Positions 1-49,460 of a stretch of 49,460 nt of DNA are shown one piece after another. The notes below the pieces were generated by a model that saw nothing but the letters and a program-made list of their open reading frames with translations, did not search any database and was not told the origin of the DNA. Each line of letters starts with the position of its first letter. Positions within the stretch are counted from its first letter, which is position 1. Source of the stretch: an uncultured Candidatus Saccharibacteria bacterium (lineage in GTDB: Bacteria; Patescibacteriota; Minisyncoccia; Phycocordibacterales; JAKFXT01). The stretch is from positions 1 through 49,460 of the forward strand of contig CAYGDB010000001.1 in assembly GCA_964348535.1 (NCBI GenBank), read 5' to 3'. The position numbers were made by a program, and so were the translations under genes.

Positions 1-94
1 AATTTTCCATACAATTCTCATTTTAGAGTGTTCGGATTCAAAGGTAAATTTCCCAATAACCCTAATTGTGGGGTTATTTGAAAAGGAGGGCGAA

Positions 95-568
95 ATGCCT
101 AAAAATTTGACTGTTGCTGACTGCGAATCTTTGGGCATGAAGATGCCTTGCAACCAAATGGACAATGGCGAGTACCGTTTTCGGATGATGTCATCTTCTG
201 ACGGCTCGGGCTATATCCGGACGGTAATGCCAGACAACGACCGTGGCTGGCAGAATGCCCATTACCACGGGGGCGTCATGGAGACCATTATTGTCCAAGA
301 GGGTTGGGTTGCTAGCGCTGATTTACTCCCCAGTGGGGAGCGCAAAATCACCATCTTCAAGAAGAATGATGTTTGGACCTCGCGGCCTGGACACGCTCAC
401 AACATCTACATGCCGGCCGGCGCCGTGACGCACTGCATTAAGCACGGTCAAGATGTCGGTAACCCAGAGAAAAATGGAGCTGATTGGTATCCGGCTCCAG
501 AGGATTTCGACTCATGGTCGAAGTCTCTCTCGGAAGAAGACATCTTTCGCCTCGCTGGTTCTTCGTAA
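95..568 (+). CDS. Cupin-fold protein (WbuC-like small beta-barrel); G+C-rich single-gene cassette
   Basis: ORF track 68..568. I moved the start to ATG 95 because AAGGAGG (82-88) lies 6 nt upstream. It has His-rich cupin-like strands (WQNAHYHGG ... RPGHAHNIYMPAG) and is followed by a strong terminator. Confidence 0.65.
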   Translation: MPKNLTVADCESLGMKMPCNQMDNGEYRFRMMSSSDGSGYIRTVMPDNDRGWQNAHYHGGVMETIIVQEGWVASADLLPSGERKITIFKKNDVWTSRPGHAHNIYMPAGAVTHCIKHGQDVGNPEKNGADWYPAPEDFDSWSKSLSEEDIFRLAGSS

Positions 569-584
569 AAACCAGAAATCAATC

Positions 585-622
585 ATCACCCAACCGGCTT
601 TATCGGTTGGGTGATTTTTTTT
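585..622 (+). terminator. Rho-independent terminator
   Basis: Perfect 12-bp stem ATCACCCAACCG (585-596) / CGGTTGGGTGAT (604-615), a 7-nt loop, then a T-run to 622. Confidence 0.85.
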
Positions 623-661
623 GCAACACCATTCGCTTTCTAGTTGGGTTATACTGGATAT

Positions 662-1660
662 ATGAAAATCCTAATTGCAACAGGTGTTTTTCCTCCGGAT
701 ATCGGGGGGCCATCGCAATACGCCAAAAATCTCTATGATGAGTTTGAGAGCGAGGGGCACGAAGTGTCGGTGGCTCGCTATTCTATAGAACATCATCTGC
801 CTATAGGCATAAGGCATTTTGTTTTTTTTATTAAAGCTTTTTACCATCTCTTGTGGGCGGATTATGCTATCGCCATGGATACTTTCAGTGTTGGAGTGCC
901 GACCATTCTTGCCGCTTACTTGCTTCGCAAAAAGGTGGTGGTTCGGATAGGCGGGGATTTTCTTTGGGAGTCTTATGTGGAGAGGACTGGAAATCTTGTA
1001 ACAATGCGAGAGTTCTATAAGCATTTGCCGAAGATTTCTCTCAAAGAAAAAGTTATTTTTTGGATAAGAAAAAAAGTGTTGCCTCTTGCGGACAAACTTG
1101 TTTTTACCACCACTTGGCAGATGGACATAACCCTCTCCTCTCACGGTTTTGACAAAAAGCGCGCCACAATCATTGAAAACTTTTTCAGGAATGATACCGG
1201 TTTGCCGTATTCTCAAAAAAATTTCATATGGACCGTCCGTCCTCTAAAACTCAAAAACGGACGTTTGCTTTACAGGGCTTTTGCCGAGGCTAGAAAAACC
1301 GACCCTGAACTTACTTTGGATGATGGGCGTTACTCTTACGATGAAATGCTTGAGCGAGTTAAATCTTGTTATGCCGTGATACTGCCTTCCATAAGCGACG
1401 ATAGTCCCAATCTTATTTTAGATGCCATCTCTTACGGCAAACCGTTTATTTTGACAAAGGAAAGTGGCTACTATGAAAAATTTAAGGATATAGGATTGTT
1501 TGTTGACCCTTTCAGCGAAAATGATATTACAGAGAAAATTTTAATGCTTGCGAACCCAGTCAACTATGAAGTCTATAGGCAAAAAGTTATTTCCTATAAA
1601 TTTACCCACGGCTACAGAGAAATAGCTTCTGAATATCTTAAGCTCTATAATTTATTATGA
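662..1660 (+). CDS. GT-B fold glycosyltransferase (GT4-like)
   Basis: ORF 644..1660, with the start moved to ATG 662 (MKILIATGVFPPDIGGPSQY, a typical GT4 N-terminus). The C-terminal sugar-nucleotide region reads ILPSISDDSPNLILDAISYGKPFI. The family call is by motif only. Confidence 0.7.
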   Translation: MKILIATGVFPPDIGGPSQYAKNLYDEFESEGHEVSVARYSIEHHLPIGIRHFVFFIKAFYHLLWADYAIAMDTFSVGVPTILAAYLLRKKVVVRIGGDFLWESYVERTGNLVTMREFYKHLPKISLKEKVIFWIRKKVLPLADKLVFTTTWQMDITLSSHGFDKKRATIIENFFRNDTGLPYSQKNFIWTVRPLKLKNGRLLYRAFAEARKTDPELTLDDGRYSYDEMLERVKSCYAVILPSISDDSPNLILDAISYGKPFILTKESGYYEKFKDIGLFVDPFSENDITEKILMLANPVNYEVYRQKVISYKFTHGYREIASEYLKLYNLL

Positions 1661-2763
1661 GAGTTTTAACCATAGGCACAGATAAAAGAATTTTTGAAGA
1701 TGGTAGTCCCACTCAAACGCGGATTATTTCTTACGGTGGCATTGTTGAAGAATTGCATATCGTCTGTTTTACGAAAAAAGGTTTTAAAGAAAAAAAGATT
1801 TCTCCGAATGTTTATGTCTATCCAACCAATTCCATAAGTAAATTATTCTGGATTACGGACGCCTCATCTTTTTCAAAAGTCTTTCTTTCAAAAAAAATAG
1901 ATTTAGTCAGCGCTCAAGACCCGTTTGAGTCAGGACTCGTAGCTTTTTTTATAGCCCGAAAATTGAAGGCCAAACTTCATATCCAGATTCACACCGATTT
2001 TTTGAGCCCGTATTTTTGGAAGGAGTCTTTTTTAAATAAAATTCGGGTTGTAATAGCGAAGTTTCTTTTGCCTAGAGCCGACGGTATCCGGGTAGTATCT
2101 AAAAGAATTAATGATTCCCTAAAAGCTAACAGCTTCAAGCTAAAAGCTGTCCCTGTGGTTCTTCCAATCAGGGCAAATTTTCAAAGGGTCGGTGATAGAG
2201 ATTTTTTGAAAAGTAAATACCCGGCTTTTCAGGATTTTATTCTTATGGTCGGTCGTTTGGAGAGAGAAAAAAACATATCCCTCGCCATTCAATCTTTTGC
2301 CGAAGTTTCTAAATCATTTGAAAAAGTGGCTCTTGTGATTGTGGGTGATGGCTCATTGAATAAATCTTTAAAAAAAGAAGCTGAAAGATTGAAAATAGAG
2401 GACAAAGTTTTTTTTGAAGGTTGGCAGGAGAAACTGGAAAATTATTACGGTAGCGCCTCTTTACTTCTCCACGCATCCTCATATGAAGGTTACGGTTTGA
2501 CTCTCTTTGAGGCCGGTATTGCGGGACTTCCCATAGTTTCAACAAATGTCGGTATTGCGGAAGAAATGAGAGATTTAGGCTCGGCTATTTTTATTACGGA
2601 TGGTGACAAAAACAACGTTTCAAGTGTTATTAAAAAAGCGCTTGAGACGCTTCCTGAAGCCAGGGAGAAAGCCTTAAAGGGCAAGGAAATTATTTCAAAA
2701 ACACTTCTTTCAGAAGATGAATACCTTGAGCGTTACAAGTTGGCTTGGGAAAAATCTTTATGA
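1657..2763 (+). CDS. Glycosyltransferase family 4
   Basis: ATGA overlap with the upstream gene. Classic GT4 C-terminal motif LLLHASSYEGYGLTLFEAGIAGLPIVSTNVG (E-x7-E). Confidence 0.85.
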   Translation: MRVLTIGTDKRIFEDGSPTQTRIISYGGIVEELHIVCFTKKGFKEKKISPNVYVYPTNSISKLFWITDASSFSKVFLSKKIDLVSAQDPFESGLVAFFIARKLKAKLHIQIHTDFLSPYFWKESFLNKIRVVIAKFLLPRADGIRVVSKRINDSLKANSFKLKAVPVVLPIRANFQRVGDRDFLKSKYPAFQDFILMVGRLEREKNISLAIQSFAEVSKSFEKVALVIVGDGSLNKSLKKEAERLKIEDKVFFEGWQEKLENYYGSASLLLHASSYEGYGLTLFEAGIAGLPIVSTNVGIAEEMRDLGSAIFITDGDKNNVSSVIKKALETLPEAREKALKGKEIISKTLLSEDEYLERYKLAWEKSL

Positions 2764-2777
2764 TAGAGTAACCGACT

Positions 2778-3653
2778 ATGTTAAATAAAAAAGCAAAGAA
2801 ACCGCGCATAGGTTTTATAGGACAGGGATTTATCGGCAAAAATTATGCCGATGATTTTGAGCGAAGGGGATATCAGGTTGTTAGATATTCAATGGAAGAA
2901 CCGCATGTCAAAAATGGTGGTAAGATATCAGATTGCGATATTGTTTTTATAGCGGTGCCAACTCCGACCACTCCAAAGGGTTTTAGCGCTGATATAGTAA
3001 AAAAGGTGGTGAAACTTGTCGGGCGGGAAAAAATTGCCGTTATCAAATCTACGATTGTTCCAGGTACCACTAAAAAGATTCAAAAAGAAAATCCCAAAAT
3101 CACGGTTTTGTATTCACCGGAGTTTTTAAGTGAAGCGACTGCCTCTTACGATGCCTCTCATCCGTTTTCAAATATTGTGGGAGTTTCCAAAAAAGGAAAA
3201 CTCCAAGAAAATGCCGCCAAACTTGTTCACAGTGTTCTTCCAAAGGCTGATTTCACTCTTACTTGCGATAGTAGTGAAGCTGAAATTATAAAATACGGCC
3301 ACAATGTGAGCGGTTACATGCAGATTTTAACTTTCAATATATTGTATGACTTGGCCAAGGCTTTGGGTGGCGATTGGAAGAATATAGGAAAAGCTTTTAA
3401 GGCTGATGCTATGATTCCCAATCGCTATTCGGATCCGGTTCACAAAAACGGACGGGGCGCCGGTGGAAATTGTTTTATAAAAGATTTTGCCGCCATTTCT
3501 TCTTTGTATAAAGAAATAGTAAAAGATTCCAAAGGACTGGCCCTTATTAAAGCGGCTGAAGATAAAAATATTAATCTTCTGGTGTCTTCTCGTAAAGATT
3601 TGGCTTTAGTTGAGGGAGTTTATGGAAAAAAAGTTCTCAAAAAAAGTCGCTAA
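2778..3653 (+). CDS. Short UDP-glucose/GDP-mannose dehydrogenase-family protein lacking the C-terminal domain
   Basis: Rossmann start RIGFIGQGFIGKNY and catalytic-Cys motif GAGGNCFIKD. The protein is only 291 aa and ends ~60 aa after the Cys. Confidence 0.7.
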   Translation: MLNKKAKKPRIGFIGQGFIGKNYADDFERRGYQVVRYSMEEPHVKNGGKISDCDIVFIAVPTPTTPKGFSADIVKKVVKLVGREKIAVIKSTIVPGTTKKIQKENPKITVLYSPEFLSEATASYDASHPFSNIVGVSKKGKLQENAAKLVHSVLPKADFTLTCDSSEAEIIKYGHNVSGYMQILTFNILYDLAKALGGDWKNIGKAFKADAMIPNRYSDPVHKNGRGAGGNCFIKDFAAISSLYKEIVKDSKGLALIKAAEDKNINLLVSSRKDLALVEGVYGKKVLKKSR

Positions 3654-3674
3654 AGTTTTTAGCGGACCACGGCC

Positions 3675-4400
3675 ATGAAGCTTTCCGTTATTATTCCGGT
3701 TTATAATGAAGAGCGGACAACAATTCGTCTTTTGGATAAGGTTTTTGCGGTTGATTTCGGTGATACGGAAATAGAGGTCATTGTTATTGATGACGGTTCA
3801 AAAGACGCAACCTCGGATTTGCTTTCCAAACATACTCACCCGATATTTTTGTTTAATCACGAAAAAAATCTCGGGAAAGGTTTGGCCATTCAAACCGGAA
3901 TAAAAAAGGCGACAGGAGATTATGTCGTCATTCAAGATGCCGACTTGGAATACAATCCTGAAGATTTGAGATTTTTGATGGATACGGCGAAAGCTCATAA
4001 AGCCAAGGCCGTTTTTGGTTCCCGCCGACTTTCTTTTGCTGATAGTATAAATGTTCACGGCAGGTGGTATTTTTACGCAGGTGGAGTTTTTCTGACAACT
4101 TTGGCGAATTTTTTATATGGCACAAAAATTACCGATGAGCCGACTTGTTATAAAATGATTGATAGAAAACTATTAGAAGCTCTCAATATAGAATCAAAAG
4201 GATTTGAATTTTGTCCGGAAGTGGTTGCCAAAATTGGCCGCCTCAAGATTCCTATTTTTGAAATACCCATTCGTTATAATCCCCGAAGTCTTAGAGAAGG
4301 GAAGAAGATAAAAGCCAGAGACGGCCTTGTGGCTATTTGGACTCTTGTGAAGTATCGTTTTGCTAAAATGCCATCCAGCATGGATATATACAAAATATGA
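3675..4400 (+). CDS. GT2 polyprenyl-phosphate sugar synthase (DPM1/GtrB/ArnC-like)
   Basis: Motifs MKLSVIIPVYNEE, VIDDGSKDAT, VIQDADLEYNPED; 241 aa. Confidence 0.85.
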   Translation: MKLSVIIPVYNEERTTIRLLDKVFAVDFGDTEIEVIVIDDGSKDATSDLLSKHTHPIFLFNHEKNLGKGLAIQTGIKKATGDYVVIQDADLEYNPEDLRFLMDTAKAHKAKAVFGSRRLSFADSINVHGRWYFYAGGVFLTTLANFLYGTKITDEPTCYKMIDRKLLEALNIESKGFEFCPEVVAKIGRLKIPIFEIPIRYNPRSLREGKKIKARDGLVAIWTLVKYRFAKMPSSMDIYKI

Positions 4401-5503
4401 CAAAGAAAATTATATTATTAATTATTTTAGTCGATGTTCTTGTAATGGGTTTGGTTTTTTCCGTTTCCGGTTTTTATAACGGCAGTGTTGATACGGAAGA
4501 ATATGTTGGACAAATCAGATACCAAGGGGGAGAAGATGAGGTTTTGAGTGAGGCCGTTAAAATGCGGCTTTTTAAACCGATGTATGGAGTTATCGGTGCC
4601 GCTCTCTTGCCGATTGTGGAGCCTGAGACATCAATACTTTTTACTAACATCTCATTTTTTGTAGGTCTTTCTATCGCGTTCTTTTTTTTCCTGAAGTTTC
4701 TTCAGTTTGGCGAAGCCACCTCTTTTGTAGGTACGCTTTGGCTAATCTCCGGATATCCGCTTCTTAAATATGGTTTAGCTCTCGGAACGGACATGTCTGG
4801 TTGGTTTTTTGCCGTGCTTGCCGGTGTTTTGGGCCTTGCGGGATTGAAAACGGGAAAATTTTGGCCTTTAGTCCTCTCATCCATAGCGGGCTTTGTTGGA
4901 TTCTTGGGAAAGGAGACGGGGATACTCGGTTTGGGTTTTGTGGGACTCTTTTTTCTTTTTAGTTGGGATAGAAATAAGGCCGGTTTATTTTTTAAACGTC
5001 TTGTCGCGATTTCTTTGCCGTTCGTATTACTCGAGGGAATTTATATGATCTATCTTTTTTCAAATGGTATACCGACATTTTTTGATTGGTATAGAGTTGA
5101 CGGCGAAGACACAAAGATATTTCAAACTATTCCATATTTTACCGGTATTGAAGTAGCGGCCTTTCATATTTTGTTTTTATTTGCATCTGCCGGTATATTT
5201 TTTGCCATACGCGAAAAAGAGTTTTTAACAAAACAATGGCTGGCGAAGTTCCTGCCACTCCTTATTGTTTCTTTGCCGGTTATTCTCTGGCCGATTTATA
5301 CCACTCGTATTATTTACAGCCAGTTCTTTTTTATTATTCCGATGGCTCTTTATGGGGTAGATAAGTTTTTGTCTAAAATCAGTCTTGAGCCACGAAGGAG
5401 AACGATGGCTATTTTAATCGCCGCTTTGCCGGTTCTTATAAGTGTCGCTCTTTTTATTATCGCTCGCGGAAGATCGCTGTTTATTCTATTCAATCTAATT
5501 TAG
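4397..5503 (+). CDS. Polytopic membrane protein, possible small GT-C-type glycosyltransferase
   Basis: ATGA overlap with the GT2 gene. About 10 hydrophobic helices and an acidic first loop (NGSVDTEEY). The function is inferred from context only. Confidence 0.45.
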   Translation: MTKKIILLIILVDVLVMGLVFSVSGFYNGSVDTEEYVGQIRYQGGEDEVLSEAVKMRLFKPMYGVIGAALLPIVEPETSILFTNISFFVGLSIAFFFFLKFLQFGEATSFVGTLWLISGYPLLKYGLALGTDMSGWFFAVLAGVLGLAGLKTGKFWPLVLSSIAGFVGFLGKETGILGLGFVGLFFLFSWDRNKAGLFFKRLVAISLPFVLLEGIYMIYLFSNGIPTFFDWYRVDGEDTKIFQTIPYFTGIEVAAFHILFLFASAGIFFAIREKEFLTKQWLAKFLPLLIVSLPVILWPIYTTRIIYSQFFFIIPMALYGVDKFLSKISLEPRRRTMAILIAALPVLISVALFIIARGRSLFILFNLI

Positions 5504-5506
5504 CTT

Positions 5507-6568
5507 ATGAGAATTTTAATCGTTACTCAAAGTGTAGACCAGGACGATAGTATTCTTGGATTTTTTCACAGATGGATTGAAGAGTTTTCAAAACACGCCG
5601 AAGAAGTGAAAGTTGTTTGTCTTAAAGAAGGGAAACATAACTTGCCATCGAAGGTTGAAGTCTTCTCTCTTGGTAAAGAAAATATTAGCGGGTCATTATT
5701 TTCAAAGCGGTTAAGGTACACTTTTCGGTTTCTGCTATACATAATAAAAAATAGAAATGAATACGATTCGGTTTTTGTCCATATGAATCCGGAGTACGTG
5801 GTTCTTGGGGGAATTTTCTGGCGAATGATGGGTAAAAAAATAACGCTTTGGTATACACATAGGCAAGTCACGCTGAAGTTAAGGATTGCGACCTTGCTTT
5901 CCGACGTGATTCTAACTGCTACTCCGGAAAGTTTTATTTTGAAAAGCGCCAAGGTTCACTTTATAGGGCACGGGATAGATACTAAAATATTCGGCTCTGT
6001 TTTTAAAAGTGACAAGTTGCTCAATGATCCGATTAGAATTATGAGCGTTGGACGAATTACTCCCATTAAAAATCCGGATATTATTCTTGAAGCTCTCTCT
6101 ATTCTTAAAAAAGAAGGACTGGCTTTTGAGGCGACAATCATAGGGTCGCCATCGGTAGATTCCGACCATCTTTATTTAGAATCGCTTAAAAAAGATGTTT
6201 CTAGAATGTCGCTTGGCAAAGAAGTGAAGTTTTTAGGAAGTGTCTCTCCGGACAAAATGAAAGAACAGTACGCGTGGCACGATATCTCTGTCAATCTAAC
6301 TCCTACGGGCGGTCTTGATAAGGTTGTTTTGGAGAGCATGGCTTCAGGAACAATTCCCATTACATCCAACAAAGCATTTAGGAGTCTTTTTGGAGAATAC
6401 TGGTCGATGCTTATTTGTGATGAGCATAATTCCCAAAGCCTCGCCTTCTTGATAAAAAAGCTTATCAATTACAAAGATATTATTTCTTTGAGAACTTTTT
6501 TAAAAAGAAAGGTTGATCAAAAGGGAAGTGTAAATTTAATAGTGGAGCGTATTTTTTCATACTTATGA
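5507..6568 (+). CDS. GT-B fold glycosyltransferase (GT4-like)
   Basis: MRILIVTQSVDQDDSILGFFHRWIEEF N-terminus and C-terminal GGLDKVVLESMASGTIPITSN. Confidence 0.75.
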   Translation: MRILIVTQSVDQDDSILGFFHRWIEEFSKHAEEVKVVCLKEGKHNLPSKVEVFSLGKENISGSLFSKRLRYTFRFLLYIIKNRNEYDSVFVHMNPEYVVLGGIFWRMMGKKITLWYTHRQVTLKLRIATLLSDVILTATPESFILKSAKVHFIGHGIDTKIFGSVFKSDKLLNDPIRIMSVGRITPIKNPDIILEALSILKKEGLAFEATIIGSPSVDSDHLYLESLKKDVSRMSLGKEVKFLGSVSPDKMKEQYAWHDISVNLTPTGGLDKVVLESMASGTIPITSNKAFRSLFGEYWSMLICDEHNSQSLAFLIKKLINYKDIISLRTFLKRKVDQKGSVNLIVERIFSYL

Positions 6569-7188
6569 AATTGGAAAAACAAGTAGATAAAAGCGCTTAC
6601 TCATTTGAACGTTATGTAAAAATTGACCGTTGGTCCAGTTATTTTTATCAATTAAGAGAGATTCTCTATAAGAATCCTTCTTCGGTCCTTGAGGTTGGCG
6701 TGGGTGACGGGATGGTTGGAGATTATTTATTGAATCATACAAAGGTTGATTACAAATCGCTTGATATAGCCGAAGACTTAAAACCTGATATTCTTGGTAG
6801 CGTAACCGACATTCCATTGCCGGATAATTCTTTTGACATGGTTTGCGCATTTGAGATTTTGGAACATTTACCTTTCTCAAGTTTTGACAAAGCGATTTCG
6901 GAACTTTTTAGAGTGTCAAAAAGTTTTGTAATTATCAGTTTGCCTCATTTCGGACCCCCTGTTATTTTTGATTTAAAATTCCCATTTTTGCCCCACGTTA
7001 AGTTTGCTCTTAAAATTCCTTATCCTAAGAAGCATATTTTCAACGGTCAGCATTATTGGGAAATAGGAAAGAGCGGTTATTCCGCAAAGAAGATAAAAAA
7101 TGTTTTAAAAACATATGGGAATTTGGTTTCAGAGTTTGTGCCATTTGAAAATCAGTATCACCATTTTTTTATTTTAAAAAAGAAATGA
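6565..7188 (+). CDS. Class I SAM-dependent methyltransferase
   Basis: ATGA overlap. SAM motif I VLEVGVGDGMVGDYL, followed by FDMVCAFEILEHL. Confidence 0.75.
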   Translation: MKLEKQVDKSAYSFERYVKIDRWSSYFYQLREILYKNPSSVLEVGVGDGMVGDYLLNHTKVDYKSLDIAEDLKPDILGSVTDIPLPDNSFDMVCAFEILEHLPFSSFDKAISELFRVSKSFVIISLPHFGPPVIFDLKFPFLPHVKFALKIPYPKKHIFNGQHYWEIGKSGYSAKKIKNVLKTYGNLVSEFVPFENQYHHFFILKKK

Positions 7189-8243
7189 CAAAAGTATATA
7201 TAGGAGAACTTATTCCGAATTTGGCTCATATCCCGCTTCTTTATCCGAATTTGGGCCCCGCTAAAGTCGGAGGGGCGCTTTTTACGGATGAGGTGTTTAA
7301 ATTCTACAAAGAACCGGCTGTCCAAATCGTCAGCAATCCGGAAGAAGCCGATTTTATTCTTTTACCCCATGTCTACTCTAAGGCGAAACGATACCAAAGC
7401 TATATGGTTTCTTTGCTGTCTCTTTCAAAAGAAAAAAATAAACCTCTCATTATTTTCGCCTATGGCGATAAAGATGAAGATGTGCCTTATTCAAACACGA
7501 TTGTTTTTAGATATTCGCAGTATCGCTATAAAAAGAAATCGAATGATTTTATAATGCCTGCGTATTCAAGCGACTTGCTTCAAGGGGAATTATCTCTTCG
7601 GCAGAAGAAAGATGAATTACCTGTAATTGGCTTTTGCGGTTGGGCTGATTATCAGACCAATAATAATCTCTTAAAAGCATCTATTAAACACGCTATTTTG
7701 GATTTAAGAAAAATTGCGCAATTTCGCCCAGAACTTGAGTCCAGAAAAAAGGGAATTTATTTCAGAAAAAAAGCTTTGGAATCATTGTCTGGTTCTCCTC
7801 TTGTTAAAACCAATTTTATTATAAGAAAGTCTCACGGCTTGCACCGAGCCACTGTTGATTTTGATCCCGAGAAAGCTCGTTTGGAATATATCAAAAACAC
7901 ACTGGATTCGGATTTTTGTTTGTCTGTTAAAGGGGACGGGAACGCCTCGGTTCGTTTTTATGAAATTCTTTCGCTCGGAAGGATTCCTCTTTTTATTGAT
8001 ACAGAGTCGCTTCTGCCATTTGAGGACAAAATAAATTACCGCTCTTTGATGCCTTGGGTTGATTACAAAAATATAGAAGACGCTCCGATAATTGTCGGTA
8101 AGTTTTACGCCTCTCTTTCAAATGAGGAGTTTAAAAATATCCAAAGAAAATGCAGGGAAGTGTTTGAGAAGTATTTAAGGATAGATTCTTTTTTCAAGGA
8201 AACCTTTAGGGGCCCCGAAGAGTTAAAGAAATATGTCCGTTGA
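7185..8243 (+). CDS. Exostosin-like (GT47-like) glycosyltransferase
   Basis: ATGA overlap. The C-terminal block DFCLSVKGDGNASVRFYEILSLGRIPLFIDTES resembles the exostosin-family signature. Confidence 0.5.
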   Translation: MTKVYIGELIPNLAHIPLLYPNLGPAKVGGALFTDEVFKFYKEPAVQIVSNPEEADFILLPHVYSKAKRYQSYMVSLLSLSKEKNKPLIIFAYGDKDEDVPYSNTIVFRYSQYRYKKKSNDFIMPAYSSDLLQGELSLRQKKDELPVIGFCGWADYQTNNNLLKASIKHAILDLRKIAQFRPELESRKKGIYFRKKALESLSGSPLVKTNFIIRKSHGLHRATVDFDPEKARLEYIKNTLDSDFCLSVKGDGNASVRFYEILSLGRIPLFIDTESLLPFEDKINYRSLMPWVDYKNIEDAPIIVGKFYASLSNEEFKNIQRKCREVFEKYLRIDSFFKETFRGPEELKKYVR

Positions 8244-8306
8244 TATCAACCACAGGTCTTTAATTTGCTTGGTAGAAAATTCTCTGATAAAATGCCTTTC
8301 TTAAAT

Positions 8307-9488
8307 ATGAAGTGTCTTTTATGTAATGAAGAAACAGCAATAGAGTTTTTGGATTTGGGACAGCAGCCTCTTGCCAATAAGTATCCGAAGAAGGAAGAAT
8401 TTGAAAAAGAAGATTTCTTTCCTCTGAAGGTTTTTTTCTGCCCTTCATGTAAAAATGTACAGCTTGGGACAATAGTTTCTCGCGAGAGGATGTTTGAAGA
8501 TTATTACTACCTTTCTTCTGTAAACCAAGGCCTTGTCAGACACTTTGAAAAGTTTGCGGAAAAAATGTCAGAAGCAAATTTTGTCGTTGATGTCGGCTCA
8601 AACGACGGCATTTTTCTAAAACCCCTTAAAGCTCTTGGGGTTAAAGCCCTTGGGGTGGAGCCGTCTATAAATGTTTCTAAAATTGCTAATGACGCCGGAC
8701 TTGAAACCATTACGTCTTTTTTTAATGGAGAGGCGGTGGCGGAAATAGAAAAAAAGTGGGGCAAGCCCGATGTTATTGTAGCAAGTAGCATATTTACTCA
8801 TTTGGAAGACCCACACCAATTCGTCAAAGATGTGAAGGAACTTCTTACAGAGAACGGTGAATTCATTATAGAAGTGGAATACATCGGCAATATGATAAAA
8901 GATGTTCAGTTTGAAAGATTTTATCTTGACAGAATATTTTATTACTCACTTACTTCGCTCAAGAAACTTTTTGAAGGTCATGGTATGTATATATCTGATG
9001 TAGAAAAAATAGAACCGCATGGAGGCTCTATAAGAGTGACTGCCAAGAATACGGGCGGCAATAATTCTCCGTCTGATTCCGTTTTGAAACTTATTGAGGA
9101 AGAGAAGGAAACCCTAACCGACTCAAAGCTTAAAGAATTTGGCAAAATAACCGAATCTTATGTTCGTGATTTTAAAAAGAAACTTGAGGAGTATAAGCAA
9201 TCAGGTTTGAAGGTGGGAGGTTATGGAGCGCCTGCTCGGGTTGCCACCATCTGCAATTACGGAAAAATAGGACCCTCACTGATTGAATTTATTGTGGATG
9301 ATAGTCCTTTGAAGCAAAATAGATTTAGTCCCGGAACTCACATTCCGATTGTTCCAAAAAGTTTTTTGGACAAAAACGGCGCCGATGTTCTGGCGGTATT
9401 CGCTTACGAGTATTTTGATGACATAAAGAAAAAGACCGAAGGCGCTTACAGATATTTGATACCGATACCGCCGAGGGAGGTGATTTAA
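8307..9488 (+). CDS. NDP-sugar C-methyltransferase family protein (Zn-ribbon + SAM MTase + C-methyltransferase C-terminal domain)
   Basis: ORF 8265..9488 starts at TTG. I prefer ATG 8307 (MKCLLCNEETAIEFLDLGQQPLANKYP). It has a Cys4 ribbon (CLLC...CPSC) and SAM motif VVDVGSNDGIFL. Confidence 0.7.
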   Translation: MKCLLCNEETAIEFLDLGQQPLANKYPKKEEFEKEDFFPLKVFFCPSCKNVQLGTIVSRERMFEDYYYLSSVNQGLVRHFEKFAEKMSEANFVVDVGSNDGIFLKPLKALGVKALGVEPSINVSKIANDAGLETITSFFNGEAVAEIEKKWGKPDVIVASSIFTHLEDPHQFVKDVKELLTENGEFIIEVEYIGNMIKDVQFERFYLDRIFYYSLTSLKKLFEGHGMYISDVEKIEPHGGSIRVTAKNTGGNNSPSDSVLKLIEEEKETLTDSKLKEFGKITESYVRDFKKKLEEYKQSGLKVGGYGAPARVATICNYGKIGPSLIEFIVDDSPLKQNRFSPGTHIPIVPKSFLDKNGADVLAVFAYEYFDDIKKKTEGAYRYLIPIPPREVI

Positions 9489-9505
9489 GCCAAAAATAAA
9501 AGGTT

Positions 9506-9533
9506 TTACAGAATTAAAATAATGGTTTATAGT
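9506..9533 (+). promoter_or_regulatory. Candidate sigma70-type promoter
   Basis: TTACAG (9506-9511), 16-nt spacer, TATAGT (9528-9533), in the 70-nt gap before the SDR gene. Confidence 0.35.
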
Positions 9534-9558
9534 ATCTTTTCATACGTATTTTAAACAT

Positions 9559-10665
9559 ATGTCGCGACATAAACTTATTGAAGAAGACATAAAGGCCATA
9601 GCGGACGCTTTGGGTGATGACGCTCAAAAATTTTCAGGCAAGACCATACTGATAAGCGGCGGCTCCGGTTTCTTGGGAAAATACTTTCTTTCCCTTTTTC
9701 GCTATTTGAATGAAAATGTTTTAAAGGAAAAGTGCCGTGTTATATCGGTTGATAATTTCATCACTGGCAGTAAGCATCCCCACTTTGACCACAGTGAGCA
9801 TAAAAATATCGTGGAAGTTTGGGGAGATATCGCCTATCCTCTTCCCATAAGAGAAGATGTGCATTTTATTATTCACGCCGCCGGTGTGGCTTCTCCCGTT
9901 CATTACATGAAGTATCCGCTTGAAACTATAGAAAGCGCCGTTTCAGGAATAAAAAATTTATTGGAATTCGCCCGCAAGAATAAAATTGAAGGATTTTTAT
10001 TTTTTAGCTCAAGCGAAATTTACGGAGATCCGGACCCCAAATCAGTGCCGACACCGGAGACTTATCACGGTTATGTTTCAACAACCGGGCCGAGAGCTTG
10101 CTACGATGAGTCTAAAAGACTCGGTGAAACTATAGCCACCGTCTACCACCAGCAGTTTGGCGTGCCTGCAAAAATAGTCCGACCTTTTAATGTTTTTGGT
10201 CCAGGAATGGGGCATGCCGATAAAAGAGTTCTTCCGATGTTCGCTTACAAAGCTCTAAATAATGAAAAAATTCCGGTTCACGGAGACGGTCTTCAGACCA
10301 GGACATTTTGTTATATAAGCGACGCTATAGCCGGTTTTACTAAAGTCCTAATAAACGGAGAGCCTGGTCATGCTTACAATATTGGTAACGATGAAAATGA
10401 AATTTCAATGCGCGACCTGGCGGAGCTTTTTGTCAAAGTTTCAGGGGAGGACGCTTCACATGAGCTTATAGAATATCCAAGCACATATCCGGGTGGAGAG
10501 CCTCAAAGACGCTCTCCTGACCTCACAAAAGCCCGCACCAGCTTGTCTTATGAGCCGTCTGTCTCTCTTGAGGAAGGTTTGTTGCGTTTTATTTCTTGGT
10601 GCAGAACACAGCCTTCGTATGTTGGAGAAAGGGCAGTCAAGGATATAAGCGTAGAATGGGCCTAA
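9559..10665 (+). CDS. Extended SDR NAD-dependent epimerase/dehydratase, UDP-glucuronate decarboxylase (UXS)-like
   Basis: ILISGGSGFLGKYF (GxxGxxG), catalytic YDESKR, HAAGVASP; 368 aa. Confidence 0.8.
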   Translation: MSRHKLIEEDIKAIADALGDDAQKFSGKTILISGGSGFLGKYFLSLFRYLNENVLKEKCRVISVDNFITGSKHPHFDHSEHKNIVEVWGDIAYPLPIREDVHFIIHAAGVASPVHYMKYPLETIESAVSGIKNLLEFARKNKIEGFLFFSSSEIYGDPDPKSVPTPETYHGYVSTTGPRACYDESKRLGETIATVYHQQFGVPAKIVRPFNVFGPGMGHADKRVLPMFAYKALNNEKIPVHGDGLQTRTFCYISDAIAGFTKVLINGEPGHAYNIGNDENEISMRDLAELFVKVSGEDASHELIEYPSTYPGGEPQRRSPDLTKARTSLSYEPSVSLEEGLLRFISWCRTQPSYVGERAVKDISVEWA

Positions 10666-10666
10666 T

Positions 10667-11686
10667 ATGTCTCAAAAAACTCTCGCCCTTATCGGAGCCG
10701 GCCGTTGGGGTAAAAATATAATTACTACCCTAAAACAAATAGAAGGTGTGGGAGGAGCGCGTCTTAAATATATAGTCGCCAGAAATTCTGAAAGTTTGGA
10801 ACAATATAAAAATGATTACGAAGTAGAAACTGATTACAAAAAACTTCTTGAGAAAAAAGATATTGACGTGGTTATAATTGCCACTCCGCCCTCTACTCAC
10901 AAAGATATTTCTTTGCCTTTCATAAGAGCCAAGATACCTGTCTTTATAGAAAAACCCCTGACGGCAAATCTTGAAGAGGCCGAGGCAATTTTGAAAGAGT
11001 CCAAAGAACAGGGCGGTCTTGTTTTTGTTGGCCACATACATCTGTATAATCCGGCGTATCAAAAAGCAAAAGAGTTTTTTTTAAAAGCGGGCAAACCTCG
11101 CGTCATCTATGGAGAATGCGGAGGGAATGGTCCTTATCGGAATGATTTTTCGGCGCTTTGGGACTGGGCTCCTCACGACCTGTCCGTGATGCTTGATATT
11201 TTGGGGGCACTTCCTATTTCCGTATCCGCTTCGGCTTTTTCTGTTTTGCGTCCTTCCACAAAGCTTTATGATGTTGCGACTTTGAAATTGAATTTTCCGA
11301 ATGACGTTTACGGTTTTATTCGTGTTTCGTGGCTTTTGCCGATTAAACAAAAAAGAATAATGTTTGTCGGAGAAAATGACAGCGTGGTTTTTGATGATGT
11401 TTTATCTGAAAAGAAAGTGGCGGTATTTAAAGGTATGGGTCCGCGGATAGTTGAGGGACAGATGGGGGACATTCCAAGCGTTTTTCCAAACACTCCCGAA
11501 ATAGAATATCCGGAATACTCCTTGACTAAACCTCTTGAGGAAGAGCTCAAAGCTTTTCTAAAAGCCATTGATAGTGGTATGAGGCCACCATCTGATATTG
11601 CTCAAGGTGTGGCGGTTGTTAGAATTTTAAACGCCGCGGAAAGGTCAATTGAAAGCGGAGGCGGGGAAATCAGGCTGATTTTTTAA
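10667..11686 (+). CDS. Gfo/Idh/MocA family oxidoreductase
   Basis: LALIGAGRWGKNI Rossmann start and the VFIEKPLTANLEEAEAIL (EKP) motif. Confidence 0.8.
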   Translation: MSQKTLALIGAGRWGKNIITTLKQIEGVGGARLKYIVARNSESLEQYKNDYEVETDYKKLLEKKDIDVVIIATPPSTHKDISLPFIRAKIPVFIEKPLTANLEEAEAILKESKEQGGLVFVGHIHLYNPAYQKAKEFFLKAGKPRVIYGECGGNGPYRNDFSALWDWAPHDLSVMLDILGALPISVSASAFSVLRPSTKLYDVATLKLNFPNDVYGFIRVSWLLPIKQKRIMFVGENDSVVFDDVLSEKKVAVFKGMGPRIVEGQMGDIPSVFPNTPEIEYPEYSLTKPLEEELKAFLKAIDSGMRPPSDIAQGVAVVRILNAAERSIESGGGEIRLIF

Positions 11687-11736
11687 AAATGTATCCTTTG
11701 GCAATATGGTTTTGTTTCCATAAGTAGTTGGTTTTT

Positions 11737-12876
11737 ATGACTGAAAAGAAACTTTTTATTATTTTCCATGGCCGTTTTCCAAGTGAAAAAGCGGCGTCTT
11801 TGTTTGCCGGCAAAAGCGCCGAGTCATTTGGGAGGGAGGGTATTGAGACCACTCTTATAGTTCCGAGAAGAATATCAAGGATGAGGACAGACCCTTATGA
11901 ATACTATAATCTGAAAAAGAATTTCAGGATTATTTATTTGCCGACCGTTGACCTATTTAACATACCCTTTTTAAGGGTCGTGGCTTTTGAAACAAGCTTT
12001 TTTATATTTTCGATATTGGTTTTTATGTTTTTGCTTTTCAAGGCCGGCAAAGAAGATTTCATATATTCAAACGAATCTCTGGTGATATATTTATCTTCTT
12101 TTTACTTCACTAATATTCTTTATGAATTGCACGATTTTCCAGAACGGAAAATATTTTTTTATAAAAGTTTGTTTAAAAGAGCAAGTCATATTTTGGTTAC
12201 TAATAAATGGAAGGTTGAAAAAACAGAAAGAGTTTTTGGCGTTCAAAAATCAAAAATGATTTTGGAAAGAAACGCGGTTGATATTGAAGAATTTGACATC
12301 CCTGTCAGTAAAGAAAAAGCCAGAGAAAAACTTGGACTGCCTTCGGGTAAAAAAATCGTTGTTTACACCGGACATCTTTACTCATGGAAAGGGGCGGATA
12401 CATTGGCCGAAACGGCAAAAAAATTGCCGAAAGCCTTGTTTGTCTTTGTCGGGGGAACACCGCTTGATATAAAGCGTTTTAAAGACACCTATGGCCACTT
12501 GGACAATATTTTAATAGTTGGCCACAAAGAACATTCTGAAATTCCGTATTGGCAGAAAGCGGCCGATGTTTTGGTTCTTCCAAATACCGCCAAAGAAGAT
12601 ATTTCAAAATTCTACACTTCCCCAATGAAACTTTTTGAATATATGGCAAGCGGAAGGCCTATAATCGCCTCCCGAATACCGTCCATTGTTGAAATTTTAA
12701 ATGATAAAAACTCCGTCCTTGTGGAGCCGGATAGCGTGGAGGCTCTGGCTTCGGCCATTTCTGATATTATTGATAATCAAGAAAAAGGGGAGACTCTCTC
12801 TTCTCAAGCCCGTATTGATGTTGAAGAATACGCTTGGGACAAGAGGGCTAAAAGAATCTTAGCTTTTATATCATGA
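11737..12876 (+). CDS. Glycosyltransferase family 4
   Basis: ORF 11728 starts at TTG; the ATG at 11737 gives MTEKKLFIIFHG. The C-terminal motif is YTSPMKLFEYMASGRPIIASRIPS. Confidence 0.85.
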   Translation: MTEKKLFIIFHGRFPSEKAASLFAGKSAESFGREGIETTLIVPRRISRMRTDPYEYYNLKKNFRIIYLPTVDLFNIPFLRVVAFETSFFIFSILVFMFLLFKAGKEDFIYSNESLVIYLSSFYFTNILYELHDFPERKIFFYKSLFKRASHILVTNKWKVEKTERVFGVQKSKMILERNAVDIEEFDIPVSKEKAREKLGLPSGKKIVVYTGHLYSWKGADTLAETAKKLPKALFVFVGGTPLDIKRFKDTYGHLDNILIVGHKEHSEIPYWQKAADVLVLPNTAKEDISKFYTSPMKLFEYMASGRPIIASRIPSIVEILNDKNSVLVEPDSVEALASAISDIIDNQEKGETLSSQARIDVEEYAWDKRAKRILAFIS

Positions 12877-15461
12877 CCACCATTACAAGAAAAGATATTT
12901 TTGCCGTTCTCGCGCTTCTGGTTTTTTCGGTTTTCATTTTTTATCCTGTTTTATTCGGCGGGAAAGTTTTTTCAGATGAAGAGCAGTTTGGTTTTTACTA
13001 CGCTACCTCCCATTACGTTAAACAATCAATTACTCAAGGAACATCTCTCCTGTGGAATAGTGGCCATTATGGCGGTGTGTCGGCGAGCCTGGATCAATTT
13101 GTTTCCGCTTGGTATCCGATTAACCGCCTGTTTTTTAGCCTTTTTGACGCCTTTACCGCTCATCACTTAAGTATCTTATTCGCCACTTTTTTTGGCCTCC
13201 TCTTTGCATATTGGTTCGGCAGAGCAAATAAGTGGCTGATTTCATCTTCAATTGTATTTTCAGCTTCTTATGTTTTGGCCACCACTTTCGGATGGCTCGC
13301 CATTGGCACTATTTCCGCCAACTCTTTTATAATAATGCCAGCCATGACTTTGGCGGTTTTAAAAATCAGACAAAATATAGTCCCTCGGGGCTTGCCCCGA
13401 GGGACTATATTAGCTCCTCGGCTCGGAAATGGAAACTCAAAGCAGTTTCCGTTTCTCTCGCTCTACGTCGCTAATAAGAATTTCGCGCTTTATTCCGTTT
13501 TGGGCGGTTTGGTTTTTGGTGTGGGACTTTTGGCGGGGTTTGTCCAAATAATTTTTTATGTTTGGCCCATGATTCTTTTGTATGCTTTGTTTCTTGACCG
13601 AGAAAGTTGGTCTCCGGCAGTTTCTTTTTTGAATAAATTTAGGGCCACGATTGGATTTTTCAGCATGTCTGTTATCGGAACTCTAATCGGGTTGAAACAG
13701 CTTATGCCATCGGTCTTTTTTATTGACAGAACAATAAGAACTTCAGATTACGCCATTCAAAATGCCACCCATCCTTCAGTCGTGGAATTTATTACATTTG
13801 TTCTGCCCGATTACATAAAAATCCCGTTTATTGGAGGAGGTTCGCATGGTTTTTACATTGGAGTGCTTCCCATTATTTTCGCCTTCATGGCTTTGGTTTT
13901 TTACAGGACAAGGACCACTTTGTTTTTCACAGCTCTTTATTTGATTGTTCTGGGATTTGCTTTTCATTTGCCGATTTTTTCTTGGTTAAACGAACATATC
14001 CCGCCTTACAGGAATATGGGAGGAAATTTCAGATGGATGGTGGCGGGCGCTTTTCCTCTGGCTTTTATAGGAGCCTCGGGTCTTGAAGGATTTCTGCGCT
14101 CTCCTGAAAGAATTTCTGATAAAGCAAAAAAGAACCTGCTAAAAATACTTGCTTTGATTTCATCGGTTGCCGTTCTGGGGACATTTTTGGTTGATTATTT
14201 TTTGAATTTATTAAAGACAAACTCTTCTCTTCAGATGAAAATTTTGGATAAGGTTTTTGTCGGCAGGGAAATGACGTTTCCCGTTGACCATTATCTAAAT
14301 ATTTTAAATCAGACCATAGACAGCTTTTTAGCAGTTTTTTCGTTTTCCAATCTTGAATACATTATCCCTGTTTTGCTCTGGCCTTTGGCGTTCTTGATTT
14401 TCTATTTTTTGGATAAATGGAGTTGGTTAAAGAAAAATATAAAATATGTATTGGTTGTTTTTGTATTGGCCAATACGGCTTTGGTTTTCTTTTTTCAGTT
14501 TGATGATAATTTAGTTTCAAAAAATCTTTTTACCGTTAAGCCGGAAATGGTTTCCTATCTTGAGAGCGCGGAAAAAAATCCGAATAGCTACAGGATTATG
14601 GGTTTTTTGTTGGGGGACGGACTATTTAGAGAAGTTCAAAGCAAAACTAAAATAAGCAAAGAAGTCGTAACCACTCTTCAAAGAGAATTATTGATAAATA
14701 ATTCAAACGTTTACTGGAACATTCAGAGAATGGATGGAATGGAGCCGTATAGAACGATGCGGCATAACAGACTTATTGACACTGTTATTTCTCAAGAAAA
14801 GTCTTCATTCGCCTTTGATATAAAAAAATTGCCTTCAAGCAGATTGGACAAGCTAAATAATTACGATGTTTTGATTCAGGTTTCTCTGGAAGAAAAGAAA
14901 AAGGACTTTTTGACCAAGCTTCCTCTTTTGTCCATGATGAATGTCAAATATATTTATTCTGTCTATGAACTTAACCACTCAAGCTTGGAAAAAAAGTACC
15001 AAAATGATTTGGAAGTTGGTGGTGGCGCAAAACTTCCGCTATACCTTTACGAAAATAAAAATGTTTTGCCTCGGGTTTACTTTGCTTTGAAGCCTGATTT
15101 TTTTGGTGGGGATGATTTGGCGCTTTTGGCAGAAATTTCCACAGCAAAAGATTTTTCCAAAAGAACACTTATTGAATGTAATAATTGTGAAAGTAAACCA
15201 TCCCAAGGGGGGAAGATAGAAATTGACAAGTATCAAAACGGTTACGTTGAAATGACTCTGGAGTCAAAGGGTGATAATTGGCTTGTTTTTAGTGAAAGCA
15301 GTATGCCGGGGTGGGTTGCCACAATTGACGGGAGAGAGGTTTCCATATACGATGCTAACTATATTTTCCAAGCTATTTTAGTTCCCGACGGTGAACATAA
15401 GATTGTCTTTGAATACAAGGATATTGTTGATTTGAAGCTTAAAGAGTACTTGGGGAAATAG
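12873..15461 (+). CDS. YfhO-family polytopic membrane glycosyltransferase (GT-C-like), copy 1
   Basis: 862 aa with many TM helices. YfhO-type C-terminal beta domain MPGWVATIDGREVSIYDANYIFQAILVPDGEHKIVFEYK. ATGA overlap with the upstream GT4 gene. Confidence 0.8.
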   Translation: MTTITRKDIFAVLALLVFSVFIFYPVLFGGKVFSDEEQFGFYYATSHYVKQSITQGTSLLWNSGHYGGVSASLDQFVSAWYPINRLFFSLFDAFTAHHLSILFATFFGLLFAYWFGRANKWLISSSIVFSASYVLATTFGWLAIGTISANSFIIMPAMTLAVLKIRQNIVPRGLPRGTILAPRLGNGNSKQFPFLSLYVANKNFALYSVLGGLVFGVGLLAGFVQIIFYVWPMILLYALFLDRESWSPAVSFLNKFRATIGFFSMSVIGTLIGLKQLMPSVFFIDRTIRTSDYAIQNATHPSVVEFITFVLPDYIKIPFIGGGSHGFYIGVLPIIFAFMALVFYRTRTTLFFTALYLIVLGFAFHLPIFSWLNEHIPPYRNMGGNFRWMVAGAFPLAFIGASGLEGFLRSPERISDKAKKNLLKILALISSVAVLGTFLVDYFLNLLKTNSSLQMKILDKVFVGREMTFPVDHYLNILNQTIDSFLAVFSFSNLEYIIPVLLWPLAFLIFYFLDKWSWLKKNIKYVLVVFVLANTALVFFFQFDDNLVSKNLFTVKPEMVSYLESAEKNPNSYRIMGFLLGDGLFREVQSKTKISKEVVTTLQRELLINNSNVYWNIQRMDGMEPYRTMRHNRLIDTVISQEKSSFAFDIKKLPSSRLDKLNNYDVLIQVSLEEKKKDFLTKLPLLSMMNVKYIYSVYELNHSSLEKKYQNDLEVGGGAKLPLYLYENKNVLPRVYFALKPDFFGGDDLALLAEISTAKDFSKRTLIECNNCESKPSQGGKIEIDKYQNGYVEMTLESKGDNWLVFSESSMPGWVATIDGREVSIYDANYIFQAILVPDGEHKIVFEYKDIVDLKLKEYLGK
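13375..13471 (+). repeat. Palindromic repeat element, copy 1, in frame inside the YfhO gene
   Basis: Perfect 16-bp stem ATATAGTCCCTCGGGG / CCCCGAGGGACTATAT with loop CTTG (13375-13410). A second hairpin lies at 13427-13454. Blocks CTCCTCGGCTCGGA (13414-13427) and CTCGCTCTACGTCGC (13457-13471) recur at 37910-37961. Confidence 0.7.
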
Positions 15462-15465
15462 TAAT

Positions 15466-17073
15466 ATGTCAAAAAAAATTTCCGTATTAATTCCTTGTTA
15501 TAACGAGCAGGCCACCATTGAGGAGCTTCTTCGTCGGGTTGAAGCGGCGGATTTTGGTCATTGGCAAAAAGAAATAATCATTGTTGACGACGGTTCAAAA
15601 GATAACACCCGCAACATTCTTTCAAATTACAAGAACAAACCCGGATATCAGGTTATCTTTCACGAAAAAAATCAGGGTAAGGGAGGAGCGGAGAGGACCG
15701 GAATTGCCGTATCAACCGGAGATTACATAATAATGCAAGACGCCGACCTTGAATACGACCCTAGAGAGATTAAAAGATTGCTTGATGTTGTGGACAAGAC
15801 CGGAGCTCCTGTTGTTTTCGGCTCCAGAAATATGGAGAGTTCCTGGCAGAGACTTATGAAGGGTTTTTTCTTTATAAGCATAGGAGTGTGGGGGAGCACC
15901 AAACTCATCAATTTTCTTTATGGAATACATCTGACAGATGCTTGGACTTGCTACAAACTTTTTTCTCAAGAGGTGGCGAAGAAGGCCAGATTTATAGGGA
16001 ACGGTTTTGAGGCGGACTATCTTTTCATAGGCGAAGTTGCGGTAGCCGGTTTTCCGATAGTTGAAGTACTCATAAGCCACGCTCCGAGAACTGTGGAAGA
16101 GGGCAAGAAAATTCGTTACAAAGACGGTATTGTTTCTTCAACTTTGATTTTGAAACATCGCTTATCTCATCTTGTCAAAAAAAGAAACGATTACGACAGG
16201 ACCGCCTCTCGCCTTAAAGCAGTCAACGGCTCTTTTATATGTCCATCGTGTAAAATGCCGCTTGGCGTTTCAAGCCAAAATCTTTCCTGCCCTTCGCATA
16301 GTTTTAGAAAATACGAGGATATAGTCCCGATACTTATTAACGGAGACGCCTTTTTTGTTCACGAAGAAGACAACCTTCACGGAGTAAATTGGCTGAAATC
16401 TTTCCTGAAACAATTTCCAGCCATTTATTATGGTATTTGGAATTTGTTTTGTCCGGTCTTAATGGTTCAAAACGGCCCAAAGAAGATGCTCAAAAAATAT
16501 TTGCCGGAAAAGTCTTTGGTTGCCGATATAGGCTCCGGTCCGAATAGACTTTCCCCCGATTTTATTAACGTGGACGTTTCTCCTTTTCCTGGTGTGGATG
16601 TGATAGCCGATGGAGACAATTTGCCTTTTAAAAATGGCACATTTGATGGGGTGGTAACTGAATCCTTGCTTGAACATGTTATTAACCCGCAGAAGGTGGT
16701 AAATGAGGCTGTTAGAGTCTTAAAAGATGGCGGTGTGATATACACCAGCGCTCCCTTTATTCATCCCTATCACGCCTCTCCTGACGACTTCAGCCGTTTT
16801 ACGGCAAGCGGTCTAAAGGAGCTTTTTTCGGGACTTGAGATTTTGGAGCTTGGAGTTCGCTCCGGCCCATGGAGCGCTTTTCTGATGTTCCTGGCTTACT
16901 TTTTGGGAGTGGTCTTTTCTTTCGGTTCCAAAAAACTGGCGCCGTTTTTGGCCCATGTTTTTATGCTTATCTTAGGTCCGCTAAAAGTTTTTGATATTAT
17001 TTTCGCCAAATTTAGTGGAGCAGAGGCCGTAAGCGCCCATCTTTACATTGTCGCGAGGAAACCCAAAGCATAG
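15466..17073 (+). CDS. Fusion protein: GT2 polyprenyl-phosphate sugar synthase + Zn-ribbon + class I SAM methyltransferase + C-terminal TM segment
   Basis: ISVLIPCYNEQ, VDDGSKDNT, MQDADLEYDP (GT2). FICPSCKMPLG...LSCPSH (ribbon). VADIGSGPNRL ... LPFKNGTFDGVV (MTase). Hydrophobic tail WSAFLMFLAYFLGVVF. Confidence 0.8.
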   Translation: MSKKISVLIPCYNEQATIEELLRRVEAADFGHWQKEIIIVDDGSKDNTRNILSNYKNKPGYQVIFHEKNQGKGGAERTGIAVSTGDYIIMQDADLEYDPREIKRLLDVVDKTGAPVVFGSRNMESSWQRLMKGFFFISIGVWGSTKLINFLYGIHLTDAWTCYKLFSQEVAKKARFIGNGFEADYLFIGEVAVAGFPIVEVLISHAPRTVEEGKKIRYKDGIVSSTLILKHRLSHLVKKRNDYDRTASRLKAVNGSFICPSCKMPLGVSSQNLSCPSHSFRKYEDIVPILINGDAFFVHEEDNLHGVNWLKSFLKQFPAIYYGIWNLFCPVLMVQNGPKKMLKKYLPEKSLVADIGSGPNRLSPDFINVDVSPFPGVDVIADGDNLPFKNGTFDGVVTESLLEHVINPQKVVNEAVRVLKDGGVIYTSAPFIHPYHASPDDFSRFTASGLKELFSGLEILELGVRSGPWSAFLMFLAYFLGVVFSFGSKKLAPFLAHVFMLILGPLKVFDIIFAKFSGAEAVSAHLYIVARKPKA

Positions 17074-17154
17074 TTAGTGGCTGGCCTTGCAGAAACGGTG
17101 TTTAGTAAATTTTTGTTACTAGTAGGGTCTATGGGCAGTTATCAATAAGTAATT

Positions 17155-18276
17155 ATGATTACAATACCAATACTGGGAAGCACTAAATTTCTGGGGGGTG
17201 AAAATGTTTTTGTTATTGCTGATATAGGCAAGAACTTTATTCAGACAAAGGAAGAACGTCCAAACGCAGAATATTTAGAGAATGCGAAAAAATTAATAGA
17301 CGCGGCGATTAAGGCGGGGGTGGATGCCGTAAAATTTCAAACCCATGAAGTTGAGGACGAACAGCTCAATATTGAAGTGACCTCGCCTCATTTCAAAGGG
17401 TCTGATCGTTATAGTTGGATTACTCGTAATATGCGAGCGACACCGCTTTCTTTCTGGCAGGAGATAAAAGTATACTGCGATCAAAAAGGTATTATTTTTT
17501 TCTCAACCCCAATGAGTCGCAAAGCCGCTTCTAAGCTTGAGAAGGTGGGAGTCCCGCTTTGGAAAGTGGGCTCTGGCGATGTATTAGATTATGTTACACT
17601 CGATTTCCTGATAAGCACTGGAAAGCCAATAATAATATCAACGGGGATGGTAGGACTTCTAGAGCTCGATAACGTTGTTGCGTATATTCGGAACAAAGGA
17701 GCGGCGCTTTCGGTACTTTATTGTGTCAGTCAATATCCTTGCCCGCCATCGCATTTCAACCTCTCTACCATTGAGCTTTTTAAAGAAAAGTATCCCGATG
17801 TGGTTGTTGGTTTTTCTGATCATTCTATCGATGAGTACAAAGTTGATTTAATAGCGGTTAAGATTGGCGCGCGTATAATAGAAAAACATTTCTCCTTTTC
17901 GCGTGATCTCTGGGGAGCTGACCACAAAGCTTCTATTACGCCGTCCGAAATGAAAGCTATGATTGATGCTATACGGAATAAAGAATATGAAAATGTAGAA
18001 GTCGGTGATTTTTACGGTGACAAAAATAAAGAGCTTGAAGGGGCCACAAACCAGTTTCGACCCTATTTCAATAAGTCTCTTATGGCCGGTAGAGATATAA
18101 AGGAAGGTGAGATTATAGAAAAGGAAATGGTCTTTGCCATGCGTCCCCAACAGTTTGCGGGCGGTTTGCCATCAGAGGAGTACCCGAATATCCTTGGTTT
18201 AAAAACCACTACTTCACTAAAAAAATATGATCCGATTACTAAATTAACTTTTGAACATAACCCAATCAGTCAATAA
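17155..18276 (+). CDS. neuB: N-acetylneuraminate (nonulosonic acid) synthase family protein
   Basis: VFVIADIGKN...GVDAVKFQTH, VVGFSDHS, IEKHF...GADHKASITPSEM, and a C-terminal SAF-like AGRDIKEGEIIEKEMVFAMRP. Confidence 0.8.
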   Translation: MITIPILGSTKFLGGENVFVIADIGKNFIQTKEERPNAEYLENAKKLIDAAIKAGVDAVKFQTHEVEDEQLNIEVTSPHFKGSDRYSWITRNMRATPLSFWQEIKVYCDQKGIIFFSTPMSRKAASKLEKVGVPLWKVGSGDVLDYVTLDFLISTGKPIIISTGMVGLLELDNVVAYIRNKGAALSVLYCVSQYPCPPSHFNLSTIELFKEKYPDVVVGFSDHSIDEYKVDLIAVKIGARIIEKHFSFSRDLWGADHKASITPSEMKAMIDAIRNKEYENVEVGDFYGDKNKELEGATNQFRPYFNKSLMAGRDIKEGEIIEKEMVFAMRPQQFAGGLPSEEYPNILGLKTTTSLKKYDPITKLTFEHNPISQ

Positions 18277-18453
18277 TAAGTTTTCATGGGGTATTTCAAA
18301 TCAGTCCCTGGTTCCTCTCTTGTTTTGGCGGGTTTTTTAAAATTATGATTATAAATACCTTGGTGTTGAATGGCAATAAATATACTTGTAACATTAGTTG
18401 GTATAAAAAGGTTTTATATACACTGACCTTATTCTTTATTTATATCGGAGACA

Positions 18454-19824
18454 ATGCCTATTACTAGAACTATTTTAAAGGGAGTGGCCATTAACTCTTT
18501 CAGCACTCCGCTGGTCAAACTTATTGGACTTGTTTCTGTGTTTTTAATATTGAGCCACCTTAAAGTCTCTGAATACGGCACAGTTGAACTTGCCATATCT
18601 CTGACTTCTTTGTTGGGTATTTTTATGGTTCCGGGTTTGTCATCTCTTGTTCTGGCAGATGCTAGCGTCGAGAAAAGTAAAGGCGACCTTTCGCGCGCGC
18701 GCGCCATATTGTTTTCATCTTTTACGCTTCATATGACACTCGGTGCGCTGGCATGGTCCTTGACCTTTTTTGGAGCAGATTTTTTTGCCAGATTTTATGG
18801 TCTATCTAGTGATAACGTTCGCCTCGTTTCATTTTTGTTTTTATTTTCTCCTTTTCAGTCAATTTACAACACTATTTTTATGGTTCATTTGCGTTTTTTT
18901 GAGCAGTCTCTTATGGCAATTATTGGTGAAGTCGGAAAACTATGTCTACTTTTTATTTTATTATTTTTTTTTCAAATGGGCGTTGATGGAGCGCTCTATT
19001 CGATAGTCTTTTCTCAACTTCTGACTGTTGTTTTGTTTGCTCCAAAATCTGTCCAACTATTTCACAAATTAAGAGATGGGACACGAGCATCATCAGTGCC
19101 TTGGGTAAATTTGCTGAAGGGGCGTGGAATGTGGAGCATACTTACTTCATACATGGGTAATGTTGGTAGCGCCGCACGTTTGTGGATTATAAGGAGATTT
19201 CTCGGAGAAGAAGCGGTTGGTCTCTATGCCCTTGCCTCTGGACTTATGGGACATACAATAGCGCTTGCTTCACTTTCAAATGTTCTTACTCCTTTGCTTC
19301 CCCAGTATGTTCATGACCGTTACAAGTTTATTCGTCTTGTCACCAAAGGTATAGAATATCAAATTTTAGCATATATTGGGTTTGGAATAGGAGCGTTTTT
19401 TATTTTTCCACCAATACTTGGGTGGATTTTTCCAAACTATGTGGAAGCATTTCCTCTATTTAAAATCATGCTTTTGGGTCTTATTCCAGGGGCTATTGTG
19501 GTGGTTGTTACGCCAGCTTTTTTTGCTATGAAAATGCAGAAAGATCTTTTTATCTCCATGTCTTTCAAAACACTTTTGACTATCGTGATTTCCTACATGG
19601 CCGTGATGTATATTGGCCTAATGGGGCTTGCTTATGAATCAATATTAGTAGCCTCTTTTCAGGCTTATGAGCGCTCGCGCAGGTTAAGAAAAAGTCTTGG
19701 TAACGTTAATCTTTTCAGACGAAACTTTTCTTCCTTTGATGAAGACGACCGCATTATTGTTAAAGAAATATCTCAAGCCTTAAATCGAGTATTTACATTT
19801 GTTGCGCCATTTTCAAAAAAATAG
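18454..19824 (+). CDS. MOP/Wzx-type polysaccharide flippase
   Basis: 456 aa with ~12-14 hydrophobic helices, GGAG 4 nt upstream of the ATG, in a glycan-cluster context. The family call is moderate. Confidence 0.65.
   Translation: MPITRTILKGVAINSFSTPLVKLIGLVSVFLILSHLKVSEYGTVELAISLTSLLGIFMVPGLSSLVLADASVEKSKGDLSRARAILFSSFTLHMTLGALAWSLTFFGADFFARFYGLSSDNVRLVSFLFLFSPFQSIYNTIFMVHLRFFEQSLMAIIGEVGKLCLLFILLFFFQMGVDGALYSIVFSQLLTVVLFAPKSVQLFHKLRDGTRASSVPWVNLLKGRGMWSILTSYMGNVGSAARLWIIRRFLGEEAVGLYALASGLMGHTIALASLSNVLTPLLPQYVHDRYKFIRLVTKGIEYQILAYIGFGIGAFFIFPPILGWIFPNYVEAFPLFKIMLLGLIPGAIVVVVTPAFFAMKMQKDLFISMSFKTLLTIVISYMAVMYIGLMGLAYESILVASFQAYERSRRLRKSLGNVNLFRRNFSSFDEDDRIIVKEISQALNRVFTFVAPFSKK
18692..18704. 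repeat. (CG)6 dinucleotide tract inside the flippase gene
   Basis: CGCGCGCGCGCGC read directly; it encodes SRARA. Confidence 0.9.
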
Positions 19825-21026
19825 TTATTACCGAGTTCTTTGTCGAGAACTTCATCTAATCTTTGAGCGCATGTTTCAATGGAATATATTCCGTATGGAG
19901 ACAGACTAACCGTTTTTCTGTTGACATTTTCTGCTGATTTTTTCATTAGTTTGCGCGCAATCCCCAGTAGTCTCATCTGTCTAAGCGCGCGCAAAAAAAC
20001 AGATTGTAGAGATAGTTTTAATATTTTCCTGCGTAGAATGAGACGCGCGTTTAGTTCTAATTTATTAACTGTTGCCCACACTTCATGCCACGCTTTAAAA
20101 TGTCTGCGAAAAGGAATATTTAACAATAATAATTCATCTACATAACGGTGATAGAATTTCCCACAGTTGAAAGGGTATTTTTCATGTTTTTGCATATCAT
20201 GGCGTACTCGCAAATAACATTCAGCCGTTGTATTGCCAAGAGTCCTTTCTGAAACTCCTGTAAATTGATATGGCACAGCACTGTTACGTTTTTCATTCAC
20301 AAATACGTTTGACCATTGTTGGGTTATTGAACTCGAAAATTTTCCAATAACACAAAGAGGTATGTCGTAATATATTGGTTTTATGGCGTATGCAAAAATT
20401 ACTGGGTGAAAAGTAAAATTACCATACATGTGCGGGGCAATAACGTATCCAATTTCTGCCCGAGCTTTTTCACATATTGAGCGAGATACAAATGTTGCCG
20501 CGGAGTGCCAACGTGCGGGCATTTTTGATGTCCCCATTGAAAAATCGTAAACAGCCTCAAGAAGAGTGTCCTTATCGTAAATTTTTATCCTGTTTGAAAA
20601 TGGAAGCAAGAAAACCAAAGCATTATTTTGAGCCGGTTTGTGTCGATTTCCTTCTCCAAAATAATAAACATGGTTAGCTGAAACTATGTCAGCTTTTTTT
20701 CCTGCTATTATCTCCGCGTATTTCTCAAGGGAGTTTGGGATAAGGCGATTATCGTCATCGTACCAAAGAATGTATTGCCCGACAGATTTAGTATAGGCAA
20801 ATTCCCAGCCAATTGTCGGGTCGAGATTTGGCACTTCAAAGAAGTGGATGCGATTATCGTCTAGAGATTCAACAAGTCGGCGAATTATATCAGTGCCACT
20901 AGTATCTGTGACTATTATTTCCACATCAGTGAAATTTTGTTTAAGGATTGATTGAATAGCCCCTTGAACCATCTCTTTTTTTCCTACGGTGCAAATTAGA
21001 ATTGAAAACAGCGGAGAAGATTTCAT
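19773..21026 (-). CDS. GT2 family glycosyltransferase
   Basis: LFSILICTVGKKEMVQGAIQSILKQNFTDVEIIVTD and ILWYDDDNRLIP (DxD). Its 3' end overlaps the flippase 3' end by 52 nt. Confidence 0.75.
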   Translation of the reverse strand: MKSSPLFSILICTVGKKEMVQGAIQSILKQNFTDVEIIVTDTSGTDIIRRLVESLDDNRIHFFEVPNLDPTIGWEFAYTKSVGQYILWYDDDNRLIPNSLEKYAEIIAGKKADIVSANHVYYFGEGNRHKPAQNNALVFLLPFSNRIKIYDKDTLLEAVYDFSMGTSKMPARWHSAATFVSRSICEKARAEIGYVIAPHMYGNFTFHPVIFAYAIKPIYYDIPLCVIGKFSSSITQQWSNVFVNEKRNSAVPYQFTGVSERTLGNTTAECYLRVRHDMQKHEKYPFNCGKFYHRYVDELLLLNIPFRRHFKAWHEVWATVNKLELNARLILRRKILKLSLQSVFLRALRQMRLLGIARKLMKKSAENVNRKTVSLSPYGIYSIETCAQRLDEVLDKELGNNYFFENGATNVNTRFKA

Positions 21027-21038
21027 GTGGGCAAGACG

Positions 21039-22280
21039 CTAGTTTATTTTTCCAACGTTGATGACATTCACATATTTCTGACTTTTAATATAACGCCATG
21101 GATCTATGACAACAGAACCGTTTGGAAATTTTATTTTTTTGAATTGCGAATGTTTAGTGCCGATAAAAAAGACACTTTTTTTCCATTTTGGCATCGGACC
21201 GTCAATATGTGGGTCGTATAAAGATACCTTTTGCTTCTTCTCTTCAAGTATGTTTTTCAATAATATAGACGGACTGCCAGTGGTTATGTTGGTTTCTGGT
21301 TTGAAAGCTTTACCCAGAATCACTTTTGGCAGTTTATGTTCCATCATAAGTGTGGCTAACCACTCCGTTTGTTTTTCACGCGCCATCATAAGTGATTCAA
21401 AAAAATCATACGAAAGATTTAATTTGCGAGCAAGGTAAGACATGGCGATATTGTCACGGGGATGACATCCTCCACCATCACCCATGCCGGCGGTTAAGTA
21501 TTTTGGAGAGATGAGTCGTTCGTTTGCCAATTTTAAGGCGTCAGTTACGGCGTCCACGTCCATCGTGCCTCCTATTTTATGGCATATTTCCATTAGGGTA
21601 TTAACGAATACAATTTTCATTCCTATGAATGTATTGTAGGAGACCTTTATAAGCTCCGCGTTTTCAAGACTGGTAGGATAGAATGGAGAGGAATGAATAG
21701 TGCGGTAGAACTTTTTTGCAAGCTCGGCCGCTTTTTTATCAACAACGCCAAAAAGAACAAATTCTGGATTAAGAAAATCCCGCATCGTCGTTCCCATGGC
21801 AATAAAGAAAGGATTGTAGCAAAGTTTTATGTGTTTGTTTAAATTAGGAAGAATTTTTTTCTTGATAGTGCCAGGAAGAACTGTGGAAATAATAACCACG
21901 ACGCGATCTTTCCCCAGTTTTTTTACCGCTTTTGAGACTTCCGCTATGCTATTTACTAAGTGGTCGTAATTAAAATCTACGCGTTGTTTCGGAATCCGAG
22001 CTGTTCCTTCGTATTTTTCTTCGTGCGGAGTTTGAACAGCCACAAAAATAATTTCACTTTGACTGACAACTTGATCGATGGAACCAAATCGCAGTTTGCT
22101 TCTGCGCAATATTGGCTCAAATGGAGAGATGCCGTCAAAACCGGTTTCCCGATAATTTATCTTTTTCTTTTGCATTCGGGACTGGTCTATGTCGTAACCG
22201 ATAACATCGTGTCCTTTGTGGCTAATAGCCACAGCGCAAGGAAGACCGAGTTTTCCAAGTCCTATAAAACCAATTTTCAT
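21039..22280 (-). CDS. Full-length UDP-glucose/GDP-mannose dehydrogenase family protein
   Basis: MKIGFIGLGKLGLPCAVAISHKGHDVIGYD, catalytic GMGDGGGCHPRDN, 413 aa with the C-terminal domain present. Confidence 0.85.
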   Translation of the reverse strand: MKIGFIGLGKLGLPCAVAISHKGHDVIGYDIDQSRMQKKKINYRETGFDGISPFEPILRRSKLRFGSIDQVVSQSEIIFVAVQTPHEEKYEGTARIPKQRVDFNYDHLVNSIAEVSKAVKKLGKDRVVVIISTVLPGTIKKKILPNLNKHIKLCYNPFFIAMGTTMRDFLNPEFVLFGVVDKKAAELAKKFYRTIHSSPFYPTSLENAELIKVSYNTFIGMKIVFVNTLMEICHKIGGTMDVDAVTDALKLANERLISPKYLTAGMGDGGGCHPRDNIAMSYLARKLNLSYDFFESLMMAREKQTEWLATLMMEHKLPKVILGKAFKPETNITTGSPSILLKNILEEKKQKVSLYDPHIDGPMPKWKKSVFFIGTKHSQFKKIKFPNGSVVIDPWRYIKSQKYVNVINVGKIN

Positions 22281-22399
22281 ATATTAAATAACATTTTAAT
22301 GCTTAATTAAGTTTCTTATAATAACAATATGTTGCTTAATTACAAGTTTTACTGAATTTGCCATAAACGGATGGCGCTTGTATTCTAATCCTATATTTT

Positions 22400-24907
22400 A
22401 TGAAGTTTTTGCGAACTGCTTTTAAAACAATCTGCATGCGTGTTAGTAAGTCACCGCGTTTCGCCTTGCTCGCATTTTGGACAATATTGATTGGTATCGC
22501 GCTCTTTCCATTTTTATTTATGGGACGACTTTTTATTGATTCGGATGCCACACTATATTATTACCCTGTATTTGATTTTTACCATAAGGCAATTTTAAGC
22601 GGTTCGTCTTTTTTATGGAATCCTTCCATATTTCTTGGTTTTCCAACTTACTTGAGTCAATCCGCAGGATTTTTTGACCCGGTTAATTGGGTTTTGTTTC
22701 ATCTCCCGACATTTACCGCTTATCACTTGCGTCTTGCGCTAGACTTACTGCTGACGCTTGGTTTTTCCTATGGTGTTGGCAGAGAATTAAATCGCTCCAA
22801 ACTTGCCTCACTACTAATTGGCATGGGGTATATAATTGCTTTTAATTGGCGTTATCTTTCAAATATTGTAATTTTAAACAGCCTTTTTCTCTTGCCTTTT
22901 CTTTTTTATGGAGGATTTCGTCTATTTAGAGCTAAAACGGAACGACAACGTTGGTTATGGGTTTTTCTTATGGGGTTAGCTATAGGCTGGTCATTTATTT
23001 CAGGTTACGCCCAGTTTAATATATATGCATTGTTTGTTTTTGGTATTTTTTATATTTGGTATTTTTTCTCAATATTGTCAGTTGAAAAAAAAATATTGAA
23101 TTTGGTTCGATGGGCGTCTTACGCCGTCTCTATTATTGTCATCGGATTTTTAATTGGATTGCCGTCAATTCTTCCGGCATTAAAATTCACACCCCTTACA
23201 GTGCGTTCTGAAGGAGTTACCTATGAATTAGCAACATATAAAACAGTTGAGCCTGGTGACGTAATTTTATTCGCATTTCCGGATTATCTCTACTTCCCTT
23301 ATGTTTCCGATGGTCGGAAACCTTTATATGTTGGGGCTTTTCTTTTTATTCTTGCTTTGATAGCCACGCGTGAATTATTCCGCCGGCGTGTTGGTAATAT
23401 TCGGGCGTCGAATGAAATACGGATTATGGCTATTTTCATGGCGCTTTTTTTCTTCTGTTTTGTCGCTTCTTTAAAATGGTCTCCCATATATTATCTAATG
23501 CAGAAACTTCCCGTATTTGATTTGTTTCGTTTTCCATATAGGTGGATGTATTTGGGGGCGTGGTTTTTAGCGTGTCTTGGGGCATACGGGTTTGATTTCA
23601 TAAAAACTAATCCGACTTCCCGTTTCGTTAAACTTTTTTCATCAGTATTAATTTTTTTCGCGACAGCTTTTACATCCCTTGTGCTGGCGCTTAATTTTCT
23701 AGGAGAGCGTTCGTTTACATTTTTAGGGAATTTTTTACACCGCATATTGAGCCTTACGGCTTATGGTCATATGGGGCTGTATAAAGCTCCGGAACATTAT
23801 CGTGATGCCATAACTAGAGGTATGGAAGCATGGCGCGATTCACTGTCCCTTTCTGAGCCGACATTTTATGTTCCGTTTTTAATATTAATTTTCTCTATTG
23901 TTCTCTTATTTTCTCTGTCGCGCGGTCTGGTCTCGTCTAAAAGTTTTCTATTTTCAGGTTTTGTATTATCGGTGGTTACATTCCTTTCTGTTTTTATAGT
24001 GCAGTGGCCTAGGACTGTCTCTGTTGATGCCACAAATTTACATAATGCAACAGTTCAATCATTGCCGGACTTACAATCGGGGCAATATAGATACATGCCA
24101 TTTATGCTGTCTAAGGGTCTTCAATCTTATGTGCCTCCGCAATACAATTTATCTTTAAATGAAATACAATTGGTTGCCGAACTTCAATTTTCTTCAGGAT
24201 GGCCTAATATGAATCAATATGCGGGGGGTATGAGCATAGATGGATATGACCCATTCGTTTCAACCCGCTTGCTTGAAGTTTTAAATTTAATAGGCAGTAC
24301 TCACGGTGGAGAAGAGATGACGAAATTACTTTCTGAACAGGAAGTAAAAGATCGGTTGCTGAAACATCTTGGCATTGTTGGAGTCATGTCAGGTAAATAC
24401 ATACTCTCTGGAGTTCCTCTTGTTCACGAAAATCTCGGTCTTATAAGAACTGTACCAGTCTCACGCTACGGTATAAAAATGTATGTATACGAAAATAATT
24501 TTGTAGTGCCGCGCGTATATTTTGCCAGAGAGATTGTCAATAAGCCGAATGAATCACTGATTCAGTTGAATGAAGAGCGTTCTGATTTTAAAGCGAAAAC
24601 CTATCTCGATTGCGATAATTGCGTCAGTCATAAAAGTAACCAATTTGACGTTTTTAAGGTAATAAAAGATGATAACGGCATTATGGAGATTCATACCCAA
24701 ACAGTGGGACCAAGGTGGCTTGTTATTGGTGACAGTAATTTACCCGGTTGGAAATCCAATTTGGATGGAACTCCATCTCAAATCTTATCTGCCAATGGTC
24801 TGCAGATGGCCGTAGAGATTCCGGCTGGTAATCATACCGTTACATTAACTTATGTTGGGGTAATGGATGAATTAAGGGTATTAAAATTTCTTGGCGCGGT
24901 TAGATAG
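22400..24907 (+). CDS. YfhO-family polytopic membrane glycosyltransferase, copy 2
   Basis: 835 aa with many TM helices. C-terminal LPGWKSNLDGTPSQILSANGLQMAVEIPAGNHTVTLTY parallels copy 1. Confidence 0.75.
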   Translation: MKFLRTAFKTICMRVSKSPRFALLAFWTILIGIALFPFLFMGRLFIDSDATLYYYPVFDFYHKAILSGSSFLWNPSIFLGFPTYLSQSAGFFDPVNWVLFHLPTFTAYHLRLALDLLLTLGFSYGVGRELNRSKLASLLIGMGYIIAFNWRYLSNIVILNSLFLLPFLFYGGFRLFRAKTERQRWLWVFLMGLAIGWSFISGYAQFNIYALFVFGIFYIWYFFSILSVEKKILNLVRWASYAVSIIVIGFLIGLPSILPALKFTPLTVRSEGVTYELATYKTVEPGDVILFAFPDYLYFPYVSDGRKPLYVGAFLFILALIATRELFRRRVGNIRASNEIRIMAIFMALFFFCFVASLKWSPIYYLMQKLPVFDLFRFPYRWMYLGAWFLACLGAYGFDFIKTNPTSRFVKLFSSVLIFFATAFTSLVLALNFLGERSFTFLGNFLHRILSLTAYGHMGLYKAPEHYRDAITRGMEAWRDSLSLSEPTFYVPFLILIFSIVLLFSLSRGLVSSKSFLFSGFVLSVVTFLSVFIVQWPRTVSVDATNLHNATVQSLPDLQSGQYRYMPFMLSKGLQSYVPPQYNLSLNEIQLVAELQFSSGWPNMNQYAGGMSIDGYDPFVSTRLLEVLNLIGSTHGGEEMTKLLSEQEVKDRLLKHLGIVGVMSGKYILSGVPLVHENLGLIRTVPVSRYGIKMYVYENNFVVPRVYFAREIVNKPNESLIQLNEERSDFKAKTYLDCDNCVSHKSNQFDVFKVIKDDNGIMEIHTQTVGPRWLVIGDSNLPGWKSNLDGTPSQILSANGLQMAVEIPAGNHTVTLTYVGVMDELRVLKFLGAVR

Positions 24908-24927
24908 GAATTTATTAAATTAAGGTT

Positions 24928-26289
24928 ATGAAAACAATTTTTATCACCGTTAGTGATGGTGAAGTTTCTAAAAGCATATTCCAATCGGATATTTTCCCCA
25001 TGCTCAAAGATCATGCCCGATTGGTGCTTTTTGTCAGTAAAAAAACAGCTCGGCATTTTTCTGAAAACTACGGATCTGAAAAAGTGATTATTGAAACATT
25101 GCCGGCATACCCAATTCGATGGATAGAAGAGGCTTTTGCTGATTTATTTTTGTATAGTTTGCATACCGAAAGCATAGTTGTAAAAATAAAACACTCCTTT
25201 GCTTCCGGCGGGTCCTATTTTGGGAAGTGCATAAAGTTGCTACTTTGGAACATCGGAAGATTTAGTTGGTACAAAACGATTTGTCGTTTTTTCTATAGGA
25301 TTTTGCCGGATCATTCATTTGATACTTATTTTGAACGTTACCATCCCGATGTCGTTTTTGTTCCTAACCTGACTTCAAATGAAGATGCCCGCCTCTTAAA
25401 GGTTGCTCGACGTTATGGCGTAAAAAGCATAGGTATCCCAAAGGGTTGGGATAATTTAACAATAAAAACATTTTTACCTGTTTTCCCAGATAGATTGTTA
25501 GTGCAGACGGAGGAAATGAAAAATGACGCTCAAAGTATCATAAAATATCCAGTGAGTCGCATCAGCGTTGTCGGCTTTCCGAAATTTGATTTATATGCGA
25601 ATAACAGTTTAATATTGTCTCGCATGGAGTTCATGAGAAAATTCAATTTTTCCCCGGATAGAAAATTGATACTCTACGCCGGAGCTGGCGATCAATTGGC
25701 TCCATATGATGAAGATATCTTGTCGGATTTGCTTCTTGCGATTAAGGATGGAAAGGTTATAGGAGCTCCTCAAGTCTTGCTCCGTCCTCATCCGAAATAT
25801 GCTTATCGCAGTGAAATTTTACCGCCCTATCCATTTTGGATTCTTGATAGGCCAGGCAAAGTAATTGATGGTTCTGGATCAAACTTCGAGTTTGATCGTG
25901 ATGATGTTATTCATTTGATGAATTCTCTTTATCATTGCAACTTGCTTATTCATACGGCTTCAACTCTTGGGGTAGAAGCTTCAATTTTTGACAAACCTTC
26001 AATAACTCTTGCTTACGATGGCCACTTCCGAGTACCAAAGGATCTCTCTACCGCTCGCTACTACAATTATGTCCATTTGAGTAGAGTAATTAAAACTTCT
26101 GGCACAAAGGTGGCTCGTTCTTTTGAAGAGCTTTTACGTTACACAAATGAGTATCTGAAGGATTCGTCATTGGATCATTCTGGTCGAAAAGAAATGGTTG
26201 CCCGAAATTCTTATATTTTGGATGGTAAAGCAGGAAAGAGAGTTGCTGAAAACGTGATTCAATTGCTCGGCTCAAATGGAAGTCAGTAG
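24928..26289 (+). CDS. TagB/TagF-like GT-B transferase (CDP-glycerol glycerophosphotransferase-like / capsule-type)
   Basis: C-terminal half LILYAGAGD...VLLRPHPKY...CNLLIHTASTLGVEASIFDKPSITLAY. The substrate cannot be read from the sequence. Confidence 0.5.
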   Translation: MKTIFITVSDGEVSKSIFQSDIFPMLKDHARLVLFVSKKTARHFSENYGSEKVIIETLPAYPIRWIEEAFADLFLYSLHTESIVVKIKHSFASGGSYFGKCIKLLLWNIGRFSWYKTICRFFYRILPDHSFDTYFERYHPDVVFVPNLTSNEDARLLKVARRYGVKSIGIPKGWDNLTIKTFLPVFPDRLLVQTEEMKNDAQSIIKYPVSRISVVGFPKFDLYANNSLILSRMEFMRKFNFSPDRKLILYAGAGDQLAPYDEDILSDLLLAIKDGKVIGAPQVLLRPHPKYAYRSEILPPYPFWILDRPGKVIDGSGSNFEFDRDDVIHLMNSLYHCNLLIHTASTLGVEASIFDKPSITLAYDGHFRVPKDLSTARYYNYVHLSRVIKTSGTKVARSFEELLRYTNEYLKDSSLDHSGRKEMVARNSYILDGKAGKRVAENVIQLLGSNGSQ

Positions 26290-26324
26290 TGTTCTTATTT
26301 CGTCTTCTTTAAATTAAAATATCA

Positions 26325-27599
26325 ATGTCTTCAAAACCCAGAAAAATTGCCGTTGCGGTCACGCACCGAACGCCCTATGGGCGTTTAAAGCCGGTACTTA
26401 AAGCAATACAATCTCATCCCGATCTTGAATTGCAGATTATCGTGGCAACCCCTGTCTTTTTCCATGACCTTTTGTTTGCTTTACGACACTCCGATTTTTC
26501 CTCGATTAAAGTTTCAATTTCTTGGTATATTAAAGCGCGCTTAAGGAAGTTTTTTGGGGGAAAATCAGCTTTGAACGAGCTTGATTTATTATCAAAAAGC
26601 ATAAGCGCTGACGGTTTTTCTATTTCGGCCCATGTTCCTGTTTTTATTGCCGGTGGAAATTTAAAGACGATGACAAAATCAGTCGGAGCCGGAATCATTA
26701 ATTTGCCAGTGATTTTTGAAAAGTTGAAACCGGATGTTGTTCTTATACACGCCGATCGGTTTGAAATGCTTGCGGTTGCGGTGGCGGCTTCTCTTATGAA
26801 TATTCCGATTGCTCATACTCAAGGGGGAGAAGTATCGGGGACTATAGATGAAAAGGCCCGACACGCTATTACGAAACTTTCTCACATTCATTTTCCAACA
26901 ACCAATCAAAGTAAGGAAAGACTTCTTAGAATGGGCGAGAGCGCCGATAGGGTTTTTTTGGTTGGGTGTCCCACTATTGATGTTTTGAAAAGAATAGACC
27001 TCTCTCCCGATAATGCCATTTTTGATCGCAATGGTAATGGTCATGGCGATCGCCTTGACCTTTCCAAACCTTATATTTTGGTTCTCCAACACCCTGTAAC
27101 AACGGAATATGGCGAAGCAAAACGGCAAATGGAAGAAACACTTAAAGCCGTCCAATCTCTAAATATGCCGGTTTTTCTTTTGTGGCCTAATATAGATGCC
27201 GGTTCTGACGGCGCCTCTGCCGCTGTTAGTCACTTTATTAAACATCACAATCTTCCAGCTTTTGCTCTTTTCAAAACTTTACACTCGGAAGATTTTTATA
27301 AAGTTCTTAAAAACGCTACGGTGGCCGTTGGTAATTCTTCTAGCTTTATTAGGGAAAGTTCGTACTTAGGTACGCCGACCGTCCTTATCGGGTCTCGTCA
27401 AAATAATCGTGAACGAGCGGATAATGTAATTGAGGTTTCTCATGACCACGTTGAAATCAAAGAGGCAGTTTTGAAACAGTTGGCTCACGGTCCTTATCCG
27501 TCAAGTAATTTATTTGGTGACGGCGAAACTTCCAATTTGATTGCGGATATTCTTTCAGACGCAGACATTATCGCACAAAAGTATTTTATTGATTATTAA
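26325..27599 (+). CDS. neuC: UDP-N-acetylglucosamine 2-epimerase, NeuC-like (hydrolysing type likely)
   Basis: KIAVAVTHRTPYGRLKPVLKAI..., IPIAHTQGGEVSGTIDEKARHAITKLSHIHFPTT. It carries an extra ~35-aa segment near residues 45-85. Confidence 0.75.
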   Translation: MSSKPRKIAVAVTHRTPYGRLKPVLKAIQSHPDLELQIIVATPVFFHDLLFALRHSDFSSIKVSISWYIKARLRKFFGGKSALNELDLLSKSISADGFSISAHVPVFIAGGNLKTMTKSVGAGIINLPVIFEKLKPDVVLIHADRFEMLAVAVAASLMNIPIAHTQGGEVSGTIDEKARHAITKLSHIHFPTTNQSKERLLRMGESADRVFLVGCPTIDVLKRIDLSPDNAIFDRNGNGHGDRLDLSKPYILVLQHPVTTEYGEAKRQMEETLKAVQSLNMPVFLLWPNIDAGSDGASAAVSHFIKHHNLPAFALFKTLHSEDFYKVLKNATVAVGNSSSFIRESSYLGTPTVLIGSRQNNRERADNVIEVSHDHVEIKEAVLKQLAHGPYPSSNLFGDGETSNLIADILSDADIIAQKYFIDY

Positions 27600-27615
27600 C
27601 CATATTAAACATCAT

Positions 27616-28044
27616 ATGAGACAGCAATCAGTTGTGATTAAAAAAGAGGACATAGAAAAAACACTTAAATCTCCCTCAAGTCAGGGTAAACGCCTTCTTG
27701 AACCTCTCAAGATTTTCTCAAAAGAGAATAGCATTCCGCTAAATGTGCTTGAAGATAACAATGTGGTTAACGAGGCAGAGGTGCACAAACACGAAGCGGA
27801 CCTCTGGTGCTGTCTTGAGGGTGAGGTAACTTTTATTTACGGGGGAGAAATAGTTAACCCGTGGGTAAAGAAAAATGCCGATGGAACGCTCGATGAACGC
27901 GAAATAAAAGCAAAAGAGATTATCGGTGGCACAGAAGTGTTGCTTAAACCTGGCGACTGGCTCTTTATTCCGGCTGGAGAGCCTCATATGCATAAAACGG
28001 ATGGTGTTGCGAGATTGATTATTATAAAAATTCCCAAAGTTTAG
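27616..28044 (+). CDS. Cupin-domain protein
   Basis: ORF 27541..28044 overlaps neuC; ATG 27616 (MRQQSVV) removes the overlap. Motifs EVHKHEADLWCCLEGE and GDWLFIPAGEPHMH. Confidence 0.6.
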   Translation: MRQQSVVIKKEDIEKTLKSPSSQGKRLLEPLKIFSKENSIPLNVLEDNNVVNEAEVHKHEADLWCCLEGEVTFIYGGEIVNPWVKKNADGTLDEREIKAKEIIGGTEVLLKPGDWLFIPAGEPHMHKTDGVARLIIIKIPKV

Positions 28045-28046
28045 AT

Positions 28047-28994
28047 ATGTTTGAGAATTGGACAAAATGGGCGGTCGGAGAAGGGCTAATGAAGACCACC
28101 AATCGCACCCTTTCTAAATTCTTTGGTGTAACTGCGGGTACGGCAGAGGCAACATTTGCGGCAACTGTGGTAATAGGCGTTGTTCAAACAATATTTGGTT
28201 TTTTTGGGGCATTGCATCGAAAAGAAGCTCTTGTTACTAGCAGTCGTCAGATATTGGGAAGTGTTTCTTTTGGTTTTATTGCAACCATTATGACAGTGTT
28301 GGGATTTATTGTTTTCACATTTCCTGGAGCTGATGTCGGCATTGTCACATTCATCATCACTCTATCTATAGTTCCTGGAATAGTTTTGGATAGAGTATTT
28401 TTTGGGGAAAAACTTTTAGCGCGTCAATACCTAGGTATCATTTTGTTTTTATTTGCCGGCTGGGCAATGTTAGGATTTATTTCGCTCCAAGAACTTATTA
28501 TGTTGCCCGCATGGGTGCTCGTCGCTTTCGGACTGATGTTCCTCTACCCGCTGAATGAATTTATTACACGCAAGCTGGCAGTTCGTGATAAGGCAGACCC
28601 GTTCGTTAATAACTTTTGGATAGGAATTTCCACGGTAATTTTTTCAATCGTTGGGTTCTTATTTTTTGTTCGAAGTGATTGGTATGAATTGTTTTATTTT
28701 GGAAAGGTCTTTTGGCTCGTGAGCATTGCGATGGGGTTTGTGGTAACCCTTATGGTCGTATTCAAGCTGGTGGCTTACAAGAGTGGAGGCACAATCGCTC
28801 TTAAGAAATTAGTAATGCAAGGAACGCACCTTCTAACCGCCGTACTTGCCGGAGCGTTTATTTTTGGTGAGGCCATAACTATCGGGAAAATAATTGGAAT
28901 TCTTATATTTTTTGTTGCATTCTCGCTTGTCGATAAAAATACATGGGGAGCATTTGTAAATTTTTCTAAGCACTTTCTTCGGCCAAAAACTTGA
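28047..28994 (+). CDS. DMT-superfamily (EamA-like) 9-10 TM transporter
   Basis: Two internally similar halves, each ending in an FGE motif (VFFGEKLLARQYLGIILFLFAG; FIFGEAITIGKIIGILIFFVA). Confidence 0.5.
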   Translation: MFENWTKWAVGEGLMKTTNRTLSKFFGVTAGTAEATFAATVVIGVVQTIFGFFGALHRKEALVTSSRQILGSVSFGFIATIMTVLGFIVFTFPGADVGIVTFIITLSIVPGIVLDRVFFGEKLLARQYLGIILFLFAGWAMLGFISLQELIMLPAWVLVAFGLMFLYPLNEFITRKLAVRDKADPFVNNFWIGISTVIFSIVGFLFFVRSDWYELFYFGKVFWLVSIAMGFVVTLMVVFKLVAYKSGGTIALKKLVMQGTHLLTAVLAGAFIFGEAITIGKIIGILIFFVAFSLVDKNTWGAFVNFSKHFLRPKT

Positions 28995-29077
28995 CTAAAC
29001 TGGTGATTTAGTGTTACCTTGTTGTAAGAGTTCTTTGTCTTTTTTTCTTACAACCTTTGCCTAAGGAGGGCAAAAAT

Positions 29078-30115
29078 ATGACAACAAACACGATTGACCG
29101 GGAAAAGCCGGTTATTCTGATCTGTGGCGTTGACCGCGCTGCGGAAGAAAATCATCACCTGATTGCGGGCGCTTTCATGCGCTCGCGGGCTCGCACTGTG
29201 AATGTTAGGGATATCGAATTCCGGAGCTACTTGTACGTGAGGAAGTATGTTCCTCGTGCCAAGGCTCTTCTTGTTCACACTTCTTCGGCCATATCTTTGT
29301 TTGGCGACCAAACGGAGCTCAAGTGGATCAAGATCGCTCGGAGGATTGACTTGCCTATATTTTCGGTTGCGGATACCCACTTTGGTTGGGCACGCCCGGA
29401 AGTGGGGAGTCTGGCTAAAAGCGTCAAACTTTTTGTCGCTTCACCATCCGAGGTTGCCGAGGCCACAACTTTCGGATATGAATCCCCAGAGTACATAGGG
29501 GGGCCACCTTTGTGGGGGTCATTTCGGATGCAGGATGGCTTTTACCGTCCGGAGGACAAAGTCTTTTTTGTGGGCGGGCTGAAATCTCCGAAAATCACCG
29601 ACGAAATGCTTGAAGTTGTGGTCCGAGGGATTCGTCTGGTACATGGTGATGACTTCGGTCTAATATTCAGGCCACATCCCAAGGAGGACTCAAGTGAGGA
29701 TATTAAATCCCGGCGGGAGGCTATTCTTCTCGGTGTAAGGCAAATTCCGGTTGGTTCCTCCGAGCTTCATGACCTTGCTCGTTCGGAGGTTTCGTTCTTT
29801 ACATCGGGGGCGACAGGAGTCATCGCTGCCGGCATCAATAGATTGCCAACAGCATACTATCTCTCGGATTCGGTTGACGCTCGAATGATGAAATCAATTG
29901 GGCGCAAGGACTGGACTCCTGTTTCCGAGGGTGCGACGGTCACCTTTAGGAGTCCTGAGGATGTGAAGGGGATTGTCGATGGTTTTCTGAACGTGAATGT
30001 TTCGTCATCCCTTCGTGGGGCCCAAGCAAAAGTTTATCCCGATGGACTTGGGGTTGGCTCTGCCGAGCGAATCGTCGAGCGTATACTCCAAGAACTCCAA
30101 GAAATTGGGGCTTAA
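29078..30115 (+). CDS. Hypothetical GT-B-like protein with RPHPK motif; G+C-rich cassette
   Basis: ORF 29057..30115; ATG 29078 is preceded by AAGGAGGGC (29063-29071). VFFVGG...LIFRPHPKE...FFTSGATGVIAAGINRLPTAYY parallels the 24928 product. Confidence 0.45.
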   Translation: MTTNTIDREKPVILICGVDRAAEENHHLIAGAFMRSRARTVNVRDIEFRSYLYVRKYVPRAKALLVHTSSAISLFGDQTELKWIKIARRIDLPIFSVADTHFGWARPEVGSLAKSVKLFVASPSEVAEATTFGYESPEYIGGPPLWGSFRMQDGFYRPEDKVFFVGGLKSPKITDEMLEVVVRGIRLVHGDDFGLIFRPHPKEDSSEDIKSRREAILLGVRQIPVGSSELHDLARSEVSFFTSGATGVIAAGINRLPTAYYLSDSVDARMMKSIGRKDWTPVSEGATVTFRSPEDVKGIVDGFLNVNVSSSLRGAQAKVYPDGLGVGSAERIVERILQELQEIGA

Positions 30116-30135
30116 CTTTCTAAGTTCCTTTCGTA

Positions 30136-30172
30136 AATGTCCAGAGTGAATCTTCACTCTGGACATTTTTTT
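30136..30172 (+). terminator. Rho-independent terminator
   Basis: AATGTCCAGAGTGAA (30136-30150) pairs with TTCACTCTGGACATT (30153-30167), then a T-run. Confidence 0.85.
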
Positions 30173-30191
30173 GTTGCATTAAAAATAATTT

Positions 30192-30219
30192 TTGTTAGTG
30201 TTAATTTACATACTATAAT
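30192..30219 (+). promoter_or_regulatory. Candidate promoter for neuA and downstream genes
   Basis: TTGTTA (30192-30197), 16-nt spacer, TATAAT (30214-30219), 19 nt before the ATG at 30238. Confidence 0.5.
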
Positions 30220-30237
30220 TTGGTTTTTTATATATCT

Positions 30238-30960
30238 ATGGAAATACAAAAAAAAATTCTTGCGGTTATTACCGCTCGTGGTGGTTCAAAAGGCCTTCCA
30301 GGTAAAAATATTAAGATTTTAGGTGGAAAACCTCTTATTGCTTACAGTATTGAGTCTGCCAAAGAAAGCGATCTAATAACTCACTCCATTGTTTCAACAG
30401 ATGATCCCGAAATAGCGGAAGTGGCTCGCAAGTGTGGTGGCGAAGTTCCGTTTATGCGTCCTGCGGAGCTCGCGATAGACACAGCTGGACATGTCGGTGT
30501 TATGCAACATGCGGTGAAATTCATGGAGGAAAAGCTTGGTCTTACATTTGACTATGCTGTAATTTTCCAACCAACGTCGCCATTTCGAACTAAGGATGAA
30601 GTTGATGGCACTATTCAAAAACTGATAGATATCGGAGCCGATTCAGCTGTAAGTATTTTTGAAATAGATTCCACGTATCATCCTATTAAGGTGAAAAAAC
30701 TTGAGGGAGATCGAGTTCTTCCGTATTGTATGGAAGAGCCAGAAGGAAAGAGACGGCAAGACCTGCCAAAAGCATATCGCAGAAGCAGTGCTATATATGC
30801 AATGAAAAGAGACCTTTTGATGATTGATGGAAAGCTTTTTGGAGACTATGTTGTCGGATATGTAACTCCACGCGAATACTTTGTTGATATTGATACCCAT
30901 TTTGATTGGATGGTGGCGGAAGGCATATTCAATAAGTTGAATGCGGCTGGGCGGATATAA
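30238..30960 (+). CDS. neuA: Acylneuraminate cytidylyltransferase (CMP-sialic acid synthetase family)
   Basis: ORF 30220..30960 with the start at ATG 30238. ILAVITARGGSKGLPGKNIKILGGKPLIAYSIE is the canonical CTP_transf_3 N-terminus. Confidence 0.88.
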   Translation: MEIQKKILAVITARGGSKGLPGKNIKILGGKPLIAYSIESAKESDLITHSIVSTDDPEIAEVARKCGGEVPFMRPAELAIDTAGHVGVMQHAVKFMEEKLGLTFDYAVIFQPTSPFRTKDEVDGTIQKLIDIGADSAVSIFEIDSTYHPIKVKKLEGDRVLPYCMEEPEGKRRQDLPKAYRRSSAIYAMKRDLLMIDGKLFGDYVVGYVTPREYFVDIDTHFDWMVAEGIFNKLNAAGRI

Positions 30961-30961
30961 A

Positions 30962-32332
30962 ATGAAAAACAAGACTTGGTGGGTGACAATTCTTATTGCG
31001 GTTTCGTTTTTGTCAGCGGCTTTGTCGTTTTTTGTTATTTATGATTTATCGGTTAAAAACGAGTTTCGTTTTCCCTCTCTTACTGGGGATTCCAATCACT
31101 ATCGCATTCTTGCCGAGAATCTTATTTCAAAACAGGCTTTTGACCGTTTTCCGGACTCCTACTCGCCGGAGGATTTTAGGACTCCGGGGTATCCGTTATT
31201 TCTTGCTCTGCTTTTTCTGATAACCGGAAGCTGGGTTTTCTCGGCGTTTTTACAGTCGCTTATTATGGCTTCTATTCCCATACTGACTTATTTTCTGGGG
31301 GAGAAGATTTTTAACGCCCGAGTCGGACTTGTTGCCGGTTTCATCGTCGCCCTTGACCCGCTTAGGCATTTTTTCTCTTCTCTTACTTTATCGGACGCTC
31401 CTTTTACGGCGCTTTTGCTGGCTGTTTTTGTTTTATTTTTCTATGCCATTCACGATAGCGTAAATCCTGGCAGGAAAATGTTTATGGCGGGGCTTGTTCT
31501 CGGTTTCGCCGTTTTGGTTCGTCCGATAGGGCAGTTTCTGCCGATATTTTTTATATTATTTTGGTTTGTTCAAAAGAGGTGGGAGATTCGTTTGAATTTA
31601 AAACCGGCGATTATTTTTCTGGCGGGATTTTTAATTGTTGTCGGAGCTTGGTCTATCCGCAATCAGGTTACCTTTGGCACTTGGGAGATTGCTTCGGTCA
31701 GTAATTATAATATTGCTTATTACGCCGAACTTTTTGAACAAGAAAGAACGGGGGTTTCGCTTAACGAGCAACAAGAGAAGCTTGCTTCAGAGCTTGGCTA
31801 TTCGGACAGGGAAGTGATGCGCTCAATGAAAGCAAATGATATCAATATAAGATACGCCAAGGATGTTCTTTTTGCCCATCCTTTTGAATACACTTACTAC
31901 CATTTGGTAAAAACAATCCCGTTTTTTCTAAACGATGGACTTAGGGATACCGCTCGTTTGCTCGGCCTTAACGACGAACCTCTCCCAAATTTCACAGGGT
32001 TTCTTCTTGACGGAGAATTTAAGAAGTTTTTTCAAACTCTTGGTGTCGGAGGGGTTAATGCCACCCTTTTAATTATGGGCTCCGGTTTTATGTTTATTTT
32101 TTTGATTTTAGCCGGTTACGGGGCGCTTGTCGGATTTAAAAACAGGGAAAGTCGTCTTGCGGTTATCTTTTTTGTCGGCATAATTTTTTATTTTGCTCTT
32201 GTTACGGGTCCTGTATCAACCGCTCGTTACCGCTTGCCCGTTATGCCGTTTATTACCATTCTGGCCGTTTCAGGATTTATTTCCGCTTTTCATAAGATAA
32301 GGTCGCGTTCTGGCATTGCTCATCTTAAATGA
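30962..32332 (+). CDS. GT-C membrane glycosyltransferase (PMT_2/ArnT-like)
   Basis: ATG 30962 directly abuts the neuA stop. SPEDFRTPGYPLFLALLF loop motif after TM1; ~11 TM helices. Confidence 0.7.
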   Translation: MKNKTWWVTILIAVSFLSAALSFFVIYDLSVKNEFRFPSLTGDSNHYRILAENLISKQAFDRFPDSYSPEDFRTPGYPLFLALLFLITGSWVFSAFLQSLIMASIPILTYFLGEKIFNARVGLVAGFIVALDPLRHFFSSLTLSDAPFTALLLAVFVLFFYAIHDSVNPGRKMFMAGLVLGFAVLVRPIGQFLPIFFILFWFVQKRWEIRLNLKPAIIFLAGFLIVVGAWSIRNQVTFGTWEIASVSNYNIAYYAELFEQERTGVSLNEQQEKLASELGYSDREVMRSMKANDINIRYAKDVLFAHPFEYTYYHLVKTIPFFLNDGLRDTARLLGLNDEPLPNFTGFLLDGEFKKFFQTLGVGGVNATLLIMGSGFMFIFLILAGYGALVGFKNRESRLAVIFFVGIIFYFALVTGPVSTARYRLPVMPFITILAVSGFISAFHKIRSRSGIAHLK

Positions 32333-32367
32333 TATAATGCGGATTAATTCTGTATAAAGCATAAAGT

Positions 32368-33105
32368 ATGAACGAGCCACATCTTTCCATAATCATTCCG
32401 GCTTATAACGAAGTCAACCGTTTGCCAAAAACTCTGGACTCGCTTTTTTCCTATCTTCCAAAACTTGAGCGGACTTATGAGATTTTAATAGTAAACGACG
32501 GCAGTACTGATGGCACAAAAGAGCTCGTAGAGAACATCATTAAAACACACCCGGAGGTCAGACTTATTTCATATTCTCCAAACCGCGGTCGCGGATACGC
32601 CGTAAAGCGTGGTGTGCTCGAGGCCAAGGGTGAGATTATTCTTGAGACGGATGCGGATGGTAGTGTCGCGGATGAAGCCATAGGAAGATTTATTAGGGCG
32701 TTTGATTCAGACTCTTCACTTCAAGCTGTTTTTGGCAGTAGGGAAATGGAAGGGGCGCGGATAGCGGAACGTCAACCGCCACTTAGAGTCTTTCTCGGGT
32801 ATATGTTTATTCTGCTCGCCAAAATTCTTTTCTGGATGTGGAATGTCAGCGATTTCACTTTAGGTTTCAAGATGTTCAGAAGAGAGGCGGCTAGAGATAT
32901 TTTTGCCCGCCAGTACAATATTTATTATTTAGCTGAAGCGGAAATAATATATGTTGCGGAAAAAAGAGGTTTTAAATGGATTCAGCTTCCGGTAACTTGG
33001 GTTGATAACAAAGATTCCAGGGTTAATCCATTTATAGAAACTTTAAGATCGCTTTTCGGAATTGTTCAGGTTCTTGTCAATTCTCTAGTCGGTAAATATA
33101 AGTAA
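32368..33105 (+). CDS. GT2 polyprenyl-phosphate sugar synthase
   Basis: LSIIIPAYNEVNRLPKTL, VNDGSTDGT, LETDADGS. Confidence 0.85.
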   Translation: MNEPHLSIIIPAYNEVNRLPKTLDSLFSYLPKLERTYEILIVNDGSTDGTKELVENIIKTHPEVRLISYSPNRGRGYAVKRGVLEAKGEIILETDADGSVADEAIGRFIRAFDSDSSLQAVFGSREMEGARIAERQPPLRVFLGYMFILLAKILFWMWNVSDFTLGFKMFRREAARDIFARQYNIYYLAEAEIIYVAEKRGFKWIQLPVTWVDNKDSRVNPFIETLRSLFGIVQVLVNSLVGKYK

Positions 33106-33110
33106 GTTTT

Positions 33111-33848
33111 ATGGACAAGTCGCTTTATTCCGAGATGGCTTTTCTTGAAACGCGCCATTGGTGGTTTCTCGGACGAAGGGCCATTATATTTGATGTCATA
33201 AAAAGGTTTTGCGGTTCTCCTTCAGGCAAAGCTCTTGATGTGGGAATTGGAACCGGTATAAACGGCGTATTATTATCTAAGGTTGGTTATGCTGTGGACG
33301 GAGTTGAGGACTCGGACGAAGCGATGCTTTATGTCAAAAAAAATTATCCCAATCTGTCGGTTTTAAAAACCTCTTTTCCTTCCTCTTCCATACCGCCCGC
33401 CTCATACAATTTGGTAACCATGTTTGATGTTGTTGAACATATAGGAGAGGATGTGTCGGCTTTGAAAGCTGCCCGTCAAGCTCTCGTTCCCGGCGGTCGT
33501 GTTGTTATTACCGCTCCAGCTTTTTCTTTTCTTTGGACAAAGCACGATGAGCTGGCACATCATAAGAGACGCTACAGAAGAAAGGAGTTGAAAACAAAAC
33601 TTGAAGAAGCCGGTTTTGAGACGCTTTTTATAAGTTATTTTAATTTCTTTCTTTTTCCGGCCATTATTGTCTTTCGTCTTTTGGGCAAGTTGATCTTAAA
33701 AGAAAACGCAAATAGTGACTTTTCAAGCACTCCGAATTTTCTTAATTTGCCATTCGCGAAACTTTTTTCTTTAGAGCGTTTTTTGATGCGTTTGTTTTCT
33801 TTGCCGTTTGGCGTTTCCATAATAGCTGTCGGTCAAAAACCCATATGA
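33111..33848 (+). CDS. Class I SAM-dependent methyltransferase
   Basis: ALDVGIGTGINGVLL (motif I), YNLVTMFDVVEHI, GGRVVITAP. Confidence 0.8.
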   Translation: MDKSLYSEMAFLETRHWWFLGRRAIIFDVIKRFCGSPSGKALDVGIGTGINGVLLSKVGYAVDGVEDSDEAMLYVKKNYPNLSVLKTSFPSSSIPPASYNLVTMFDVVEHIGEDVSALKAARQALVPGGRVVITAPAFSFLWTKHDELAHHKRRYRRKELKTKLEEAGFETLFISYFNFFLFPAIIVFRLLGKLILKENANSDFSSTPNFLNLPFAKLFSLERFLMRLFSLPFGVSIIAVGQKPI

Positions 33849-34318
33849 AAAATAATATAATAAAAATATCAACTTTTCTTTCACGTTCCAGGTACCTCCA
33901 CTTTTTTGCGGTAGGGGCGACAGGCGTTGCTCTGAATCTTGCCATTACCGCCTTTTTTGCCGAAATGGTGTTTGGTCGGGAAAACTATTTTTCCGCTTAC
34001 ATTATTGGCCTCATAGCGAATCTTCTCTACAATTTTGTTCTGCACACGGTAATGACATTTAAGACTAAAACAAATCATGCCAGGCGTTTGAGTATTTTTC
34101 TTATTTATTCTCTCGCTCTGACTTACCTGCAAGCTTATGTGGTCAAGTCCGTAGTCTCCTACGTTGGAGTAAACTGGTATCTGGTTGTTATTGCCTCCGT
34201 TATCTTGGTTTTTTCCATGGTTACATTTTTGCTTTTCAAATTCGTTCTTTTTCGAGAAGATGAGAAGCTTGAGAATGATAATAACTTTAATGTTGCAAAT
34301 GACCCCGCAACAAGATAG
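33845..34318 (+). CDS. GtrA-family small membrane protein (lipid-linked sugar translocation)
   Basis: ATGA overlap. 157 aa with 4 TM helices; FFAVGATGVALNLAITAFF is a GtrA-like first helix. Confidence 0.75.
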   Translation: MKNNIIKISTFLSRSRYLHFFAVGATGVALNLAITAFFAEMVFGRENYFSAYIIGLIANLLYNFVLHTVMTFKTKTNHARRLSIFLIYSLALTYLQAYVVKSVVSYVGVNWYLVVIASVILVFSMVTFLLFKFVLFREDEKLENDNNFNVANDPATR

Positions 34319-34328
34319 GATTTTGCTT

Positions 34329-36485
34329 ATGAATATTAATCATTTTTTGCGCCGGGCTTTGATTGTGGGCGTCTTTTTTATCCCTTTCATTGTTTTAATC
34401 GTGCCGGGCAATATGTTTTTTCCTTTTATTACTGGGAAGAATTTTACTTTTAGGATTATTGTGGAAGTTCTCCTTGGCCTTTATCTGGCGCTTGCTCTAA
34501 GGGATTCTTCTTATCGACCCAGATTTTCTTGGTTGCTTGGTTCTTTCGCGATTTTTCTGGCCATTATAGGACTTGCCGATTTGTTGGGAGAAAATCCTTA
34601 TAAAAGTTTTTGGAGCAATTTTGAACGGATGGAGGGATACATAACTTTTCTCCATCTTTTTGCTTATTTTGTTATCGCGAGCGTCGTTTTCAACACGGAA
34701 AAACTTTGGGAGCGTCTTTTTCAAACGTCTTTGGTGGCAAGTGTTATTTTGGCCGGTTACGGTCTTCTCCAGGCCTTTGGCGTGCTTGCCATTCATCAGG
34801 GCTCAAGTCGGGTTGATGCTTCGCTCGGAAACTCTACCTATTTTGCCGTCTATGTCGTCATTCATATTTTCTTGGCGATGTTTCTTTTTCTCAAGCATAG
34901 AGAAATCTTGGGTTTGAAGATTTTTTACGGACTCTCCGTTCTTTTGAATCTTTTTATTTTGTATCAGACAGAAACTCGCGGCGCCATTATTGGATTTGTG
35001 GGCGGTATCTTTTTGACCGCCCTCATCATCGCCTTATTTGAAAAAGATGATAAGCGAACAAAAAAAATAGCAGTAGGTGGAGTGATTGGAATTATTGTCA
35101 TTGTCAGTCTTTTTATTACTTTTCGCGATTCTTCTTTTATTAAAGATAGTCGCACTTTTGGGCGTCTTGCCGGCATATCTTTAAGCGATGCTTATACCAA
35201 CCCCCGCATCCCGATCTGGACTCTTGCCTTTGAAGGATTTAAAGAGAAGCCGATTTTGGGATGGGGGCAGGAAAATTTTAATTACGTTTTCAATAAATAC
35301 TATACGCCGAATCTTTATCCGCAGGAGCAGTGGTTTGACCGCAGTCACAATATTATTCTCGACTGGCTTATAGCGGGCGGTATTTTGGGGTTGCTCGGAT
35401 ATCTCTCTCTTTATTTTCTTTCCCTTTTTTATATTTGGAAAAAAGGGGAATTCACTTTCAAAGAGAAAGCGGTTTTAACTGGTCTTTTCGGTGCTTATTT
35501 TTTCCACAACATCTTCGTTTTTGACCACCTCGTTTCTCTCATCCTTTTTGTAACTTTGTTTTCCTATCTTCATTCTCATTCAGTTCGCTCGAGGTTGGGG
35601 ATTCCAAAACCTGCCAAGTCTCCTAACCTTTGGCTTCAAAAATCAGCCCTTCCAGCCGGAATTATTTTATCTCTCGGTTTGGTTTATTTTATAAATTGGA
35701 ACGCTTATTCGGCAAATCTTAATCTCATAAAGGCCATAACGGTATCTCAAAAGCCAGAGGAAAGCATCGTGTTTTTCAAAAAGGCTCTTGGTTACGACGC
35801 TTTTGGAAATCAAGAAATTCGGGAACAGCTGATGCAGTACGCTATGAATATCAGAAATGCTCAAGTTCCCGATTCCGCAAAGCAAGAAATCGCCAAGTTG
35901 ACTGTCGAAGAAATGAAAAAAATGATAGAACAGGCGCCAAACGACCCGCGCCACTACCTTTTCTTTGGCAGTGTTTTAGACGCTTATGGTGATCCTGACG
36001 ATGGAGAAAAATATTTAACAAAAGCCCTTGAGCTTTCTCCAAAAAAACAATCCATTATTTTTCAGCTTGGCACTCATTATCTAAACATAGGCAACAAACA
36101 AAAAGCCCTTGAGCTTTTTAAGCAGGCCTATGACCTTGAGCCGAATTATCCGGAAGCAAAGTTGATTTACGCTATGGGAGCGATTTATGCTGGCAATAAT
36201 AAACTGGCGGAAGATCTGATAGGCAAAGAAATAGTTATCGACGACAGATTACTCCGTGCTTATGCGGATAATAAACAATTCAGCAAAGCGGCTGATATCA
36301 TAAAAGCTAAAATCGCTTTGAATCCAGGCGACATACAAACACGACTTACTCTGGCTGCTCTTTATTATCAGGCGGGACAGAAGAGTAATGCCGTCTCTGT
36401 TATTAAAGAAATCATCGCTCAAAATCCCGATTTTAAAACTCAGGGCGAGAGCTTCATCAAAGAAATACAAGCCGGGGGAATTTAG
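34329..36485 (+). CDS. O-antigen ligase (Wzy_C) domain membrane protein with C-terminal TPR repeats
   Basis: ORF 34185 overlaps gtrA; ATG 34329 (MNINHFLRR) is preferred. YQTETRGAIIGFVGG and RSHNIILDWLIAGGILG. TPR-like KALELSPKK...ALELFKQAYDLEPNYPEA. Confidence 0.8.
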   Translation: MNINHFLRRALIVGVFFIPFIVLIVPGNMFFPFITGKNFTFRIIVEVLLGLYLALALRDSSYRPRFSWLLGSFAIFLAIIGLADLLGENPYKSFWSNFERMEGYITFLHLFAYFVIASVVFNTEKLWERLFQTSLVASVILAGYGLLQAFGVLAIHQGSSRVDASLGNSTYFAVYVVIHIFLAMFLFLKHREILGLKIFYGLSVLLNLFILYQTETRGAIIGFVGGIFLTALIIALFEKDDKRTKKIAVGGVIGIIVIVSLFITFRDSSFIKDSRTFGRLAGISLSDAYTNPRIPIWTLAFEGFKEKPILGWGQENFNYVFNKYYTPNLYPQEQWFDRSHNIILDWLIAGGILGLLGYLSLYFLSLFYIWKKGEFTFKEKAVLTGLFGAYFFHNIFVFDHLVSLILFVTLFSYLHSHSVRSRLGIPKPAKSPNLWLQKSALPAGIILSLGLVYFINWNAYSANLNLIKAITVSQKPEESIVFFKKALGYDAFGNQEIREQLMQYAMNIRNAQVPDSAKQEIAKLTVEEMKKMIEQAPNDPRHYLFFGSVLDAYGDPDDGEKYLTKALELSPKKQSIIFQLGTHYLNIGNKQKALELFKQAYDLEPNYPEAKLIYAMGAIYAGNNKLAEDLIGKEIVIDDRLLRAYADNKQFSKAADIIKAKIALNPGDIQTRLTLAALYYQAGQKSNAVSVIKEIIAQNPDFKTQGESFIKEIQAGGI

Positions 36486-36486
36486 T

Positions 36487-36514
36487 TTGACTTATTTAAT
36501 ATTTTTGCTATACT
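36487..36514 (+). promoter_or_regulatory. Strong candidate promoter with extended -10
   Basis: TTGACT (36487-36492), 16-nt spacer, TGcTATACT (36506-36514). Confidence 0.6.
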
Positions 36515-36803
36515 CAAAGGCGTGAGTGCTGACGAATTGTTAGCTCTTAGAATATCTGCGTAGGGACCCGCTTCGGCGGGTCTTGACGTTTTATATACTG
36601 TGAATTACGAAACTCCTCGCAGGCGCATTTTTGTGAGACATTTCGCAGGCTGACGAGCCGAGAATAGCAAAAAATCAGCAGATTTTTATGCGCGTCGAGC
36701 AAAAAATTGCGCCAAGCAAAGAGTTTCGTAATTTTACGAATATAAGAAAGAATCTGCTATACTTTGGTAGTCCTTTCCAAAGAGGACTGACGGCTGCACT
36801 CAC
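36515..36803 (+). ncRNA. Candidate structured RNA / long structured murB leader, class unknown
   Basis: Nested helices: 36522-36529/36796-36803 (8 bp), 36603-36615/36721-36733 (13 bp), 36622-36632/36701-36713 (11 bp with one bulge). C(UUCG)G hairpin at 36565-36582. I see no convincing ORF. Confidence 0.35.
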
Positions 36804-36850
36804 ATAGATATTCTTTTGGAGCTCGCACCCGTCGGTCCTCTTTGGACGGT

Positions 36851-37867
36851 ATGAAAATTCAAGAACAGATCTCGCTAAAAAATCACACCACATTTAAGAT
36901 TGGCGGAAACGCCCGCTATTTTTTTGAAGCGGAATCGCTTGAAGATGTTATTGAAGCCATTCGTTTCGCAAAAAATCAGGTCATTCCATTTTTTATTTTG
37001 GGCGGAGGGTCTAACACTCTTTTTGTTTCTCCTTCGTTTGATGGCGTTGTTATCAAGATTGATATAAAAAGAAAAGAGTTTAAGGATATTGGCGGTTCTG
37101 TTTTTGTCAGCGTCGGGGCGGGAGAGATTTGGGATGAATTTGTCAGTGATTGTGTCGGCAAAAATCTTTTTGGAATTGAAAATCTTTCCGCTATTCCGGG
37201 GAAGGTCGGCGCCGCTCCGATTCAAAACATAGGAGCCTATGGGACGGAGGTTAAAAATACAATTCATTCGGTTGAATTTTTTGATATTAAAAATGAAGTT
37301 ACAAGAGTTCTTTCAAAAGAAGACTGTCTTTTTGGTTATCGTGACAGTTTTTTTAAAACAAGCGAGGGTCGAAATTTCTTGATTACCGGGGTGAACTTTC
37401 TTTTGAAGAAAGAGGGCAATTTGAATTTTTCTTATAAAGACGTGGCGAATTATTTTGAAACTAATGACACGGAGCCGACATTAAAAAGTATGCGTAAGGC
37501 TATTATAGAGATAAGGAAGGGTAAATTTCCAGACATAAAAAGTATAGGCACTGCCGGTTCTTTTTTTAAAAATCCCATTATTGATTTGGAGCATTATTCC
37601 CTTTTAGTGTCGCGTTTTAAAGGTATTCCGGGAATTCCATTTGACTCCCATTCGGTTAAAGTTCCAGCAGGATGGCTGGTTGAGCGGGTGGGCGGTTTTA
37701 AGGGCGTTCGGTATGGGGATGTCGGTGTGTGGGAAAATCAAGCTCTTGTTTTGGTTAATTTTGGTCACGCAAGCGGTCAAGAAATTTTATCACTCTCAAA
37801 AAAAATACAAGAAAAAGTTAAAAGTGATATTGGAATAACTATTGAGCCTGAAGTGGTGATAATATAA
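36851..37867 (+). CDS. murB: UDP-N-acetylenolpyruvoylglucosamine reductase
   Basis: MKIQEQISLKNHTTFKIGGNARYFFE...ILGGGSNTLF (FAD PCMH domain) and C-terminal AGWLVERVGGFKG...ALVLVNFGHASG. Confidence 0.9.
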   Translation: MKIQEQISLKNHTTFKIGGNARYFFEAESLEDVIEAIRFAKNQVIPFFILGGGSNTLFVSPSFDGVVIKIDIKRKEFKDIGGSVFVSVGAGEIWDEFVSDCVGKNLFGIENLSAIPGKVGAAPIQNIGAYGTEVKNTIHSVEFFDIKNEVTRVLSKEDCLFGYRDSFFKTSEGRNFLITGVNFLLKKEGNLNFSYKDVANYFETNDTEPTLKSMRKAIIEIRKGKFPDIKSIGTAGSFFKNPIIDLEHYSLLVSRFKGIPGIPFDSHSVKVPAGWLVERVGGFKGVRYGDVGVWENQALVLVNFGHASGQEILSLSKKIQEKVKSDIGITIEPEVVII

Positions 37868-37891
37868 TTCCCAATTTTTAAATTTGGAATT

Positions 37892-37961
37892 ATATATGTC
37901 CCTTATATACTCCTCAGCTCGGACGAAAAATCAGAATTTTCTGTCGCTCGCTCTACGTCGC
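37892..37961 (+). repeat. Palindromic repeat element, copy 2 (hairpin interior missing), intergenic
   Basis: ATATATGTCCCT|TATAT, CTCCTCAGCTCGGA (37910-37923) and CTCGCTCTACGTCGC (37947-37961) are colinear with copy 1 at 13375-13471. Confidence 0.65.
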
Positions 37962-37970
37962 ATATAAATT

Positions 37971-37991
37971 ATTTTTTATTTTTTATTTTTT
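37971..37991. repeat. (ATTTTTT)3 tandem heptamer
   Basis: Read directly; it lies 17 nt upstream of the DnaA-box 9-mer. Confidence 0.9.
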
Positions 37992-38007
37992 AATCAAACT
38001 TAAAAAG

Positions 38008-38016
38008 TTATCCACA
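38008..38016 (+). promoter_or_regulatory. Perfect DnaA-box consensus 9-mer TTATCCACA
   Basis: Exact match to the R1-type box in intergenic DNA. Protein binding is inference. Confidence 0.4.
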
Positions 38017-38174
38017 TTTTTTTTGAAAAAAATGTTGTGGCAATCTTTTAAATGTAAGATAATTATTTCAGTGATCGTTTGGTTGCAAAGCTTCTTTTTT
38101 AGAAACTTATTTCCTAAAGAAGATTAGGTCGGCAATCAATACGACCTTGGACTTAACAGTAAACATCTCCTATT

Positions 38175-38231
38175 ATGGCAGCAAAAAAGAAAAAGGCTAC
38201 TAAAAAAGTAGCTGCAAAGAAGAAGAGATAA
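38175..38231 (+). CDS. Candidate 18-aa lysine-rich micro-protein or leader peptide (MAAKKKKATKKVAAKKKR)
   Basis: ATG...TAA read directly. No Shine-Dalgarno. A perfect terminator starts 21 nt after the stop. A candidate promoter is TTGTGG (38035-38040)/GATAAT (38058-38063). Confidence 0.3.
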   Translation: MAAKKKKATKKVAAKKKR

Positions 38232-38251
38232 TATCTTTTCTCACTTTAAAC

Positions 38252-38290
38252 AAAACACCTTCGTCCTCGGACGAAGGTGTTTTGTTTTTT
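38252..38290 (+). terminator. Rho-independent terminator
   Basis: AAAACACCTTCGTCC (38252-38266) pairs with GGACGAAGGTGTTTT (38269-38283), then TTTGTTTTTT. Confidence 0.85.
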
Positions 38291-38295
38291 AGATA

Positions 38296-38335
38296 AATTA
38301 CTTTAATTTAGACGATTGTTAAAATTAAAGTAATT
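38296..38335. repeat. 14-bp perfect AT-rich inverted repeat in the secA upstream region
   Basis: AATTACTTTAATTT (38296-38309) / AAATTAAAGTAATT (38322-38335), 12-nt spacer. Confidence 0.8.
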
Positions 38336-38350
38336 ACGTTGTTCTCTCTG

Positions 38351-38378
38351 GTGAAATTGTCGCTAAGCGTGCTAATAT
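38351..38378 (+). promoter_or_regulatory. Candidate secA promoter with extended -10
   Basis: GTGAAA (38351-38356), 16-nt spacer, TGcTAATAT (38370-38378). The -10 ends 6 nt before the secA ATG. Confidence 0.35.
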
Positions 38379-38384
38379 GTCTTA

Positions 38385-40847
38385 ATGTTTGACTGGATTA
38401 AAAGCGTTAAAAACGTCGGAAAAACTTCAATTTCAAGCCTTAATCCGACCATAGAGGCCATAAACTCTTTGGAAGATGAGTTTTCCAAGCTTTCGGATGA
38501 TGGTTTAAAGGAAAAGACGCTTGAAATAAAAGCTCGTTTAGCCCGAGGGATGGGAATTGATGATATTTTGCCGGAAGCCTATGCTTTGGTAAGGGAGGCC
38601 TCCAAGCGAACTTTGAAGCAAAGGCATTTTGATGTCCAGCTTATGGGCGGCACCGTTCTTCATAAGAGAGGTATCGTTGAAATGCGGACAGGTGAAGGCA
38701 AGACTTTGGTCGCCACCCTTCCGGCCTATCTGAACGCTCTTTCCGGAGACGGCGTTCACGTCGTTACTGTCAATGACTATCTCTCTCGTCGCGACGCTGT
38801 CTGGATGGGACAAATATATTCAGCTCTCGGGCTTTCTGTCGGCGTTATCACTCATGATGAATCTTATATTTATGACCCAAATCATCGCGACCTGGATGAA
38901 ACTAGAGACACCCTCGGTTCTTTTAAAGTTGTTCATCAGTTTTTACGCCCGTCTACAAGAAAGGAAGCATACGCCGCGGATATTACTTATGGCACAAATA
39001 GTGAATTCGGTTTTGATTATTTGAGAGATAATCTGGAATATGAAACTTCAAAGCTTCGTCAGCGCGGCCACTCCTACGCCATAATAGACGAGGTAGATTC
39101 TATTCTAATAGACGAGGCTAGAACCCCTCTCATTATTTCCGCTCCATCGTCGGACTCCGGAGAGCTTTACGGCACTTTTGCCAAGATTGCTAAACAGCTA
39201 AAAAAAGATGCTGATTTTACGGTTGATGAGAAATTTAAATCAATCCAAATGACGGACGACGGAATAACCCAGGCCGAAAAAATTCTTGGAATAGAGAATA
39301 TATACACGGACGGCGGAGTAAAATATGTGCACCATCTTGAAACCGCGGTTAGGGCGGAGGCTCTTTTTATTCGTGACAAGGAATACGTTGTTAAAGACGG
39401 CGCTGTTACTATCGTTGATGAATTTACCGGTCGCCTTCAGCCTGGGCGAAGGTGGAGCGAGGGACTCCATCAGGCCATAGAAGCCAAAGAAAAGGTGGAA
39501 GTTCAAAAAGAGTCCAGGACTTACGCCTCAATCACTTATCAAAACTATTTTCGGCTTTACAAAAAACTTGCCGGTATGACGGGCACCGCCGCCACTTCCT
39601 CTGAAGAGTTTTATAAAGTTTACGGGCTTGACGTTGTTGAAATTCCGACCAATAGGATAATGAGCAGGGTCGACCACAATGACCTTATATTTCAAACGGA
39701 GGTGGGAAAATTCAAAGCCCTTGCCAGGAGGGTAAAAGAGCTCCACAGCAAAGGCCAGCCGGTTTTAATCGGCACTGTTTCGATAGAAAAGAACGAGCTT
39801 CTTTCGGCATTTTTGAAACAAGAAGGAATCCTTCACGAAATGTTGAACGCCAAGAATCACGAGAGAGAAGGAGAAATAATAGCCGAAGCCGGGAAGCGTG
39901 GGAGAGTAACGGTAGCGACAAACATGGCCGGCCGTGGCGTTGATATAAAACTAGGCGGGGCGGTTCTAAATACCGAAGCTTCTGAAGAAGTTAAAAATCT
40001 GGGCGGATTGTATGTCATAGGCACCGAAAGACATGAAGCGAGGAGGATAGACAACCAGCTTCGCGGCCGCTCCGGCCGCCAGGGGGATCCGGGCGAGACC
40101 CAATTTTACGTTTCTTTGGAGGATTCACTTATGAGAGTTTTCGCCTCCGACACAATAAAGAAGATGATGGGGCGGTTTGGCATTCCGGAGGACGAGCCGA
40201 TTGAAAATTCCCTTATTACCAAATCTCTTGAGTCGGCCCAAACAAGAATAGAGGGTTTTCATTTTGACGCCAGAAAGCATGTTCTTGAATTTGATGACGT
40301 TTTAAATCATCAGCGCAAGATTATTTATGAGCGAAGGAGGAACATTTTAGTTGGTTCCATGGACGATGTTAAAAGAGAGGTGGCTTTGATTGTGGGGGAT
40401 GATGAGGATTTGTCAAAGCAGATAGAAGAGAGGAAAAAAGTTCTCGGCAACGAAGAAGGTTTTTACGAGGTGGCAAGAAGAATGATTCTTCAGACCATAG
40501 ATATGTTCTGGGTGGACCATCTTGAAATGATGGATTACTTGAGGGGGAGCGTAAATCTGCGGGCTTACGGACAGCGCGACCCTCTTGTTGAATATAAAAA
40601 AGAGGGCCTGCAACTTTTTAAAAGAATGGAAGTTTCCATAGATGACGAGGTGGCCAAGCTTTTGCCTCACATAGGAGCTGGAGCTTTTTTGTCCGAAGAA
40701 AAAAAACTGAAGGAAGTGCGCGACCAAGCGGCTTTGATTACCGGAGGCTCTCCCAATTCAATAAGTAAAGAGAAGGAAAGTGTCGGGCGCAACGACCCTT
40801 GCCCGTGCGGAAGCGGTAAGAAATATAAGAAATGTCACGGAAATTGA
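38385..40847 (+). CDS. secA: Preprotein translocase ATPase SecA
   Basis: MRTGEGKTLVATLPAYLNAL (Walker A), IIDEVDSILIDEARTPLIIS, C-terminal Zn motif CPCGSGKKYKKCHG; 820 aa. Confidence 0.97.
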   Translation: MFDWIKSVKNVGKTSISSLNPTIEAINSLEDEFSKLSDDGLKEKTLEIKARLARGMGIDDILPEAYALVREASKRTLKQRHFDVQLMGGTVLHKRGIVEMRTGEGKTLVATLPAYLNALSGDGVHVVTVNDYLSRRDAVWMGQIYSALGLSVGVITHDESYIYDPNHRDLDETRDTLGSFKVVHQFLRPSTRKEAYAADITYGTNSEFGFDYLRDNLEYETSKLRQRGHSYAIIDEVDSILIDEARTPLIISAPSSDSGELYGTFAKIAKQLKKDADFTVDEKFKSIQMTDDGITQAEKILGIENIYTDGGVKYVHHLETAVRAEALFIRDKEYVVKDGAVTIVDEFTGRLQPGRRWSEGLHQAIEAKEKVEVQKESRTYASITYQNYFRLYKKLAGMTGTAATSSEEFYKVYGLDVVEIPTNRIMSRVDHNDLIFQTEVGKFKALARRVKELHSKGQPVLIGTVSIEKNELLSAFLKQEGILHEMLNAKNHEREGEIIAEAGKRGRVTVATNMAGRGVDIKLGGAVLNTEASEEVKNLGGLYVIGTERHEARRIDNQLRGRSGRQGDPGETQFYVSLEDSLMRVFASDTIKKMMGRFGIPEDEPIENSLITKSLESAQTRIEGFHFDARKHVLEFDDVLNHQRKIIYERRRNILVGSMDDVKREVALIVGDDEDLSKQIEERKKVLGNEEGFYEVARRMILQTIDMFWVDHLEMMDYLRGSVNLRAYGQRDPLVEYKKEGLQLFKRMEVSIDDEVAKLLPHIGAGAFLSEEKKLKEVRDQAALITGGSPNSISKEKESVGRNDPCPCGSGKKYKKCHGN

Positions 40848-40920
40848 TAATCCCGTATTTATTGGATTTTTCAGAGTATCAAATGCAACCTAAGTCTTAT
40901 ATTTATAGGAAAATAACTAA

Positions 40921-41466
40921 ATGCGTGAGATCGAAATAAAAATTAAAGTAAAGGATTTGGATAAAATCCAAGAAAAACTCAAGGAAAGAGGGTGCGTTTT
41001 TTCTGATCCTATCAGTCAGCACGACGTCATTTATTCAAATGGCGGGAGCGCTAATGAATTGCAAAGCTCTAAAGAAGGAGATGTTTTTTTGCGGATACGT
41101 CGAATGAACGACATGAGCAAATTAAATCTAAAGCAACAGCGTTCAAGTGAGATGGATAACATTGAATATGAAACGGAAATAGAAGATCCCGAAGTGATGC
41201 ATAATATTTTATTTACTTTAGGTTGGCATCCAGAAGTTGAAGTTAAAAAAATGCGCCGAAAGGGAAAACTCGGAGAATATGAGATTTGTCTGGATGATGT
41301 TGAAAAACTCGGAAGTTTTATTGAGGTCGAAAAATTAACCAACGATGATGCAAACCCTCAAGAAATTAGAGAAGAATTATTTAGGGTGGTAGAGTCGCTA
41401 GATTTATCTCGCAGTGACGAAGAAACGAGGGGTTACGATACGCAGATTTATTTTTTGTCGCACTGA
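40921..41466 (+). CDS. CYTH-domain protein (class IV adenylate cyclase / triphosphate tunnel metalloenzyme family)
   Basis: N-terminal ExExK signature MREIEIKIKV; 181 aa; alternating acidic/basic beta-strand pattern. Confidence 0.75.
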   Translation: MREIEIKIKVKDLDKIQEKLKERGCVFSDPISQHDVIYSNGGSANELQSSKEGDVFLRIRRMNDMSKLNLKQQRSSEMDNIEYETEIEDPEVMHNILFTLGWHPEVEVKKMRRKGKLGEYEICLDDVEKLGSFIEVEKLTNDDANPQEIREELFRVVESLDLSRSDEETRGYDTQIYFLSH

Positions 41467-41547
41467 GGTTGAATCTCTAATACCATTCACATCACATATC
41501 AAAAAGTGTTACGGGGTTTAGTGTTTTGGAATATTTAAAAGGTATTA

Positions 41548-41577
41548 TTGACTGGAAGTTTATCTTAAGATAAACTT
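41548..41577 (+). promoter_or_regulatory. Toxin-antitoxin promoter with overlapping palindromic operator
   Basis: TTGACT (41548-41553), 17-nt spacer, TAAACT (41571-41576). A perfect 22-nt palindrome AAGTTTATCTTAAGATAAACTT (41556-41577) spans the spacer and -10. Confidence 0.6.
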
Positions 41578-41583
41578 AAAAAT

Positions 41584-41823
41584 ATGAAAAGTACAATTGT
41601 GGGATTAAAAGAATTGCGCGGAAACATGGATGCCTATATCTCCAAGGTTAAGAATGGCAAGTCTTTTATAGTTGTTCGAAAATCAAAGCCACTTTTTAAA
41701 ATAATTCCGCTTGAGTTTGAAAACCAATGGGAAACAGTAATTGATTTTACAGAAATTAGCAAGAATGGTATCGCTGCTAAAGAAATCCTAAAAGAACTTC
41801 GTCAGTTGAATGTCCAGTCTTAA
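41584..41823 (+). CDS. Type II antitoxin, Phd/YefM-like
   Basis: 79 aa; MKSTIVGLKELRGNMDAYISKVKNGKSFIVVRKSKPLFKIIP. Overlaps the toxin gene by 14 nt. Confidence 0.7.
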   Translation: MKSTIVGLKELRGNMDAYISKVKNGKSFIVVRKSKPLFKIIPLEFENQWETVIDFTEISKNGIAAKEILKELRQLNVQS

Positions 41824-42049
41824 AAGAATCCTCTCTCGGTTCAATAAAGAAGAAAGAGAGATTATAGAATTTTTGATTGAGAAAATTATTTCTCTTGATT
41901 GGCATAATTTAGATATCAAAAAGCTGAGAGGGTATCAAAATATTTTTAGGGTTCGCAAAGGTAAAATTAGAATTATTTTTACCAAAGATAAAGAAAAAAT
42001 TTCTATTGTTACTATTGAACGTCGCCGTGAAGATACTTATAAATTTTAA
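41810..42049 (+). CDS. Type II toxin, RelE/ParE superfamily
   Basis: 79 aa; LDIKKLRGYQNIFRVRKGKIRIIFTKDKEKISIVTIERRREDTY is the typical RelE-fold C-terminus. Confidence 0.7.
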   Translation: MSSLKRILSRFNKEEREIIEFLIEKIISLDWHNLDIKKLRGYQNIFRVRKGKIRIIFTKDKEKISIVTIERRREDTYKF

Positions 42050-42245
42050 TAAGACATATGACCAGAATGTTGGAAACCGAGCTTTGGACATTATTTATAG
42101 AGTAGTATCTACTATCATAAGATATATCGTATGATAAGAACGGCGAAACATAGGGTTGCCCAAAGACTGAAGATACAAGGTCATATCTAAATTACTTAAC
42201 AAGAGTTAATTCAGAACCTAAAAAGGTTCTATACTCCGAGTTAAT

Positions 42246-43961
42246 TCAGCATCTAAAAATTGCCTTTTCTTCTTCTTTTTTGAATATATAAATATTCGGT
42301 CCTGTCGCGCGGACAAAGATAAGTTTTTTTATGTCCCAGACAAACGGAAGCGAGAGTAGCTGATGCGTTTCTTGTTTGTCTTCGGAATGTGATAAAAAGC
42401 TTTGGGCAAGGGTGAATCCTTTTGAACACAATATCTTTTTTGTTTCTGTTACTTCTTTATCGCCGGAAAAAACAATCCACGAATACTCTAGCGATTCAAA
42501 TTTTCCATCTGTTATTGTCGCAGGGTCGCTTGCCCAAACTATATCTCTTGTCTTCGCGTTTTTAAATCCGTTTGATTTTATAATTTTGTCCGCGCTACTT
42601 AGTTCGTTTTCTGAAACCATAGCCAAGCTTTCAGGCGTGGTCGGCAAATTCAGAATATGACTATTTATGGAGCTTAAAATTTTTTCATTTGCCGATGTTT
42701 TTTCCAGTATATATTTATGCGTATGATGTATGGTATCTCCGCCCAAAAACACTTTTGATATCAGGACAATCATCGAACCTTGTATTAAAAGAAGGGCAAT
42801 AAAAGTCGCCAAAATCATTTTTTTATTTGCAAGTCTTGCCATAAGCGAGGCGGTGAGGAAAAAAATCGAAGGCAGTATTAGAAGGACAAAGTAGCCGCTA
42901 TATATGCCTGAAAAAATCAATGATAGAAATAAGAAGCTCACTATATGGAACCCGGCTATAGTTTCGTAAACGGTTAATTTATTTTTTCTTCGGATGAGGA
43001 AGTAAAGAGCAATAATGGAAGCGAAGGCGGGCGCCAGCTCGCTTGTTGGGTACGAGTGATATAGAAAACGTGAAATGCCGCCAAGTCCGACTGGCGGACT
43101 CGGATGTTTTTGACTCAAAAAAGAGTTTGGAATGGTGGCGGAGTTTTGACCAAGGTTTGCCAAAGTAAAAATAACTCTCGGGTATCCAATTAGGATGCTT
43201 AAAATAATAGCTATAACGAGAGACAGCCATAAAATTTTGCTAAACAATTTTTCCTTGGTGAAAGACCACAAAAGACGACCGTCTAGCGAGGAAGTAAAGT
43301 GAGCCAAAACAGGCATTGCGAAGTTTGTAATGCCTGTTTGCCCGGAAGCAAAAGTAAGGGCCGCTGAACCAAAGGCGAGGGCGTAATTTAAAACAGATTT
43401 TTTTTCTGCCAGATTAAATGACGCGTATAGGGTTATGGCGGTGAAAAAAAATAGAAAGCTGTGTATACGTGGCGTTACGGAAAAGAATAATGTGTATGAG
43501 CTTACAGCCGACAGAAGGAGAGCAAAGGTAGCCGCGTTTTTTGAATATTCCGAGGAAACAAATTTTCTGGCGGTGTAAATTATTAAAAGTATGGCAAGTA
43601 AGTTTATAAGCAACATCTCCGCTTCCACAAATTGGTACAGATTTGTTTCTCGGAGCGCGTAGGATTTAACAAAATCAGCCGTGGTCTCAAAAGTTCCATC
43701 TATTTTGTTCTTTAGGTAGTGGGTTATTATGGATGGTGACAGAAGATAGGAACCAAGCAGAGGATATTTGTGGTCATCAGATAAAAAGGTATGGAGAGAA
43801 CCAGCTTTAGCGCTTGATAAAAGCTCAAGAGTTGTTGGTAACAAGCTTGCGTCTGAAAGACGCTTTGTGTCAGGTCCTAGCGAAAACAGCAGAATTCTCG
43901 GTGCTATCAAAAGCGTTATGGCAATCAGTATTAGGATATGATATAGAGTATTTTTAAACAT
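42246..43961 (-). CDS. GT-C-like polytopic membrane protein (ArnT/PMT_2-like)
   Basis: 571 aa; first loop FLSDDHKYPLLGSYLLS; ~12 TM helices, then a soluble C-terminal domain. Confidence 0.55.
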   Translation of the reverse strand: MFKNTLYHILILIAITLLIAPRILLFSLGPDTKRLSDASLLPTTLELLSSAKAGSLHTFLSDDHKYPLLGSYLLSPSIITHYLKNKIDGTFETTADFVKSYALRETNLYQFVEAEMLLINLLAILLIIYTARKFVSSEYSKNAATFALLLSAVSSYTLFFSVTPRIHSFLFFFTAITLYASFNLAEKKSVLNYALAFGSAALTFASGQTGITNFAMPVLAHFTSSLDGRLLWSFTKEKLFSKILWLSLVIAIILSILIGYPRVIFTLANLGQNSATIPNSFLSQKHPSPPVGLGGISRFLYHSYPTSELAPAFASIIALYFLIRRKNKLTVYETIAGFHIVSFLFLSLIFSGIYSGYFVLLILPSIFFLTASLMARLANKKMILATFIALLLIQGSMIVLISKVFLGGDTIHHTHKYILEKTSANEKILSSINSHILNLPTTPESLAMVSENELSSADKIIKSNGFKNAKTRDIVWASDPATITDGKFESLEYSWIVFSGDKEVTETKKILCSKGFTLAQSFLSHSEDKQETHQLLSLPFVWDIKKLIFVRATGPNIYIFKKEEEKAIFRC

Positions 43962-44064
43962 AGGTTATAGTTAGGTGGGGCTTAGCCACCTTTCTATATA
44001 TTAGCTGTTTTTGGCGAGCAATGAAACAAATTTAGAAAATATTTTAAAGACAAATTTTTGTAAA

Positions 44065-44721
44065 ATGATTGAAACGATAGTTTTATTTTTGGAAAAAATC
44101 TTGGTGCCTTACGGAGCGCTTGGTGTTTTTGTGGCTTCTTTCATAGAAGAGATTGTGGCGCCTATTCCATCGGCAATAATTTTACTTGCTTCCGGTTTTC
44201 TTTTTCTGCACGGAGAGCCGTTTTCTTTGATTTATTTATCTAAACTTCTTTTCATTATCGTCATTCCGGCTGGAGTTGGCATGGCTCTCGGTTCTTTGTT
44301 TATATACGGCATAGCATATTGGAGTGGCAAACCGGCTGTAGTTCGTTTTGGAAAGTATTTCGGTATCAGCTGGTCTGATGTTGAAAAAGCCGAAGCCAAA
44401 TTCGCCAAATCAACCGCCGATGAGATTGCCATTATTTTGCTTCGGGCTCTTCCTGTGGTGCCAAACACCGCCGTTTCCGCTCTCTGCGGTTTGATTAGAT
44501 TTCCGTTTTTAAAGTATCTGCTCCTCTCTATGATCGGACTTTTTTTGAGAGCTTTAGTTTTGGCCGTTATTGGAGGACAGGTTGGTTCTATTTACGATAA
44601 TTACGGAGTCTATATAGAAAAAATAGAAAATTATATTATGCTCGGTTTTGTTCTAATCACGGTTGCAATATTTGGAGGGCTTTACTATAGAGGCAAAGTG
44701 AAACATAATAAAAAAGTATGA
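44065..44721 (+). CDS. DedA/SNARE-associated family membrane protein
   Basis: ORF 44011 starts at TTG; ATG 44065 (MIETIVLF) is preferred. GALGVFVASFIEEIVAPIPSAIILLASGF is the DedA signature. Confidence 0.8.
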   Translation: MIETIVLFLEKILVPYGALGVFVASFIEEIVAPIPSAIILLASGFLFLHGEPFSLIYLSKLLFIIVIPAGVGMALGSLFIYGIAYWSGKPAVVRFGKYFGISWSDVEKAEAKFAKSTADEIAIILLRALPVVPNTAVSALCGLIRFPFLKYLLLSMIGLFLRALVLAVIGGQVGSIYDNYGVYIEKIENYIMLGFVLITVAIFGGLYYRGKVKHNKKV

Positions 44722-45099
44722 AAACTATATTAAAATTCTTTGATAAGTTTGAAGATGTCAGCAGAACAAAACTTTCAAAATTTCCGATATTTTATGCTAT
44801 TGTGGGCGGGTTCGGCATTGTGCTGTTTTGGAGGGCGGTCTGGATTATCGCTGACCGAACACCGCTTATTTCCAATCCTTACATCTCGCTTTTTTTTGAG
44901 TGTGTCTGTCCTCCTTGCCACAGGTCTTTTTACGGCTTTTTTCATAGGTGATTCCATTTTAATTTCCGGCATTAAAGGCGAAAAGAAACTTATTGAAAAA
45001 ACCGAAGTTGAAATAAAAAAAGAGAGTTCCGCTCTTTTTGACATTAAAAATGAGCTTAAGGAATTGAGGGCGGCCGTTGAGAGTCTTAGAAATCGTTAA
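44718..45099 (+). pseudogene. Small 2-TM + coiled-coil membrane protein split by a +1 frame change at a T8 tract
   Basis: Frame of ORF 44718..44951 gives TM1. Frame of ORF 44740..45099 gives TM2 plus a coiled coil. The switch point is T8 at 44890-44897, and one T fewer fuses them. Confidence 0.6.
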
Positions 45100-45136
45100 A
45101 GTTTGAATTAAAAATTTTAAAATAATCCAAATTAAG

Positions 45137-45472
45137 ATGAAATTGGTTTCAAAAATTGTTGTGGTGGCGCTTGCTTTGATTCTGGCCCAGAATATCGTGC
45201 CCGGTATTTTAGTGTCCGGATTTCTAACCGCCCTCATGGTGGCGATTGTTCTTGGTATTATAAATCTCATAGTTCGTCCAGTTCTACTGCTTTTAACTTT
45301 ACCTATCACACTTCTTACGTTCGGATTATTTGCCTTGGTATTGAACGCCCTTCTATTTTGGGGAGCGTCATACCTTGTGCCCGGTTTTTCGGTCTCCGGT
45401 TTTGTCTCGGCGTTTTTGGGCTCACTGATTGTTTCAGTGGCCAACTACATCACCGACCGCGTCTTTTCATAA
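45137..45472 (+). CDS. DUF360 / phage-holin-4_2 family small membrane protein (YvlD-like)
   Basis: 111 aa with 4 TM helices; IINLIVRPVLLLLTLPITLLTFGLFALVLNALLF is characteristic. Confidence 0.7.
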   Translation: MKLVSKIVVVALALILAQNIVPGILVSGFLTALMVAIVLGIINLIVRPVLLLLTLPITLLTFGLFALVLNALLFWGASYLVPGFSVSGFVSAFLGSLIVSVANYITDRVFS

Positions 45473-45526
45473 CTGATACTTCTTAATACACATAATTCAT
45501 AATTCTTACTTCATAATTCATACCCT

Positions 45527-46516
45527 ATGGCTTTTATTGATGAATTAAAATTGAATATTAAGGCCGGACGAGGAGGGGACGGTGTGGTGAGATGGCGTCA
45601 TGAAAGAGGCAAGCCTCTTTCCGGTCCTTCGGGCGGAAATGGTGGAAAAGGCGGCGATGTTTACGCTGTCGGCTCGCGTGATCTTTCGGTGTTGGCAAAA
45701 TATCGCAACACGAAAGAGTTGTCGGCCGAAAATGGCGGGTCTGGAGAAAGTGATAGCAGACATGGTAAAAATGGCGCGGATTTACTGATTGATTTTCCTG
45801 TCGGTTCTGTAATAGAAAGTAAAGAAATTGGAAGAAGCGCCGAGCTTAAAGATGTTGGTCAAAAGGTTCTTTTATTAAACGGCGGACGTGGCGGTCTTGG
45901 TAACGAATATTTTAAAAGTTCCAAAAACACTTCACCGAAAGAAAAGACTGATGGGGTTTCTGGTGAAGGGGCAGGTTTCACTGTAGAGCTTCAACTGATT
46001 GCGGATTTTGGTCTTGTGGGATTACCTAATGCCGGCAAGACCTCCTTACTAAATGCTCTGACAAAATCCAAAGCCAAAATAGGCAGTTACGCCTTTACCA
46101 CTCTTGAACCAAATTTGGGAGAACTTCACGGCCGTATCATAGCCGATATTCCTGGTCTTATAGAAGGGGCATCAGAAGGCAGGGGATTGGGTCACAAATT
46201 TCTTCGCCATATCAAGCGCACTCGATTGCTTTTGCATTGTGTTTCTCTGGAGAGTGACAGTATTAAAGAAGATTACGAAACAGTCAGGACAGAGCTTGAA
46301 AAGTATTCTCCCGACCTTTCTAAAAAGCCGGAGATTATTATTCTTACTAAATCAGATGCTATTTCAGCCAAATCCCTTGAGGGAAAATTAAAAGAGGCTA
46401 AAAAACTTAGCGGGCAGTTCTATACCGTTTCGGTGCTTGATGACGCTTCCGTAAAAAATCTGGCTGATAGTCTTACAAAAACATCTTTTGAGTTCAGTGT
46501 TTTGGGGTTTGATTGA
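45527..46516 (+). CDS. obg: GTPase Obg/CgtA
   Basis: FIDELKLNIKAGRGGDGVVRWRHE...GGNGGKGGDVY (Obg fold), G1 GLVGLPNAGKTSLL, ADIPGLIEGASEGRGLGHKFLRHI. Confidence 0.95.
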   Translation: MAFIDELKLNIKAGRGGDGVVRWRHERGKPLSGPSGGNGGKGGDVYAVGSRDLSVLAKYRNTKELSAENGGSGESDSRHGKNGADLLIDFPVGSVIESKEIGRSAELKDVGQKVLLLNGGRGGLGNEYFKSSKNTSPKEKTDGVSGEGAGFTVELQLIADFGLVGLPNAGKTSLLNALTKSKAKIGSYAFTTLEPNLGELHGRIIADIPGLIEGASEGRGLGHKFLRHIKRTRLLLHCVSLESDSIKEDYETVRTELEKYSPDLSKKPEIIILTKSDAISAKSLEGKLKEAKKLSGQFYTVSVLDDASVKNLADSLTKTSFEFSVLGFD

Positions 46517-46574
46517 TAAGTGTAACAAATCGCACCTTGCGAAAGAGTCACAGTAAAGATATATTGTTTTTCTA

Positions 46575-47987
46575 ATGTCAAAACTAGATTACACACCTAC
46601 TATTGGTCTTGAGGTCCACGCGGAATTAAAAACTCGGACAAAAATGTTCTGTAATTCCAAGAATGACTCGGATGATATGCGTCCCAATGTCAATATTTGC
46701 CCGGTTTGCATGGCTCATCCCGGAGTGCTTCCTGTTATAAATAAAGAAGCAGTTCGGCATATTTTAAGGATTGGTGTTGCTGTCGGTGGAGAGCTTGCGG
46801 ATTATACGGAATTTGACCGCAAGAATTATTTTTATCCTGATATTCCAAAAGGTTACCAGATTAGTCAGTATAAGTATCCGCTTGTTTCAGGTGGCTCTTT
46901 AAACGGAGTGTCTATTACCAGAGTGCATCTTGAGGAAGACACCGCTCGCTCTTTACATCAACCTGGTAAAAGTTTGGTGGATTTTAACCGGGCGGGAGTT
47001 CCTTTGATGGAGATGGTTACAGAGCCGGTTATTCATTCAGCGGAGGAGGCGGTTTTTTTTGCCAAAGAACTTCAGCTTCTGTTGAGGACTTTGGGAGCCG
47101 GTGACGCGAATATGGAAAAAGGGGAGATGAGAATTGAGGCCAACATCTCCGTTAGCAAGGGTAGTCAGAAGGGAGTGAAGGTTGAAGTAAAAAATTTGAA
47201 TTCTTTCAGGTCGGTTGAACGCGCCATTCGATATGAAATTAATCGTCAGATAGAAGAAATTGAAAAAGGAGGGAATGTAATACAGGAGACAATGGGTTGG
47301 GATGAAAAAAAAGAAGTTACCTTCCCGCAGCGTTTAAAAGAGGGGTCTCATGATTACAGATATTTTGCCGACCCTGATTTGCCCAAGATTATTTTAAGTG
47401 AGATTCCAGAATTTCATAAAGAAGCAATTTTGAAAACATTGCCCGAGCTTCCTTCTATAAGACGCCAAAGATATGCTTCTCTCGGATTGAAGATGGAAGA
47501 CATTGAGACTCTCGTTCAGGAAAAAATCATAGGTGATTTTTTTGATTCGGTTATTTCAGGCAAAGAAAAAGAATTTGCTCTCCGTTCGGTAAATTATATT
47601 ACATCAGATTTGATGGGTCTTCAGATGAGTAAAAATATTTTTACACTGGGCAAGATTACATCGGAATCGTTTAGAGAAATGATAGAAATGACACTTGATG
47701 GCAGACTCTCATCGAGAGGCGCGAAAGATATTTTGGCGGTTCTTTTTGAGGAAGGGAGAGAGGTTTCCGGTATAGCGAAAGCAAAAAATTTAATCCAAGA
47801 GAGCGATCCAGAAACCATTCTAAAAGTTGTTGACATCGTCATAAATAAAAATCCTCAAGTGGTGTCGGATTACCGAGGTGGCAAGACTTCCTCCATCCAA
47901 TTCCTTATCGGCCAGGTCATAAAAGAAACAAAAGGAGCGGGGAACCCAGAGGTCATTAGAGGGGTGATTGAGGAGAAGTTAAAATAG
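46575..47987 (+). CDS. gatB: Asp/Glu-tRNA amidotransferase subunit B
   Basis: PTIGLEVHAELKTRTKMFC, NICPVCMAHPGVLPV, C-terminal YqeY-like tail; 470 aa. Confidence 0.95.
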   Translation: MSKLDYTPTIGLEVHAELKTRTKMFCNSKNDSDDMRPNVNICPVCMAHPGVLPVINKEAVRHILRIGVAVGGELADYTEFDRKNYFYPDIPKGYQISQYKYPLVSGGSLNGVSITRVHLEEDTARSLHQPGKSLVDFNRAGVPLMEMVTEPVIHSAEEAVFFAKELQLLLRTLGAGDANMEKGEMRIEANISVSKGSQKGVKVEVKNLNSFRSVERAIRYEINRQIEEIEKGGNVIQETMGWDEKKEVTFPQRLKEGSHDYRYFADPDLPKIILSEIPEFHKEAILKTLPELPSIRRQRYASLGLKMEDIETLVQEKIIGDFFDSVISGKEKEFALRSVNYITSDLMGLQMSKNIFTLGKITSESFREMIEMTLDGRLSSRGAKDILAVLFEEGREVSGIAKAKNLIQESDPETILKVVDIVINKNPQVVSDYRGGKTSSIQFLIGQVIKETKGAGNPEVIRGVIEEKLK

Positions 47988-47994
47988 TTAACAC

Positions 47995-48033
47995 AAAAAG
48001 GACCGCCCTTTTTTAGAAAGGGCGGTCCTTTTT
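47995..48033 (+). terminator. Rho-independent terminator after gatB
   Basis: GGACCGCCC (48000-48008) pairs with GGGCGGTCC (48020-48028), flanked by A/T extensions; a T-run follows at 48029-48033. Confidence 0.85.
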
Positions 48034-48058
48034 GTGAGCTTTTTATTTTTATCTAAAG

Positions 48059-48067
48059 TGTGGATAA
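48059..48067 (-). promoter_or_regulatory. Perfect DnaA-box 9-mer (TGTGGATAA on + = TTATCCACA on -)
   Basis: Exact consensus, 40 nt upstream of repeat copy 1. Confidence 0.4.
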
Positions 48068-48106
48068 AATAGTATTTCTCAGTTGGAGGAGATATAAAGT
48101 AATGAT

Positions 48107-48208
48107 ATATAATAGTAAAAGTTAAGTGACGGCTAAAAGTTTTATTTTACAAGGCAAAAAGTTTATCTCTTCCAGACGAGTTACCGAGATAATAGGTTAC
48201 ACCAATGA
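48107..48208 (+). repeat. Direct repeat copy 1 (-10 element + 5' coding cassette)
   Basis: ATATAATAGTAAAAG... through ...GGTTACACCAATGA. I counted 5 mismatches over the 77 aligned coding nt against 48447-48546. Confidence 0.85.
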
Positions 48209-48224
48209 CTTGATACTAAAATAA
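48126..48224 (+). pseudogene. Truncated duplicate of the N-terminal HTH cassette (32 codons, GTG start, early stop)
   Basis: VTAKSFILQGKKFISSRRVTEIIGYTNDLILK* compared with MAESLILQGKKFISSRRAAEIIGYTNDYIGQL... of the downstream gene. Confidence 0.5.
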
Positions 48225-48399
48225 CCTTATTTTACCAGCTGTCTCTGAGTCATCTCAATCCTATGTCTGTGTCTGGCGCCATACTAGCCTACCGAAGCAA
48301 CAAGATTTCCTCCATTCAAAAATATAGGGTCGGTCTTATTTTGAAGGGTTTCTAAAAGAAAAATTGGGGGTAAATTTAGGGAGTATGTGTCAAAGGAAC

Positions 48400-48408
48400 T
48401 TATCCACA
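48400..48408 (+). promoter_or_regulatory. Perfect DnaA-box 9-mer TTATCCACA
   Basis: Exact consensus, 39 nt upstream of repeat copy 2. Confidence 0.4.
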
Positions 48409-48446
48409 ATTTCTCTTTCGGAACGTCATCACGCAGGATATACAGG

Positions 48447-48546
48447 ATATAATAGTAAAAGCTACGATGGCTGAAAGTCTTATTTTACAAGGTAAAAAGT
48501 TTATCTCTTCCAGACGAGCTGCCGAGATAATAGGTTACACCAATGA
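48447..48546 (+). repeat. Direct repeat copy 2 (functional copy)
   Basis: See copy 1. It includes GATATAAT and the ATG at 48467. Confidence 0.85.
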
Positions 48547-49460
48547 TTACATTGGGCAACTTTGTCGTGGCGGTAAAGTCAAGGCGCAATTAGTCGGCAG
48601 AAATTGGTATGTTGAGGAGCAATCCCTTTTTGCTCACAAGCTCGCAAACGGCAAAACCCCACTAAAAGTTTTTGATAATTTTCCAATCCCACCATCCAGT
48701 GAGGTTTCGGAAGTTTTTTATAAGTCTGAATACGCTCCATATCTTCCTGTTTTAAAATCAAAAGTTGAACTTCCCTCAAGCATATCATATAAGGACGCGC
48801 AAAAAACACTCTTACCATATCAAACGCTCGGCGTTATTTTTCGTTCCGAAACCGCTAAAAAAATAATCGCCCTTTCTCTGACAATTACCATTGTCTTCGG
48901 TAGCGCTTTTGCCAGCCAGTCGGAAGCGGCGCTTTCAAATTTGAATTCTTTTGGAAAGGGAACGATGGCTTTTGGAAAATCAATTGTTGACGGTGCCGAG
49001 TATGCTATCTTTGAACCTGAACTTGCTCTCTCTACTCTGGTTGAAATTTTTAATGATGCCGAAAAGAAAAGCGGTTCATTTTTAGCTTTCGCTTTTGATA
49101 GTGGCCTAAAATTATTTGCTCAAAATTGGAATAGTTTTGTTAATGACGGAAATAGCTTTTTGGCCACCAATATTACTTCGATAGAATTAGAAGAAATTCA
49201 AACAGAAGAAATTCAAAATACAAAATCTCTCTCTTCTAAAACCGAAAAGCCTCGGGCTCAATCACCTCTGGTTGTTACCGGCGTTACAAAAGTTGTGGAG
49301 CGTCTGACTGAGCGTGTCCTCTCCGGAGTTTCAAGTGAAGAGCTGGACCTCAGACTTCAACAAATCAACAACAAACTCTCAGGAGAAATCTACAGACTCT
49401 CTTCCGAAAACAACGGTCTCTCCGGCTATCCCTCCGGCCTCTTCACTGTGGCCTCCCAAG
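48467..49460 (+). CDS. HTH-domain (excisionase/MerR-like) protein with one TM segment and a long C-terminal region; 3' end outside the window
   Basis: Not in the ORF track because no stop falls in the window. I translated 331 codons with no stop. SSRRAAEIIGYTNDYIGQLCRGGKVKAQLVGRNWYVEE (HTH_17-like); TM segment KKIIALSLTITIVFGSAFA. Confidence 0.6.
   Translation, partial: MAESLILQGKKFISSRRAAEIIGYTNDYIGQLCRGGKVKAQLVGRNWYVEEQSLFAHKLANGKTPLKVFDNFPIPPSSEVSEVFYKSEYAPYLPVLKSKVELPSSISYKDAQKTLLPYQTLGVIFRSETAKKIIALSLTITIVFGSAFASQSEAALSNLNSFGKGTMAFGKSIVDGAEYAIFEPELALSTLVEIFNDAEKKSGSFLAFAFDSGLKLFAQNWNSFVNDGNSFLATNITSIELEEIQTEEIQNTKSLSSKTEKPRAQSPLVVTGVTKVVERLTERVLSGVSSEELDLRLQQINNKLSGEIYRLSSENNGLSGYPSGLFTVASQ

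Follow-up and report, generated by a model that had tools for sequence, protein, structure and literature searches.

Positions 13377–13475 of the window (49,460 nucleotides of contig CAYGDB010000001.1 from an uncultured Candidatus Saccharibacteria bacterium) are a 99-nt insertion in a yfhO gene, and probably they are a copy of a non-autonomous mobile DNA repeat that occurs throughout the Patescibacteria and is translated here as a disordered loop. This copy lies on the plus strand, belongs to the short form of the repeat and adds 33 codons (IVPRGLPRGTILAPRLGNGNSKQFPFLSLYVAN) to the gene.

The host gene (12873–15461, plus strand) is an intact 862-codon ORF of the yfhO family (PF09586). A sequence-only reading of this DNA had placed a perfect palindrome and a second hairpin inside the ORF without a frame break, and both are there. 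The palindrome (13375–13390 with 13395–13410, loop CTTG) is perfect and its stem reaches 17 bp if A13374 and T13411 are counted, the second hairpin (13427–13454) is contained in 13426–13455 and has 12–13 bp including G.T pairs, and there is no stop in 12873–15461, where the hairpins encode the peptide ...QNIVPRGLPRGTILAPRLGNGNSKQFPFLSLYVANKN.... The host protein matches PF09586, as do most of its top 57 homologues, and it is colinear with the family over its full length, with 50 invariant columns in the full-length alignment. It is a glycosyltransferase-like membrane protein. Its AlphaFold2 model has a pLDDT of 83.6, and the lowest-confidence part, residues 171–192, is inside the insert and is the only segment with a pLDDT below 50. 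Compared with relative L001, the gene has a dN/dS of 0.155 (codons 115–744) and a dS of 0.23. By this dN/dS, yfhO has stayed under purifying selection since it received the insert; together with the confinement of the predicted disorder to the insert, this indicates that the gene is still functional.

The 99-nt segment is a clean gap in L002 and in the syntenic L003, which confirmed the absence that the sequence-only reading had proposed to look for in orthologues. The boundary is ambiguous by a 4-nt direct repeat, AATA (13374–13377 and 13473–13476), and the reconstructed empty site reads ...CAAAATAAGAAT.... The 33 amino acids are missing from 17 orthologues (one of them syntenic) and are present in the nearest relative only; they are also missing from the paralogue at 22400, which has just a short loop at this place, as had been noted, and the orthologues are likewise short. 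A loop carried by all orthologues, with no further copies elsewhere, had been named as the outcome that would speak against a mobile element; instead the loop is rare and the copies are many. L001 is an independent assembly from another project (NCBI GCA_964350205.1), and it has the identical insertion at the same codon while its flanks differ by 7%. The insert shows zero substitutions between the window and L001 despite the dS of 0.23, and the longest difference-free run between them (159 nt) is centred on the insert. This 100% identity fits nucleotide-level constraint or a recent recombinational transfer equally with an old shared insertion.

From the open frame we infer that the repeat is translated as an extra 33-residue loop of YfhO. 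The length of the copy is divisible by three, and a P2 module of 50 nt, in place of the usual 48 nt, brings the 3' end of the copy into a stop-free frame, so that yfhO is left open. The loop is between TM4 and TM5 and is predicted to be disordered. The earlier suggestion of a new loop in a surface-glycosylation enzyme holds, with the amendment that the loop is probably on the cytoplasmic side and not at the cell surface, according to the AlphaFold2 model, the GT-C topology and the positive-inside rule. The predicted tryptic peptides of the insert are GLPR, GTILAPR, LGNGNSK, and QFPFLSLYVANK.

A second copy is in the murB–secA spacer of the window (37892–37966, plus strand), where hairpin Ha has been deleted. 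With covariance model R1, the yfhO copy scores 83.7 bits and copy 2 scores 63.9 bits, and the rest of the window scores at most 16 bits. The colinear blocks that had been described at 37892–37961 are real: the window contains exactly two occurrences of the 15-mer CTCGCTCTACGTCGC, where chance would give 0.00, and CTCCTCRGCTCGGA is also present twice, with 0.21 expected. Relative L125 has a fuller copy at the same murB–secA site, with 27 more nucleotides that form Ha. The element is missing from the murB–secA spacers of L126 and L127, and as these spacers are unalignable they gave no clean empty site for copy 2.

Copies of the repeat are 95–160 nt long and lack both an ORF and terminal inverted repeats. 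At the 5' end the consensus reads AATAAAGGTTCCTCGG and at the 3' end ...CTCTACGTCGCTAATAA (reverse complement TTATTAGCGACGTAGAG); the similarity of the two ends is limited to the AT-rich repeat. In the yfhO copy, helix P0 is stacked on hairpin Ha, and together they form the perfect 17-bp palindrome with the CTTG loop (13374–13411). P0 covaries, as a 9-nt complement is found upstream in 32 of 88 copies and in only 1 of 88 in the downstream control. The central tract GGACTATATTAGC (13402–13414, plus strand) serves two helices: with its 5' part it supplies the 3' strand of P0, and with its 3' part, TATTAGC (13408–13414), the 5' strand of P1. The tract is also complementary to the 3' end joined to the 5' end (GCTAATATAGTCC). 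Hairpin P2 (13426–13455), the second hairpin mentioned above, is variable in sequence and length. It is flanked by two unpaired tracts, tract A (TCCTCGGCTCG(GA), 13415–13425, plus strand) and tract B (TCTCGCTCTACGTC, 13456–13469, plus strand), which are nearly invariant across the family in alignment A3, although part of this near-invariance is ascertainment, as the search pattern required 21 exact bases. The TCCTCGG of tract A is at least 90% conserved though it was outside the search pattern, and natural variants of tract B are single substitutions only. The 3' strand of P1, GCTAATA (13470–13476, plus strand), is followed by the conserved target TAA/A, and its middle triplet covaries with 13409–13411. 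The hairpins and colinear blocks of the sequence-only reading are real but are not separate units; they are modules and the two nearly invariant tracts of one larger architecture. Folding of the 116-nt segment, a calculation that had also been proposed, gave −51.4 kcal/mol (z = −7.6), and none of 200 shuffles was as stable. Folded as a circle, the 99-nt insert forms a continuous P1+P0+Ha helix, or rod (z = −9.7). The predicted junction sequence of a circle or tandem is ...CTACGTCGCTAATATAGTCCC....

The paired regions covary. Double changes were found at 9 of the 11 pairs of P2, in 230 cells against 57 in shuffles, and none of 500 shuffles reached 230. For P2 and P1 together, 88.6% of cells are paired compared with 42–51% when the partner is slid, a value equalled by none of 500 shuffles. 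P1 exists as TTAGC/GCTAA, TTGGC/GCCAA, CTGGC/GCCAG, CGAGC/GCTCG, and CCGGCG/CGCCGG. G.T and A.C mismatches are about equally frequent (25 and 36 in P2, 28 and 22 in P1), with no excess of G.U that would mark one of the strands as RNA. Direct repeats of 3–8 nt with the core RTAA/AATA are found at the ends of copies, where AT-rich flanks blur the limits, and by sequence a true target-site duplication would look the same as a preference for targets resembling the element's own junction.

A pattern scan gave at least 118 stretches. Among the matches listed, about 100 are true copies in MAGs labelled as Patescibacteria, with several per MAG, and the covariance model recovered further diverged copies. 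The MAG labels include Saccharibacteria, Doudna-, Kaiser-, Yonath-, Komeili-, Nomura-, Shapiro-, Taylor-, Buchanan-, and Azambacteria, Paceibacteria, and others. The small mobile palindromic family proposed earlier stands as a repeat family that recurs in frame in other genes, but it is not restricted to "this lineage". The short-form 5' module of the yfhO copy was also found downstream of cysS in two other metagenomes. Deletion variants and nested-insertion variants of the repeat exist. Most copies (83%) are outside ORFs, while 81% of the bases are in ORFs (p = 3e-47), and the gene-orientation classes around copies (24/18/18/17) show no bias. Neighbour gene families recur at no more than 4 of about 100 loci, the 8-kb loci showed neither a transposase nor a recombinase beside any copy, and there were no matches to the repeat among viral contigs (IMG/VR) or plasmids (PLSDB). 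Neither empty/filled polymorphism within one population nor a free circle or junction read was seen. A 37-aa protein query against 1.84 billion representatives gave three matches, two short ORFs over other copies and one repeat protein; the repeat also seeds spurious small ORFs (P0193 and P0194). The window has no match in Rfam 15 at the gathering score and only generic hairpin matches at E ≤ 10, the consensus-like copy L101 has no Rfam match, and exact-sequence and keyword searches of the literature did not find the repeat. Since neither Rfam nor the literature contained a match, the family is apparently undescribed.

In addition to yfhO, tsaD contains a 150-nt in-frame copy, at which the query advances by 62 residues and the reference by 12 in the PDB alignment. 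A DUF1905 gene contains a 108-nt in-frame copy. In all three genes a palindromic repeat of about 100–150 nt is in frame and is absent from the orthologues. The three copies (99, 108, and 150 nt) are all multiples of three and free of stops, although one of the three frames of the repeat ends in TAA TAA. Such a filter would be expected of translated copies and not otherwise. Genic copies make up about 3% of those sampled. Three copies apparently inside ORFs (L037, L056, L086) are start-codon artefacts, and five more (L013, L024, L043, L058, L074) are in ORFs with a weak Pfam match or none.

The route by which the family moves can be proposed from its sequence features. The repeat entered yfhO at an AATA(A) site, probably before this organism and its nearest sampled relative had split. 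An internal tract that can pair both with the 5' end and with the 3' end extended by the direct repeat would let a single-stranded or circular form fold as one continuous rod bearing the two invariant unpaired tracts. As the ends are asymmetric and lack terminal inverted repeats, a direct repeat of 4–5 nt and of the RTAA type flanks each copy and the tract is complementary to the ends, insertion may be structure-dependent and mediated by a single strand or a circle. Catalysis would be in trans, by an enzyme encoded elsewhere, such as an HUH/Y1-type enzyme or a tyrosine recombinase. We put forward, as a speculative extension, that the repeats are substrates of a Patescibacteria-wide mobilisation system, with a guide-like tract pairing with their own joined ends and with RTAA-type targets within a single-stranded or circular rod of about 100 nt, or else that they have been domesticated with a host function. 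If the guide-tract rod is true, it would be a new class of structure-guided non-autonomous element. That the central tract can pair with the joined ends gives a testable model for mobility without terminal inverted repeats. If the repeats are domesticated, they would have been kept throughout a superphylum whose ultra-small genomes are usually deemed poor in mobile DNA.

There is a modest chance that the primary role of the family is a host function, as a structured nucleic-acid module, and that the yfhO copy is an incidental insertion. It could be a binding site for a Patescibacteria-wide protein, a REP-like mRNA stabiliser or a small RNA, and it could be both mobile and functional. The unpaired tracts of 11–14 nt are nearly invariant across MAGs of different class labels while the surrounding helices covary; conservation of this depth would be uncommon in a non-autonomous repeat that is purely selfish, and it may point to a host function, as may the absence of the family from viral contigs and plasmids and the unchanged insert in yfhO. 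Against this, copies show no orientation bias relative to their neighbours, no associated gene family and no Rfam match, neither strand is marked as RNA by its mismatches, copies decay by deletion, and some have inserted inside essential genes. It is very improbable that the element is taken out of the RNA as a mini-intron or skipped by a translational hop, giving YfhO without the 33 residues. The structure is very stable (−51 kcal/mol), and insertions excised from rRNA have been reported in CPR bacteria, but the genic copies carry the mark of a translation filter, no ribozyme or intron family matched, and self-splicing introns are far longer than 99 nt.

An ancestral or adaptive loop that arose by ordinary protein evolution, with a coincidental likeness to the 37.9-kb site, agrees with the purifying selection on yfhO. 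We consider it extremely improbable, as the loop is missing in the 17 orthologues and the paralogue, the same architecture of about 100 nt is found at about 100 unrelated and mostly non-coding places among the matches listed, and a shared 15-mer is not expected by chance in the window. Contigs of related samples end at or inside repeat copies, and so an assembly or chimera artefact might have placed the repeat in yfhO; this is hardly credible given the identical insertion in the independent assembly of L001, with its different flanks, and the preserved reading frame.

Several other identities were rejected. A cis-regulatory RNA or riboswitch does not fit the lack of a shared neighbour family and the four about equal orientation classes. 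There is no T-run after P2 and gene ends are not preferred, so P2 is not a terminator; the minus strand of Ha and P0 alone is terminator-like, which gave a chance partial match to His_leader. Known ribozymes, sRNAs, tRNAs, and tmRNAs were excluded by Rfam 15 and ARAGORN, which found no tRNA or tmRNA. An inverted pair of copies in L059 encloses small genes only, none of them recognisable as a transposase, and this is not a composite transposon or a RAYT. Same-orientation neighbouring copies flank housekeeping genes and are not integron-like arrays. The lack of matches in IMG/VR and PLSDB spoke against a phage or plasmid vector. An oriT was dropped because relaxases are rare in CPR bacteria (10.1101/2025.01.22.634366).

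The repeats would be a case of selfish DNA becoming a protein loop, as in RPEs, in a second and unrelated group of reduced host-dependent bacteria, with the essential gene tsaD included. The almost fixed core across many Patescibacteria classes, by MAG labels, implies a conserved trans-acting partner. In practice, the repeats cause broken assemblies, spurious small ORFs and odd inserts in otherwise conserved proteins.

Among known repeats, DDE-type MITEs (Correia, Nezha, Stowaway-/Tourist-like) are also non-autonomous, interspersed and about 100–150 nt long, with an AT-rich target, a short direct repeat and occasional in-frame genic copies. However, the ends of the present repeat are not mutual inverted repeats (AAGGTTCC... 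against the reverse complement AGCGACGTAG...), the direct repeat, blurred by the AT-rich flanks, appears not to have a fixed length, and no parent IS came to light. Integron attC sites and IMEX, which are folded single-strand recombination substrates, have in common with the repeat imperfect hairpins, stems conserved in structure and not in sequence, unpaired central tracts, and a recombination point that here would likewise lie within a stem joining both ends of a circular unit. They differ in that RYYYAAC/GTTRRRY core sites, cassette arrays and a nearby intI are lacking here; P1 reads (T)ATTAGC/GCTAAT(A), neighbouring copies lie around housekeeping genes and not cassettes, and the insertion sites are many and dispersed and are not attI or dif.

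PATEs derived from IS200/IS605 also have no terminal inverted repeats and a differing subterminal hairpin at each end, and for both, an internal guide-like tract could conceivably recognise ends and target by base pairing. On the minus strand, about 17 nt separate the left end from P2 and about 10 nt separate Ha from the right end, a spacing close to that of IS608. The junction TAA/TTA is conserved here but comes with a direct repeat flanking the copies, whereas IS200/IS605 makes none; moreover, the two hairpins are unlike, the end pairing is an ordinary antiparallel helix of 7–11 bp, and no TnpA/TnpB partner was found in the 8-kb loci. REPs and REPINs (RAYT, HUH Y1) are likewise short, extragenic, hairpin-forming, multi-copy repeats, missing from plasmids and phages and long-lived within a lineage, and their GTAG tetranucleotide is present here as the complement of CTAC in tract B. 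However, this GTAG stands 8 nt away from the foot of the hairpin, within a longer invariant tract, the copies are not built as inverted doublets of one unit, tract A is unrelated to the reverse complement of tract B, and no RAYT-like gene, REP-flanked or otherwise, was found in the 8-kb flanks. Moreover, REPs are species-specific, while the core here is common to MAGs of different class labels.

The repeat resembles Rickettsia palindromic elements (RPEs), as the sequence-only reading had suggested; the likeness is in behaviour only, and homology is not claimed. The present family belongs to another host superphylum, has two nearly invariant unpaired tracts, short and long modular forms and an end-complementary central tract, and has about 3% of its sampled copies in genes. 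Nevertheless, both are palindromic, ORF-less, interspersed repeats of about 100–150 nt with no known transposase in the reduced genomes of host-dependent bacteria, and, as in RPEs, the in-frame genic copies would be read through as extra loops.

On sequence comparison, 33 residues of the YfhO-family (PF09586) protein encoded at 12873-15461 are an insertion, corresponding to 99 nt at 13377-13475. A search of 5.8 billion proteins gave 57 full-length YfhO-family orthologues, and 18 of them were aligned together with the window's paralogue at 22400. The sequence-only reading had proposed that a palindromic element was inserted here in frame, and the alignment agrees: the residues (IVPRGLPRGTILAPRLGNGNSKQFPFLSLYVAN) were present only in the window and in its closest relative (P0001, 88% identity), and they were missing from P0002 (61%), P0003 (53%), 15 more distant orthologues, and the paralogue. 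P0003 is a true orthologue, since its contig (L003) keeps identical flanking gene order. The DNA comparison has a single clean 99-nt gap, whose boundary is uncertain only within the 4-nt direct repeat AATA (13374-13377, 13473-13476). An assembly artefact was ruled out because the independent NCBI assembly of the nearest relative (L001, GCA_964350205.1) carries the identical insertion. Glycosyltransferase, methyltransferase, sugar-nucleotide, and Wzy/flippase-like genes, all in one orientation, form a single cluster over nearly the entire left two-thirds of the window (1-36500), which is syntenic with L003. Among them are the two yfhO paralogues, which are divergent (12873 and 22400, 25% identity).

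The structures reported earlier were recovered. The palindrome has a perfect 16-bp stem (13375-13390/13395-13410) with the loop CTTG, or 17 bp counting A13374/T13411, a second hairpin spans 13426-13455, and the 862-codon ORF holds both with no stop codon. The 116-nt segment folded as RNA at -51.4 kcal/mol (z = -7.6), more stably than every one of 200 dinucleotide shuffles; its complementary strand, folded as DNA, had z = -6.1. The blocks said to be common to this segment and 37892-37961 are well above chance, as the 15-mer CTCGCTCTACGTCGC has two exact occurrences in the window versus 0.00 expected, and CTCCTCRGCTCGGA has two versus 0.21. A covariance model from 95 copies of the family found exactly two strong copies in the window (83.7 and 63.9 bits). 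A weak 16-bit match at 36625-36681 (-) includes TTCTCGGCTCG. It is in a gene-free stretch of 360 nt (36485-36842) where a promoter-like TTGACT-N17-TATACT is accompanied by several stable hairpins (e.g., 36561-36583, and 36776-36797 pairing with 36825-36846), and which may be a gene for a small RNA or a copy that has degenerated strongly. Near the window end there is also an 81-nt direct repeat (48128-48208 and 48466-48546, 93% identical, 338 nt apart), which may represent a duplicated module or two small paralogous genes side by side.

We scanned 185,579 species-representative genomes for CTCGGA of one nearly invariant stretch (tract A) followed, after a 10-40-nt gap, by the 15-mer of another (tract B), and at least 118 stretches matched. 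About a dozen of the matches listed were chance matches in high-GC genomes. The remaining ones were true copies from low-GC MAGs, labelled Saccharibacteria, Doudna-, Kaiser-, Yonath-, Komeili-, Nomura-, Shapiro-, Taylor-, Buchanan-, and Azambacteria, Paceibacteria or Paceibacterota, and 'Patescibacteria group'; a few low-GC bins are recorded as Gammaproteobacteria, Roseivirgaceae, or Planctomycetia. Several MAGs among the matches listed have three to eight copies (e.g., Doudnabacteria MAG palsa_1336). Thus, the mobile palindromic family suggested earlier does have many further copies, but it is not confined to one lineage. The covariance model also picked up diverged copies in the fetched loci, with single substitutions in both tracts, and therefore the apparent invariance is partly ascertainment from the exact-match pattern. 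No family match was found in 2.9 million viral contigs, in PLSDB plasmids, or in Rfam 15 at gathering and permissive thresholds.

Read on the plus strand as in the window, a copy starts with a direct repeat, AATA(A) in AT-type copies and GTAA(A) in GC-richer ones. It is followed by the 5' strand of helix P0 (AAGGTTC, TAGGCC, TAGTCC, AACCGGC, and others), hairpin Ha (frequently CTCGGGGCAAGCCCCGAG) and, in long copies only, GTATTAT-CGGAACTCGCTTCGCTCGT and a second hairpin. Next come a central tract (e.g., CCTATATTAGC), whose left part closes P0 and whose right part opens P1, the unpaired tract A (TCCTCGGCTCG), hairpin P2 (11-13 bp, free in sequence and length), and the unpaired tract B (TCNCTCGCTCTACGTC). 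The 3' end consists of the P1 3' strand (GC+NNN) and a second direct repeat with conserved TAA, occasionally TAG. Covariation supports both P2 and P1: 88.6% of cells were paired, compared with 42-51% when the partner was slid by 1-3 columns. There were 230 double-change cells versus 57 in shuffles, and none of 500 shuffles attained the observed value. For P0, a 9-nt upstream complement with at most one mismatch was found in 32 of 88 copies versus one of 88 in the downstream control; its spacing is 11-44 nt in the short form and 68-79 nt in the long form, and the paired sequences clearly covary.

The yfhO copy is of the short form, in which P0 stacked on Ha makes the perfect palindrome. Two further metagenome contigs have its 5' module downstream of cysS, and long-form copies (e.g., in locus L063) have it at their ends; it is therefore a propagating variant and not a local accident. 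Since P0 and P1 use overlapping parts of the central tract, both ends of a copy are complementary to it, and the 3' end joined to the 5' end over one direct repeat (GCT-AATA-TAGTCC) is its exact reverse complement. Folded as a circle, the 99-nt insert forms a continuous P1+P0+Ha helix, then an A/B internal loop, then P2 (z = -9.7), and a 150-nt copy in tsaD folds similarly. In one structural variant (L031, 97-228, -) a second hairpin is nested within tract A. Head-to-tail tandem copies are present in loci L099 (5636-5848, -), L015 (1086-1233, -), and L105, and in the first two each unit has its 3' P1 strand paired with the 5' P1 strand of the unit after it.

Among the matches listed, 92 of 111 copies do not overlap any ORF of 110 aa or more, even though such ORFs take up 81% of the bases in those loci (p = 3e-47). 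The four classes of flanking-gene orientation are about equal (24, 18, 18, and 17), and no neighbouring protein family recurs near more than four of about 100 copies, again among the matches listed. No linked transposase was found in the 8-kb flanks. The helices contain G.T and A.C mismatches in roughly equal numbers, and therefore no transcribed strand is singled out. Copies also decay: copy 2 of the window, in the murB-secA spacer (37892-37966), is without 27 nt of Ha that a relative (L125) keeps at the same site. Contigs from related samples terminate inside or beside copies, so the repeat evidently breaks short-read assemblies; contigs L123 (1-70), L124, and L125 (4329-4423), from sister samples and a relative, start or end in or next to the murB-secA copy. 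Such behaviour is the signature of interspersed, non-autonomous mobile DNA that is selected against in genes. A gene-specific regulatory RNA was rejected, as it does not fit the ORF avoidance, orientations, neighbours, mismatches, decay, contig breaks, and tandems of the copies listed. On the 3' side of copy 2, the spacer (38000-38340) is strongly conserved in L127 and L126, two relatives that differ elsewhere. A promoter-like TTGTGG...TAAGATAAT is found there, together with a conserved ~130-nt leader that includes the hairpin GGTCGGCAATCAATACGACC, a very short ORF for a lysine-rich peptide (MAAKKKKATKKVAAAKKKR*), and a terminator hairpin rich in GC; the spacer has no Rfam match.

Most copies that seemed to be inside ORFs were start-codon artefacts or in ORFs without a family match, but two beyond yfhO are real. 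In locus L071, tsaD is interrupted by a 150-nt GC-type copy flanked by the direct repeat GTAAAC; against TsaD in the PDB, the query goes from 2-54 to 116-133 while the reference moves only from 282 to 294. In L082, a DUF1905 domain is split by a 108-nt copy with the flanks AATAAAGG. Both are read in a frame (…SSARK…FSRSTS…) that differs from that of the window copy (…APRLGN…FLSLYVAN…); read in the third frame, the consensus terminates with CGC TAA TAA. Genic copies might instead be removed at the RNA level, but all three have lengths divisible by three and no stops, the filter expected if they are translated, which argues against removal. A protein-level census in the window's frame yielded no more than a repeat protein and two short ORFs that overlie other copies, and therefore translated copies are rare, ~3% of the copies sampled among the matches listed.

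Compared with L001, codons 115-744 of yfhO have a dN/dS of 0.155 (dS 0.21), indicating that the gene has been under purifying selection ever since the two lineages split. An AlphaFold2 model (mean pLDDT 83.6, pTM 0.85) has a single segment with pLDDT <50, residues 171-192 within the insert, between helices 146-167 and 193-221, and the final insert residues are modelled as extending the next helix. The insert is probably in the short K/R-rich TM4-TM5 loop on the cytoplasmic side, because the positive N-terminus would be inside and the DEEQ-bearing first loop outside, as in GT-C enzymes. Thus, a loop was added to the enzyme as suggested earlier, but the predicted topology places it inside the cell rather than at the surface. 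Over 2.2 kb, 7.1% of sites differ between the window and L001, yet the insert is at the centre of the longest run without a difference (159 nt, 13337-13496). Only 0.0013 such runs are expected, and ~5.5 synonymous changes are expected within the insert alone. This implies either constraint on the element as DNA or RNA or a recent exchange of the segment between lineages. The first ~350 nt of yfhO (12873-13215) are only ~55-60% identical to L001 744-1090 and the remainder ~93%, pointing to recombination within the gene. Since this part is clearly mosaic, recent exchange is plausible.

Copies are asymmetric at their ends and lack an ORF, their direct repeat has an RTAA core and a length of 3-8 nt, and the targets of the three genic copies look like the element's own junction. 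Because of these features and the end-to-centre complementarity, we propose that a trans-acting enzyme inserts a folded single strand or small circle at RTAA sites and that the two nearly invariant unpaired tracts would be its recognition surface. The obvious candidates are an HUH/Y1 enzyme of the IS200/IS605 or RAYT type and a tyrosine recombinase that works on folded substrates (attC-/IMEX-like), neither of which was found in the 8-kb flanks of copies. A published study reports that CPR have few relaxases (10.1101/2025.01.22.634366). The conserved tracts may also serve a host function, which would be compatible with mobility.

The earlier finding is real and its interpretation, with these amendments, is supported. 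In 8 million full-text papers, nothing relevant on the family was found by its 15-mers or by subject. What is worth following is a superphylum-wide, apparently undescribed family with a guide-like architecture and a presumed partner enzyme. In-frame insertion of a repeat into a gene is by itself a known type of event. The family has no terminal inverted repeats, unlike DDE-type MITEs; it is not an inverted doublet and no RAYT was found in the 8-kb flanks, unlike REPINs; it has no core sites or arrays, unlike attC sites; and it resembles IS200/IS605-derived PATEs only in part. In behaviour, Rickettsia palindromic elements are the closest. We class the family with a known kind of element, the small palindromic repeats that are non-autonomous and can be translated; the family itself appears to be undescribed, and its conservation is unusually wide.

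Follow-up and report, generated by a model that had tools for sequence, protein, structure and literature searches.

A probable pathway to a nine-carbon, "sialic-like" acidic sugar, with candidate genes for its attachment, in a tiny uncultured Patescibacteria bacterium

Escherichia coli K1 and Neisseria meningitidis make CMP-Neu5Ac through NeuC, NeuB and NeuA (SiaA, SiaC and SiaB), that is, with a hydrolysing 2-epimerase, a PEP-dependent synthase bearing a C-terminal AFP-like domain and an essential arginine, and a cytidylyltransferase. This arginine, R314 of N. meningitidis NeuB, positions the N-acetyl group (PMC6795526). The legionaminic acid pathway (LegB/C/H/G/I/F), as in a Haladaptatus plasmid locus (L010), likewise pairs a hydrolysing epimerase of the NeuC type with a synthase of the NeuB family, and is defined by a dehydratase, a DegT aminotransferase and a NeuD/PglD acetyltransferase. 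In Tannerella forsythia, the TagB/TagF-like GT-B proteins Tanf_01245 and TFUB4_00887 (BFO_1060 family, NF046086) are nonulosonate transferases whose function is known from knock-outs (PMC5420450). YhcH (NanQ; DUF386), found in sialic acid catabolic operons, is a Zn-dependent Neu5Ac/KDN anomerase (PMC8141875).

The DNA analyzed here (the window; 49,460 nucleotides) derives from an environmental MAG of a Patescibacteria (CPR) bacterium, and holds a lineage-specific form of this already known pathway (Table 1). A NeuB-family synthase, a hydrolysing NeuC-type 2-epimerase and a CMP-nonulosonate synthetase are present and intact-looking. All three lie where a preliminary description of this DNA had placed them, with matches far beyond chance, and the intervening genes are likewise those it listed: a Polysacc_synt flippase, an inverted pair of GT2 and UDP-sugar dehydrogenase genes, YfhO, a TagF-like gene, a cupin, an EamA-like membrane protein and a gene without a Pfam family. 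Its reading of the three enzymes as a complete route to a CMP-activated nonulosonic acid is plausible, given the family assignments and kept catalytic residues, and we consider it rather probable that they make up a working NeuC/NeuB/NeuA pathway in a version specific to Patescibacteria. Our best guess for the product is a 5-acetamido, Neu-type acid made from UDP-GlcNAc, because Leg/Pse-type genes are missing from the window and rare beside this synthase clade elsewhere.

Table 1. Features of the nonulosonate locus and its surroundings, in window coordinates
Feature	Position	Strand	Evidence
UDP-glucuronate decarboxylase-like SDR, sole dehydratase-like (extended) SDR in window	9559..10665	+	
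NeuB-family nonulosonic acid synthase, Patescibacteria-wide clade	17155..18276	+	PF03102, E 3.4e-63
Wzx-type flippase (Polysacc_synt), within 6.6-kb block separating NeuB from rest of module	18454..19824	+	PF01943, E 1.7e-12
GT2 glycosyltransferase, inverted block	19773..21026	-	PF00535, E 7.7e-18
Nucleotide-sugar 6-dehydrogenase (UDP-glucose dehydrogenase type), inverted block	21039..22280	-	all three UDPG_MGDP_dh domains (N-terminal, central, C-terminal)
YfhO-like GT-C membrane glycosyltransferase, opening the NeuC-containing co-directional array	22400..24907	+	weak PF09586
TagF-like GT-B protein, candidate CMP-nonulosonate transferase	24928..26289	+	NF046086 and TIGR04396 matches
NeuC-type hydrolysing UDP-HexNAc 2-epimerase, GNE-like 'QGGE' subtype, ~40-residue N-terminal insertion	26325..27599	+	TIGR03568
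Metal-binding cupin resembling YhcH/YjgK (DUF386) family, putative nonulosonate anomerase	27616..28044	+	
DMT-superfamily (EamA-like) polytopic membrane protein	28047..28994	+	weak EamA match
Orphan, GT-B fold protein, short divergent homologue of TagF-like/BFO_1060-like family	29078..30115	+	AF2, hhalign
Strong terminator-like hairpin (15-bp stem and T-run) between orphan and NeuA	30135..30168	+	
Acylneuraminate-type cytidylyltransferase (CMP-nonulosonate synthetase, NeuA)	30238..30960 (ORF from 30220)	+	PF02348, E 3.7e-20
PMT_2 GT-C	30941..32332	+	Pfam
GT2	32368..33105	+	Pfam
Methyltransferase	33111..33848	+	Pfam
GtrA	33845..34318	+	Pfam
Wzy_C (O-antigen ligase-like) membrane protein, C-terminal TPR repeats	34185..36485	+	PF04932, E 1.2e-20, and TPR

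The window has the same three enzyme families as the K1/meningococcal pathway and the same biosynthetic logic. Identity to E. coli is ~28% for NeuB (trimmed alignment), 31.6% for NeuC and 28.5% for NeuA, and NeuB is 31% identical to N. meningitidis NeuB, its best solved relative (aligned residues 41-363), with the metal and PEP ligands conserved. However, the synthase falls short of the equivalog cut-off and is not part of the Neu clade, and the window lacks NeuD, NeuS and the Kps export machinery; hhalign found no relation of its GT-B proteins to NeuS or NeuE. Conversely, the cupin, DMT protein and TagF-like transferases are absent from the K1 locus.

Catalytic and PEP-binding residues kept in the synthase are K53, Q55, T110, K129, S132, Y186, S213, H215, E234, H236, D247 and R314 (N. 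meningitidis numbering), the last being R330 here and invariant across the clade. PF03102 was matched as the preliminary description had anticipated; PF08666 (SAF), also anticipated, went undetected at E <= 0.001 in the Pfam search, although the C-terminal domain can still be aligned to its counterpart in N. meningitidis NeuB. The protein failed the curated NCBIfam cut-offs of both TIGR03569 (NeuB/LegI equivalog; 239 bits against 399.65) and the PseI equivalog (207 against 340.25). More than 100 CPR proteins share 61-70% identity with it, and the clade, found in CPR genomes from groundwater, lakes and the sea, is monophyletic (100/100 bootstrap) on a long branch that falls outside the Neu, Leg-context and Pse references, its sister group not being settled by the tree. 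Because of this placement and the failed cut-offs, synthase homology cannot name the product. Pocket changes specific to the clade are F112M and E134D, both invariant signatures, and a different residue-74 loop; E134D is otherwise reported in archaeal and eukaryotic synthases (PMC8208679).

The epimerase is of the hydrolysing type, as first described: it scored 348.6 bits on TIGR03568 (hydrolysing NeuC/NnaA; curated cut-off 235.9) and only 76 bits on the non-hydrolysing WecB model, which rules out WecB/MnaA, and the PF02350 match was found (E 1.2e-65). Residues D112, E137, D143 and H220 (GNE numbering) are conserved. By HMMER, its best solved relative is the epimerase domain of human GNE (222 bits), with an Acinetobacter baumannii LegG-type enzyme at 188 bits and WecB-type enzymes at 50 bits or less; the 'GGEVSGTID' core is common to NeuC and GNE, which group together in an NJ tree. 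Unlike GNE, NeuC has no fused ManNAc kinase and carries the N-terminal insertion, and the window contains no phosphatase or kinase. NeuC groups with the synthase-clade-adjacent NeuCs of six other loci (L053, L069, L063, L057, L072 and L050).

The cytidylyltransferase, for which the PF02348 match was also obtained, is 59-65% identical to NeuA of the closest cassettes, and its best solved relatives are CMP-Neu5Ac synthetases (125, 105 and 92 bits). By contrast, solved KdsB enzymes reached no more than 32 bits and KdsB NCBIfam models no more than 44. The best NCBIfam model was PseF (168 bits, below its cut-off of 205.7); this match, the position of the synthase outside the Neu5Ac reference clade and its pocket changes count against the main reading.

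Searches by Pfam and tblastn found no homologues of PseB, PseC, PseH, PseG, LegB, LegC or LegH in any frame of the window, nor any DegT aminotransferase, PseB/LegB dehydratase or NeuD/PglD acetyltransferase, which bears out the earlier observation that PseB/PseC- or LegB/LegC-type dehydratase/aminotransferase genes are missing here. The one extended SDR was considered as LegB/PseB and rejected (LegB 97 bits, cut-off 475; PseB 29 bits); its best solved relative is human UXS1 (197 bits), and it lies outside the nonulosonate route. Among 39 well-flanked loci of the same synthase clade in other species, NeuC and NeuA were each found in 35, DegT nearby in only six and a PseB-like SDR in only two, typically in separate cassettes with their own synthase paralogue. 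The earlier preference for a Neu5Ac-type over a Pse/Leg product agrees with this gene content, but draws no help from the synthase, which fails the equivalogs and forms its own clade. A 2-hydroxyacid dehydrogenase gene stands beside NeuA in 30 of the 39 loci and is fused to it in one, so the clade's usual end product may not be plain Neu5Ac.

Two other products have to be weighed against a Neu-type acid. A legionaminic-type (5,7-diacetamido-3,5,7,9-tetradeoxy) acid would have NeuC acting as LegG on UDP/GDP-diNAc-bacillosamine, with the dehydratase, aminotransferase and acetyltransferase encoded beyond the 49-kb window. We regard this as unlikely: NeuC is closer to GNE than to LegG by HMMER and NJ tree, the required genes occur in no frame of the window, and their rarity beside the clade, mostly next to another synthase paralogue, speaks against it as well. 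In its favor, TIGR03568 and TIGR03569 do not part Neu from Leg enzymes, the window is 49 kb of a ~1-Mb genome in which Leg-type upstream enzymes could lie elsewhere, and among the references used both the synthase (36%) and NeuC (34%) peak in pairwise identity to the Leg-context Haladaptatus locus, to whose NeuC ours is nearer by BLAST (200 bits) than to E. coli K1 NeuC (120 bits). The clade might instead make an undescribed nonulosonic (or related 2-keto-3-deoxy) acid that is neither Neu5Ac, Leg nor Pse, from another UDP-HexNAc or phosphorylated sugar or by tailoring after synthesis. The distinctness of the clade with its invariant signatures, the presence of at least four NeuB-family clades in CPR genomes, and the tight linkage of NeuA with a 2-hydroxyacid dehydrogenase, an enzyme for which the literature shows no described nonulosonate pathway, make this a possibility, if a somewhat doubtful one. 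That dehydrogenase is missing from both the window and its sister lineage, all substrate and metal ligands of N. meningitidis NeuB except F112 and E134 are kept, including R314, and UDP-GlcNAc, the simplest substrate, can be drawn on by any cell that makes peptidoglycan.

The preliminary description had taken the dispersed layout as a sign of separate acquisitions, and in full its reading was of canonical Neu5Ac mimicking an animal host, its three genes gained in separate horizontal events; we find this highly improbable and largely refuted already by synteny. Within 8 kb of the synthase, the TagF-like gene recurs in 25 of 39 loci and Wzy_C/TPR in 22, and the neighborhood includes DMT/EamA in ~12, the orphan family in eight and the cupin in seven; the TagF-like gene, cupin, transporter and orphan are recurrent module companions in other CPR genomes and no interlopers. 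The site itself is conserved, upstream of Wzy_C/TPR-MurB-SecA: MurB and SecA follow Wzy_C/TPR here and in L007, L009, L032 and others, and the compact L007 cassette (NeuB-NeuC-EamA-NeuA-...-Wzy_C/TPR-MurB-SecA) occupies the same chromosomal position. Gene order is identical in the sister lineage, and NeuB and NeuA identities co-vary (r = +0.54). We read the scattered layout as an expansion of a module which other CPR genomes carry in compact form, not as a patchwork of unrelated genes. Separate acquisition may apply at most to NeuC, whose history is discordant with that of NeuB and NeuA (r = -0.33 with NeuB over 65 loci), and to the orphan, whose base composition is foreign (GC 51.5%, window 40%). 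Host mimicry is not supported, the source being an environmental Patescibacteria MAG with relatives in aquifers, lakes and oceans. As for the Neu5Ac part, the lack of Leg/Pse genes agrees with it, and the placement of the synthase outside the Neu clade speaks against it. There is also very little likelihood that the three genes do not work together, as remnants or parts of different glycans with no complete pathway operating. NeuB is indeed 8 kb away from NeuC, with two inverted genes in between, and a strong terminator-like hairpin stands between the orphan and NeuA; yet none of the three ORFs is truncated, their catalytic residues are kept, NeuC is 1-9 kb from NeuB in ~15 other loci too, and NeuB, NeuC and NeuA occur together in ~90% of loci. 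In the sister lineage NeuC is still 85% and NeuA 69% identical, which indicates purifying selection on both.

In the Neu-type pathway that we favor, NeuC, shown by family to be a hydrolysing 2-epimerase, would convert UDP-GlcNAc to ManNAc, and the CPR-clade NeuB, its catalytic apparatus intact, would join ManNAc with PEP to a 5-acetamido nonulosonic acid of Neu-type skeleton, which would be Neu5Ac or one of its close isomers or derivatives. The YhcH-like cupin may quicken open-chain/ring interconversion and so supply the right anomer to NeuA, which would form the CMP-sugar. The TagF-like protein, and possibly the orphan, would put the sugar onto a lipid-linked surface glycan. Either the Wzx or the DMT protein would flip this glycan, and the ligase-like Wzy_C/TPR protein would attach it outside the membrane. 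The proposed transferase, anomerase and ligase roles are based on distant homology and gene neighborhood.

The TagF-like protein is a distant relative of the T. forsythia Pse/Leg transferases. Like them, it adjoins nonulosonate biosynthesis genes, matches the family model (NF046086, BFO_1060_trans; E 6.3e-15) and bears an HP motif (RPHPK), and 35 of 36 members of its family match the model (best E 1e-24). In contrast to the Tannerella proteins, it scores 55 bits against a cut-off of 200, no D/E-D/E-G motif was seen in it by eye, the HP motif is not invariant in the CPR family, and the CPR genes often occur as two or three tandem paralogues. The orphan, a second candidate transferase, has no Pfam, NCBIfam or PDB sequence match; a word-indexed search found one homologue and exhaustive HMMER 79 representatives. 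Its AF2 model (pLDDT 91.9) has a generic GT-B fold, hhalign relates it to the TagF-like family (98.3% probability, E 2.5e-14, 280 columns), and K169, H200 and E203 are invariant ('PHPxE').

The cupin resembles YhcH in being small, metal-binding and next to nonulosonate genes, but here these genes are biosynthetic and not catabolic. Its AF2 model (pLDDT 96.4) has YjgK (9jrr; E 6.9e-6, TM 0.56) and YhcH (1s4c; E 1e-5, TM 0.57) as best Foldseek PDB matches, and H57, H124 and H126 are invariant, whereas sequence similarity is marginal (DUF386 22 bits, gathering score 26.5; PDB profile E 0.15). Cupin_2 matches all 12 of 12 family members and DUF386, weakly, seven of the 12; the few source-named proteins of the ~297-member family are labeled Patescibacteria/Parcubacteria, cupin-domain protein or plain bacterium. 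The DMT protein has ~9-10 hydrophobic segments, PF00892 is matched by 11 of 12 members of its family (best E 8e-12), and hhalign links it to EamA proteins of other loci (95% probability).

Wzx-like genes lie near the module in other loci also. The nucleotide-sugar 6-dehydrogenase exceeds the TIGR03026 cut-off (204 bits against 189.8), and the YfhO-like protein is 74% identical to the syntenic gene of sister locus L096. The four genes from PMT_2 to GtrA form a set for extracytoplasmic glycosylation that has come between NeuA and the ligase-like gene; their order is also found in sister locus L095 (80-93% identity). The Wzy_C/TPR protein, whose gene anchors the module by synteny and which is a candidate for ligating the completed glycan, probably starts downstream of 34185, since its ORF and GtrA overlap and the counterpart in L095 is 719 aa long. 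Promoter-like sites at 30160-30219 follow the terminator-like hairpin. As one of them has a -10-like box that runs up to 30219, NeuA more likely starts at the ATG at 30238 than at 30220.

The NeuC, NeuB and NeuA genes of the window belong to a module that occurs across the Patescibacteria, and the accessory genes that lie among them are conserved companions of that module. The preliminary description had read the three genes as we do, in that PF03102 (NeuB), Epimerase_2 (NeuC) and CTP_transf_3 (NeuA) were all found and the intervening genes match its listing; the set is complete and looks intact. The pathway probably starts from UDP-GlcNAc and would yield a 5-acetamido Neu-type (neuraminic-type) acid. 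To that extent the earlier proposal of a Neu5Ac-type product is probably right, but homology gives no support for calling the product canonical Neu5Ac. The module of the window is a lineage variant of a known pathway. Patescibacteria have genomes of roughly 1 Mb and live attached to other microbes; as few can be grown in culture, hardly anything is known of their surface chemistry.

For annotation, the ORFs of the window were listed and every large one was scanned with Pfam. It is almost wholly a surface-glycan island, with about 36 kb of contiguous sequence given to surface glycans, followed by housekeeping genes that also include Obg and GatB.

Features of the window and their positions
Feature	Coordinates	Strand	Remark
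ORF	68-568		166 aa; no Pfam family at E <= 0.001
Surface-glycan island	about 644-36485
Upstream half of island	644-17073
UDP-sugar dehydrogenase ORF	2778-3653		291 aa
ORF	4397-5503		368 aa; no Pfam family at E <= 0.001
Sugar C-methyltransferase	8265-9488
UXS-like SDR	9559-10665		sole extended SDR of the window
GFO/IDH/MocA oxidoreductase	10667-11686		resembles UDP-GlcNAc 3-dehydrogenase
First YfhO	12873-15461
GT2-methyltransferase fusion	15466-17073
NeuB	17155-18276	+
Wzx	18454-19824	+
Wzx/GT2 overlap	19773-19824		52 nt
UDP-sugar dehydrogenase paralogue	21039-22280	-	full-length
TagF-like GT-B protein	24928-26289
NeuC	26325-27599	+
Cupin	27616-28044
DMT membrane protein	28047-28994
Orphan GT-B protein	29078-30115
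Candidate exchange region	29078-30168
Very strong terminator-like hairpin	30135-30168		15-bp stem, 3' of orphan
NeuA	30238-30960	+	alternative start 30220
Wzy_C/TPR	34185-36485		called from TTG 34185
MurB	36842-37867		housekeeping, downstream of island
SecA	38385-40847		housekeeping
ORF	44959-45444	-	161 aa; no Pfam family at E <= 0.001

NeuB scored 213.8 bits against PF03102 (E 3.4e-63; Pfam gathering cut-off, 22.1). Against TIGR03569, the N-acetylneuraminate/legionaminate synthase equivalog, it scored 239.1 bits, under the curated cut-off of 399.65, and a clade member from a compact cassette in another genome (L007) scored 234; against TIGR03586 (PseI) its 207 bits lie under the cut-off of 340.25. 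Its solved relatives are N. meningitidis NeuB (154 bits), B. subtilis SpsE (141) and PseI (133). Of the active-site residues described for N. meningitidis NeuB (PMC8208679, PMC6795526), among them metal-binding histidines, catalytic glutamates and PEP ligands, K53, Q55, T110, K129, S132, Y186, S213, H215, E234, H236, D247 and R314 (N. meningitidis numbering) are kept. The clade to which the window NeuB belongs is marked by two invariant changes, F112M and E134D; E134D is conservative, as is E25D, which was found in the window protein only. In the hmmsearch proposed earlier, PF03102, PF02350 and PF02348 were matched and PF08666 (SAF) gave no match in NeuB at E <= 0.001; a precomputed PF08666 match exists for about a third of clade members. 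The C-terminal domain of NeuB aligns with the N. meningitidis enzyme as far as residue 345, and the counterpart of R314, R330, is invariant. Judged by its residues, NeuB seems able to catalyse the reaction, but its product cannot be named from homology alone.

An identical copy of the NeuB protein is present on metagenome contigs. Its best 120 database relatives are 61-70% identical, and the named minority among them are Pacebacteria, Parcubacteria, Kaiserbacteria and other Patescibacteria (CPR), or plain 'bacterium'. When GTDB species, each represented by one genome, were scanned with an alignment of the clade, at least 600 stretches matched, and a NeuB relative is encoded in 581. Of these 581 relatives, the best 80 (identity 48-70%) come with few exceptions from Patescibacteria, sampled in aquifers, lakes, oceans and treatment plants; the few that bear other taxon labels include some from automated TPA bins, which may be unreliable. 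With such relatives, the host mimicry that had been attributed to the sugar is unsupported.

A neighbour-joining tree was built with NeuB of E. coli K1 (from UTI89) and N. meningitidis (from a PDB alignment), a Haladaptatus synthase from a Leg-type (legionaminic) context, an Azospirillum synthase from a DegT/acetamidino context, and PseI of B. thuringiensis and A. baumannii, both in full Pse (pseudaminic) contexts. The window clade was monophyletic in 100 of 100 bootstraps, and NeuB is 28-36% identical to every reference. Grouping with the characterised Neu5Ac synthases of E. coli K1 and N. meningitidis was not found in this small neighbour-joining set, in which the clade stands separate. Its sister varies among the bootstraps, being Pse in 26%, another CPR clade in 20% and Neu in 17%; the pocket residues of NeuB gave no diagnostic signal either. 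PseI apart, NeuB-family proteins of at least four separate clades are encoded in Patescibacteria genomes, and a single locus often has two or three of them (L009:6865-7893 and 14425-15408; also L037, L067, L075, L013, L057, L063, L069 and L068); one is a short form of 327 aa without the C-terminal domain.

NeuC matched Epimerase_2 at E 1.2e-65 and is of the hydrolysing type, not WecB/MnaA: it scored 348.6 bits with TIGR03568 (hydrolysing NeuC/NnaA/LegG; cut-off, 235.9) and just 76 with the non-hydrolysing WecB model. Its solved relatives are the epimerase domain of human GNE (222 bits), an A. baumannii LegG-type enzyme (188) and WecB enzymes (<=50). The catalytic residues D112, E137, D143 and H220 are all present, and the protein is of a GNE-like 'QGGE' subtype with an N-terminal insertion of ~40 residues. 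At GNE position 134 the window NeuC has a Gln, and inactivation by it was considered and ruled out: 13 CPR NeuCs share the Gln, E. coli K1 NeuC has His there, and the GGE/D acid is conserved. NeuA matched PF02348 with 73 bits (E 3.7e-20), and its PDB relatives are CMP-Neu5Ac synthetases (125, 105 and 92 bits), with KdsB at <=32. The best NCBIfam match of NeuA is PseF (168 bits, under the equivalog cut-off of 205.7), and the KdsB models score far lower.

Gene neighbourhoods were compared for five relatives and 80 species-representative loci, with genes labelled by phmmer using queries derived in this analysis. The recurring order is TagF-like (one to three copies), NeuB, NeuC, NeuA, 2-hydroxyacid dehydrogenase, a cupin/DMT/orphan-family segment, Wzy_C/TPR, MurB and SecA. 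In 39 loci the sequence extends for 5 kb or more to either side of the synthase; among these, and within 8 kb of it, NeuC and NeuA each occur in 35, the dehydrogenase in 30, TagF-like in 25, Wzy_C/TPR in 22, the orphan family in eight, the cupin and EamA in seven each, the window-type DMT in five, DegT in six and a PseB-like SDR in two. L007, whose NeuB is the most similar (70%), carries a compact cassette of NeuB, NeuC, EamA, NeuA, dehydrogenase, orphan family, Wzy_C/TPR, MurB and SecA, which occupies the same chromosomal site as the window module. The window order from YfhO to Wzy_C/TPR is exactly matched in a sister lineage (L095/L096; identity 85% for NeuC, 88% for the cupin and 69% for NeuA), and in about 15 other loci NeuC lies 1-9 kb away from NeuB. 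The scattered layout is therefore a stable, expanded form of the conserved module, and the patchwork of separate acquisitions suggested by the preliminary description is unsupported in view of the shared site, the shared order and the membership of the accessory genes; four of the seven separating elements that it named are members of the module.

Some exchange has taken place within the module. Across 65 loci, identity to the window proteins is correlated between NeuB and NeuA (r = +0.54) and inversely between NeuB and NeuC (r = -0.33), and the 'QGGE' subtype is found elsewhere directly beside more distant members of the NeuB clade, which suggests that NeuC was swapped or replaced between module variants. 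The orphan gene has a GC content of 51.5% versus a window mean of 40%, and promoter-like sites lie just before NeuA, after the orphan terminator. The DMT-orphan-NeuA stretch is 63, 56 and 69% identical to the sister locus L095, and other shared genes 74-93%; the region looks like a recombination or replacement hot-spot. These features and the discordant NeuC are accounted for by local exchange inside the module, and the pathway is not assembled from unrelated pieces.

The D-2-hydroxyacid dehydrogenase (PGDH/glyoxylate-reductase-like) stands beside NeuA in most Patescibacteria modules; it is fused to NeuA in L008 (17011-18735, 574 aa), a locus from another genome, and separate in L007 (4927-5877). 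None, including a decayed copy, was found by tblastn in any window frame, and the sister locus likewise lacks it. An enzyme of this kind is not known from any described nonulosonate pathway, and the literature yielded nothing relevant on a hydroxyacid dehydrogenase in such pathways. Its link with NeuA hints that the usual product of the clade is tailored.

The absence of PseB/PseC- and LegB/LegC-type genes, noted earlier by eye, was confirmed within the window by Pfam and tblastn. No DegT-type aminotransferase was seen by Pfam among the large ORFs, and a tblastn search of all six frames with DegT, a PseB-like SDR, two NeuD/PglD-type acetyltransferases and the dehydrogenase gave a best E of 0.16. 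PseB, PseC, PseH and PseG were found in the window by neither method; a further point against Pse is that PseG acts in its route, whereas the window has a NeuC-type enzyme in that place. About 95% of the genome lies beyond the 49-kb window and could encode the enzymes for a Leg-type product, but we hold this to be quite improbable, as a LegB-type 4,6-dehydratase, a LegC aminotransferase and a LegH acetyltransferase are missing from all six window frames. The UXS-like SDR was considered as a hidden LegB/PseB and ruled out, being most like UDP-glucuronate decarboxylase (human UXS1, 197 bits), which is in keeping with the UDP-sugar dehydrogenase genes of the island.

Where DegT or PseB-like genes are present in other loci, they belong to separate cassettes with their own synthase paralogue; in L008, for example, this is a true PseI (392 bits, above the cut-off of 340). 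A PseB-like SDR just upstream of the clade NeuB in L003 and L005 was excluded from the pathway and assigned to a second cassette, since in L059 and L087 it is placed after a different synthase paralogue (NeuB2). NeuB2 is close to N. meningitidis NeuB and groups with it (L003, L005, L019, L059, L087). This second cassette (L003:4374-9969, L005:3573-9996; also L019, L059 and L087) consists of NeuA, a 2-hydroxyacid dehydrogenase, NeuB2, NeuC and a PseB-like 4,6-dehydratase, without an aminotransferase, and could make a 9-deoxy nonulosonic acid.

For the window we favour a Neu-type acid, on which the cupin would act as anomerase and the GT-B pair as transferases, the glycan then being ligated to a surface acceptor. 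The cupin family has ~297 proteins, the few named ones being Patescibacteria-group or plain 'bacterium', and H57, H124 and H126 are invariant in it. The window cupin scored 22-23 bits against DUF386 (PF04074; gathering score, 26.5), and weak full-length matches were seen in seven of 12 relatives. Its AF2 model (pLDDT 96.4) has YjgK (E 7e-6) and YhcH (1e-5) as top Foldseek matches in the PDB, with a TM of only about 0.57. YhcH, a Zn-dependent anomerase, acts on Neu5Ac and KDN by ring opening (PMC8141875). It is reasonable to suppose that the cupin may bring the anomers of the fresh product into equilibrium before NeuA uses it. The membrane protein is of the two-repeat DMT/EamA type and could carry a sugar, a CMP-sugar or a lipid-linked intermediate, none of which is favoured.

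The TagF-like protein matches the BFO_1060 family model NF046086 (55 bits, E 6e-15; cut-off, 200) and also TIGR04396; the former was matched by 35 of 36 CPR members of its family, all under the cut-off. It has the HP motif (RPHPK), and a D/E-D/E-G motif was not seen. In Tannerella forsythia, BFO_1060 of strain 92A2 is orthologous to Tanf_01245/TFUB4_00887, and when these genes are deleted the O-glycan lacks its terminal Pse or Leg derivative (PMC5420450). A PDB sequence search with the TagF-like protein gave nothing useful, and hhalign found no relation of its family to E. coli NeuS. The orphan protein matched no family in Pfam or NCBIfam, nor did 42 members of its family match Pfam, and a PDB sequence search was equally uninformative; a word-indexed search gave one homologue and exhaustive HMMER 79 representatives. 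Its AF2 model (pLDDT 91.9) has a GT-B fold of a general kind with generic matches only (epimerases, MurG, GT1), so the structure gives no specific family. The orphan family is homologous to the TagF-like family by profile-profile comparison (98.3% probability, E 2.5e-14, 280 columns, HP motifs aligned) and shows no relation to E. coli NeuE by hhalign. Both proteins are thus candidate transferases for the nonulosonic acid. Wzx, Wzy_C/TPR and the GT-C/GtrA/GT2 sets suggest, from what is known of these families, that the glycan is assembled on a lipid carrier and attached on the outer side of the membrane.

No description of nonulosonic or sialic acid biosynthesis in Patescibacteria/CPR, or of this synthase clade, was found in the literature. 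It is a speculative and rather unlikely proposal that the clade and its partners, namely a GNE-like or other NeuC, NeuA (often dehydrogenase-linked or fused), BFO_1060-like GT-Bs, a YhcH-like cupin and the DMT protein, make and display a nonulosonic acid other than Neu5Ac, Leg or Pse, as a lineage-wide surface determinant of these ultra-small episymbionts, for example in host-cell attachment. Identification of the product and acceptor would open a concrete molecular route to what hosts and phages meet on the surface of these cells. It would also supply a defined candidate set of nonulosonate transferases, of which few have been characterised, show whether a YhcH-type anomerase works in biosynthesis too, and explain the NeuA-linked dehydrogenase. 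For annotation, neither Neu5Ac nor host mimicry should be read into the label 'N-acetylneuraminate synthase family protein' on a CPR gene.

In the rest of the island, Wzx and a GT2 gene on the minus strand are convergent and overlap, forming one edge of an inverted two-gene block. The Wzy_C/TPR ORF as called overlaps GtrA by 134 nt and has 766 aa versus 719 aa in the sister locus; translation probably begins only after the GtrA stop. The upstream half contains several GT4/GT2 enzymes and a GT47-like protein besides its tabulated genes, and implies a second, methylated or branched glycan. The shorter of the two UDP-sugar dehydrogenase ORFs lacks the C-terminal UDP-binding domain but keeps the N-terminal and central ones, and may be truncated or a pseudogene.

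What the first reader, a model, noticed from the sequence alone, without database searches (positions are those of the whole stretch)
36487..36803. Promoter-driven ~290-nt RNA candidate with nested long-range helices and a C(UUCG)G tetraloop
Seen: a near-consensus promoter TTGACT-16-TGcTATACT is followed by a 365-nt gap with no credible ORF. Three colinear, nested complementary pairs are present: 8 bp at 36522-36529/36796-36803, 13 bp at 36603-36615/36721-36733, and 11 bp with one bulge at 36622-36632/36701-36713. A 7-bp hairpin capped by UUCG lies at 36565-36582, another hairpin at 36769-36788, and TGACG occurs four times. I could not find RNase P, tmRNA or SRP signature sequences. Inference: either an undescribed structured ncRNA or a large cis-regulatory leader for murB.
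Basis: partly seen in the sequence, partly recalled or inferred. Interest (0 to 1): 0.6.

Follow-up and report, generated by a model that had tools for sequence, protein, structure and literature searches.

The report
Small-RNA pair split by a MITE
The supposed single 290-nt RNA upstream of murB is three separate things: two small RNA genes that base-pair with each other and are conserved across a class of ultra-small (Patescibacteria) bacteria but are in no RNA catalogue, and a recently inserted 142-bp mobile hairpin element lying between them.

Summary
They do not form one RNA.

- **MITE.** Two of the three "nested helices" (13 bp and 11 bp) are the terminal and inner inverted repeats of a 142-bp MITE-like repeat (36598-36739). 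It has at least 8 copies in this 675-kb genome, 7-bp target duplications, and MITE-free alleles in closely related strains.
- **RNA-1 (36522-~36596).** It has its own promoter, a 5' GUGAGUGC, a small hairpin and a single-stranded segment. The "UUCG hairpin" is its terminator.
- **RNA-2 (36771-36851).** It has its own extended -10 and forms a 21-bp covarying hairpin with an invariant apex, GCACUCACA[loop]UUGGAGCUCGC. The last paired base is the A of the murB ATG.
- **Pairing.** A second contact covaries (cognate -11.2 vs non-cognate -6.1 kcal/mol, permutation p<1e-4).
- **Independence.** In other genomes the two genes lie on either strand relative to each other, so they are separate transcripts.
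- **Distribution.** RNA-2 is single-copy and was found only in this class (41 of 151 genomes sampled).
- **Catalogues.** Nothing matches in Rfam, and it is not RNase P, tmRNA, SRP or 6S RNA.

The function is inferred: an antisense-type switch acting on an RNA that hides the murB ribosome-binding site.

Earlier reports of this scan describe the same RNA pair in at least 5 other genomes.

The parts
36487..36514 (+). Promoter of RNA-1: TTGACT, 16 nt, TG-n-TATACT (extended -10). It begins 2 nt after the stop codon of the Wzy_C/TPR gene.
   Evidence: 10 of 12 matches, TG present. The same TTGAC..TGCTAYACT lies at the same distance upstream of GTGAGTGC in relatives.
36522..36596 (+). RNA-1, about 75 nt. 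Segment A, GUGAGUGC, is at 36522-29, at the predicted +1. Small hairpin x is at 36528-45. The single-stranded segment B and the AGCUC before it are at 36540-58. The terminator hairpin is at 36559-88 (UUCG loop) and is followed by a U-rich tail.
   Evidence: The terminator-like site is. All 49 homologues fold as a 5' hairpin, a single-stranded B segment and a terminator. A candidate RNA-1 was found in 67 of 85 loci using criteria that did not involve pairing. It is single-copy in this genome.
36598..36739 (.). MITE-like repeat, 142 bp. The left TIR is 36600-36615 (GTGAATTACGAAACTC). The right TIR is 36721-36736 and is decayed (3 mismatches). The inner inverted repeat is 36622-35/36700-13. The flanking ATATA (36593-97 and 36740-44) is the likely remnant of the target duplication.
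   Evidence: Six full copies at 92-94% identity, two at contig ends, and shorter forms. Seven-bp TSDs are seen in copies C38, C8, C50 and C3. All copies are intergenic. Contigs of related strains join 36597 to 36755 or 36773 without it, and depth rises 5-15 fold over 36606-36707. Relatives G001 and G008 lack it.
36755..36763 (+). Extended -10 (TGCTATACT) of RNA-2, which here also drives murB.
   Evidence: It is an exact repeat of RNA-1's -10 block (D7). A TATACT-like box sits at the same place upstream of the hairpin in relatives.
36771..36851 (+). RNA-2. The 5' arm is 36771-36793 and the 3' arm is 36829-36851; together they form a 21-bp covarying helix. The apex has A' GCACUCACA at 36796-36804, the variable loop B' at 36805-36815, and A'' UUGGAGCUCGC at 36816-36826. 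The last paired base, 36851, is the A of the murB ATG.
   Evidence: Alignment A1 of 83 sequences has 21 of 21 basal pairs with changes on both sides. Cells are 92.8% paired, against 38-48% when the partners are slid. The window scores 83.7 bits against model R1. It is single-copy.
36851..37867 (+). murB (UDP-N-acetylenolpyruvoylglucosamine reductase). Its ATG abuts the base of the RNA-2 hairpin.
   Evidence: Pfam MurB_C and FAD_binding_4. The N-terminus MKIQEQISLKNHTTF aligns with MurB starts in relatives.

Best explanation
The 365-nt gap is a composite of three units.

(1) RNA-1 is a promoter-to-terminator small RNA of about 75 nt.

(2) A 142-bp non-autonomous mobile element (a MITE) landed in the AT-rich spacer just behind RNA-1's terminator. 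It disrupts neither gene.

(3) RNA-2 is a hairpin RNA of about 80 nt with its own extended -10 promoter. In this lineage it runs straight into murB. Its basal helix buries the 25 nt upstream of the murB start codon, including the purine-rich SD-like stretch and the A of the ATG.

RNA-1 and RNA-2 are a dedicated base-pairing pair.
- RNA-1's single-stranded B segment pairs with the variable apical loop of RNA-2.
- RNA-1's invariant 5' GUGAGUG then pairs with RNA-2's invariant CACUCAC.
- The CUC-containing stretch of RNA-1 (AGCUC in the window) pairs with RNA-2's GGAG/GAGCU. This is a reciprocal swap of two GAG:CUC helices and would give a four-way-junction-like complex.

Shown: the three units, their boundaries, structure covariation in RNA-2, co-variation of the B:B' contact, independent transcription-unit signals, and class-wide single-copy conservation.

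Inferred: that the RNAs are expressed, that they bind, and that binding changes murB translation or the stability or activity of RNA-2. The direction of any effect is unknown.
For: MITE:
- The core 36589-36733 recurs at 92-94% identity on contigs C8, C38, C40, C3 and C50, and at two contig ends.
- It has 16-nt TIRs and 7-bp AT-rich TSDs. All copies are intergenic.
- MITE-free alleles exist in related strains and in same-genus and same-family genomes.

Conservation of the rest:
- 36791-36831 is 85-93% identical in about 25 of 60 relatives from many families.
- The flanking MurB and Wzy/TPR proteins are only 40-57% and 39-65% identical.

RNA-2 structure:
- 21 of 21 basal pairs have compensatory changes. 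Cells are 92.8% paired against 38-48% with slid partners, and 0 of 500 shuffles reach the observed score.

Two genes:
- RNA-1 lies upstream on the same strand in most loci.
- It lies on the opposite strand in L015, L064, L089 and L113, and in L039-L041.
- RNA-2 has its own terminator in about 19 loci.

Pairing:
- The cognate duplex between RNA-1's B segment and RNA-2's loop averages -11.2 kcal/mol. Non-cognate pairs average -6.1.
- The cognate partner ranks first in 18 of 50 cases, and the permutation p is below 1e-4.
- In the window, A:A' is -15.3 kcal/mol and the extended B:B' is -21.7 kcal/mol.
- GTGAGTGC behind a promoter and GCACTCACA each occur once in the genome.

Link to murB:
- The murB ATG lies -1 to +11 nt from the last pair of the hairpin in about 20 lineages. 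GGAG or GGAA sits inside the 3' arm.
Against: - No RNA data exist for this organism, so transcript ends, expression and binding are unproven.
- The A:A' helix and the apical cis helix never vary. They are supported only by conserved complementarity, not by covariation.
- In roughly half of the loci RNA-2 is not next to murB. It is followed by its own terminator and then the secA region. murB control therefore cannot be its only or ancestral role.
- The apical contact is about 25 bp away from the buried ribosome site. How binding would be transmitted to that site is unexplained.
- Only 67 of 85 loci yielded an RNA-1 under my criteria.
Confidence: 0.75

Rival explanations
1. One promoter-driven structured RNA of about 290 nt, either an ncRNA or a long murB leader, with three nested long-range helices that fold together.
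For: The strong promoter is at the 5' end. The whole stretch folds with z = -6.2. RNA-1's terminator has an interrupted U-tract, so some read-through is conceivable.
Against: The two inner helices are the repeats of a mobile element that is absent from related strains and genomes. Fold quality is identical on the minus strand. The two conserved modules occur on opposite strands in other genomes. A terminator-like hairpin follows module 1 in the 49 homologues folded.
Confidence: 0.04
2. RNA-1 and RNA-2 form a stand-alone two-piece functional RNA or RNP, for example a protein-sequestering or housekeeping RNA. Its adjacency to murB in this order is incidental promoter sharing, and the pair does not regulate murB.
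For: RNA-2 is single-copy and class-wide. It has its own terminator and no adjacent murB in many lineages. The apex is invariant, as expected for a protein-binding or tertiary-contact site. RNA-1 has no other perfect target in the genome.
Against: No partner protein was identified. In about 20 lineages the murB start is placed within 0-11 nt of the helix base, with the SD-like purines inside the helix. That placement is hard to reconcile with neutral read-through.
Confidence: 0.25
3. RNA-2, alone or with RNA-1, is a highly divergent member of a universal RNA family (SRP RNA or 6S RNA) that Rfam models fail to recognise in this clade.
For: RF00169, RF01854 and RF00013 find nothing in this genome. 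RF00169 finds nothing in 151 genomes of the class. RNA-2 is a single-copy hairpin of about 100 nt lying near secA.
Against: - There is no GNRA tetraloop and no AGCA/AGG symmetric-loop motif. The apical loop is variable and covaries with RNA-1.
- No Ffh or FtsY was found to bind an SRP RNA.
- At about 80-100 nt it is too short for a 6S RNA, and it has no central bubble.
- RNase P RNA and tmRNA are found elsewhere in the genome.
Confidence: 0.03
4. The conserved blocks act at the DNA level only, as promoter, terminator and protein-binding sites for the wzy/TPR-murB-secA region. They have no function as RNA.
For: The blocks include promoter and terminator signals. A DnaA box lies 1.2 kb downstream.
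Against: The compensatory changes keep Watson-Crick and G-U pairing in a 21-bp helix (590 cells changed on both sides). G-U pairs are common, and G-U pairing works only in RNA of this strand. Co-variation between two separate loci has no DNA-level rationale.
Confidence: 0.03

Closest known systems
Antisense control RNAs that go from a loop contact to a four-way junction (CopA-CopT of plasmid R1; also RNAI-RNAII of ColE1). From my own knowledge of the published systems, not tested here.
   Same: A small terminator-ended RNA contacts the apical loop of a long hairpin in a leader RNA. A second helix then forms by strand exchange between the two hairpins. The target hairpin lies in front of a translation start.
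   Different: CopA and CopT are transcribed from opposite strands of the same DNA and are fully complementary. Here the two genes are separate, mostly on the same strand, and only partly complementary, with the two blocks in swapped order. The system is chromosomal and conserved across a class, not a plasmid copy-control module.
Trans-encoded sRNAs that bind a structured leader at two separate sites (for example OxyS-fhlA). From my own knowledge.
   Same: There are two discontinuous pairing blocks, one of them in a hairpin loop of the target. The sRNA has a 5' seed and a Rho-independent terminator.
   Different: RNA-1 appears dedicated to a single neighbouring partner. The partner is itself a discrete sRNA with its own terminator in many lineages.
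Bacterial MITEs and palindromic intergenic repeats (Correia/CREE elements of Neisseria, RUP of Streptococcus pneumoniae, ERIC). From my own knowledge.
   Same: It is about 140 bp with terminal inverted repeats and short AT-rich target duplications. It has many intergenic copies and no ORF, folds as a long hairpin on either strand, and breaks assemblies at contig ends.
   Different: The TIR sequence (GTGAATTACGAAACTC) and the 7-bp TSD match no IS family that I could assign. No parent IS is present in this genome. Very short TIR-only forms of 47-78 bp coexist with the full element.
SD-sequestering translational leaders and riboswitch expression platforms
   Same: The purine-rich SD-like stretch and the start codon are buried in the 3' arm of a stable helix (-42.8 kcal/mol).
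   Different: There is no ligand-binding aptamer signature and no Rfam match. The proposed effector is another RNA.

Membership tests
MITE (non-autonomous DNA transposon derivative) | Terminal inverted repeats | tested here: met
   There are 16-nt TIRs, GTGAATTACGAAACTC / GAGTTTCGTAATTCAC. They are perfect or near-perfect in C3, C8, C38, C40 and C50. The right TIR of the window copy has 3 mismatches.
MITE (non-autonomous DNA transposon derivative) | Target-site duplication flanking the copies | tested here: met
   Seven-bp AT-rich duplications: C38 TAAAGAA, C8 TTTTAAA, C50 TAAATAA, and C3 TCTATGA/TCTGTGA. The window copy keeps only ATATA on both sides.
MITE (non-autonomous DNA transposon derivative) | Multiple dispersed copies, small size, no coding capacity | tested here: met
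   Six full copies of 141-143 bp, two truncated at contig ends, and shorter forms. All are intergenic.
MITE (non-autonomous DNA transposon derivative) | Empty (pre-insertion) site in relatives | tested here: met
   Contigs from runs X2, X5 and X9 join 36597 to 36755 or 36773. G001 and G008 have the flanks 60-70 nt apart. See also the alignment.
MITE (non-autonomous DNA transposon derivative) | Autonomous parent IS with matching TIRs | tested here: not met
   No TIR pair spaced 0.7-3 kb apart exists in this genome. Other genomes were not searched for a parent.
Any Rfam 15 family | Covariance-model score at or above the gathering threshold | tested here: not met
   There are no hits at the gathering threshold in the whole window. 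With E up to 10 on 36350-36950 there are only chance-level miRNA, snoRNA and CRISPR-repeat hits.
Bacterial SRP RNA | Helix 8 with a GNRA tetraloop and conserved symmetric and asymmetric loops; Ffh present as the binding protein | tested here: not met
   RF00169 and RF01854 give no hit. The apical loop is 10-25 nt and variable. No SRP54 or SRP_SPB domain was found.
6S RNA | Rod of about 150-200 nt with a large central bubble; Rfam RF00013 match | tested here: not met
   RF00013 gives no hit. RNA-2 is about 80-100 nt, with a continuous 21-bp stem and a small apical domain. RNA polymerase binding cannot be tested here.
cis-regulatory leader (riboswitch or attenuator) of murB | Always in the 5' UTR of the regulated gene, on the same strand, as one transcript | tested here: inconclusive
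   RNA-2 abuts murB in about 34 of 84 loci. In about 19 it is followed by its own terminator. RNA-1 is on the opposite strand in several genomes.
Trans-acting base-pairing sRNA and target pair | Complementarity maintained by co-variation between two separately transcribed RNAs | tested here: met
   Cognate against non-cognate duplex energies, permutation p<1e-4, n=50. Each module has its own promoter and terminator signals. Physical binding cannot be tested with these tools.

The most novel reading that the evidence does not exclude
RNA-1 and RNA-2 form a class-wide, chromosomally encoded two-RNA switch. They undergo helix-swap pairing into a four-way-junction-like complex. The switch gates cell-wall precursor synthesis (murB) and possibly the neighbouring secA region. 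It occurs in ultra-small bacteria in which essentially no riboregulators are known and in which I could find no SRP pathway. That would make it a new RNA family with a new regulatory architecture.
Probability: 0.3. Interest if true: 0.75.

Novelty: new variant of a known kind. Interest (0 to 1): 0.6.

Why it matters
Patescibacteria (CPR) make up a large share of bacterial diversity, yet almost nothing is known about their RNA-based regulation.

This locus holds a single-copy pair of small RNAs conserved across a class. The pair has strong structural covariation and co-evolving intermolecular pairing. It sits in front of a peptidoglycan-synthesis gene and next to secA. That makes it a concrete, testable candidate for a core riboregulator in these organisms.

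The case is also a warning for sequence-only reading. A MITE inserted between two genes can imitate the nested helices of a large structured RNA.

The insertion is itself informative. It fell in the only stretch of the gap that is not conserved, which is consistent with selection on both RNA genes.

Tried and rejected
- **Rfam.** Scans at the gathering threshold and at E up to 10 gave nothing meaningful.
- **tRNA/tmRNA.** The scan of the gap found none.
- **SRP RNA.** A motif search found one weak candidate on C6, which Rfam rejected.
- **Replication origin.** The DnaA box at 38008 prompted this idea. GC skew does not switch anywhere in the window, and DnaA-box-like sites are not enriched.
- **Expression data.** No RNA holder is listed among public runs, so transcript ends could not be examined. 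The contigs that were laid are DNA only.
- **RNA-1 consensus structure.** RNAalifold on a MAFFT alignment of RNA-1 returned no structure, because the variable hairpins were misaligned. Per-sequence folds were used instead.
- **RNAcofold.** It cannot model loop-to-strand contacts and kept both RNAs folded. duplexfold was used for the contacts.
- **Literature.** Searches for CPR/Patescibacteria together with SRP RNA, structured RNA or signal recognition particle found nothing describing this RNA pair or an SRP loss.
- **Rejected identities.** Hammerhead, HDV-like and K-turn readings were considered from the sequence. The core motifs do not fit.
- **Alignment A3.** This model-derived alignment contained two antisense rows and was not used for model building.

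Full report
**Setting**

The window is contig C1 of a 675-kb, 60-contig genome. Public records that hold the same conserved motif are Patescibacteria/Paceibacterota (Parcubacteria) MAGs.

The finding lies in the gap between two genes:
- a 766-aa Wzy_C/TPR gene at 34185-36485, plus strand;
- murB, with its ATG at 36851, running to 37867.

secA follows at 38385.

**Observation**

- The promoter is at 36487-36514.
- The three complementary pairs and both hairpins are present.
- TGACG occurs four times.

The 296-nt stretch folds far better than shuffles, with z = -6.2. Its reverse complement folds equally well, with z = -6.3. That strand symmetry was the first sign that DNA-level palindromes contribute. 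Rfam gives nothing at the gathering threshold, and only chance-level hits at E up to 10.

**The inner helices are a mobile element**

A search of the organism's own genome shows that window 36589-36733 recurs at 92-94% identity.
- Full copies lie on C8, C38, C40, C3 and C50.
- Truncated copies lie at the ends of contigs C52 and C29.

Aligned with their flanks, the copies share these features:
- 16-nt terminal inverted repeats, GTGAATTACGAAACTC / GAGTTTCGTAATTCAC;
- an inner inverted repeat;
- 7-bp AT-rich target duplications (TAAAGAA, TTTTAAA, TAAATAA, TCTATGA/TCTGTGA).

A genome-wide TIR scan also finds short TIR-only forms of 47-78 bp. It finds no TIR pair 0.7-3 kb apart, so no parent IS is present. 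All copies are intergenic.

The 11-bp helix is the inner repeat.

Public metagenome contigs from related strains join 36597 directly to 36755 or 36773, with 12-30 other letters in between. Depth rises 5-15 fold over 36606-36707, as expected for a multi-copy repeat. A same-genus genome (G001) and a same-family genome (G008) have the flanking blocks 60-70 nt apart instead of about 210.

The element at 36598-36739 is therefore a recent MITE-type insertion.

**What remains is conserved far beyond expectation**

Window 36791-36831 is 85-93% identical in about 25 of 60 relatives from many families. The flanking proteins are much more diverged: MurB is 40-57% identical and Wzy/TPR 39-65%.

A pattern scan of one genome per species found many more instances. 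About 85 of them have complementary flanking arms.

The aligned intergenic regions contain two modules.

*RNA-1.* It has a TTGAC..TGCTAYACT promoter and GUGAGUGC at the predicted start. A small variable hairpin follows, then an A-rich single strand ending in a semi-conserved GAAUGUCU-like block (B). It ends in a GC-rich hairpin with a U tail. All 49 homologues I folded adopt this two-hairpin architecture.

*RNA-2.* A TATACT-like -10 sits about 7 nt upstream of a long hairpin. On 83 sequences, all 21 basal pairs show changes on both sides. Cells are 92.8% paired, against 38-48% when the partners are slid by 1-3 columns. No shuffle out of 500 reaches the observed covariation score.

The apex is invariant: GCACUCACA, then a variable 10-25-nt loop, then UUGGAGCU(C/A)GC. 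RNAalifold pairs CUC with GAG and CA with UG within this apex. Those pairs never vary, so covariation cannot test them. In more distant members only CACUCACA and UGGAG stay fixed.

**They are two genes, not one RNA**

RNA-1 usually lies 110-700 nt upstream of RNA-2 on the same strand. The exceptions are:
- L015, L064, L089 and L113, where it lies on the opposite strand upstream;
- L039-L041, where it lies on the opposite strand downstream.

RNA-2 is followed by its own terminator in about 19 loci. Both signature words occur once in this genome.

**They pair with each other**

It scores -15.3 kcal/mol.

A second contact joins RNA-1's B segment to RNA-2's apical loop. I identified RNA-1 without using pairing, requiring only a -10 box plus GTGAGTG within 900 nt. 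With that definition:
- cognate B:loop duplexes average -11.2 kcal/mol and non-cognate ones -6.1;
- the cognate partner ranks first in 18 of 50 cases and in the top five in 38 of 50;
- 0 of 10,000 permutations reach the observed mean.

In many lineages the duplex extends to RNA-2's UGGAG through a CUCCA stretch in RNA-1. The window's extended B:B' scores -21.7 kcal/mol.

In free RNA-1 the 5' GAG pairs with that same CUC. In free RNA-2 the CUC of A' pairs with the GAG of UGGAG. Binding would therefore be a reciprocal exchange of two GAG:CUC helices, seeded by the loop contact.

The two blocks are in swapped order (A..B against A'..B'). The complex is consequently a junction rather than one continuous duplex.

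Segment A' would have two alternative partners, one in cis and one in trans. A change there would need three simultaneous compensations. I infer that this explains why these segments are invariant while everything around them covaries.

**Link to murB**

In the window the hairpin spans 36771-36851, and the A of the ATG is its last paired base. Folded alone, RNA-2 has -42.8 kcal/mol.

Across about 20 lineages the MurB start lies -1 to +11 nt from the helix base, with GGAG or GGAA purines inside the 3' arm. In these lineages RNA-2 is thus the murB leader and hides its ribosome-binding region.

In other lineages murB is not adjacent. There RNA-2 ends at a terminator and is followed by the secA upstream region. 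murB control therefore cannot be the pair's only role.

**Distribution and identity**

- Model R1 finds exactly one copy in 41 of 151 genomes sampled from the class. Where a family has it, nearly all sampled members do.
- The broader model R2 finds it in 3 of 151 genomes sampled from the phylum, all from this class.
- RNase P RNA and tmRNA are found elsewhere in the genome.
- SRP and 6S models find nothing.
- RNA-2 lacks SRP helix-8 motifs and is too short for a 6S RNA.

**Mechanism, as far as it can be carried**

The most likely reading is a dedicated antisense-type pair, in which loop contact is followed by a helix swap. In this order it acts on an RNA that doubles as the SD-sequestering leader of murB.

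Several things cannot be decided here:
- whether binding activates or represses;
- whether RNase III is involved;
- whether RNA-2 has a protein partner.

**The MITE's position is informative**

It sits exactly between RNA-1's U tail and RNA-2's extended -10. That is the one stretch of the gap that also tolerates other insertions in relatives L018 and L019.

**Earlier notes of this scan**

A word search returned follow-up reports describing the same RNA pair in other genomes: "Paired small RNAs near secA", "Co-evolving small RNA pair before murB", and one that includes a 143-bp hairpin insertion. I reached the same reading from my own calls before seeing them. They are AI notes, not independent evidence.

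**Verdict**

The single-RNA interpretation is wrong in its architecture. It is right that an undescribed conserved structured RNA system, partly a murB leader, lies here.

Noticed in passing
whole genome G000; samples of its class and phylum: No SRP pathway was detectable.
- RF00169 hits 0 of 151 class genomes, and RF01854 finds nothing in this genome.
- Pfam SRP_SPB and SRP54 and NCBIfam ffh find nothing in this genome.
- SRP54 gives only P-loop-level partial hits in 101 class genomes, and 0 of 101 phylum genomes at E<=1e-10.
- E. coli Ffh protein hits 0 of 61 class genomes.
- No DTAGR-type GTPase motif occurs in any six-frame ORF of this genome, other than one in L31.
- Control genomes all gave hits.

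I recall FtsY/Ffh annotations in some CPR records, so this needs independent confirmation.
   Followed up: partly
window 38176-38231 (+), with terminator 38248-38287: An 18-codon lysine-rich micro-ORF (MAAKKKKATKKVAAKKKR) lies between murB and secA and is followed by a strong terminator. This part of the gap is conserved in relatives. Earlier scan notes describe a 31-aa version in other genomes.
   Followed up: partly
window 38008-38016 and the AT-rich run 37968-38000: A perfect DnaA box (TTATCCACA) lies beside a T/A-rich tract in the murB-secA gap. TGTGGATAA boxes also lie next to RNA-2 in L039-L041. No GC-skew switch occurs in the window, so this is probably not oriC.
   Followed up: partly
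window 37904-37968: A second short repeat family of about 65 nt, containing a TATACT box, recurs at G000:C5:9958-10022 (89%) and C30:2233-2309 (82%). It also occurs in relative G011.
   Followed up: no
window 36530, 36584, 36651, 36788: TGACG occurs four times in 317 nt (0.28 expected). The sites fall in four different places: RNA-1's hairpin, RNA-1's terminator, the MITE, and RNA-2's arm. Only the MITE site is conserved, among the MITE copies. No explanation was found.
   Followed up: partly
G038, G028, G045 (same order): Relatives carry many diverged copies (69-80% identity) of the same MITE family, 11 or more in G038. The family is therefore spread across the order.
   Followed up: no
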